Notes: generated by a model from the sequence alone, not told the origin. Counted from the first letter of the stretch, positions 1 to 31,686 are shown. The stretch: 31,686 nt of DNA from an uncultured Oscillospiraceae bacterium (GCA_947628975.1 CANRBW010000001.1:1-31686), one strand, 5' to 3'. Program-made: numbers and translations.

Positions 1-469
1 CCGAGTCCACCACCACCACGTCCACCGCCCCGGAGCGGACCAGCATCTCCACGATCTGGAGCGCGTCCTCGCCGGTGTCGGGCTGGGAGATGAGCATGGA
101 GTCGATGTCCACTCCCAGGGCGCGGGCGTAGCTGGGGTCCAGGGCGTGCTCGGCGTCCACATAGGCCACCTCGCCGCCCCGCTTCTGGCTCTCGGCCACG
201 ATGTGCAGGGCCAGGGTGGTCTTGCCGGAGGACTCAGGGCCGTAGATCTCGATGATGCGGCCCTTGGGGACCCCGCCGATGCCCAGGGCCAGGTCCAGGG
301 ACAGCGAGCCGGTGGGGATGGCGTCCACCACCACGTGCTCGTTCTCTCCCAGGCGCATGATGGCGCCCTTGCCGTAGTCCTTCTCGATCTGGGCAATGGC
401 GGTCTCCAGGGCCTTCTTGCGGTCGGACGCGGGGGAGGCGGCGGGTACGGTCTTTTTCTTGTCAGCCAT
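1..469 (-). CDS. recA: Recombinase A, N-terminal part (runs off the left edge)
   Basis: Manual translation from ATG at 469: [42 protein letters not shown]...[20 protein letters not shown] (Walker A)...[10 protein letters not shown]...[25 protein letters not shown] upstream. Missing from the ORF track because it is truncated. Confidence 0.98.
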
Positions 470-490
470 GTCAGGTATCGTCCTCTCCTG

Positions 491-1390
491 TTATTTTATG
501 GGGGGCTGGGGGCCCTGCCTGGGCGGCAGACGGCCCTCCACCACCCGCCAGATCCCGGCGGTGTCGGGGTAGGTCTGTATCTCCTCCAGCCCGGCCCGGA
601 CAAAGAGCTTTTCCACCGGGTCGGACTGGCCCAGCCCCACCTCGCACATCAGCCACCCGCCGGGGCGCAGGGCGGCGGTCCACCGCTGGGTGATGGCCCG
701 GTAGAAGTCCAGGCCGTCCGCCCCGCCGTCCAGGGCCAGATGGGGCTCGTAGAGGCGGACAGAGTCGTCCAGACCGGCGATCTCCCCGGAGGGGATGTAG
801 GGGGGGTTGGCGGCGATCACGTCAAAGTCGCCCAGGGCCCTGGGGGGCTTTTCCAGGGCGTCGGCCCGACAGGTGGAGACCCGGTTTTCCAGGCCGTTGC
901 GGCGGATGTTCTGCCGGGAGACCCGCAGCGCGCCGTCGGACAGGTCGGCCAGGATCAGGGCGGCCCTGGGACAGTGGACCGCCACCGCCAGACCCACGCA
1001 GCCGCTGCCGGCGCACAGGTCCAGCACCCGCGGCTCGCCGGGGAGGGCGTCGGCGCGCAGGATGGCCTGCCGGGCCAGGACCTCGGTGTCCTCCCTGGGG
1101 ATGAGCACCTCCGGGGAGATGTCCAGGGGGACGCCGTAGAACTCCCACTCCCCCACCAGATAGGCCACCGGCTCCCCCCGGAGCCGCCGGTCCATCAGCT
1201 CCCGGAAGCGCCGGACGGCGCCGTCGGGGGCGTAGAGGGCCATGTCCCGGTATAGGGCCTCCCGGCTCTTCTCACAGGCGAAGCCCAGCAGCTCCATCGC
1301 CTCCAGCTGGGCGTTGTCGCTGCCGGCGGCCCGGAGGGCCCGCCGGGCGTCCAGATATAGGGTGTTGTAGGTGGCGGCTATGGGGATCAC
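491..1390 (-). CDS. prmC: Release factor glutamine methyltransferase (HemK/PrmC)
   Basis: GEPVAYLVGEWEFYG, LIPREDTE, SAM motif LDLCAGSG and catalytic NPPY. The start is uncertain (GTG 1390 vs ATA 1381). Confidence 0.95.
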   Translation of the reverse strand: MIPIAATYNTLYLDARRALRAAGSDNAQLEAMELLGFACEKSREALYRDMALYAPDGAVRRFRELMDRRLRGEPVAYLVGEWEFYGVPLDISPEVLIPREDTEVLARQAILRADALPGEPRVLDLCAGSGCVGLAVAVHCPRAALILADLSDGALRVSRQNIRRNGLENRVSTCRADALEKPPRALGDFDVIAANPPYIPSGEIAGLDDSVRLYEPHLALDGGADGLDFYRAITQRWTAALRPGGWLMCEVGLGQSDPVEKLFVRAGLEEIQTYPDTAGIWRVVEGRLPPRQGPQPPIK

Positions 1391-1415
1391 CTTCTCTGCC
1401 GGGTTTGGGGGGACC

Positions 1416-2459
1416 TCACCAGGCGTCGGCGCCCTTCTCCTGGGGCAGGACCTCCGACAGGGCCCGGATGCCCACCTCGAGCATGGAGTCGTCGGGCTCC
1501 TGGGTGGTCCAGTTCTGGAGCCACAGCCCCGGCGCGGTGAGGATACGGGTGAGCCAGTTGTCGTGCCGGCCCACGAAGCGGTTGATCTCGTAGGTGATGG
1601 ACACGATGATGGGCAGGGAGGCCAGCCGGACCGCCAGGCGCAGCCAGACGTTGTCCCAGCTGCCGCCCAGCAGGGCGTGGACCAGGATGGCCACCGCCAT
1701 GATGACGAACAGGAAGCTGGTGCCGCAGCGGGGGTGGTGCCGGGGCATTTTGCGGACGTTCTCCACCGTCAGGGGCAGGCCGTTTTCGTAGCAGAAGATG
1801 GTCTGGTGTTCCGCCCCGTGGTAGCGGAAGACCCGCTTCATATCCTTGATCTTGGACATCAGGATGATATAGGCCAGGAAGATGAGGATGCGCACCGCAC
1901 CCTCGATGAGGTTCAGGAGCAGCTGGCGGCCGGGGTCGATCCAGCCCAGGCGGGTGAACAGCCCGGTGATGAGGGTGGGCAGGATGAAGAACAGCAGGAT
2001 GGAAAAGCCCAGGCCCAGGATCACCGAGACGGTGACCACCGCCCCCAGGGCCTTGTCGCTGAGGCTGTCGTCGCTCTGGTCCTTCTCCGGCAGGGGCTTG
2101 CCCGCCTTCCGGGCCCGCTCCCGGCGCTTTTCCTCCCGCTTTTCCCGGCGGGCGCGGGCCTTTTCGCTCTCGGCCTCCTCCTCGTCGTCGGGGTAGAACT
2201 CCGCGGAGTACATCAGGGCCCGGACCCCGTGGACCATGGAGTCCACAAAGTTCACCGGCCCCCGGAGGAAGGGCAGACCCAGCCAGGGGTGGCGGGTCTT
2301 CACCAGCTTCAGCGGCTCCACCTTCACCTCCAGCTCCCCGTCCGGCTTGCGGACCACCACGGCCTCCTTCTCCGGGCCGCGCATCATGATGCCCTCGATG
2401 AGGGCCTGCCCGCCGCACATGGTCTTGAATTTGGGACAGCCTTCCTTACATTTGGCCAT
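1416..2459 (-). CDS. DUF1385 (YqhQ-like) membrane protein with charged insertion
   Basis: GGQALIEGIMMRG, YHGAEH, HPRCGTSF and LQNWTTQEPDD motifs. ATG 2459 has RBS AAGGAG; the ORF-track TTG 2531 lies in the -35 box. This family often lies next to prmC. Confidence 0.9.
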   Translation of the reverse strand: MAKCKEGCPKFKTMCGGQALIEGIMMRGPEKEAVVVRKPDGELEVKVEPLKLVKTRHPWLGLPFLRGPVNFVDSMVHGVRALMYSAEFYPDDEEEAESEKARARREKREEKRRERARKAGKPLPEKDQSDDSLSDKALGAVVTVSVILGLGFSILLFFILPTLITGLFTRLGWIDPGRQLLLNLIEGAVRILIFLAYIILMSKIKDMKRVFRYHGAEHQTIFCYENGLPLTVENVRKMPRHHPRCGTSFLFVIMAVAILVHALLGGSWDNVWLRLAVRLASLPIIVSITYEINRFVGRHDNWLTRILTAPGLWLQNWTTQEPDDSMLEVGIRALSEVLPQEKGADAW

Positions 2460-2502
2460 GGAAAAACTCCTTTTAGAAACGAACGGATGTTTGATAAAAG
2501 AC

Positions 2503-2531
2503 AGTGTAGCACACCTTCGGGAAAAATGCAA
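2503..2531 (-). promoter_or_regulatory. Sigma-A-type promoter for DUF1385-prmC-recA
   Basis: Minus strand TTGCAT-N17-TACACT with TGn extension. Confidence 0.6.
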
Positions 2532-2552
2532 GCCCCAAAGTGGGCGGGGAGG

Positions 2553-3662
2553 TCATTTCCCGGAGACGTAGACGGTGCAGGTGAGGGTGGAGCCGTCGGA
2601 GAGGGTGCAGGTGATCTTGGCGCTGCCGTTGCCCACGCCGGTGACGGTGCCGTCGCCGGAGACGGAGGCCACCGAGGCGTTGCTGGAGCTCCAGGACGCG
2701 GCCTGGCCGTCCCGGACCCGCAGGCGGACCGGGTCGGGGTACTGGGCGGTGATGGAGAAGTCGGTGTAGTTGAGGGAGGCGGAGCCCCCGGCGGGGGCGG
2801 CGGACGGGGACGGGGAGGCGGGGGCGGAGGCGGCCTGGCCGGACATCCCGCTGACCCGGACGATGGCGGTGGCGGTGGCCCCGCTCTGGGCGGTGACGGT
2901 GAGCTTGGTGTTGCCGTTGCCCACGGCGGTGACCACCCCGGTGGCGCTGACGGTGGCCACGGCCTCATTGTCCACCGCGTAGGTGGCCTGGGCCCGGCCC
3001 ACCCCGTCGATCTCCAGCTGGTAGGTGGGGTATCTGGGGGAGAGGGTGAAGTCGGTGCTGCTGAGCTTCAGCGTCCCGCCGGGGGCGGCGGAGGCCGCCG
3101 GGGCCGCCGAGGACGCGGGGGAGGCGGAGGGGGCCGGGGAGGGGGCCAGGGTCTGGGCCACCGGGTCGGTCTCCACCGGGGGCAGGTCGGGGGAGTCCAG
3201 ACTCAGGGGGTCGTCGGTGACCACGGCGGGGTCCTCCACCGGGGGCAGGGGCAGCGCGGAGGGGTGGGCCGACGGGGCGGCCGAGGCGGGGGCGGGGACC
3301 TCCGGGGACGCCGAGGGGGAGGGGGAGGGGTCGCCTCCGTCGCCGGAGGGGGGCAGCAGCCGGGGCAGAAGCTGGGTGCACATGACCCAGATGGCGGCCA
3401 GGATAACGGCGGCGGAGACCACGTAGAGCGCGATCCGCAGCCAGAAGCCCGGCCCCCGGCCCGGCTTGCGGCCCCCGGCCAGACGGCGGCCCCCCTGGCG
3501 GGGGGCGTAGTCGTCCTCGTCGTCGTAGGGGGGCTCGTAGCTGTCGTCGTCCCGGGAGCGGGAGCCGGCCTTGGCGTCACAGAAGGGACAGCGGCGGTAT
3601 GTGGCGGCGTAGTCCTCGCCGCAGTTGTCGCAGTGGATCAGTTCCGTCCGGTTTTTAGCCAT
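2553..3662 (-). CDS. Membrane-anchored protein: N-terminal Zn ribbon, TM helix, Pro/Ala/Ser linker, two Ig-like (Big_2-type) domains
   Basis: CDNC...CPFC, hydrophobic segment FWLRIALYVVSAAVILAAIWVMC, repeats VDNEAVATVSATGVVTAVGNGNTKLTVT and SSNASVASVSGDGTVTGVGNGSAKITCT. RBS AGGAGG. Confidence 0.85.
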   Translation of the reverse strand: MAKNRTELIHCDNCGEDYAATYRRCPFCDAKAGSRSRDDDSYEPPYDDEDDYAPRQGGRRLAGGRKPGRGPGFWLRIALYVVSAAVILAAIWVMCTQLLPRLLPPSGDGGDPSPSPSASPEVPAPASAAPSAHPSALPLPPVEDPAVVTDDPLSLDSPDLPPVETDPVAQTLAPSPAPSASPASSAAPAASAAPGGTLKLSSTDFTLSPRYPTYQLEIDGVGRAQATYAVDNEAVATVSATGVVTAVGNGNTKLTVTAQSGATATAIVRVSGMSGQAASAPASPSPSAAPAGGSASLNYTDFSITAQYPDPVRLRVRDGQAASWSSSNASVASVSGDGTVTGVGNGSAKITCTLSDGSTLTCTVYVSGK

Positions 3663-3721
3663 ATGACCGCCTCCTGTATGGATTGGAGCCCTTGACAGGG
3701 TGACATAATTCCTAGTTTATT

Positions 3722-3750
3722 ATTCTACACATTCCCACGGCGTTCGTCAA
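3722..3750 (-). promoter_or_regulatory. Sigma-A-type promoter for the Ig-like gene
   Basis: Minus strand TTGACG-N17-TAGAAT with TGn extension. Confidence 0.65.
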
Positions 3751-3791
3751 CAGCAAAGGAAAAAATTTGAGAGGAAATTCCGGTCAAATAC

Positions 3792-3820
3792 TTCCACAAC
3801 TGAGAAGAACATGATATAAT
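3792..3820 (+). promoter_or_regulatory. Sigma-A-type promoter for the oxidoreductase
   Basis: TTCCAC-N17-TATAAT with TGn extension. Confidence 0.55.
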
Positions 3821-3896
3821 TACCCCATAAGATACGGACGGCCCCGGCGGAGCCTGGCGCCGGGGCCACTCTCAAACCAGAAGGAGGCCGTTCCCC

Positions 3897-5114
3897 ATGA
3901 GTCTGCACATCGAAAACGAAGCCGCCCGCTGTCTCAACTGCAAGGTCCCCATGTGCCAGAAGGGCTGCCCCATCTCTACCCCCATCCCCCACATCATCCA
4001 GATGTTCAAGGAGGGCAAGATCATGGAGGCGGGGGAGGCCCTCTACCTCAACAACCCCCTGAGCTACATCTGCGCCACCGTCTGCGACCACGGCTCCCAG
4101 TGCTACGGCCACTGCGTCCTGGGCAAAAAGGGCACGCCGGTGCAGTTCTTCGAGATCGAGAAGTTCATCTCCGACACCTATCTGGCCCGGATGACCTACG
4201 ACCGCAAGCCCTCGGTGGGGAAGAGCGTGGGCGTGATCGGCTGCGGCCCCGCGGGGATGACGGCGGCCATCGTCCTGGCCCGGAACGGCTACGACGTGAC
4301 CATCTTTGAGAGCAAGGACATGATCGGCGGCATGACCCAGTACGGCATCCCGGAGTTCCGCCTGGGCCACCCGGTCTTCGTGCGCTACAAGAAGCTGCTG
4401 CTGGGGCTGGGGATCAAGGTCCGGCCCAACACCACCATCGGCGGGGCGCTGAAGATCGAGGACCTGTTCCGGGACGGCTACGCCGCCATCTTCGTGGGCA
4501 CCGGGGCCTGGCGGCCCAGGACGCTGAACATCCAGGGGGAGAGCCTGGCCCACGTCCACTACGGCATCTCCTATCTGGAGAACCCCTCCCACCACGACCT
4601 GGGCGCCAACGTGGTGGTCATCGGCATGGGCAACGTGGCCATGGACGTGGCCCGCACCGCCTTCCGGGGCGGGGCCCAGCGGGTGACGCTGGTGTCCAAC
4701 AGCCTCCATGCCACCGCCAGCGAGCACGAGATGGACTACACCCGGCTGGACGGGGCGGAGTTCGTCTACGGCAAGTCGGTGACCCGGATCACCGAGGAGG
4801 GGCCCATCTTCCGCAGCGTCCTCTTTGACGACGAGGGGAACGCCACCGGCTTTGCCGACGACGAGACCCTGATGCCCGCCACCGCGGTGGTCATCGCCGT
4901 GAGCCAGATGCCCAAGGACAAGCTGATCCAGTCCACCTACCACCTGGAGGGCAACGACAAGGGCCTGCTGGTGGTGGACGAGAACTATATGACCACCCGG
5001 GAGGGGGTCTTCGCCGCCGGGGACGTGGTCACCGGGCCCAAAACGGTGGTCCACGCTGTCAACGGGGCCAAGCTGGCCGCGGAGGCCATGATGCGCTACA
5101 TCGAGGGCAAGTGA
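3897..5114 (+). CDS. Fe-S/FAD NAD(P)-dependent oxidoreductase, GltD/PreT/SudA-like family
   Basis: Cys clusters CLNCKVPMCQKGCP and CATVCDHGSQCYGHC, GxGxxG (IGCGPAG), GGMTQYGIPEFRL, GMGNVAMD, FAAGDVVTGP. Confidence 0.85.
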   Translation: MSLHIENEAARCLNCKVPMCQKGCPISTPIPHIIQMFKEGKIMEAGEALYLNNPLSYICATVCDHGSQCYGHCVLGKKGTPVQFFEIEKFISDTYLARMTYDRKPSVGKSVGVIGCGPAGMTAAIVLARNGYDVTIFESKDMIGGMTQYGIPEFRLGHPVFVRYKKLLLGLGIKVRPNTTIGGALKIEDLFRDGYAAIFVGTGAWRPRTLNIQGESLAHVHYGISYLENPSHHDLGANVVVIGMGNVAMDVARTAFRGGAQRVTLVSNSLHATASEHEMDYTRLDGAEFVYGKSVTRITEEGPIFRSVLFDDEGNATGFADDETLMPATAVVIAVSQMPKDKLIQSTYHLEGNDKGLLVVDENYMTTREGVFAAGDVVTGPKTVVHAVNGAKLAAEAMMRYIEGK

Positions 5115-5132
5115 CCGAAGAGACGACATAGC

Positions 5133-5169
5133 GAGGGGCGGGACCCGCGGGTCCCGCCCCTCCGTTTTG
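5133..5169 (+). terminator. Intrinsic terminator
   Basis: Perfect 30-bp palindrome GAGGGGCGGGACCCG-CGGGTCCCGCCCCTC followed by CGTTTTG, just after the stop. Confidence 0.75.
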
Positions 5170-5264
5170 TCCCGCGAGCCTGGCGGCGCGCCGCCCCGCC
5201 GGGGGTGACAGCTGGGTCCGCGAACGCGCCGCCGGCCGCCGCCTTGACCGCCTCCGGCGGCCGG

Positions 5265-6416
5265 TCACAGCTCCAGGGTCAGGCCGTCGGAGCTGAGGCC
5301 GTCCTTGTGGAGCATCTGCTCCAGCACGGCCACGTCGCTGGTGATGTCCAGGGCCTCGTCCTGGAACAGGCGGTCCAGCTGTTTTTCAAACCCTTCCACC
5401 ACCTTGTCCATCATCCCCTCGATGCGGACCTTGGCGGCGGAGATGTTCTCCCCCTCCACCCCCTGGCGGTCCAGCTGGGCATAGGCCCGCAGGATCTTCA
5501 GGGTGGTGGGGAGGTAGTAGCTCAAAAAGCCCCGGAGCTGGCCGGCCTTGCCGGGGTTCTTGCGCTGGTAGTCCAGGATCTTGCCGGTGATCTCCCCGAT
5601 GCGGTCGATCTTCGCGCTCATCACCGGGTCGGGGATGGCGTCGTTCACCTCCCGGATCTGGCGGAGGATGTCGTTGTCGTCGGCGGGCTGGGGCGGTTCC
5701 TGGGGCGCGTCCTCCAGCCCCTGGGCGGAGAGGACCAGCCGGTCCCCGGCCAGGTCCAGATAGCCCGTGGGCAGGATGCCCCGGTCCAGCATCTCCTGGA
5801 GCTCCCGGCAGACCTTTTTCCGGGCCCGCCCGGCGGCCTGGGCCAGGGCGGAGACGCTGACGCTCTCCCGGCGGCCGATCAGGCCCAGATACTTGAGGTA
5901 GAGCCGGGCCTTGCTCCGCTTCCGCAGACCGTAGAGCAGGGAGAGCAGGCCCCAGCCCGACAGGGCGCCGCAGGCGGCCAGGGCCCCGTTCCCCAGGGAC
6001 TGGGCCAGGCAGATCAGGGCGGCGGTGCCGAACAGCCCCAGCAAGACGCCCCCCAGGACGATGGCCCCCCGCCCGGCGGTGACCTTCACCTTGGACCGGC
6101 CCGCCCCGGCCGCCGGGCCGCTCTGGGCCTGGCCGGAGGCGGTCTGGGCCTGGGAGGTCTGGGTCTGGACGGTCTGGGCCTGGGAGGTCTGGGCGGCGGG
6201 GGCGGTCCAGCTCTGCCCCGACGCCGTGCCGGAGCGGGACAGGGCGCGCCACAGCCGGTTGAGCAGGGAGGGAATGGCCACCAGCAGGGAGACCAGCAGG
6301 TCCACCAGCAGCTCCACCAGGCCGCCCCGGGGGGGCCGGGGCGGCGCCGGACGGGGCGGGGGCTGGCGGGACCGGTCCCGGCGGGGCGGGTCGTATTTGT
6401 AGTGGTATTCGGACAT
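5265..6416 (-). CDS. XpaC-like (5-bromo-4-chloroindolyl phosphate hydrolysis family) membrane protein
   Basis: C-terminal motif FLSYYLPTTLKILRAY...FEKQLDRLFQDEALDITSDVAVLEQML; N-terminal TM helices. ATG 6416 has RBS GGAGGAG. Confidence 0.8.
   Translation of the reverse strand: MSEYHYKYDPPRRDRSRQPPPRPAPPRPPRGGLVELLVDLLVSLLVAIPSLLNRLWRALSRSGTASGQSWTAPAAQTSQAQTVQTQTSQAQTASGQAQSGPAAGAGRSKVKVTAGRGAIVLGGVLLGLFGTAALICLAQSLGNGALAACGALSGWGLLSLLYGLRKRSKARLYLKYLGLIGRRESVSVSALAQAAGRARKKVCRELQEMLDRGILPTGYLDLAGDRLVLSAQGLEDAPQEPPQPADDNDILRQIREVNDAIPDPVMSAKIDRIGEITGKILDYQRKNPGKAGQLRGFLSYYLPTTLKILRAYAQLDRQGVEGENISAAKVRIEGMMDKVVEGFEKQLDRLFQDEALDITSDVAVLEQMLHKDGLSSDGLTLEL
6140..6193. repeat. 30-nt-period coding repeat (QTSQAQT)
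   Basis: CGGTCTGGGCCTGGGAGGTCTGGG at 6140-6163 and 6170-6193. Confidence 0.8.
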
Positions 6417-6450
6417 GGTATCGCTCCTCCGTCTGACCGTATACAGATAC

Positions 6451-6479
6451 ATCATACACCCCGGCCGGGGAAAAGTAAA
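6451..6479 (-). promoter_or_regulatory. Sigma-A-type promoter for the XpaC-like gene
   Basis: Minus strand TTTACT-N17-TATGAT. Confidence 0.6.
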
Positions 6480-6523
6480 GGGATTTCCGCCCGGCGGCCG
6501 GGGCGGTTGTTACCGCTTTGTAA

Positions 6524-6552
6524 TTGCTTTTTGGGCGGTTTTCTTCTATAAT
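6524..6552 (+). promoter_or_regulatory. Sigma-A-type promoter for the VanW-family gene
   Basis: TTGCTT-N17-TATAAT. Confidence 0.65.
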
Positions 6553-6618
6553 GTATAAATTAATGGACCCGTAAACCAGCGGGGGACCATCCCCCGAAGT
6601 GACGAGGTGTTGCAGGCC

Positions 6619-8640
6619 ATGGAGGAAAAGGGACCGGTGGAACAGGGGCCGGAGCGGACCCAGGGGACGGAGCGGGCCCAGGGGGGCCGCCGTCTGGCCG
6701 GGAAAAAGGGGCTGGGCAAGGGGGCCAAGGTGGCCATCGCCGTGGCCGCCGTCCTGGTGGTCGCCCTGCTGGGGAGCTATGTGGGCCTTTGCGCCTACGC
6801 CGCGGGGGACCGGGTCCTCCCCGGCACCTATGTGGGCGACGTGGACCTGAGCGGCCTGAGCCTGGAGGAGGCCGCGGCCCGGATGGAGGAGGCGTCCCAG
6901 GCGCGCTATGAGGCGCTGGAGATCCCCATCCGGGTGGGGGAGGACAACGTGATCACCTTCTCGGCCAAGGACGGCCAGGTGAAGGCGATCGGGGACAGCG
7001 AGGCCGCCGTCCAGGCGGGGAAGGGCAGTTTCCTGGCCGGGGGGTGGAACTTCCTGGCCGGCCTCCTGGGCCGGGAGACCCAGCTCAACTGCCAGGTCAG
7101 CGTGGGCAACAGCGCCTATTTGGCCGACACCCTGCGGGCGGTCTCCGCCGCGGTGGACCAGCCGGTGGAGGACCCCCACTGGGAGGTGGACGAGGAGGCC
7201 GGCGAGCTGGTCTTCTACCGGGGCCGGACCGGCCAGAGCGTGGACCAGGAGCAGGTCTTTGACGACCTGATGACCGCCCTGGCCGACCAGGGGGGCGACG
7301 TCACCGCCGCCATCCGGCTCACCGCCCCCCAGGAGCCGGACTTTGACGCCATCAAGACCCAGGTGGACCGGGAGCCCCAGAACGCCTCTCTGGACGTGGA
7401 GACCGACCAGGTCATCCCCCACAAGCTGGGCCTCACCATGGACGCCCAGAAGGCCAGGGAGGCCTTCTCCGGCCTGACCGAGGGGGAGAGCGGCCGCCTG
7501 GCCCTGGAGACCCAGGAGCCGGAGATCACCACCCTGGAGCTGCGGGCCGGCCTGTTCCGGGACCTGCTGGGAGAGGGCAGCAGCAAGATCTCCGGGGACG
7601 CCAACCGGGTGGGCAACGTGAAGCTGGCCGCCGAGGCCTGCAACGGCGTGGTCCTCCTCCCCGGAGAGCGGATGTCCTATAACCAGACCACCGGCCAGCG
7701 CACCGCCGCCAAGGGCTACCGCAAGGCGTCGGGCTACACCGCCAACGGCATCGAGGACATGGTGGGCGGCGGCGTGTGCCAGCCCTCCTCCACGCTGTAC
7801 CTGGCCTGTCTCAACGCCGACCTGGAGATCGTGGAGCGGTCCAACCACCGCTACACCGTGTCCTATATGCCCGACGGCATGGACGCCACGGTGAGCTGGC
7901 CCAACCTGGACTACGTCTTCGCCAACAGCACCCCCTACCCCATCAAGGTGGAGACCTCCATCGAGAACAAGACCCTCACCGTGCGCATCTACGGCACCAA
8001 GACCGACAACAGCTATGTGAAGATGGAGAGCGTCCGGCTGTCCACCACCCCGGCGGGGGTGCGGTATCAGGCGGACGAGAGCGTCCCCGCGGGCACCACC
8101 AGGGTGCTCCAGGCGGCCCACACCGGCAAGAAGGTCCAGGTCTACAAGAACATCTACAACGGGGACGGCACCCTGCGCAGCCGCACCCTCATCAGCACCG
8201 ACACCTACCGCCCCGGCGACAAGGTCGTGGCCTATAACCCCGCCGACGGCGCGCCGGACGGCAGCGTGGCCCCCACCGGGTCCACCGCCCCCACGGTGGA
8301 TCCCATGACCGGCCTGCTGGTGGATCCCACCACCGGTGAGCCGATCCAGGACCCCGCCACCGGTGAGCCGGTGGTGGCCGACCCCGGCCCGGCCGAGCCC
8401 TCTGACCCCGGCCCGGCCGCCGCTCCCTCCCCCCAGCCGGGGGAGACGGAACCCGCCCCGGAGCCGGGCCAGGCCGATCAACCCGCCCCGGAGCCGGGCC
8501 AGTCCGACCAGCCCGCCCCGGAGACCCCCGCCGGCGGGACGACGGAGCCGGCCCCGGAGCCCCCCGCCCCCAGTGAGCCGCCGGTGCTCCCCCCGGAGCC
8601 CACGCCGGTCCCCGCCCCGGAGGGGATCCCCATGAGTTGA
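6619..8640 (+). CDS. VanW-family (YoaR-like) cell-wall protein: TM anchor, PG-binding-like region, VanW domain, G5 domain, Pro-rich tail
   Basis: NRVGNVKLAAEACNGVVLLPGERMSYNQTTG...GGGVCQPSSTLY...ERSNHRYTVSYMPDGMDATVSW (VanW); G5-like VLQAAHTGKKVQVYK...DTYRP. ATG 6619 follows GAGGTG; GTG 6607 is an alternative start. Confidence 0.88.
   Translation: MEEKGPVEQGPERTQGTERAQGGRRLAGKKGLGKGAKVAIAVAAVLVVALLGSYVGLCAYAAGDRVLPGTYVGDVDLSGLSLEEAAARMEEASQARYEALEIPIRVGEDNVITFSAKDGQVKAIGDSEAAVQAGKGSFLAGGWNFLAGLLGRETQLNCQVSVGNSAYLADTLRAVSAAVDQPVEDPHWEVDEEAGELVFYRGRTGQSVDQEQVFDDLMTALADQGGDVTAAIRLTAPQEPDFDAIKTQVDREPQNASLDVETDQVIPHKLGLTMDAQKAREAFSGLTEGESGRLALETQEPEITTLELRAGLFRDLLGEGSSKISGDANRVGNVKLAAEACNGVVLLPGERMSYNQTTGQRTAAKGYRKASGYTANGIEDMVGGGVCQPSSTLYLACLNADLEIVERSNHRYTVSYMPDGMDATVSWPNLDYVFANSTPYPIKVETSIENKTLTVRIYGTKTDNSYVKMESVRLSTTPAGVRYQADESVPAGTTRVLQAAHTGKKVQVYKNIYNGDGTLRSRTLISTDTYRPGDKVVAYNPADGAPDGSVAPTGSTAPTVDPMTGLLVDPTTGEPIQDPATGEPVVADPGPAEPSDPGPAAAPSPQPGETEPAPEPGQADQPAPEPGQSDQPAPETPAGGTTEPAPEPPAPSEPPVLPPEPTPVPAPEGIPMS
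8451..8523 (+). repeat. 30-nt-period coding tandem repeat (PAPEPGQxDQ)
   Basis: ACCCGCCCCGGAGCCGGGCCAG at 8451 and 8481, and a partial copy at 8511. Confidence 0.8.
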
Positions 8641-8673
8641 GCCCCGCGGGAGACCCTACTCACCCCAGCGTCA

Positions 8674-8706
8674 ACGGCGTCGCCGGGACCGGCGGCGCCG
8701 TCTTTT
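8674..8706 (+). terminator. Intrinsic terminator
   Basis: ACGGCGTCGCCG-GGAC-CGGCGGCGCCGT followed by CTTTT. Confidence 0.6.
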
Positions 8707-8786
8707 CCGACTTTCCTCCCCTTTTCCCAGGGTCGCCGGACCGGGCGCGCCGCCCGCCGGACCCGCCGCCACGCAAGGAGGACCCC

Positions 8787-9914
8787 ATGACACATTATCT
8801 GGACTACGCCGCCACCGCCCCCGTCCTGCCGGAGAGCGCCCAGGCGGCGCGGGACGCCCTGGACAACTTCTACAACCCCTCCTCCCAGTACCCCCCGGCC
8901 AGAGCGGCCGCCGCGGCGCTGGCCGAGAGCCGCCGGACCATGGCCGCCGCCCTGGGCTGTCAGATGGAGGAGGTGTTCTTCACCTCCGGCGGCACGGAGG
9001 GGGACAACTGGGCCCTGGCCTGGGCCGCCCAGCGCAAGCGGGGGCACATCCTCACCACCGCCATCGAGCACCCCGCCGTGCTGGAGGGGGTCAAGGCCCT
9101 GGCCCAGAAGGGATTTGAGGTGACCTACCTCCCGGTGGACTCCTCCGGCCACATCCGGGTGGAGGACTTCCAGGCCGCCCTGCGGGAGGACACGGTGCTG
9201 TGCTCGGTGATGCTGGTGAACAACGAGCTGGGCACCGTCCAGCCGGTGGCCCGGTGCTGTGCCCTGGCCAAGGCCCACAACCGGGACATCTTCTTCCACA
9301 CCGACGCGGTCCAGGGCTTTCTGAAGCTCCCCATCCGGGTCCGGGACCTGGGGGTGGACGCCCTGTCCCTCTCCGGCCACAAGGTGGGCGCGCCCAAGGG
9401 GGTGGGGGCGTTCTACCTGCGGGCGGGGAGCCGGCTCAAGCCCCTGCTCCTGGGGGGCGGACAGGAGAGCGGGATGCGGGCGGGGACCGAGTCCACCGTC
9501 CTCATCGCCGCCCTGGCCGCCGCCGTCCGGCGGGGGACGGAGGACCTGGAGGCGGAGCGGGGCCGCCTGGCCCAGCTCCAGGACTACGCCGTCCGGCGGT
9601 TGAAGGAGACGGTGCCGGAGCTGGAGATCATCTCCCGCGGGGACGTGCCCCACATCCTGGCCATGACCCTGCCGGGATACCGCAGCGAGGTGGTGGTGCG
9701 CTTCCTGGGGGACCGGGGGGTCTACCTCTCCTCCGGCTCGGCCTGCCACAAGGGCAAGCCCAGCCACGTCTACGCCGCCCTGGGCCTCCCCAAGCCCTGG
9801 CTGGCCGGGGCGCTGCGGGTCTCCCTGGGCAAGGGGAGCGGTCGGGAGGACATCGACGCCCTAGCCAAGGCCCTGGAGGAGGCCAAGGCGGTGCTCTTTC
9901 CCAGTATGTCCTGA
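8787..9914 (+). CDS. Cysteine desulfurase family (IscS/NifS-like, PLP-dependent)
   Basis: YLDYAATAP, FTSGGTEGDN, HTDAVQ, SGHK (PLP Lys), RAGTE, SSGSAC (catalytic Cys). RBS AAGGAGG before ATG 8787. Confidence 0.92.
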   Translation: MTHYLDYAATAPVLPESAQAARDALDNFYNPSSQYPPARAAAAALAESRRTMAAALGCQMEEVFFTSGGTEGDNWALAWAAQRKRGHILTTAIEHPAVLEGVKALAQKGFEVTYLPVDSSGHIRVEDFQAALREDTVLCSVMLVNNELGTVQPVARCCALAKAHNRDIFFHTDAVQGFLKLPIRVRDLGVDALSLSGHKVGAPKGVGAFYLRAGSRLKPLLLGGGQESGMRAGTESTVLIAALAAAVRRGTEDLEAERGRLAQLQDYAVRRLKETVPELEIISRGDVPHILAMTLPGYRSEVVVRFLGDRGVYLSSGSACHKGKPSHVYAALGLPKPWLAGALRVSLGKGSGREDIDALAKALEEAKAVLFPSMS

Positions 9915-9995
9915 GTCCGGCGCGGCCGGTCTCCTTTCGTCGATCCCACCCGCCCCAGGCGGGCCACACCAAATTTTTTTCAGGAGGGAACGCCC

Positions 9996-10364
9996 ATGCA
10001 AACCGTCCACACCGACAAGGCCCCCGCCGCCATCGGCCCCTACTCCCAGGGGTACGCCGCCGCCGGACTGTTCTTCACCTCCGGCCAGATCCCCGTGGAC
10101 CCCGCCACCGGGGCCATCCCGGAGGGGATCGCCGCCCAGGCCGAGCAGAGCTGCAAGAACGTGGGGGCCATCCTGGCCGCCGCCGGGTCCGGCTTCGACC
10201 GGGTGGTGAAGACCACCTGCTTCCTGGCCGACATCGGGGACTTCGCCGCCTTCAACGAGGTCTACGCCCGGTTCTTCACCAGCCGCCCCGCCCGGAGCTG
10301 TGTGGCGGTGCGGGACCTGCCCAAGGGGGTGCTGTGCGAGGTGGAGGCCATCGCGGAGCTCTAA
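9996..10364 (+). CDS. RidA/YjgF-family reactive-intermediate deaminase
   Basis: APAAIGPYSQG, FTSGQIP, FNEVYARFF, PARSCV, VEVEAI-type C-terminus. Confidence 0.93.
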   Translation: MQTVHTDKAPAAIGPYSQGYAAAGLFFTSGQIPVDPATGAIPEGIAAQAEQSCKNVGAILAAAGSGFDRVVKTTCFLADIGDFAAFNEVYARFFTSRPARSCVAVRDLPKGVLCEVEAIAEL

Positions 10365-10398
10365 AGACCGGAGTCCTCCCCGCCGCCCCGCGGACAGA

Positions 10399-10440
10399 CA
10401 AAGCGCCCCGGCCGCCTTCTCAGGCGGCCGGGGCGCTTTT
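10399..10440. terminator. Bidirectional terminator between convergent genes
   Basis: Perfect 18-bp stem AAAGCGCCCCGGCCGCCT / AGGCGGCCGGGGCGCTTT with A and T tails. Confidence 0.85.
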
Positions 10441-10460
10441 ACTCCGTCGCGACGGTCCAA

Positions 10461-11534
10461 TCAGGAGAGTTTCAGGTCCCCGTCCTTGATCCAGCCCAGC
10501 TTCCGCAGCAGCAGGCCGAACAGCCAGGTGAGGAGGGCGGGGAGGACGAAGGAGATCAGGATCAGCCCCACCCAGTCCATGGCGCCGGGGGCGATGGCCT
10601 GGGCGCCGTTGGCCAGGGCCTGCTCGCTGGGTTCCAGCCAGCCGGTCCAGACCCCGATCTGGCCGCACAGGCCGCAGGTGCCCATCCCGGCGTTGATGGG
10701 GTCGCCGTTCATCTGGAGGTGGAAGACGCAGGTGGCCAGGGGGCCGGTGATGGCGCTGGTGAGGATGGCGGGGAGCCAGATCCGGGGGTTTTTGACGATG
10801 TTGGGCATCTGGAGCATACTGGTGCCGATCCCCTGGCTCACCAGGCCGCCCCAGCGGTTCTCCCGGAAGCTCATCACCGCGAAGCCCACCATCTGGGCGC
10901 AGCACCCCGCCACGGCGGCGCCCCCGGCCAGGCCCACCAGCCCCAGGGTGTGGCAGATGGCGGCGGAGGAGATGGGCAGCGTCAGGGCGATCCCCACCAG
11001 CACGCTCACCGCCATGCCCATCCAGAAGGGCTGGAGCTGGGTGGTGCGGTTGACCAGGGTGCCGAAGGCGTTGGCCGCCGCCCCCACCGGCGGGGCGATG
11101 AGGTAGGCCAGGGCCACCCCGGCGGCGATGGTCACCGCGGGGGTGACCAGCAGGTCGATCTTGGTCTCCTTGCTCACCGCTTTGCCCAGCTCCGCGGCCA
11201 GGATGGCGATGAACAGCACCGCCAGCGGGCCCCCCGCCCCGCCCAGGGAGTTGGCCGCCTGTCCCACCGCGGCCAGGGAGAAGAGCACCAGGGGCGGGGC
11301 CTGGAGGGCGTAGCCGATGGCCACGGCCATGGCCGGGGCGGACATGGCGCTGGCGAAGCCGCCCATCTCCACCAGGAGGTCCACCCCCAGCTGCTGGCCC
11401 AGGGTCTTGATGATGGTGCCGATGAGCAGGGAGCAGAACAGCCCTTGGGCCATGGCCCCCAGGGCGTCGATGCCGTAGCGCCGGGCGGAGATGACGATGT
11501 TCTTCCGCTTGAGAAACGCCTTGAACTTTTCCAT
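10461..11534 (-). CDS. PTS-IIC-like integral membrane protein (PTS_EIIC_2 family)
   Basis: DALGAMAQGLFCSLLIG, LPISSAAI, GCCAQMVGF, GIGTSMLQMPNI and AGMGTCGLCG motifs; many TM segments. ATG 11534 has RBS GAAAGGAAG. Confidence 0.85.
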   Translation of the reverse strand: MEKFKAFLKRKNIVISARRYGIDALGAMAQGLFCSLLIGTIIKTLGQQLGVDLLVEMGGFASAMSAPAMAVAIGYALQAPPLVLFSLAAVGQAANSLGGAGGPLAVLFIAILAAELGKAVSKETKIDLLVTPAVTIAAGVALAYLIAPPVGAAANAFGTLVNRTTQLQPFWMGMAVSVLVGIALTLPISSAAICHTLGLVGLAGGAAVAGCCAQMVGFAVMSFRENRWGGLVSQGIGTSMLQMPNIVKNPRIWLPAILTSAITGPLATCVFHLQMNGDPINAGMGTCGLCGQIGVWTGWLEPSEQALANGAQAIAPGAMDWVGLILISFVLPALLTWLFGLLLRKLGWIKDGDLKLS

Positions 11535-11557
11535 ACCGTATCTTCCTTTCCGCCCGG

Positions 11558-12328
11558 TCAGTCCAGCACTTCCTGAAAGCCCGGGCACAGGTTGGGCCGC
11601 TTGGGATCCAGCATTCCCAGGGCCCCGTGCTCCCGAAGGAGCCGGTGGAGCTCGTCCATGCCGTATTTCAGCTTGTACTCGATCTCCTCCTTATAGCAGG
11701 GGATCACCTCGTAGAGCATGACCCGCTGGCCGTCCTCCGCTGTGAGGCCGCCCAGCGGCCCGTCTCCCCAGCCGAGCACCACGCCGCCGAAGCCCACGCT
11801 GGGGTCCAGGGGGGCGTAGTCCTCCCCGTTGGGCACGGTGTGGGCGTAGGCCAGCCAGGTCTTGTACTGGTGAGGGAACCGGGCCAGGAAGCTGAGGGTG
11901 GCCAGCGGCCAGAGGGCGGAGGAGGGGAGGTCGTCCCCCGCCCTGTCCAGAGGCCAGTCCCCGGGGAGAAAGAGGTACAGCTCCGCCCGGGACAGGTCCA
12001 CCTTGGCTGCCTTGACCACCTGGGGAGGCAGGGGCATAGGCAGGTCGCTCATCCCGGTGGTGAAGACCACATAGAAGGGCTGTTCCCTGGTGGGCTCCAG
12101 GACGTGGAGCGTCACCTGGACGTAGTCGGCGAGGAGGTCCCGGCAGCACCGGTGGCTCCGGCCGGGAAAGAGCCGGAGGAAGTGGTCCTGGACCTCCCGG
12201 GCGTAGACCCCCGCCCGGTCGGGCAGGTGGAGCTTGTCCGCCTCCTCCGGCGAGGCGTAGCGGTACACCGCCGTCCCGTCCGGGGCGGTCTCCCGCCGCC
12301 GGCTCCGCCAGCGATCCAGCAGACTCAT
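11558..12328 (-). CDS. Suppressor-of-fused (SuFu/SUKH-associated) domain protein
   Basis: HVLEPTREQPFYVVFTTGMSDLPM, AELYLFLPGDWP, WPLATLSFLARFPHQYKTWLAYAHTVPNG and LYEVIPCYKEEIEYKLKYGMDEL match the bacterial SUFU pattern. ATG 12328 has RBS AGGAGG. Confidence 0.85.
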   Translation of the reverse strand: MSLLDRWRSRRRETAPDGTAVYRYASPEEADKLHLPDRAGVYAREVQDHFLRLFPGRSHRCCRDLLADYVQVTLHVLEPTREQPFYVVFTTGMSDLPMPLPPQVVKAAKVDLSRAELYLFLPGDWPLDRAGDDLPSSALWPLATLSFLARFPHQYKTWLAYAHTVPNGEDYAPLDPSVGFGGVVLGWGDGPLGGLTAEDGQRVMLYEVIPCYKEEIEYKLKYGMDELHRLLREHGALGMLDPKRPNLCPGFQEVLD

Positions 12329-12360
12329 GAGATCCCTCCTGTTCAAGCGCCGTTTTCCGC

Positions 12361-12389
12361 ATTATGACAGGCTCCGGGGAAAAAGTCAA
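12361..12389 (-). promoter_or_regulatory. Sigma-A-type promoter for the SuFu-like gene
   Basis: Minus strand TTGACT-N17-CATAAT with TGn extension. Confidence 0.65.
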
Positions 12390-12406
12390 GCCCCCGGCCC
12401 CGGCGG

Positions 12407-12435
12407 GCATATCCGGCCCCGGGCCGGCATAGGCT
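12407..12435 (+). promoter_or_regulatory. Candidate sigma-E (mother-cell) promoter for yabPQ
   Basis: GCATAT-N15-CATAGGCT resembles the sigma-E consensus; yabPQ is sigma-E-controlled in B. subtilis. Confidence 0.45.
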
Positions 12436-12457
12436 CCAGGGAAAGGGGGACAAGACG

Positions 12458-12736
12458 ATGAGCATGGAAAACACCGCGGCCACCGCCCACCGGGTGGTGC
12501 TGGCCGACCGGACCCGCCTGGAGATCACCGGGGTGGAGGAGGTGGAGAGCTTCGACGAGGGTGAAATTATTATGTCAACCAACCGGGGCCAGTTGGTGGT
12601 CCGGGGAGAGGGGCTGCACATCGGGACGCTGAGCCTGGAGGGCGGCGCGCTGAAGGTGGACGGGACGGTGGAGAGCCTGAGCTACGAGGACACGCCGGAG
12701 GAGCGGGTCGGGCTGCTGAGCCGCCTGTTCCGATGA
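12458..12736 (+). CDS. yabP: Sporulation protein YabP
   Basis: HRVVLADRTRLEITGVEEVESFDE...TNRGQLVVRGEGLHIGTLSLEGG...LLSRLFR; synteny yabP-yabQ-divIC-yabR. Confidence 0.93.
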   Translation: MSMENTAATAHRVVLADRTRLEITGVEEVESFDEGEIIMSTNRGQLVVRGEGLHIGTLSLEGGALKVDGTVESLSYEDTPEERVGLLSRLFR

Positions 12737-13443
12737 CGGCGGAGCAGGCCCTGGGCAATCTCCCCGCCGACCAGGCCGCCGCCTTCGGCGGGGCGCTGGC
12801 CCTGGGCTTCGGCCTGGGGGTGGGGTACGACCTGCTGCGGCTCCTGCGCCTGGGGCGGGGGAGCCGGGTGTGGGCGGCGGTGCTGGACAGCCTGTTCTGG
12901 TGCGGGGCGTGCGCCGCGGCCATGCTCTACACCGTGGCCTGCACCAGGGGCCGGGTGGAGGTGTACGCCCTGTGCGCCATGGCCCTGGGGGCGGCGGCCT
13001 ACTTCCTGCTGGCCAGCCCGCTGGTGCGGTGGGGGGAGGCCCTGCTCCTGCGCCTGGGGGAGCGGCTGTGGTGGGCGGTGACCGCCCCGCTGGTCCTGCT
13101 GGGAGGGCGGATAAAAAAATTTTGGATTTTTTTCAAAAAACGCTTTTCTTTTTGGGGAAGTTGGTTTACAATAATAAGGCAACTTGGGCCCAAGTCGGAA
13201 AAACGCGGGCGCAAAAGACGACCGGAAGGGGGGCGAGGCTGGTATGAGAGTGAAACGGGCGGGGATGCTCACCAAGCTCCTCATCCTGATCTTACTGGTC
13301 GCCACGGTGACCACCTACCTCAACCTCCGCAAGGAGCTCCGGGTCCTGTCCGACCAGCGGGTCACGCTGGAGCGGCAAAACGCGAAACAGCGCCAGGAAA
13401 ACGACGCGCTGTCCGCCGCCATCGCCCAGAAGGACGACCCTGA
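12733..13443 (+). CDS. yabQ: Spore cortex protein YabQ (3' end uncertain; as read it overlaps divIC by 200 nt)
   Basis: ATGA overlap with yabP; hydrophobic GVGYDLLRLLR...LDSLFW...GRVEVYALCAM...YFLLAS; synteny. Confidence 0.8.
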   Translation: MTAEQALGNLPADQAAAFGGALALGFGLGVGYDLLRLLRLGRGSRVWAAVLDSLFWCGACAAAMLYTVACTRGRVEVYALCAMALGAAAYFLLASPLVRWGEALLLRLGERLWWAVTAPLVLLGGRIKKFWIFFKKRFSFWGSWFTIIRQLGPKSEKRGRKRRPEGGRGWYESETGGDAHQAPHPDLTGRHGDHLPQPPQGAPGPVRPAGHAGAAKRETAPGKRRAVRRHRPEGRP

Positions 13444-13522
13444 GCGCCTCGCCGCCGTGGCGAGGGAGCGGCTGGGCTATGTGGCTCCCGGAGAGATCGT
13501 CTTTTACGACAGCGGCAACTGA
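13244..13522 (+). CDS. divIC: Septum formation initiator (DivIC/FtsB family)
   Basis: Short basic N-terminus, TM helix, coiled coil and conserved AVARERLGYVAPGEIVF; lies between yabQ and an S1 protein. Confidence 0.85.
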   Translation: MRVKRAGMLTKLLILILLVATVTTYLNLRKELRVLSDQRVTLERQNAKQRQENDALSAAIAQKDDPERLAAVARERLGYVAPGEIVFYDSGN

Positions 13523-13564
13523 CCGGGGACGAGAATTCTTGGGAGAGAGGATCAGAAAGAGCGT

Positions 13565-14008
13565 ATGGAGTTTGGAGTCGGTTCTATCGTAGAGGGCAAG
13601 GTAACGGGCATCACCAAGTTCGGGGCGTTCGTCTCCCTGCCCGGGGGAAAATCCGGATTGGTACATATTTCCGAGATCGCCTACGCCTACGTCAACGAGG
13701 TCTCCGACCACCTGAAGGTGGGCCAGGAGGTGAAGGTGAAGGTCATCGGCATCGACGAGTCCAACCGGATCAATCTTTCCATCAAAAAGGCGCTGCCGCC
13801 CCCGCCCCGCCAGAGCGGAGGCTCCTCCGGCCCCCAGGGCCGCGGCCAGAGCGCGGGCTTCACGCCCAAGCAGCCCCCCGCCCCCGCCTCCTTCGAGGAC
13901 CGGCTCAAGCAGTTCATGCAGCAGAGCGACTCCAAGCTGTCCGAGATTCGGGCCGCCGACCGCCGCAATACCCGCCGGGGCGCCGGCGGGAGGGGCCAGA
14001 GCCGATAG
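13565..14008 (+). CDS. S1 RNA-binding domain protein (YabR/YugI-like)
   Basis: VEGKVTGITKFGAFVSLPGGKSGLVHISEIA...INLSIKK, C-terminal SFEDRLKQFMQQSDSKL. Confidence 0.92.
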   Translation: MEFGVGSIVEGKVTGITKFGAFVSLPGGKSGLVHISEIAYAYVNEVSDHLKVGQEVKVKVIGIDESNRINLSIKKALPPPPRQSGGSSGPQGRGQSAGFTPKQPPAPASFEDRLKQFMQQSDSKLSEIRAADRRNTRRGAGGRGQSR

Positions 14009-14034
14009 GCTCCGGACGATTCAGAACACACACG

Positions 14035-14070
14035 AAGGGCCTGGGGCGGATCGCCGCTCCAGGCCCTTTT
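14035..14070 (+). terminator. Intrinsic terminator of the yabP-S1 operon
   Basis: AAGGGCCTGGGGCGG-ATCG-CCGCTCCAGGCCCTT followed by TT. Confidence 0.8.
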
Positions 14071-14132
14071 CTATGCGGATGGGACGGCCGGGCCGCCCCG
14101 TCCGCCGTTTTTTGGTCCGCCGCGGCCAGCGC

Positions 14133-15962
14133 CTACGGCGCGAGCCCCGCGCCGCGCAGGTCGTCGCGCACGGTGTTGCGCCGCCGCTCCTGAAGGGCCT
14201 CGATGGTGCCCGGCACCGACTCCTTCACAGAGGGGGCGGCGTCCAGGTCCCGCTCGCCCTGTTCCCGGGTAGCCGCCGCGAAGGGCGCGGTGAGCAGGGG
14301 GTTGTCCCGCCCGAACCGCTCCTGGAGGTCCCTGCGGTAGATTGCCTGCTCCCGCTCCCCCATGGGTCGGGCCTGCACGTCGCCGGGGAGGTTGTCGGCC
14401 ATATCCCGCTCCAAGTGGTGGAGCGTTTTCATGTAGGAGTACATCCGCTTCCCGCTGTCCTGGACCGCGTCCTCCCCCTGGCCCATGACGATGGCGTCGC
14501 GGTGGGAGGCGTAGGTCAACAGGGTGGGCAGCACGTTGTTGTAGTATCCAGACAGCCGCTCATACTCCTTGTCCTCCTTGTCCTCCGGGTCGAAGATCTC
14601 CGGCATCTGCTGGATCAGCTGGGCGCAGTCCTGCATCATGTTCATATCCTTGTAGAGGTCTTTGCCCCCCAGGCGGATCACGTCCTCCGGGTGCATCTGG
14701 CTGAGGGAGATGCCGTATTTGTGCTGCACGCTGCGCAGGTGGCTCAGGTAGATCTTCTTCAGCTGGCGCGCGCCCTTGTCGAAGCGCTGGTCCGCCTCTT
14801 CCACCGCCGAGCTGTCCTTAAAATCCAGGTCTTTCCGCTGGCCCGCCAGCAGGTCGTCGTACATCTCGGTGATCTGGTCGTCGTCCATGCCCATCTTCCG
14901 GCCCTCGTTCACGGCCCCGGCCATGGAGCGCAGATAGTTCAGCCCGTTGAACTGCCTGGACTGGGTGATCGCCCGGCGCTTGACGTCGGCGTCCTCCAGG
15001 TCGATCCCATCTTTCCACTGCCGGCCCGAGGCGTTGGACAGATTGGTGTCGATACTGTTGTACTCCTCATCGTTATAGCGCCGGCGGAGGGCGGTGACCA
15101 GGTCCTGGCCCTCTTCGTTGGCGTCGAGTTCCGCCTGCGTCTGGCCGCCCAGTTGGACGAGGTGGAGCATGAGGCTGACGTCGCTTCCCAGGGGGCCCTG
15201 GTCGGGGGCGACCCGCTCAGGGCTGGGCACGGGGGCGGCCGCCCTGCGCGCCTCCGCCTCCTGGCCGTACTGCTCCCGCAGCGCCCGCTTGGCCCGGCTC
15301 CTCTGGATAAAGTGGAACCGGGAGGGCAGCTCGGTGATCAGGTCGGGGCTGGAGATCAGACCCGCCTCGTCGTCCTGGCGCTGCTGGGCGCGGTTGCGCT
15401 CCAGCTGGATCTCCTCCTCGTCGCCCTTTTTGGCCTGCATCACCCCGCAGGTCACCGGGGAGACGCCGGAGCCGGAGATGGGAGTCACCGGTCCGGAGTA
15501 GACCGGCTCCCCCGCCGCGGCCATCTGGCCCTCCCGATCCGCCCTGGCCTCCAGGGCGGGATCGCGCAGCAGGCCCCTGCCGCCCCGCTCGCCCCGCGCC
15601 TGGCTCACCACGTGGGAGAGCTCGTGGCCGATCAGCTCCTGCCCGGCGGCGGAATAGGGGTCCAGCTTGCCCGGGGCGAAGGCCACGCTCTGGCCCATGG
15701 TCACGGCGTCCGCCCCCGCGTCCGCCACCGCCTGGCTCTGGTAAAAGCTCACCTGGGGGAAACCCGTCCCAAACGCCGCCTCCATCTTCTCCCGGACCGC
15801 GCCGGGCAGATCCACCCGGCTGCCCATCTGCTCCCGGCTGGGCTCGGCGGCGCCGCCGGCCAGCTCCGCGATGGAGGGGCCGGGGGCGCCGGTCTGGCCG
15901 CCGTCCCGGAGGGCCGGGGAGGGCTGGGCGGCCCGGCGGCGGTCCATATAGGTCTGCGACAT
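14133..15962 (-). CDS. DUF4157 (eCIS core) domain protein with an unrecognised helical C-terminal region
   Basis: LPGAVREKMEAAFG...ADAVTMGQSVAFAPG...GQELIGHELSHVVSQ (HExxH) followed by a VMQAKK motif. The remaining ~440 aa were not recognised. Confidence 0.85.
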   Translation of the reverse strand: MSQTYMDRRRAAQPSPALRDGGQTGAPGPSIAELAGGAAEPSREQMGSRVDLPGAVREKMEAAFGTGFPQVSFYQSQAVADAGADAVTMGQSVAFAPGKLDPYSAAGQELIGHELSHVVSQARGERGGRGLLRDPALEARADREGQMAAAGEPVYSGPVTPISGSGVSPVTCGVMQAKKGDEEEIQLERNRAQQRQDDEAGLISSPDLITELPSRFHFIQRSRAKRALREQYGQEAEARRAAAPVPSPERVAPDQGPLGSDVSLMLHLVQLGGQTQAELDANEEGQDLVTALRRRYNDEEYNSIDTNLSNASGRQWKDGIDLEDADVKRRAITQSRQFNGLNYLRSMAGAVNEGRKMGMDDDQITEMYDDLLAGQRKDLDFKDSSAVEEADQRFDKGARQLKKIYLSHLRSVQHKYGISLSQMHPEDVIRLGGKDLYKDMNMMQDCAQLIQQMPEIFDPEDKEDKEYERLSGYYNNVLPTLLTYASHRDAIVMGQGEDAVQDSGKRMYSYMKTLHHLERDMADNLPGDVQARPMGEREQAIYRRDLQERFGRDNPLLTAPFAAATREQGERDLDAAPSVKESVPGTIEALQERRRNTVRDDLRGAGLAP

Positions 15963-16019
15963 CCCAGCTCCCCTCCCCTTGGCGCGGGGCTACAATGACC
16001 CCGATTTTATCCTAGTCTA

Positions 16020-16047
16020 AGTATACCGCCCCTGGGGGAACTTGCAA
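16020..16047 (-). promoter_or_regulatory. Sigma-A-type promoter for the DUF4157 gene
   Basis: Minus strand TTGCAA-N16-TATACT. Confidence 0.55.
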
Positions 16048-16149
16048 CAGTTCCGGCACAAAAATCCCCAAAATCACGCAAACGGTAGGCGGGCGGTACA
16101 CCGCCTGCCCACCGCCTGTTCCGGGGCGGCTCCGGGGCCGGGGGAGGGC

Positions 16150-16178
16150 TTGCCCCCGGCGGCTTTTTTTGCTACAAT
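16150..16178 (+). promoter_or_regulatory. Sigma-A-type promoter for amidohydrolase-fumarase
   Basis: TTGCCC-N17-TACAAT. Confidence 0.5.
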
Positions 16179-16336
16179 GGCCATAGAAAAGGGCGCGGAC
16201 CCGCGGCCCGCGCCCGAGGGAGGCGAACGCGCCCCCGATGGGAGAATGGAAATGAACGTGGGTCAGCGACCCATGGCCCCATTGTAGCACCCCGCGGGGG
16301 AAAACCCCGTCGAAATCCGCGCCAGGAGGGAAAGGT

Positions 16337-17475
16337 ATGCGCATCATCAACGCCGTGGTCCACCCGGTGGACGCCCCGCCCATCCCCCAGGGCTTCGTGG
16401 CCTGGGAGGGGAGCGGCTGGCCGCCCTGGGCCCCATGGACGCCCTGCCCCAGGGGGACTGGGGGGAGACGCTGGACGCCCAGGGGGGCCACGTCACCCCC
16501 GGCTTTCTCGACGCCCACTGTCACCTGGGCCTCTTCGCCGACGCCCTGGGTCCGGAGGGGGAGGACGGCAACGAGGACGCCGACCCCGTCACCCCCCACC
16601 TGCGGGGGTTGGACGGCCTGGACCCCATGGACCGCTGCTTCGCCGAGGCCCTGGCCGCCGGGGTGACCGCCGTGGTCACCGGGCCGGGGTCCGCCAACCC
16701 CATCGGGGGGCAGATGGTCTGCGTCCGGACCCAGGGCCGGGTGGCGGACCGGATGGTCCTCCAGGCCCCCGCGGCCATGAAGCTGGCCCTGGGGGAGAAC
16801 CCCCGGCGGACCTACCGCCGCCGCCGGGAGAGCCCCGTCACCCGCATGGCCACCGCCGCCCTGATCCGGGGGACGCTGACGCGGGCCGCGGACTACGCCG
16901 ACCGGCTGGCGCGGGGGGAGCGGCCGGAGCCGGACCCCAAGCTGGAGGCCCTGCTCCCGGTCCTGCGCCGGGAGGTCCCGGTCCACATCCACGCCCACCG
17001 GGCCGACGACATCGCCACCGCCCTGCGCCTGGCGGAGGAGTTCGACCTGCGGTGCGTCCTGGTCCACGCCACCGAGGCCCCCCTGATCGCCGACGCCGTG
17101 GCCCAGAGCGGCGCGCCGGTGATCGCCGGGCCGCTGCTCACCGACCGCTCCAAGCCGGAGCTGCGCCACGCCCAGCTGTCCGGCCCCGCCGCCCTGGTCC
17201 GGGCGGGGGTGCGGGTGGCCCTGTGCACCGACCACCCGGAGGTCCCCATCCAATACCTGCCCCTGTGCGCCGCCCTGGCGGTCCGGGGCGGGCTGACCCA
17301 GGAGGAGGCCCTGGCCGCCATCACCCTGGAGCCGGCGCGGATCCTGGGCCTGGACCGGCGGCTGGGCTCCCTGACGCCGGGGAAGGAGGCGGACCTGGTC
17401 CTCACCCCCGGCCCGCCCCTGGACCCCACCGCCGCCCCCAAGGCGGTCATTCTCAGCGGAAGGAGGGTGGTGTGA
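16337..17475 (+). pseudogene. Metal-dependent amidohydrolase, frameshifted at the G4 run 16408-16411 (real mutation or sequencing error)
   Basis: RBS AGGAGG and ATG 16337 give MRIINAVVHPVD...; adding one G restores WEGERLAALGPMDALP and a 379-aa protein with DAHCH, KLALGENP, HAH, HAT and TDHP motifs. Confidence 0.85.
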
Positions 17476-18317
17476 TGCGGGAGCTTCAGGTATCCCGGCT
17501 CACCGAGCTGGTGGCCCGGCTGTGCGTGGAGGCCAACACCCGTCTGCCCCAGGACCTGTGCCAGGTCATCCGCCAGGCCGGGAGCCGGGAGGAGCGGCCC
17601 CTGGCCAGGGCCATTCTGGGGGACATGGAGGAGAACTTCACCTTCGCCGGGGCGCGGGGTCTGCCCATCTGCCAGGACACGGGGATGGCGGTGGTCTTTC
17701 TCACCGTGGGCCAGGAGGTCCACTTTGTGGGCGGCGGCGTGGAGGAGGCGGTGAACGCCGGGGTGGCCAAGGGCTATGTGGAGGGGCGCCTTCGCTGTTC
17801 TGTGGTGGCGGACCCCCTGCGCCGGCAGAACACCGGGGACAACACCCCCGCCGTCCTCCACCTGCGGCTGGTCCCCGGGGACCGGGTGACGGTCACCGTG
17901 GCCCCCAAGGGCTTCGGCAGCGAGAACATGAGCCGGACGCGGATGTTCACCCCCGCCGCCACCCAGGCGGACGTGGAGGACTTCGTGGTGGAGTGCGTCC
18001 GCCTGGCCGGGTCCAACCCCTGCCCGCCGGTGGTGGTGGGCGTGGGCTTGGGGGGCGACTTCGAGAGCTGCGCCCTGGCCGCCAAGGAGGCCCTGTGCCG
18101 CCCGGTGAGCCTCCGCCACAGCGACCCCTACTACGCCCAGATGGAGCGCCGCCTGCTGGAGCGGCTCAACACCCTGGACATCGGCCCCCAGGGCTTCGGC
18201 GGGGCCACCACCGCCCTGGCGGTGGCCGTGGAGCCCCGGCCCACCCACATCGCCGGCCTGCCCTGCGCGGTGAACATGGGCTGCCACGTCACCCGCCACG
18301 CCTCCGGGGAAATCTGA
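17475..18317 (+). CDS. Class I fumarate hydratase / tartrate dehydratase alpha subunit
   Basis: PICQDTG, DNTPAV, KGFGSEN, NPCPP, GPQGFGG, HIAGLP and CHVTRH motifs; TGATG overlap with the amidohydrolase. Confidence 0.92.
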   Translation: MRELQVSRLTELVARLCVEANTRLPQDLCQVIRQAGSREERPLARAILGDMEENFTFAGARGLPICQDTGMAVVFLTVGQEVHFVGGGVEEAVNAGVAKGYVEGRLRCSVVADPLRRQNTGDNTPAVLHLRLVPGDRVTVTVAPKGFGSENMSRTRMFTPAATQADVEDFVVECVRLAGSNPCPPVVVGVGLGGDFESCALAAKEALCRPVSLRHSDPYYAQMERRLLERLNTLDIGPQGFGGATTALAVAVEPRPTHIAGLPCAVNMGCHVTRHASGEI

Positions 18318-18338
18318 ACAAAAACTTCCAAAAAAGAC

Positions 18339-18367
18339 GTGACTTTTTTGGTGATGTATGGTATGCT
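18339..18367 (+). promoter_or_regulatory. Sigma-A-type promoter for hpf
   Basis: GTGACT-N17-TATGCT with TGn extension. Confidence 0.5.
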
Positions 18368-18416
18368 GGTGGCAAGGGAGAGATCCCCCAGGCTATCACA
18401 AAGGAGTTGACGGAGC

Positions 18417-18956
18417 ATGAAGTTCACCTACACCGATAAGAAGGTCGATCTCCCCGCCAGCGTACACGCCTACGCGGAGAAGAAGGTGGGGAAGCTGGAG
18501 CGGTACTTCAAGCAGGACACGGAGGCCGCCCTGGTCTTCAGCGTCCAGAAGGGCCAGAACCAGGTGGAGCTGACCCTCCGCTCCGGCGGCACCATCATCC
18601 GGGTGTCCGAGTCCACCTCCGATATGTTCGCCACCATCGACGCCGCCGTGGCCTCGGTGGAGCGCCAGATCCGCAAGAACAAGGCCCGGCTGGAAAAGCG
18701 CCTGCGCCAGGAGGCGTTCCAGCCCAGCGCCGAGCCCACGTCCTTCGCCCCGGAGGAGGGGGAGGAGGACCTGGAGATCGTCCGCACCAAGCGCTTCCCC
18801 CTGAAGCCCATGACCGCGGAGGAGGCGGTGCTCCAGATGAACCTGCTGGGCCACGCCTTTTTCGCCTTCCGGGACGTGGACCAGGACAGCGCCTTCTCCG
18901 TGGTGTACCGCCGCGCCGACGGGGGCTACGGCCTGATCCAGGACCGGGTGGACTGA
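18417..18956 (+). CDS. hpf: Ribosome hibernation promoting factor, long form (RaiA/HPF)
   Basis: YAEKKVGKLERYF, SDMFATIDAAVASVERQIRKNK and a C-terminal KPMTAEEAVLQMNLLGHAFFAF...YRRADGGYGLI dimerisation domain. Confidence 0.95.
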   Translation: MKFTYTDKKVDLPASVHAYAEKKVGKLERYFKQDTEAALVFSVQKGQNQVELTLRSGGTIIRVSESTSDMFATIDAAVASVERQIRKNKARLEKRLRQEAFQPSAEPTSFAPEEGEEDLEIVRTKRFPLKPMTAEEAVLQMNLLGHAFFAFRDVDQDSAFSVVYRRADGGYGLIQDRVD

Positions 18957-18972
18957 CCCGCACCGCCGCGTG

Positions 18973-18998
18973 ACCGGGGCTTCGGCCCCGGTTTTTTT
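18973..18998 (+). terminator. Intrinsic terminator
   Basis: ACCGGGGC-TTCG-GCCCCGGT followed by a T-run. Confidence 0.85.
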
Positions 18999-19026
18999 CG
19001 GTCTGGGGCGGAGGGAAAAGAATTCC

Positions 19027-19055
19027 TTGTAATCCGCGGGGGAATAGGCTATAAT
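19027..19055 (+). promoter_or_regulatory. Sigma-A-type promoter for glf-GT2
   Basis: TTGTAA-N17-TATAAT. Confidence 0.65.
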
Positions 19056-19149
19056 GTCAGAGGGCCGGGTCCTGCCCGGCCCTTTTCCGCGAGAAGAACC
19101 GCGGGCTCCGCCCTCCGGCGGCCGCGGGATGGAGTCAGGAGAGACGGGA

Positions 19150-20328
19150 ATGGCACAGTTTGACGCAGTAGTCATCGGCGCGGGCTTCGCCGGGGCGGTG
19201 GTGAGCCGGGTCCTGGCGGACGCGGGCCGACGGGTCGCCCTGCTGGAGCGGCGGGACCATATCGGCGGCAACGCCTACGACCACATCGACGACGCCGGGG
19301 TCCTGGTCCACAAGTACGGCCCCCACATCTTCCACACCGGGGACCGGCGGGTCTACGACTACCTCAGCCGCTTCACCGCCTGGCGGGACTATCAGCACCG
19401 GGTGGTGGCCAACGTCCACGGCCGGCTCATGCCGGTGCCCTTCAACCTCACCAGTCTGGACATCGCCTTCGGCGACCGGGCCCCCGACCTCGCCCGGCGG
19501 CTGACGGCGGCCTACGGCGAGGGGGCGAAGGTCACCATCCTGGACCTGCGCCGGAGCCGGGACCCGGAGCTGGCCCAGCTGGCCGACTACGTCTACGAGA
19601 ACATCTTCAAGACCTACACCGTGAAGCAGTGGGGCCAGGCCCCGGAGGACATCGACCCCGCCACCACCGCCAGGGTGCCGGTCTTCCTCTCCCGGGACGA
19701 CCGGTATTTCCAGGACCCCTGGCAGGGGATGCCCCAGGAGGGCTACACCAGCCTCTTTGAGCGGATGCTGGACCACCCCAACATCACCCTGCGCCTGAAC
19801 ACCGACGCGCTGCGGGTGCTGACCCTGACCCAGGTGGGGACCACCCTGGTGGACGGGGCGGTGTTCAAGGGCCCCATCGTCTACACCGGCGCGGTGGACG
19901 ACCTCTTCGAGCGGCGCTTCGGCCGCCTGCCCTACCGCACCCTGGACTTCGTGTTCGAGACCCACCCGGTGGAGTGGTACCAGACCCACGGCACGGTGAA
20001 CTACACCGTGGACCAGGACTACACCCGCATCACCGAGTTCAAGCACCTCACCGGCCAGGAGCTGGCCAAGAAGACCACCATCGTCAAGGAGTTCTCCAAG
20101 GCGTACACCGGCCAGGACGGGGAGATCCCCTACTACGCCGTCATCACCCCGGACAGCCGCGCCCTGTACGACCGCTACGCCGCCCTGGCGGGGGAGTACG
20201 GCAACCTGCGCCTGCTGGGCCGCCTGGCCGAGTATCAGTACTACAATATGGACGCCATCGTGGGCCGGGCGCTGGACCTGGGCCAGGAGCTGGTCCGGGC
20301 GCTGGACCGGGAGATGGGGAAAGGATGA
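19150..20328 (+). CDS. glf: UDP-galactopyranose mutase
   Basis: VIGAGFAG, HIGGNAYD, HKYGPHIFHT, KQWG, RLPYRTLDF, TRITEFKH, GRLAEYQYYNMD. Confidence 0.96.
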   Translation: MAQFDAVVIGAGFAGAVVSRVLADAGRRVALLERRDHIGGNAYDHIDDAGVLVHKYGPHIFHTGDRRVYDYLSRFTAWRDYQHRVVANVHGRLMPVPFNLTSLDIAFGDRAPDLARRLTAAYGEGAKVTILDLRRSRDPELAQLADYVYENIFKTYTVKQWGQAPEDIDPATTARVPVFLSRDDRYFQDPWQGMPQEGYTSLFERMLDHPNITLRLNTDALRVLTLTQVGTTLVDGAVFKGPIVYTGAVDDLFERRFGRLPYRTLDFVFETHPVEWYQTHGTVNYTVDQDYTRITEFKHLTGQELAKKTTIVKEFSKAYTGQDGEIPYYAVITPDSRALYDRYAALAGEYGNLRLLGRLAEYQYYNMDAIVGRALDLGQELVRALDREMGKG

Positions 20329-20335
20329 GAGCGAG

Positions 20336-21355
20336 ATGGCAGATAAGCTGATCACCTTCGCGGTGCCCTGCTACAATTCGGCGGAGTATATGGACCACTG
20401 TATCCAGACCCTGCTCACCGGTGGGGAGGACGTGGAGATCATCCTGGTGGACGACGGCTCCACCAAGGACGACACCCCCGCCATCTGCGACCGCTACGCC
20501 CAGGACTACCCCGACGTGGTCCGGGTCATCCACCAGGACAACGGCGGCCACGGCGAGGGGGTCAACCAGGGCGTCCGCCACGCCACGGGGGCCTATTACA
20601 AGGTGGTGGACTCCGACGACTGGCTGGACGAGGCGGCGCTGGCCCAGGTGCTGGACAAGCTCCGGGAGTTCGTGGCCAAGGGCCACCCCCTGGACCTGAT
20701 GATCGCCAACTACGTCTACGAGCACGTGGCGGACCAGACCCAGAAGGTGATGGACTACAAGAACGTCTTCCCCGTGGGCCGGGTCTTCACCTGGAAGGAG
20801 GTGGGCCATTTCGGCGTGAGCCAGTACCTGCTGATGCACTCGGTGATCTACCGCACCCAGCTGCTCCGGGACTGCGGCCTGTCGCTGCCCAAGCACACCT
20901 TCTATGTGGACAACATCTTCGTCTACCAGCCCCTGCCCTTTGTCAAGACCCTCTACTACATGGACGTGGACCTCTACCGCTACTTCATCGGCCGGGCGGA
21001 CCAGTCGGTCCAGCAGGACGTGATGGTGGGCAGGGTGGACCAGCAGGTGCGGGTCACCCGCGCCATTATCGACGCCCACGACCTGGTCGCCCTGAAGGAG
21101 AAGAACCCCCGGCTGGCCAAGTATATGTTCAACTACCTTTCCATGATGATGACCATCTCCTCGGTCTTCCTCATGCTGGACGGCTCGCCGGAGAAGATGC
21201 TGGAGAAGGACGAGTTGTGGGCCTATCTGAAAAAGCGCGCCCCCAAGATCTACCGCAAGGTGAAGTACGCCTCCCTGGCCATGTGCGGCGGCTTCCCCCG
21301 GTGGGTGACGATCACCGGTTACCGTCTGGCCAGGAAGGTTTACAAGTTCAACTGA
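20336..21355 (+). CDS. Glycosyltransferase family 2
   Basis: TFAVPCYNS, ILVDDGS, NGGHGEGVN, VVDSDD (DxD), YRYFIGRADQS. Confidence 0.93.
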   Translation: MADKLITFAVPCYNSAEYMDHCIQTLLTGGEDVEIILVDDGSTKDDTPAICDRYAQDYPDVVRVIHQDNGGHGEGVNQGVRHATGAYYKVVDSDDWLDEAALAQVLDKLREFVAKGHPLDLMIANYVYEHVADQTQKVMDYKNVFPVGRVFTWKEVGHFGVSQYLLMHSVIYRTQLLRDCGLSLPKHTFYVDNIFVYQPLPFVKTLYYMDVDLYRYFIGRADQSVQQDVMVGRVDQQVRVTRAIIDAHDLVALKEKNPRLAKYMFNYLSMMMTISSVFLMLDGSPEKMLEKDELWAYLKKRAPKIYRKVKYASLAMCGGFPRWVTITGYRLARKVYKFN

Positions 21356-21359
21356 TCCC

Positions 21360-21388
21360 GCGGGCGGCGCCGGCCGCCCGCTTTTTTT
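21360..21388 (+). terminator. Intrinsic terminator of glf-GT2
   Basis: GCGGGCGGC-GCCG-GCCGCCCGC followed by T7. Confidence 0.85.
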
Positions 21389-21398
21389 GCCCGGCGAC

Positions 21399-21434
21399 AA
21401 AAAACCCGGCCCGAAGCAAAGCTCCAGACCGGGA
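21399..21434 (-). terminator. Probable original tRNA-Val terminator, displaced by the island
   Basis: Minus strand CCCGGTCTGGAGC-TTT-GCTTCGGGCCGGG followed by a T-run, immediately 3' of the duplicated tRNA end. Confidence 0.6.
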
Positions 21435-21480
21435 TTGGTGGACGATACAGGACTTGAACCTGTGACCTCCCGCACGTCAA
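21435..21480 (-). repeat. Attachment-site repeat: 3' half of tRNA-Val, anticodon loop to CCA
   Basis: 46 bp identical to 27576-27621: TTGGTGGACGATACAGGACTTGAACCTGTGACCTCCCGCACGTCAA. Confidence 0.97.
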
Positions 21481-21592
21481 CGGCGTTTTCATATTTTTTG
21501 TAATATTTTTGGCTCTTTATAGTTGTTTCTGCTCCATTCCACTTGCTTTCCAGAACTTTCTGGTGGTGGGCTGTCCGCTGTTTCCCCGCCGC

Positions 21593-21623
21593 TCTGTGGC
21601 AGGTTATGTGGTCAGAAAAGCCG
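21593..21623 (+). promoter_or_regulatory. Candidate integrase arm-type sites, left end
   Basis: TCTGTGGCAGGTTATGTGGTCAGAAAAGCCG, a degenerate direct repeat of 27479-27512. Confidence 0.5.
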
Positions 21624-21744
21624 AGCCCATCCACGGCGCGAGCCACAAACGGGCGTCGGCTTTCTCTTTTCGCCCCACCCATCACGCCCTCAGTTGATAC
21701 GCCTTATCAAAGAGACAAACTTCTATCCCCAACGTTCCTGTCTG

Positions 21745-22791
21745 TTACGCTTTGATATATCTCGCCGTCCGCGGAGGGCCGAGCCGTTTGATCGCGCCGC
21801 TTCGGACCATCTCCCCCAGCACGGCCTCCACCGTCGTGGGGCTGACGTCCGGGAGGATCTGGCAGATCTCCGCCTTGGAGAGGGGCGTCAGGCTGTTGAG
21901 GACGGTGGCCTCCACCCGGGCCTTTTTGGTGATCCGCTTCCCGCTGACCACCGCAAACCGCTTGTCCAGCTCCTGATAGCACAGATAGAGCGTGGAGAGG
22001 AAATTCTCCATAAACGGGAAGTAGCTGTTTTCGTTCGTGTCCCAGCCTTCGGAGGACTGCCGCAGGGCCTCATAGTAATAGGCTTTGTGGTGGTTGATCT
22101 GTTCCTCGAAGGACACATACTTTCCGGCGTCGTAGCCATTTTTGTAAAGGAGTAGCAGGGACAGCAGCCGGGACATTCTGCCGTTGCCATCCCGGAAGGG
22201 GTGGATGCACAGGAAATCCAGGATCACGCAGGGGATCAGCAGGAGTTGATTGACATTCGCGTCGTCCCGCGCCGCCAGGTAGGCCAGCTCCAGCTGTTCC
22301 ATGGCCTTCGGCGTGTCTGCGGCGGAAACCGGGCGGAACCGCACATGGCGGTTTCCGTCCGCGTCCACTTCCAGGATCACGTTGTCGTCCGCCTTGTACT
22401 GCCCGCCGTACTCGTAGCCCGCGAGGGACATCATGATCTCATGCAGACGGAGGATGTCGCTCTCCCGGAAGTCGATGTGGGCAAAGTCCAGGTGGATCGC
22501 ATTCAGCGCGTCCCGGTATCCGGCGATCTCCGCCTCATTATGGTTGAGCGGCGCGCTGTTCTGGTTGACGATGGCGGCGATACGCTCGTCGCTGGTGACG
22601 ATCCCCTCAATGGCGTTGGAGCTCTTGATGGACTGCACTTTGGCGACGGCCTCCAACTCCGTAAAGATTTGCGCGTATGCCCCCTTGCGGACGCCCGCCA
22701 TGGTCTTGAGCGCCGAAATATTCGCGGTCAAATTCACAAGGCCGGCCGGCAACAGCCCGTTATTCAAAAAAGAGTAATCAAACCTTCGCAT
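21745..22791 (-). CDS. Fic family protein (class II-type) with C-terminal HTH
   Basis: Canonical HPFRDGNGRMSR; N-terminal inhibitory SNAIEG (S/TxxxEG/N); C-terminal LSKAEICQILPDVSPTTVEAVLGEM. ATG 22791. Confidence 0.93.
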   Translation of the reverse strand: MRRFDYSFLNNGLLPAGLVNLTANISALKTMAGVRKGAYAQIFTELEAVAKVQSIKSSNAIEGIVTSDERIAAIVNQNSAPLNHNEAEIAGYRDALNAIHLDFAHIDFRESDILRLHEIMMSLAGYEYGGQYKADDNVILEVDADGNRHVRFRPVSAADTPKAMEQLELAYLAARDDANVNQLLLIPCVILDFLCIHPFRDGNGRMSRLLSLLLLYKNGYDAGKYVSFEEQINHHKAYYYEALRQSSEGWDTNENSYFPFMENFLSTLYLCYQELDKRFAVVSGKRITKKARVEATVLNSLTPLSKAEICQILPDVSPTTVEAVLGEMVRSGAIKRLGPPRTARYIKA

Positions 22792-22816
22792 GGACCGCCC
22801 CCCATTTCTGCACATT

Positions 22817-22845
22817 ATTATAGCCATATATATGCAGAAAGTCAA
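22817..22845 (-). promoter_or_regulatory. Near-consensus promoter of the Fic gene with flanking repeats
   Basis: Minus strand TTGACT-N17-TATAAT; TTTCTGCA(C/T)AT at 22805-22815, 22860-22870 and inverted at 22830-22840. Confidence 0.7.
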
Positions 22846-22881
22846 GCAAACCTCGGTCGTTTCTGCACATAGTTATTTCAA

Positions 22882-23412
22882 TTATATGATATCATTCCAT
22901 ACAGAAACATTTTGTACGCCAAATTGCCTGTCTCCCGCACTTACTACGGTACCGTCATAGCGCAAACCCAAGGTATTCACAGGACCTACTGCAATGGCTA
23001 CTATTCCATTCCAGTCCTCTACATCACACTGACCAACTTTATTATCCCCTGTGGCTACAACTGTTCCGTCCGAGCGTAAACCAACTGTGAATTCACTATT
23101 TGCGGCAATCGCCACAATATCTGTCCAGCCTTCCACGTTGCTTTGACCATAGTCCATCTCACTTGGCACTGAAGTCGCAATGACTGTACCATCTTTTCGT
23201 AGACCAACAACATGAGCTTCGCCTGCTGCTAAGGCAACGATATCTGTCCAGCCTGCTACTTCGCTGATATTGTAGTTAAAATAGATTTCCTCCGGGTCCT
23301 CCGTATATACCACAGTGCCGTCTGCCCGCAATCCGTAAGTATGATAGGGACTCGCACATATGTCGACAATATCCGTCCAGCCACTTACGTTACACAGGTC
23401 GAAGCGGTCGAC
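22882..23412 (-). pseudogene. 5'-truncated RCC1/BLIP-II-like repeat protein
   Basis: Four to five repeats of W[TN]DIVAIAAG..H.VGLR.DGTVVA.G.N..GQC.V. The frame stays open upstream of the called TTG (…DLCNVSGWTDIVDICASPYHTYGL) up to TGA at 23428-23430; no RBS or start was found. Confidence 0.75.
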
Positions 23413-23595
23413 TCGGGGAACGGTTTGTCAAGAGGTTTTTGCGAGATTGTCTAAATTAAATTTTTGAGCGGTGGAAAAACCGCCTAAAATCTCCTGCTTG
23501 CAGATGTCAAAAAGCGCCTTTTCAAGCGGTTTTTTCGCCTTTTCAGCCTGTTTCACGCAGACGAATAAGTTGTTTTTCCAAGTCGTAATTCATAG

Positions 23596-23826
23596 CTTGT
23601 ATCCATTAAGGACAGAACTGTAGTATATATTTCGCTTAGTGCGGAAGGCAACGGAACGAAGGAAGCTCCTTACGAAATTGATAATGCCGACAAGCTTGCC
23701 CTTTTTGCCGAATTGGTAAATACCGGATGTACAAGCATTTGCGGTAAGGTTGTTGCGGATATTGATTTTTCCGAGCATTCAAATCAAGGTGTTATGATAG
23801 GAACTCAGATAGGCTATACCGCTTAG
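23596..23826 (+). pseudogene. Fragment of a GLUG/ZmpB-type surface-protein repeat
   Basis: Manual translation between stops: ...SAEGNGTKEAPYEIDNADKLALFAELVNTGCTSICGKVVADIDFS... resembles the GxGTxxxPYxIxxAxxL...VN.G...L.ADIDL motif. No start codon. Confidence 0.55.
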
Positions 23827-23962
23827 AAATTGATACGCTATGACAAAGAATAAGGCCGCGGGCGGGGTGGCTGGACCGCCGGCGGCCTTGGTTTATGCCC
23901 TGTTCAATTTCTGTGCTGATCGCTCTACCATAACGATTTTCTGGCCCGCCCATTCCGTCCGC

Positions 23963-23991
23963 TTTACAATTCCGCACCCTGTCTGTATACT
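23963..23991 (+). promoter_or_regulatory. Sigma-A-type promoter for the DUF1653-like/HTH gene
   Basis: TTTACA-N17-TATACT, 25 nt before the ATG; RBS GGTGAGG. Confidence 0.6.
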
Positions 23992-24016
23992 AAGGGTACA
24001 GTCGGGGGGTGAGGGG

Positions 24017-24715
24017 ATGGCGGAGAGGCGGATCTGCGCCGGGTACTACAAGCGGTACGACGGCAAGGTGATCTATGTTGTCACCACGGCAAAGGACGCG
24101 GACACCGGCGAGGAAACCGTGATCTGGACGCCGTCTCTCTACGCCGACGCCCGCCAATATTTCACCATGAGCAAAAAGTCCTTCTGCGGGGATGTTGAGG
24201 TGGACGGGAAACGCCAGGCCAAGTTCAAACGGCAGACCTCTATGCGGCTCTCCGACGCCGCGGCCGAACGGTATGAGGAGGAGGGGCTTCGCGGGCCGGT
24301 GCGGAAAAGGTATTCCGCCCCGGTGGATGGATACGACGCATGGGAACAGCCCCGCCCGCGAACCTACTACGAATACGCAAAGGCCCTGTGCGAGGGCTGC
24401 CGTCTCGGCCTACGAAAGTATCAACTCTGCGTTTCAGAGAAGAAGTACATCGCGATCTCAAAAAAGGACTTCCTCGCCTTGGAGCAGGACCTCCGCTTCC
24501 TGAACACCTGCGTAAAGACGGTGCTGAAGGACTACGCCGGATATTTTGACGAGCGGTTCATCCAAGGGCTATCCATCCGCAGGTATGCCCAAGCGCACAG
24601 CCTCAACCGCGGGAGCGTGGATCACCTGCAAAGGAAGTTTTTCACGGCGCTGGCCGCCGTACTAAAGGAGCGGGATGAGGCGGAGGGGACGAGCCGCCTC
24701 CTGCCGGAGAAATAA
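24017..24715 (+). CDS. Hypothetical protein: DUF1653-like N-terminal domain and sigma-70-region-4-like HTH C-terminus
   Basis: GYYKRYDGKVIYVVTTAKDADTGEETVIW resembles DUF1653; FIQGLSIRRYAQAHSLNRGSVDHLQRK resembles an HTH. ATG 24017. Confidence 0.6.
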   Translation: MAERRICAGYYKRYDGKVIYVVTTAKDADTGEETVIWTPSLYADARQYFTMSKKSFCGDVEVDGKRQAKFKRQTSMRLSDAAAERYEEEGLRGPVRKRYSAPVDGYDAWEQPRPRTYYEYAKALCEGCRLGLRKYQLCVSEKKYIAISKKDFLALEQDLRFLNTCVKTVLKDYAGYFDERFIQGLSIRRYAQAHSLNRGSVDHLQRKFFTALAAVLKERDEAEGTSRLLPEK

Positions 24716-24727
24716 CAGAAGAAGGAG

Positions 24728-24765
24728 AAGCGAGCGTCTGCCGGCAAGGCAGGCGCTCGCTTTTT
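24728..24765 (+). terminator. Terminator between the HTH gene and the integrases
   Basis: AAGCGAGCGTCTGCC-GGCAA-GGCAGGCGCTCGCTT followed by TTT. Confidence 0.75.
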
Positions 24766-24829
24766 ATGTCAGGACTATGTCAGCCGGGAAATATATCCGG
24801 ATCAGTAGTGGGGGGAATTTTAGACTACG

Positions 24830-25982
24830 ATGGCAAAACGCAGACCCTCCGGGGACGGCATGGTCCGCAAGCGTGACGATGGCCGCTGGGAGGGGCGCAT
24901 CGTGGTAGGGCACAAGGAAAATGGCGGCCCCATCTTCCGCTACATCTACGCCGCCACCCAAAAAGAGCTGACCGCCAAGCTGCGGCAGAACATTGACGCC
25001 TACCAGGGCGTAGACCTCTCCGAGCGGAGCGGGATGACCTTTGGAGCGTGGCTGGACAGGTGGTTGGATGAGCGCATGACGGGCGCCATCCGCAGCCACA
25101 CTCTGGACGGCTACCGGCAGAGTATCAAGAACCATGTCAAGCCCTACTTGGGTCAGAAGCCGCTGGCAAAAATCACGCCAGATGATTTAAGAAACCTGTA
25201 CGATCATCTTTTGGAGCGCGGCAGGATCGGGAAGCGTTCCGGGTGCGGCCCCGGCCTTGCGCCGACCACTGTCCACGACATCCATACCATTCTCCACCAC
25301 GCGCTGAAAGCGGCGGCAGAAGAGGGCCTTCTGCCCGCCAACCCCGCGGACAAGGTGATCCCGCCCAAAGTGGCAAATCAGCCCAAGGGCATCCTGAACA
25401 ACGCCCAGCTGGATACGCTGATGGCGACCATACGCAAGGACGAACTCTGGCACGATTTCTTCTACACAGAGTTGACCACCGGCCTGCGCCGGGGAGAACT
25501 ATGCGGCCTTAGATGGGAGGACTTCGACAGCGAGACAGGAACTCTGAATGTGTGCCGTACCATCCGGGTCGGAAAGGGAGGCGCGCGAACGGCGGGAGAC
25601 ACCAAGACCTTCGCCGGGACGCGCGCCATTCTGCTTCCGCACAGTACAGCGCAACTTCTGCGGGAGAGAAAAGCCTCCGCGTTGACAGAATGGATCTTCC
25701 CCGATCCCCTCAAGCCGGAACGCCCCACCAATCCCAACAGCGCCTACCGCCAGTTGAAGAAACTTTTGGCCGAGGCGGGGCTGCCCGACATCCGCTTCCA
25801 CGATCTCCGGCACACCTTCGCCAACCCATGCCTTGGCCGGAGGAGTAGACGCCAAGACCCTCTCCGGCATCCTGGGCCACACCAAGGCCAGCTTCACGCT
25901 GGACACCTACGCCCACGTTACCGGCGATATGCAGAGGCACGCGGCAAAAATCGTGGGCGGTTTTATAGCGGACATTTTGTAG
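24830..25982 (+). pseudogene. Tyrosine integrase 1, frameshifted by an extra A at 25823-25824
   Basis: Arm-binding-like N-terminus, TGLRRGEL, DTKT, FHDLRHTF. Removing one A restores ATHALAGGVDAKTLSGILGHTKASFTLDTY...DIL* (383 aa, TAG 25980-25982). As read, it continues in frame into integrase 2 (860-aa ORF). Confidence 0.88.
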
Positions 25983-25993
25983 GAGGCGAAAGG

Positions 25994-27412
25994 ATGGCAA
26001 AACGGAAAAGCAACCGGGGCAATGGCAGCATTCATCTGCGGAAGGATGGCCGCTGGGAGGGCCGATATGTGATCGGTTATGATGAGAAGGGCCTGCCAAA
26101 GACGAAAAACGTCCTTGCCAAAACCAAGCGGGAGTGTGAGCGGAAGCTGAAAGAACTGCGCGCCAGCCTCAAGCGCGCGGAGCCGGAGCGATTCAAAGCG
26201 GACGTGACCTTCGGGGCATGGCTGGATCACTGGTATCAAACCGACTGCAAGCCCGCCATTCGTCCCAAGACCCAGGCAGACTACGAAAACCGCGTCTATC
26301 AGCATATCATCCCGGAGCTGGGCCATATCCCGCTGGCCAAACTGACCCCAGGCGACCTCCAGCAGTTCTACGTCCGGCTCAAGCGGGGAGGGCGGCTCCT
26401 TCGCGCGAAGGAGTATGGCCCCGGCCTCTCCGACCGCATGGTGAAAAGCTGTCATGTGACCTGCCGGGTGGCGCTGGACAAGGCGGTGGCCCAGGGGCTG
26501 ATCCCGAAAAATCCCGCCGCCGCCTGTAAAGCTCCGGCGACCCACCCCAGGGAGATGCAGGTGCTGACACAAGACGAGATGCGGCGTTTGCTGATCCAAG
26601 CCAAGGAGGACGGGTGCTATGAGCTCCTTCTGCTGGAGCTCTCCACCGGTCTGCGCCGCGGGGAACTGCTGGCCCTCCAGTGGGACGACCTGGACCTTGC
26701 CACCGGAGAGCTGAGGATCGAGCGGCAGGTGCAGAGGGTGAAGGGGGCGTTGACCGTCACCCAGCCCAAGACCAGGGCGTCCAGCCGAAGCGTCATCCTT
26801 CCAGCCCCAACCTTGGACGCCCTGAAGAGCTACCGGCAAAGGGTGGATTCCCGCTGGATATTTCCCTCGCCGGTCAAAAAGGACTCTCCCCTGGACCCCG
26901 CGGCGGTTCGGAAGAAGCTGTCCGTCGTTTTGGAGCGGGCGGGCTGTAAACACGTCCGTTTCCACGACCTCCGCCACACCTTTGCCACCAATGCCCTGGA
27001 ACACGGCATGGACGTGAAGACCCTGTCCGCCATCATCGGCCACGTCTCCAGCGGCACCACGCTGAACGTCTACGCCCACGTCACCGACGAGATGCGCCGG
27101 ACGGCGGCGGCAAAAATCGACCGGGCCATCGCCAAGGCAGAGCCGCGGCCGGAGACGTCAGCCCCCAAAAAGCGCACGCAAACCACATTCCAGGCGGTCA
27201 AGGGCAAATACCGCAAGCCCGGCACCGGCTATGTAAAGCAGATCAGCCCCAACTGCTGGCAGGGCCGCTACTCCCCCAAGGTCAAGGGCAAACGCCTCTC
27301 CCGCAATGTCTACGCGCCGACTGAAGCCGCGTGCGAGGCCAAGCTGGCGGAGCTCATCGGGCAGATGAAAGCTGAAATTTCCGCTGTCAGCGCCCAGGAT
27401 CACGCAAGCTGA
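25994..27412 (+). CDS. Tyrosine integrase 2 (472 aa) with extra C-terminal arm-binding-like domain
   Basis: Own RBS AGGAGG and ATG; intact R (TGLRRGE), K (QPKT), HxxR (FHDLRH), H (IGH) and Y (LNVY). Confidence 0.93.
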   Translation: MAKRKSNRGNGSIHLRKDGRWEGRYVIGYDEKGLPKTKNVLAKTKRECERKLKELRASLKRAEPERFKADVTFGAWLDHWYQTDCKPAIRPKTQADYENRVYQHIIPELGHIPLAKLTPGDLQQFYVRLKRGGRLLRAKEYGPGLSDRMVKSCHVTCRVALDKAVAQGLIPKNPAAACKAPATHPREMQVLTQDEMRRLLIQAKEDGCYELLLLELSTGLRRGELLALQWDDLDLATGELRIERQVQRVKGALTVTQPKTRASSRSVILPAPTLDALKSYRQRVDSRWIFPSPVKKDSPLDPAAVRKKLSVVLERAGCKHVRFHDLRHTFATNALEHGMDVKTLSAIIGHVSSGTTLNVYAHVTDEMRRTAAAKIDRAIAKAEPRPETSAPKKRTQTTFQAVKGKYRKPGTGYVKQISPNCWQGRYSPKVKGKRLSRNVYAPTEAACEAKLAELIGQMKAEISAVSAQDHAS

Positions 27413-27478
27413 GCGGGCCGTGGGATCCATAGAAGCGAGGTGAGGACTGGGATGTTTGATGGGCAAAGAGTTTTCCCG

Positions 27479-27512
27479 TCTGTGGCATGGTGTGTGGTCA
27501 GCTGAAAAGTCG
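27479..27512 (+). promoter_or_regulatory. Candidate integrase arm-type sites, right end
   Basis: TCTGTGGCATGGTGTGTGGTCAGCTGAAAAGTCG, a degenerate direct repeat of 21593-21623. Confidence 0.5.
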
Positions 27513-27539
27513 TGGCGGTAAAATCCGCCAAAAAGTTAA

Positions 27540-27575
27540 AAAAGTCGCCGTTTTCACAGGAAAACGGCGGCTTTT
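27540..27575 (-). terminator. Island-supplied terminator for tRNA-Val (probably bidirectional)
   Basis: Minus strand AGCCGCCGTTTTC-CTGT-GAAAACGGCGACT followed by TTTT, immediately after CCA. Confidence 0.7.
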
Positions 27576-27576
27576 T

Positions 27577-27653
27577 TGGTGGACGATACAGGACTTGAAC
27601 CTGTGACCTCCCGCACGTCAAGCGGATGCTCATACCAGCTGAGCTAATCGTCC
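27577..27653 (-). tRNA. tRNA-Val(GAC)
   Basis: 77 nt GGACGATTAGCTCAGCTGGTATGAGCATCCGCTTGACGTGCGGGAGGTCACAGGTTCAAGTCCTGTATCGTCCACCA; stem TCCGC/GCGGG, loop TTGACGT, encoded CCA. Confidence 0.96.
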
Positions 27654-27666
27654 GAACAGCTTGTAT

Positions 27667-27695
27667 AGTATACCGCGTTTCCGCCCCGCTGTCAA
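27667..27695 (-). promoter_or_regulatory. tRNA-Val promoter
   Basis: Minus strand TTGACA-N17-TATACT followed by a short leader. Confidence 0.85.
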
Positions 27696-27819
27696 GAGCC
27701 AAGCCGGGAAAAACTCCATTTCTCCATCGGGTTTCCGACGATACCGGACAGTTTTGCGGAGACTGGGGAGGAAGCGGGGGCGGCGGCGGAAAAATTTTCG
27801 GAAAAATCCGTTTTCCCTC

Positions 27820-27848
27820 TTGCAAGATAGGGGGGACTGTGATAGAAT
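27820..27848 (+). promoter_or_regulatory. tRNA-Pro promoter
   Basis: TTGCAA-N17-TAGAAT with TGn extension. Confidence 0.8.
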
Positions 27849-27882
27849 ACCCTAGTCCCTTGCGAGAGGGAGAAGTGAATAT

Positions 27883-27959
27883 CCGGGTGTGGCGAAGTTT
27901 GGTATCGCGCTTGACTGGGGGTCAAGAGGCCGTGGGTTCAAGTCCCGCCACTCGGACCA
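27883..27959 (+). tRNA. tRNA-Pro(GGG)
   Basis: 77 nt; acceptor CCGGGTG/CACTCGG, anticodon stem CTTGA/TCAAG, loop CTGGGGG, T-loop TTCAAGT, encoded CCA. Confidence 0.96.
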
Positions 27960-28004
27960 CAATATGACGTGGACATGGAGTACTCTGTGACTATGCCACC
28001 ATCG

Positions 28005-28041
28005 GAAAAACATCCCTGTTTCTAGGGATGTTTTTCATTTT
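28005..28041 (+). terminator. Terminator downstream of tRNA-Pro
   Basis: GAAAAACATCCCT-GTTTCT-AGGGATGTTTTTC followed by ATTTT. Confidence 0.75.
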
Positions 28042-28220
28042 TGTCATTTCAACCGCAGCGATACAGGGCCATGAACATAAAAATCCTGCACCAAGAACTC
28101 ACTCATCCCATCTTTGTATGGATAAAGCCCACTTGTGTGGAATTGGTGCAATTCACACGGGAAATAATTGGCGCAGAAAATAAGGGAGGCGTTTTCAATA
28201 TTTGTGAGCCTTTTGCCATG

Positions 28221-28255
28221 AAAAGGGCGGCTGGAGTCAAAACTCTAGCCGCCCT
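28221..28255 (-). terminator. Terminator of the serine recombinase operon
   Basis: Minus strand AGGGCGGCTAGAG-TTTTGA-CTCCAGCCGCCCT followed by TTT. Confidence 0.7.
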
Positions 28256-28272
28256 GCGCCGATATTTAGATG

Positions 28273-29565
28273 TTAGATCGGCACCGTTACCTCGCGTCCA
28301 TCCGTTAGGAGGTATGATGCTTGCCTTCCGTTTTGGATTGTTACGCTCTCAATCATCTCGCGCCAGAGGGTGTCAGAGAACTCTGTCTCCGGTTGCCCCA
28401 GTTGTTTCAACGCATTCAAAAAGCTTGCTTTGATCTCGTCTTCGCGGAGCGTAGGAGTCTTGCACTGGCTTTCACTATTATAACGATGATTACAATACCA
28501 TACATCGTAGCGGTTTCGGTTTTTGCCTCCGCTACGCCAGACCTTATGCCCGTAGAAGGCCCCACAATCGGCGCAGACGAGCCGGTTCGCAAAGGGGCTA
28601 TCCATGCCCGCCTTCTTCGGACGGGCGCTACGTCGGCGCGATAATTCGCGCTGGACGCGCTCGTAGACATCAGGAGCGATAATAGGCTCGTGGGAATTGG
28701 TAACCATATAGCGGATTTTTTCGCCCGTATTTTTACGTACTTTTTTGCTCAAATAGTCTACTGTATATGTTTTCTGAAGAATGGCATCGCCCTTGTACTT
28801 CTCATTTCTTAAAATACTGTTTACCGTGCTTATTCTCCATTTAGTTTTGCCACCAGGAGTAGGAATACCACGAGCGGTCAAATCTTCGGCAATCTGGCTG
28901 ATGCTCTTCCCGGCAAGGAAGTCTTCGTAGATCCCTCTCACAATTTTTGCCTCTTCTTCTACAATTTCAGGGCGTCCATCTGGCCCTTTGCAATACCCCA
29001 GAAAGTGAGAGTAGGCCAGCGAAACTTTCCCGTCCTGCATGCTCTTCTGTTTGCCCCAGCGAACATTTTCGGAGATAGAGCGGCTTTCCTCCTGGGCAAG
29101 ACTGCTCATGATTGTGAGCATAACCTCACACTTGGGATCGAGGGTATGGATGTTTTCTTTCTCAAAGTACACCTCTACATCCTTTTCCTTTAGATCACGC
29201 ACTGTTTGGAGTGTATCTACCGTATTACGGGCAAACCGGGAGATGGATTTCGTTAGGATCAGGTCGATGCCGCCGTTCAGTGCCAGCGCAATCATTTTGT
29301 TGAAACCGTCGCGCTTTTTGGTATTTGTGCCGCTAATGCCCTCATCCGCGAACACGCCCACAAATTCCCAACTCGGATTATTCTGGATGTAGTTGGTATA
29401 GTACTTTACTTGCGCCTCATAACTGCTCTGTTGCTCATCCTGCTCAGTAGAAACCCGCGCATAGGCTGCTACCCGCAGCTTTACAGGCTCCAGATTTTGC
29501 TCCTGCTCAATCAAAACCCGTACAGGTTGGATGATTTTTACGTTCGGTGCCAGATTTGTGTTCAT
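28273..29565 (-). CDS. Large serine recombinase (catalytic, recombinase and Zn-ribbon domains), 430 aa
   Basis: RVAAYARVST (catalytic Ser), FADEGISGT, KSISRFARNT, SLAQEESRSISEN, ILRNEKYKGD, CADCG...WYC. ATG 29565 overlaps the upstream stop (ATGA); RBS GAAGGAGG. Confidence 0.93.
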   Translation of the reverse strand: MNTNLAPNVKIIQPVRVLIEQEQNLEPVKLRVAAYARVSTEQDEQQSSYEAQVKYYTNYIQNNPSWEFVGVFADEGISGTNTKKRDGFNKMIALALNGGIDLILTKSISRFARNTVDTLQTVRDLKEKDVEVYFEKENIHTLDPKCEVMLTIMSSLAQEESRSISENVRWGKQKSMQDGKVSLAYSHFLGYCKGPDGRPEIVEEEAKIVRGIYEDFLAGKSISQIAEDLTARGIPTPGGKTKWRISTVNSILRNEKYKGDAILQKTYTVDYLSKKVRKNTGEKIRYMVTNSHEPIIAPDVYERVQRELSRRRSARPKKAGMDSPFANRLVCADCGAFYGHKVWRSGGKNRNRYDVWYCNHRYNSESQCKTPTLREDEIKASFLNALKQLGQPETEFSDTLWREMIESVTIQNGRQASYLLTDGREVTVPI

Positions 29566-30180
29566 TCGTTGCCCTCCTTTCGATGATGTTTCAACGCATA
29601 CTCTCGCGCCACTTGGCGCATTTCCGGTGTCCATCTCTCGCTGCGGGAGCGGTGCTGCCATTCAATTTCTCTTATCGTTCCATCCTTAAAATGGTAGGCC
29701 AAATGATTGCGCCCCGGTACAATGATCCCATTCAACCTTTCCAATATCACTTCGCGTGTTAGCGTATCAGTGGCGAGGATTTCCTGGGTTTTCTCAATCA
29801 AGATCTTCTCTGGGACCGCTTGCGCTGGGCATACCGCTTTACCCAGTTCATCATATCTTCGGCACGTCCATATAAAGTGACGGTACTTGCCCGAACCGTT
29901 ATTGCGGCGGCAGTAAGCACTACCGCATAACCCGCATTTGACCAGCCCCGTAAATAATTTGGGCTCACTCCTAGCAGGCTGGTTATTCTTTTCTCCTTTG
30001 CGACACAGTTTTTGCTGTACACGGTTAAACTCATCAAGGCCAATAATCGCCTCATGACTGTTCGTGACTTCATATTTAGGCACCTGTCCATGATTCACAA
30101 TTTGCCGCTTAGTGCGAAAATCCGGGCAGTACGTCTTTTGCAAGATCATACTCCCGGTGTATTTTTCATTCTTCAATATA
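29562..30180 (-). pseudogene. 5'-truncated large serine recombinase (catalytic domain lost)
   Basis: ILKNEKYTGSMILQK...NSHEAII...FTGLVKCGLCG...WTC...C. Sequence upstream of ~30180 belongs to the WG-repeat gene. Confidence 0.88.
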
Positions 30181-30456
30181 GCCGTACTTGTCCTCCATCC
30201 GCACCGCGGCCAGACCCTCGGAGAAGTCGGCGGCCTCGGCATACTGGCGGGGGGTGACCACATTGCCGGCTTTGTCCATGTAGCCCCAATTGTCGTCCCG
30301 CATCACTGCGACCAGGCCCTCGGAGAAGCCGGAAACCTCGAAAAACTGGCATGGGACGACCTCGGTGACGGTGATCCCCGCCGCCAGCGCCGCGGTGGGC
30401 AGCAGGGCGCACCCCAGCGCCACCGCAAGGGTCAGGGCCAAAAGTCTTTTTTTCAT
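30166..30456 (-). pseudogene. 3'-truncated secreted WG-repeat protein
   Basis: RBS AAAGGAGG; signal peptide MKKRLLALTLAVALGCALLPTAALA; FSEGLVAV...WGYMDKAG and FSEGLAAV...YGYI repeats, then an abrupt stop after entering recombinase DNA. Confidence 0.85.
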
Positions 30457-30485
30457 GTTTTTTCCTCCTTTGAATTTTTTCCAAC

Positions 30486-30647
30486 AAAAAAAGCGCACGG
30501 CATAGAGCCATGCGCCGAAAAACGCCGGTCTCCATGCCGCCAAGCAACCAATCTCTCACATGGCAAAGCCACAAGAAATCAGTGAAGACCACGTTTTTAC
30601 CAAAAAAACGTGCTCCACCATGTGAGAGTGATATTTAGTTGCTTGGC
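30486..30647 (-). ncRNA. Candidate structured 5' leader/attenuator RNA
   Basis: Nested perfect stems of 10, 11 and 9 bp, plus a terminator with U7 and an overlapping alternative helix; begins ~7 nt after a TGn-TATAAT. Confidence 0.55.
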
Positions 30648-30653
30648 AAAGGT

Positions 30654-30682
30654 ATTATATCACAGCAACGGCGGAAAAGAAA
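30654..30682 (-). promoter_or_regulatory. Extended -10 promoter for the leader and WG gene
   Basis: Minus strand TGA-TATAAT (30659-30654); weak -35 TTTCTT at 17 nt. Confidence 0.55.
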
Positions 30683-30764
30683 CCCCTTTCCCGCAAAAAA
30701 ACCGGTGGGCCGGGGGAGCTTGCGGGGGCCTTTCAAACGCGGACGTCTGTCGTTTGGACGAGAA

Positions 30765-30796
30765 AGATCCCTGAAGCCTTGCGGCTTCAGGGATCT
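30765..30796 (-). terminator. Terminator of the SLH gene
   Basis: AGATCCCTGAAGCC-GCAA-GGCTTCAGGGATCT followed by TTC on the minus strand. Confidence 0.75.
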
Positions 30797-30818
30797 GCTC
30801 TGCCCGTTTTCGGGGGGC

Positions 30819-31686
30819 TTATTTCGCGACGTCCTCGCAGAAGCGCATGAAGATGGTTGCGAGCTGGGCGCGGGTGGAGTCGCCGGAGGGGCTGAGGGTG
30901 GCGGCGCTTGTGCCCTCGATGACGCCCGCGGCGACCGCCCATTTCATCTCGGTATCGGCCCAGTCGCTCACCGCTTCGGCGTCGGTATAGCCGGCCAGGT
31001 CGGCCAGGCCGGTGACGTCGTAGCCCTTCCAGGCGGCGTAGCGGTAGAGGATTGCGGCCATCTGCTCCCGGGTGATGGCGTCGTTCGGGCCGAAGGCGCC
31101 GCTGCCGTAGCCCTTGACCACGCCGTTGGCGGCGGCCCAGCTGATGGCGGCGGAGCACCACTGCCCGGCGGGGACGTCGGGGAACCGGGTCTCCTCCGTC
31201 CCGGCGGGCCGCCCCTCCAGACGGTGGAGGATGGTCACCATCTCCGCCCGGGTGGTGATGCCGCTGGGGTCGAAGAGGTTCTCGGCCTTGCCCAGCATCA
31301 GCTGCTTCACGATGACGTAGTCCACGCCCAGGTGATACCACTGGCTCTGGTCAACATCGGTGTAGTGGCGGGAGGGGCAGGTCGGGCCGCCGTCGCAGAC
31401 CGTGGAGTCGCTCCTGGAGGTGTGTCTGGCGCTCGCCCACTGGGCGGTGTAGGTCAGGTCGGCGGTCACCGCCACAGCGTCCCCCGCCTTGTAGAGGGTC
31501 ACGCCGCCGTCGGCGGACCAGCCCTGGAAGCGGTAGCCCGCCCTGGTGGGGTCGGCGGGGAAGGGGAACGTGCCGCCCTCCTGGACCGTGGTGGTGGCCA
31601 AAAAACCGGCCCCGGCGGCGCCGCCGTTCAGCTCCAGGGTGACGGTGAAGGTCTTGGGGGCGGCCACCGGCTCATACTGGGCGGTG
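30819..31686 (-). CDS. SLH-domain surface protein, C-terminal part (InlB-B/Listeria-Bacteroides-type repeat plus three SLH domains); starts beyond the window
   Basis: FTVTLELNGG...PADPTRAGYRFQGW; SLH repeats TDVDQSQWY...TRAEMV, FPDVPAGQW...TREQMA, YTDAEAVSDWA...TRAQLA. Confidence 0.92.
   Translation of the reverse strand, partial: TAQYEPVAAPKTFTVTLELNGGAAGAGFLATTTVQEGGTFPFPADPTRAGYRFQGWSADGGVTLYKAGDAVAVTADLTYTAQWASARHTSRSDSTVCDGGPTCPSRHYTDVDQSQWYHLGVDYVIVKQLMLGKAENLFDPSGITTRAEMVTILHRLEGRPAGTEETRFPDVPAGQWCSAAISWAAANGVVKGYGSGAFGPNDAITREQMAAILYRYAAWKGYDVTGLADLAGYTDAEAVSDWADTEMKWAVAAGVIEGTSAATLSPSGDSTRAQLATIFMRFCEDVAK

Follow-up and report, generated by a model that had tools for sequence, protein, structure and literature searches.

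A 6.1-kb insert in a tRNA-Val gene of an uncultured Oscillospiraceae bacterium is probably the remnant of a mobilizable element with paired integrases

The 6,141-bp insert in the tRNA-Val(GAC) gene of an uncultured Oscillospiraceae bacterium is very likely a decayed copy of an integrative mobilizable element (IME) that is common in gut Oscillospiraceae and whose fuller form is about 14 kb long. The insert lies in a stretch of 31,686 nucleotides (GCA_947628975.1, CANRBW010000001.1:1-31686), which we call the window; by this we mean the whole stretch of DNA that was analysed, and all coordinates refer to it. A preliminary description of this DNA had proposed a minimal class of integrative element, consisting of an HTH gene and two integrase genes (int1 and int2). 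We found instead that the insert is an ordinary remnant and not a new class of minimal element, and that the window copy is most likely unable to excise efficiently or to be mobilized on its own. Any novelty would be at the level of the family to which the insert belongs.

The insert is bounded by exact direct repeats of 46 bp (21435-21480 and 27576-27621, both on the minus strand) that correspond to the 3' half of tRNA-Val(GAC), and its length is the start-to-start spacing of these repeats. The whole 1.67-Mb assembly contains just two copies of the repeat, both at the ends of the insert. At the integrase-proximal att junction (27576-27621), a tRNA 3' half brought in by the element completes the reconstituted tRNA-Val(GAC) (27577-27653, minus strand; identified by ARAGORN, 64.8 bits with Rfam), and the promoter of this gene has been retained (27695-27667, minus strand; 11/12 match in a promoter scan). 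The distal att junction (21435-21480) is the displaced copy of the 3' half. Each copy of the repeat is followed by its own minus-strand terminator: beside the displaced fragment is the original chromosomal terminator of tRNA-Val (21433-21405; a 13-pair stem and a T-run in a terminator scan), while the same scan found a hairpin supplied by the element (27569-27546) in the gap that separates int2 from the 3' end of the reconstituted gene. In three genomes from the same genus, the terminator is directly at the 3' end of tRNA-Val and there is neither an integrase nor an insert, so these are empty sites; a hairpin at the position matching 21405-21433 is present there as well. Together, the repeats, their spacing, and the empty sites confirm that this is an element integrated in tRNA-Val(GAC), as first described. 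With the left flank of the window as a guide, we found no empty site. Because the glycosyltransferase gene in that flank adjoins no tRNA in the congeners, the empty sites were read from the tRNA-Val side.

The repeat extends from one base beyond the encoded CCA to tRNA position 33, where the 7-nt anticodon loop (UUGACGU) begins. Thus, the identity ends exactly at the 5' boundary between stem and loop, and the repeats do end at the anticodon loop, as had been claimed. A class of integrase target sites at the tRNA anticodon loop was reportedly described by Williams in Nucleic Acids Research in 2002. As in that class, the repeats are identical over the part of the tRNA between its anticodon loop and its 3' end, the integrase gene adjoins the restored tRNA, and a symmetric anticodon stem surrounds the 7-nt putative crossover segment; the difference is that the crossover position here is deduced from where the identity ends. 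The identity of the two repeats had also been taken as a sign of recent or maintained activity. However, relatives in several other genera share the 45-nt core of the repeat with 0 mismatches, so identical repeats are weak evidence of activity. A 23-mer near the left end (21593-21615, plus strand) recurs near the right end (27479-27501, plus strand), and these are candidate arm-type sites; the pattern matches only these two places and had 0 matches in 100 shuffles. In the contigs of four metagenome runs over 20900-28300, we saw neither a joint of 21480 to 27621 nor a circle junction, which at the level of contigs is uninformative about the absence of excision.

By Pfam, there are no relaxase, replication, T4SS, or phage genes in the 6.1-kb insert, in agreement with the preliminary description, so the insert has no transfer genes of its own. 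The genes that had been listed as intact were the two integrases, a DUF1653/HTH gene, and a Fic gene. We agree on int2, Fic, and DUF1653, but int1 is frameshifted, the HTH label is unsupported, and a truncated RCC1-repeat ORF (22882-23331, minus strand; Pfam RCC1_2) is present as well. The Fic-domain cargo gene (21745-22845, minus strand; 366 aa; Pfam Fic, E = 1.4e-13) has, as read from its translation, kept its HPFRDGNGRMSR motif intact and carries the inhibitory motif SNAIEG in its N-terminal part. The DUF1653-domain ORF (23840-24715, plus strand; Pfam, E = 7e-6) has no Pfam support for an HTH, and its C-terminal 160 amino acids match nothing at E ≤ 1. DUF6809, a small gene that is usually found upstream of int1, was undetected in the window at E = 1e-6.

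The first integrase gene, int1 (24830-25979, plus strand), is disrupted; the tyrosine integrase that it encodes starts with an arm-binding-type motif. A single A is inserted at 25823, immediately after HDLRHTFA, and the encoded Int1 ends before the catalytic histidine (III) and tyrosine, which lie in the +1 frame beyond this position. The frameshifted gene reads on into int2 to give an 860-aa ORF. Because the 52 residues past the frameshift are still 100% identical to Int1 of a relative (L088, described below), an error in sequencing or assembly may account for the frameshift; the extra A is absent from related contigs in three metagenome runs. In contrast, int2 (25994-27412, plus strand; identified with Pfam) is an intact tyrosine integrase of 472 aa, compared to 470-477 aa for its full-length relatives, with the catalytic R, K, HxxR, H, and Y all present and the catalytic columns conserved. 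The C-terminal extension of Int2 (27146-27409, plus strand) is a second copy of the arm-binding-type domain, as the N- and C-terminal profiles match each other in hhalign (probability 98.2%, E = 5e-14).

L088, an element of 14,272 bp in a congeneric MAG from rabbit gut, is flanked by the same repeats. By blastn, the window insert and L088 share three collinear blocks with 95.4-96.1% identity. One block (21435-22888, 95.5% identical at the DNA level) includes the Fic gene, which has an ORF of equal length in L088, and another (23810-24831, 95.4% identical) includes the DUF1653 ORF, an accessory gene common to both. The sizes balance exactly: 14,272 - 4,205 - 4,847 + 921 = 6,141. At the deletion junction (24830/24831), 4,205 bp of the L088-type element are missing. 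The missing DNA encodes an HTH_17/Phage_AlpA protein (Xis-type), an HTH_36 protein, a small ORF, a MobL/MobP3 relaxase (155 bits with Pfam MobL and 319 bits with NCBIfam MobP3 for the L088 protein), and HicB. The junction has a 2-bp microhomology (AT), its right breakpoint is the start codon of int1 (ATG), and the deletion takes away the ribosome-binding site of int1. Furthermore, the 4,847 bp of type I restriction-modification (R-M) cargo in L088 have been swapped for a 921-bp low-GC scrap (22889-23809; 42-47% GC; delimited by the blastn blocks and the GC profile), and contigs from three metagenome runs bridge the 22888/22889 junction. Neither element has T4SS genes, and by Pfam neither has phage genes for structure, packaging, or replication. 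In the flanking glycosyltransferase gene, the identity to the L088 host is 86% and that to other congeners 78-85%, whereas the DNA of the element is 95-96% identical between the two hosts. This implies that the element moved after the species split.

These comparisons suggest how the intact members work. A tRNA gene would be entered by tyrosine recombination, and the element would supply a replacement 3' half for it that starts at the anticodon loop and includes the CCA. The backbone of these elements consists of an HTH_17/AlpA-type (Xis-like) gene, HTH_36, the small ORF, the MobL/MobP3 relaxase, variable cargo, int1, and int2, with the integrase pair at the tRNA-side end. Int1 and Int2 probably act jointly on the att sites, the HTH_17 protein would steer excision as a directionality factor, and the relaxase would allow the excised circle to hitchhike on a co-resident conjugative element. 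In the window copy, an internal 4.2-kb deletion would have removed the Xis-like gene, HTH_36, the relaxase (and presumably oriT), and HicB; a separate event would have replaced the type I R-M cargo with the 0.9-kb scrap; and the 1-nt insertion would have truncated Int1. What is left is the two att junctions, the candidate arm sites, an intact Int2, and the Fic and DUF1653 genes. Since Int2 and both att junctions are intact, excision by trans-complementation or by Int2 alone may be possible.

Compared to the usual definitions, the window copy has its own integrase and bounding att sites (46-bp repeats, intact int2, and empty sites, with int1 broken) and lacks T4SS genes, as an IME would, but there is no relaxase in its 6.1 kb. 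It is collinear with a fuller element minus transfer or recombination genes (the L088 blocks and the int1 frameshift), which is what defines an IME remnant. A CIME keeps its att sites and has lost all genes for integration and transfer; as one integrase is still intact, the window copy is not a strict CIME. As yet another decaying island in a tRNA hotspot, the tRNA-Val locus by itself changes little.

We consider it unlikely that the strain truly has a full L088-type element and that both the junction and the extra base were created by contig collapse or strain mixing. With 235 contigs and a completeness of 89%, the MAG is fragmented, and the 24830/24831 junction and the insertion at 25823 were seen in one MAG contig only: among the listed contigs of the four metagenome runs, no independent contig of the window's strain bridges either position. 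Also, contigs from same-habitat variants, which are 95-97% similar and lack the extra A, part from the window exactly at 24830, and the glycosyltransferase, tRNA-Val, and tRNA-Pro genes that are neighbours on the window contig are unlinked in congeners. However, we found no second copy of the family's int1, relaxase, or HTH_36 in this MAG, nor pieces of MobL, HTH_36, or HicB binned elsewhere in it, and one metagenome run (X3) matches the window at 100% identity in eight separate pieces, one of which spans 22888/22889. Moreover, collapse by k-mer graph assemblers is not known to yield junctions with only 2 bp of shared sequence.

The preferred reading, a decayed IME, is also consistent with what we found at 80 related genome loci. 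There, larger mobilizable islands have int1 and int2 as a fixed pair at one end: of 71 informative cases, 67 have an intact int1 immediately upstream of int2. Int1 has about 383 aa and Int2 about 472 aa, the gap is 12-23 nt, and the pair adjoins the target tRNA; the pair in the window conforms except for the frameshift in int1. For the counts of the HTH genes and MobL, we used the 40 loci with at least 7 kb of upstream sequence. HTH_17 and HTH_36 are each present at 32 of these 40 loci, and both are absent from the window. The search that the preliminary description had suggested, for HTH-int1-int2 modules and their target tRNAs, did recover the pair, the two HTH genes, and targets (tRNA-Val, Thr, Pro, Met, or Ala, according to the integrase clade), but the modules are ends of larger islands. 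The idea that the DUF1653/HTH gene is part of the module fails, as this gene is found at 1 of the 80 loci and the conserved HTH genes are those that were lost.

It is quite unlikely that the insert is an integrative element of truly minimal design, kept in this form with integrases, a small regulator, and cargo, and wholly dependent on helpers for control of excision and for transfer. In favour of this view, the att junctions at both ends are intact, as are int2 and the candidate arm sites, and relaxase-free integrative elements have been reported in Faecalibacterium (PMC12084326). Furthermore, MobL is present at 17 of the 40 loci, and at the other 23 no MobL could be recognised within 8 kb, so the lack of a relaxase may be the normal state in part of the family and not decay; some of these loci (such as L029, L041, and L054) have the order HTH_17, HTH_36, small ORF, (DUF6809), int1, int2 with no relaxase. 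But the window lacks exactly the conserved HTH_17 and HTH_36 genes. The position of the junction on the start codon of int1, the loss of its ribosome-binding site, the frameshift, the rarity of the DUF1653 gene, and the 14.3-kb form in a congener all argue against a minimal element, and we found the 6.1-kb architecture in no other genome or record searched. The preliminary description would be refuted, by its own account, if the module were the end of a known larger ICE or prophage family reduced by deletion, and this is in substance what L088 reveals. A second, independent reduced copy (L034) has 6,046 bp, with int1 mostly deleted, between 45-bp repeats that end at anticodon-loop position 32 of tRNA-Thr; these two 6-kb reductions suggest that mobilizable islands lose transfer genes fast. 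Another locus without MobL (L060), with HTH_17, HTH_36, int1, and int2, appears to be compact, but has only a weak 29-nt repeat, 86% identical, 7.9 kb apart.

Integration at tRNA anticodon loops, and an integrase at the end of the element, are typical of temperate phages and their satellites as well, but a remnant of a prophage or phage satellite is very improbable, as the window element has no phage genes and the 14.3-kb relative has none either and carries a relaxase, while other relatives carry relaxase, toxin-antitoxin (TA), and R-M genes.

A decayed IME fits with what is known of Firmicutes: IMEs that were reduced to remnants when genes for transfer or recombination were deleted are described as common in this phylum, Oscillospiraceae included (PMC12084326, PMC5704250). 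Like the IMEs, remnants, and CIMEs of Firmicutes (Guedon et al. 2017, PMC5704250; the Faecalibacterium survey of 2025, PMC12084326), these islands are flanked by direct repeats and integrate site-specifically in the 3' part of a tRNA gene, have the integration module at one end, decay by internal deletion, and undergo tandem accretion (L088 and An100); the full-length relatives have a relaxase without a T4SS, along with R-M, TA, and Fic-type cargo. They differ in that MobL/MobP3 is outside the four relaxase superfamilies listed for Faecalibacterium (PMC12084326) and in that the integration module is a fixed pair and not a single integrase. IME_Rho_tet is unrelated to these islands; its recombinase is of the serine type.

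Among paired recombinases, Tn554 has two adjacent tyrosine recombinase genes (TnpA and TnpB), the second of which is longer, and both are needed for transposition; it is not known to make a tRNA-restoring repeat. We liken the pair to these by description, and it is also by description that we set it apart: Int1 and Int2 both start with an arm-binding-type motif, which, along with the 46-bp repeat, argues against membership in a Tn554-like group. TnpA is classed among the simple YRs, without an arm-binding domain (PMC8138268). The "Tyr duo" IMEs MTnPi1-3 of Prevotella intermedia (PMC5704250; Naito et al., PMC4755523) are mobilizable and have two distantly related tyrosine recombinases in tandem; they are from another phylum, and the likeness to our islands is by description only.

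Int1 and Int2 share with the integrases of Tn916/Tn1549 and lambda the domain order of arm-binding, core-binding (SAM-like), and catalytic domains; the catalytic region has a match in the Tn1549 integrase (6emy, E = 4e-11) and the central part has one in lambda Int. They differ in being paired and in that Int2 has a second arm-binding-type domain after the catalytic tyrosine. Across the 80 loci, the islands use an obligate-looking pair of catalytically complete tyrosine integrases. We tentatively suggest, as a possibility that we would not yet bet on, that a heteromeric recombinase with three arm domains (Int1 plus Int2 with its duplicated C-terminal domain), whose clades were retargeted among tRNA anticodon loops, is a new variant of integrase architecture. 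In the literature searched, we found no description of such a recombinase or of the Oscillospiraceae paired-integrase/MobL family. The family appears to depend on the integrase pair, and its interest lies in this pair and in the duplicated arm-binding domain of Int2. Because clades have switched tRNA targets, the family is also a natural system for studying the evolution of integrase specificity. It is abundant in Clostridia from animal and human guts, with defence (type I R-M), TA, and Fic cargo. The exact Int2 sequence was found in no other record, but over 7,900 relatives of Int2 are present in databases (E ≤ 0.001), for the most part in gut metagenomes, and the closest other int2 (97% identity) is preceded by HicB and an intact int1.

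The 6,141-bp insert in tRNA-Val(GAC) is a decayed integrative mobilizable element (IME), which is an already known kind of element. The preliminary description was largely right in what it observed, but its interpretation was right only in part: it read the locus as a naturally compact class of integrase module, and comparison with relatives instead reveals a larger element with an internal deletion.

The direct repeats (found with a repeat finder) start at 21435 and 27576, 6,141 bp apart; their initial 46 bases match exactly and then just 7 of 13 do. The MAG (1.67 Mb, 235 contigs; the window is its contig C1) contains no further copy. On the strand of the tRNA (27577-27653, minus strand; ARAGORN and Rfam), the repeat runs from one base past the encoded CCA to position 33, where the 7-nt anticodon loop UUGACGU begins. 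Thus, the identity does stop exactly at the anticodon loop, as had been proposed. Three same-genus genomes (L102, L104, and L105) have empty tRNA-Val sites, with a terminator abutting the 3' end and no integrase, so the 6.1 kb has genuinely been inserted. The insert has a GC content of 57%, lower than that of the left flank (69%) and of the genome (67%). Each repeat copy has its own terminator hairpin (21433-21405 for the copy at 21435 and 27569-27546 for the copy at 27576), and the near-consensus tRNA-Val promoter is still present. One and the same 23-mer occurs close to each end of the element. A further same-genus genome contains the tRNA-Val 3' half as a solitary 45-nt copy without mismatches (G005:C4:55306-55350), which suggests that another site in the genus is or once was occupied.

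Within the element, Pfam identifies a Fic gene (21745-22845, minus strand), a truncated RCC1-repeat ORF (22882-23331, minus strand), a DUF1653 ORF (23840-24715) whose C-terminal 160 residues matched no Pfam family at E ≤ 1, and an 860-aa ORF holding two integrase units (24830-27412). Both integrases had been described as intact-looking. This is true of int2 (25994-27412; 472 aa), but the frame of int1 turns to nonsense past HDLRHTFA, and the rest of its active site (GHT...YAH) lies in the +1 frame. When aligned to a relative, int1 has one extra A, at 25823, and this base is missing from related contigs in three metagenome runs. The 860-aa ORF is an artefact of the frameshift. The 52 residues that follow the shift still match those of the relative without exception, so the extra A is either an error or very recent. 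(Elsewhere in this genome, an unrelated small module lies on contig C18 at 9457-11376: a lone tyrosine integrase with 41% identity to Int2 and, behind it, a Fic-like gene with 25% identity to the window's Fic.)

The most informative relative is L088, from a rabbit-gut Oscillospiraceae MAG of the same genus, whose Int2 is 99% identical to the window's and whose repeat core copies lie 14,272 bp apart. By blastn, the two elements share three collinear blocks: window 21435-22888 with L088 1014-2467 (95.5% identity), 23810-24831 with 7315-8334 (95.4%), and 24830-27724 with 12540-15434 (96.1%). Absent from the window are 4,205 bp that encode HTH_17/Phage_AlpA, an HTH_36 winged-helix protein, a small ORF, a 636-aa relaxase (Pfam MobL, 155 bits; NCBIfam MobP3, 319 bits against a cut-off of 150), and HicB. 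The deletion junction (24830/24831) has 2 bp of microhomology, and its right edge is the start codon of int1, so the GAGGAG ribosome-binding site of int1 is also gone. The cargo differs as well: in the window, a 921-bp scrap (42-47% GC) with an RCC1 fragment occupies the place that in L088 is taken by HsdS, HsdM, and two unknown ORFs. The size balance is exact (14,272 - 4,205 - 4,847 + 921 = 6,141). The swap junction (22888/22889) is bridged by contigs from three runs. Element DNA is 95-96% identical between the two hosts, while the flanking glycosyltransferase is about 86% identical and other congeners are at 78-85%, which implies that the element moved after the species split.

Two further observations concern these loci. 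About 250 bp of the scrap (23370-23616) has a summed contig depth of 400-850x in four rabbit or animal gut metagenomes, with surroundings at about 5-30x, and probably represents a repeat or part of some very common mobile sequence. L088 also carries, to the left of its 14.3-kb element, a 732-bp remnant (328-1059) with another int2 3' end and att copy. This remnant has 94% identity to window 26891-27621 and suggests that elements accreted in tandem, and decayed, at the same tRNA-Val.

Reduction is not confined to the window. In Allofournierella massiliensis An912 (L034), a 45-bp tRNA-Thr repeat, likewise reaching just to the first base of the anticodon loop, encloses 6,046 bp; inside lie int2, an int1 reduced to its last fifth, and cargo (MarR, DUF308, and a symporter). 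Internal loss has therefore cut elements down to about 6 kb more than once, and the compact copies observed are products of decay. The window element matches published accounts of Firmicutes IMEs and of their remnants (PMC5704250, PMC12084326).

In the window copy, Int1 is truncated, the Xis-like gene and the relaxase are absent, and oriT is probably gone too; the MAG (89% complete) contains no second copy of these genes. Hence, the element is most likely immobile. The deletion junction and the int1 frameshift are known from one MAG contig: in metagenome run X3, eight short pieces were 100% identical to the window, none of them over 24830 or 25823. Also, with regard to window 21355-21435 and 27725-27880, the glycosyltransferase, tRNA-Val, and tRNA-Pro are on separate contigs in same-genus genomes, and the sequence that follows the glycosyltransferase in congeners lies on contig C7 of the window's MAG. 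This points either to a hotspot of rearrangement or to a chimeric assembly. Immediately past tRNA-Pro(GGG) (27883-27959; ARAGORN and Rfam), within window 27883-30800, a block of 47-50% GC encodes a large serine recombinase (28273-29661, minus strand; Resolvase, Recombinase, and Zn_ribbon_recom) and a second recombinase-like fragment (29679-30197, minus strand), and is probably another integrated element beside the tRNA pair.

The integrase pair at the level of the family, rather than the window locus itself, is the part worth following. IMEs with two tyrosine recombinases in tandem are known from Prevotella (MTnPi1-3; PMC5704250), and we found no paper describing the Oscillospiraceae family in the literature searched. 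A database search gave more than 7,900 relatives of Int2 at E ≤ 0.001, of which the best 120 are 73-97% identical, almost all 465-477 aa, and mainly from gut metagenomes. The closest after L088 (97%, among the matches listed) is preceded by HicB and an intact int1. The 6.1-kb form was not found elsewhere among these 120, in the 80 loci described below, or by a search for the exact Int2 sequence. Around six relatives, the recurrent gene order is DUF6076 (minus strand), HTH_17, HTH_36, small ORF, MobL relaxase, cargo, DUF6809, int1 (383-402 aa), and int2, with Fic, ParE/RelB, zeta/epsilon, or type I R-M as the variable cargo.

We tabulated 80 loci from species-representative genomes (Oscillibacter, Flavonifractor, Pseudoflavonifractor, Flintibacter, Faecousia, Allofournierella, and others). 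The int1-int2 pair does recur at tRNAs, but as part of larger mobilizable islands. An intact int1 directly precedes int2 in 67 of the 71 informative loci. Where at least 7 kb upstream was available (40 loci), HTH_17 and HTH_36 were each present in 32 and MobL in 17. MobL is missing within 8 kb in a sizeable part of the family; these members are either decayed or a relaxase-free sublineage. The target tRNA tracks the integrase clade: loci at least 72% identical to the window's Int2 have tRNA-Val(GAC) 170-220 bp away, the clade at 62-66% identity targets tRNA-Thr(GGT), and more distant loci have tRNA-Pro, Met, or Ala, or no tRNA.

The R-K-HxxR-H-Y set is complete in at least 95% of 67 Int1 and 70 Int2 sequences, the divergences of the two proteins correlate (r = 0.86), and the genes are 12-23 nt apart. 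The tail of about 85 aa with which Int2 continues beyond its catalytic Tyr (27146-27409) duplicates the N-terminal arm-binding-type domain (hhalign probability 98.2%, E = 5e-14, 34% identity over 59 columns; alignments A3 and A4), and this duplicated domain is conserved in 29 diverse family members. We propose that Int1 and Int2 would recombine jointly, with crossover in the anticodon loop and the stem halves as core sites; that the HTH_17 protein would be the directionality factor; and that the relaxase would nick a nearby oriT, so that a co-resident conjugative element could mobilize the excised circle.

Family elements also occur in stacks. Flavonifractor sp. An100 (NZ_NFMA01000027.1; L016 and L024) has two in tandem at tRNA-Val, divided by a fragment of the tRNA 3' half (L016 5376-5420); the tRNA-proximal one is about 17.6 kb with type I R-M and Fic as cargo. 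In Oscillibacter (L012 5678-11404, and L011), two int1-int2 pairs of different clades, with Int2s 54% and 76% identical to the window's, lie back to back about 300 bp apart and adjoin tRNA-Val. These may be a stack of elements cut down to their integrase modules.
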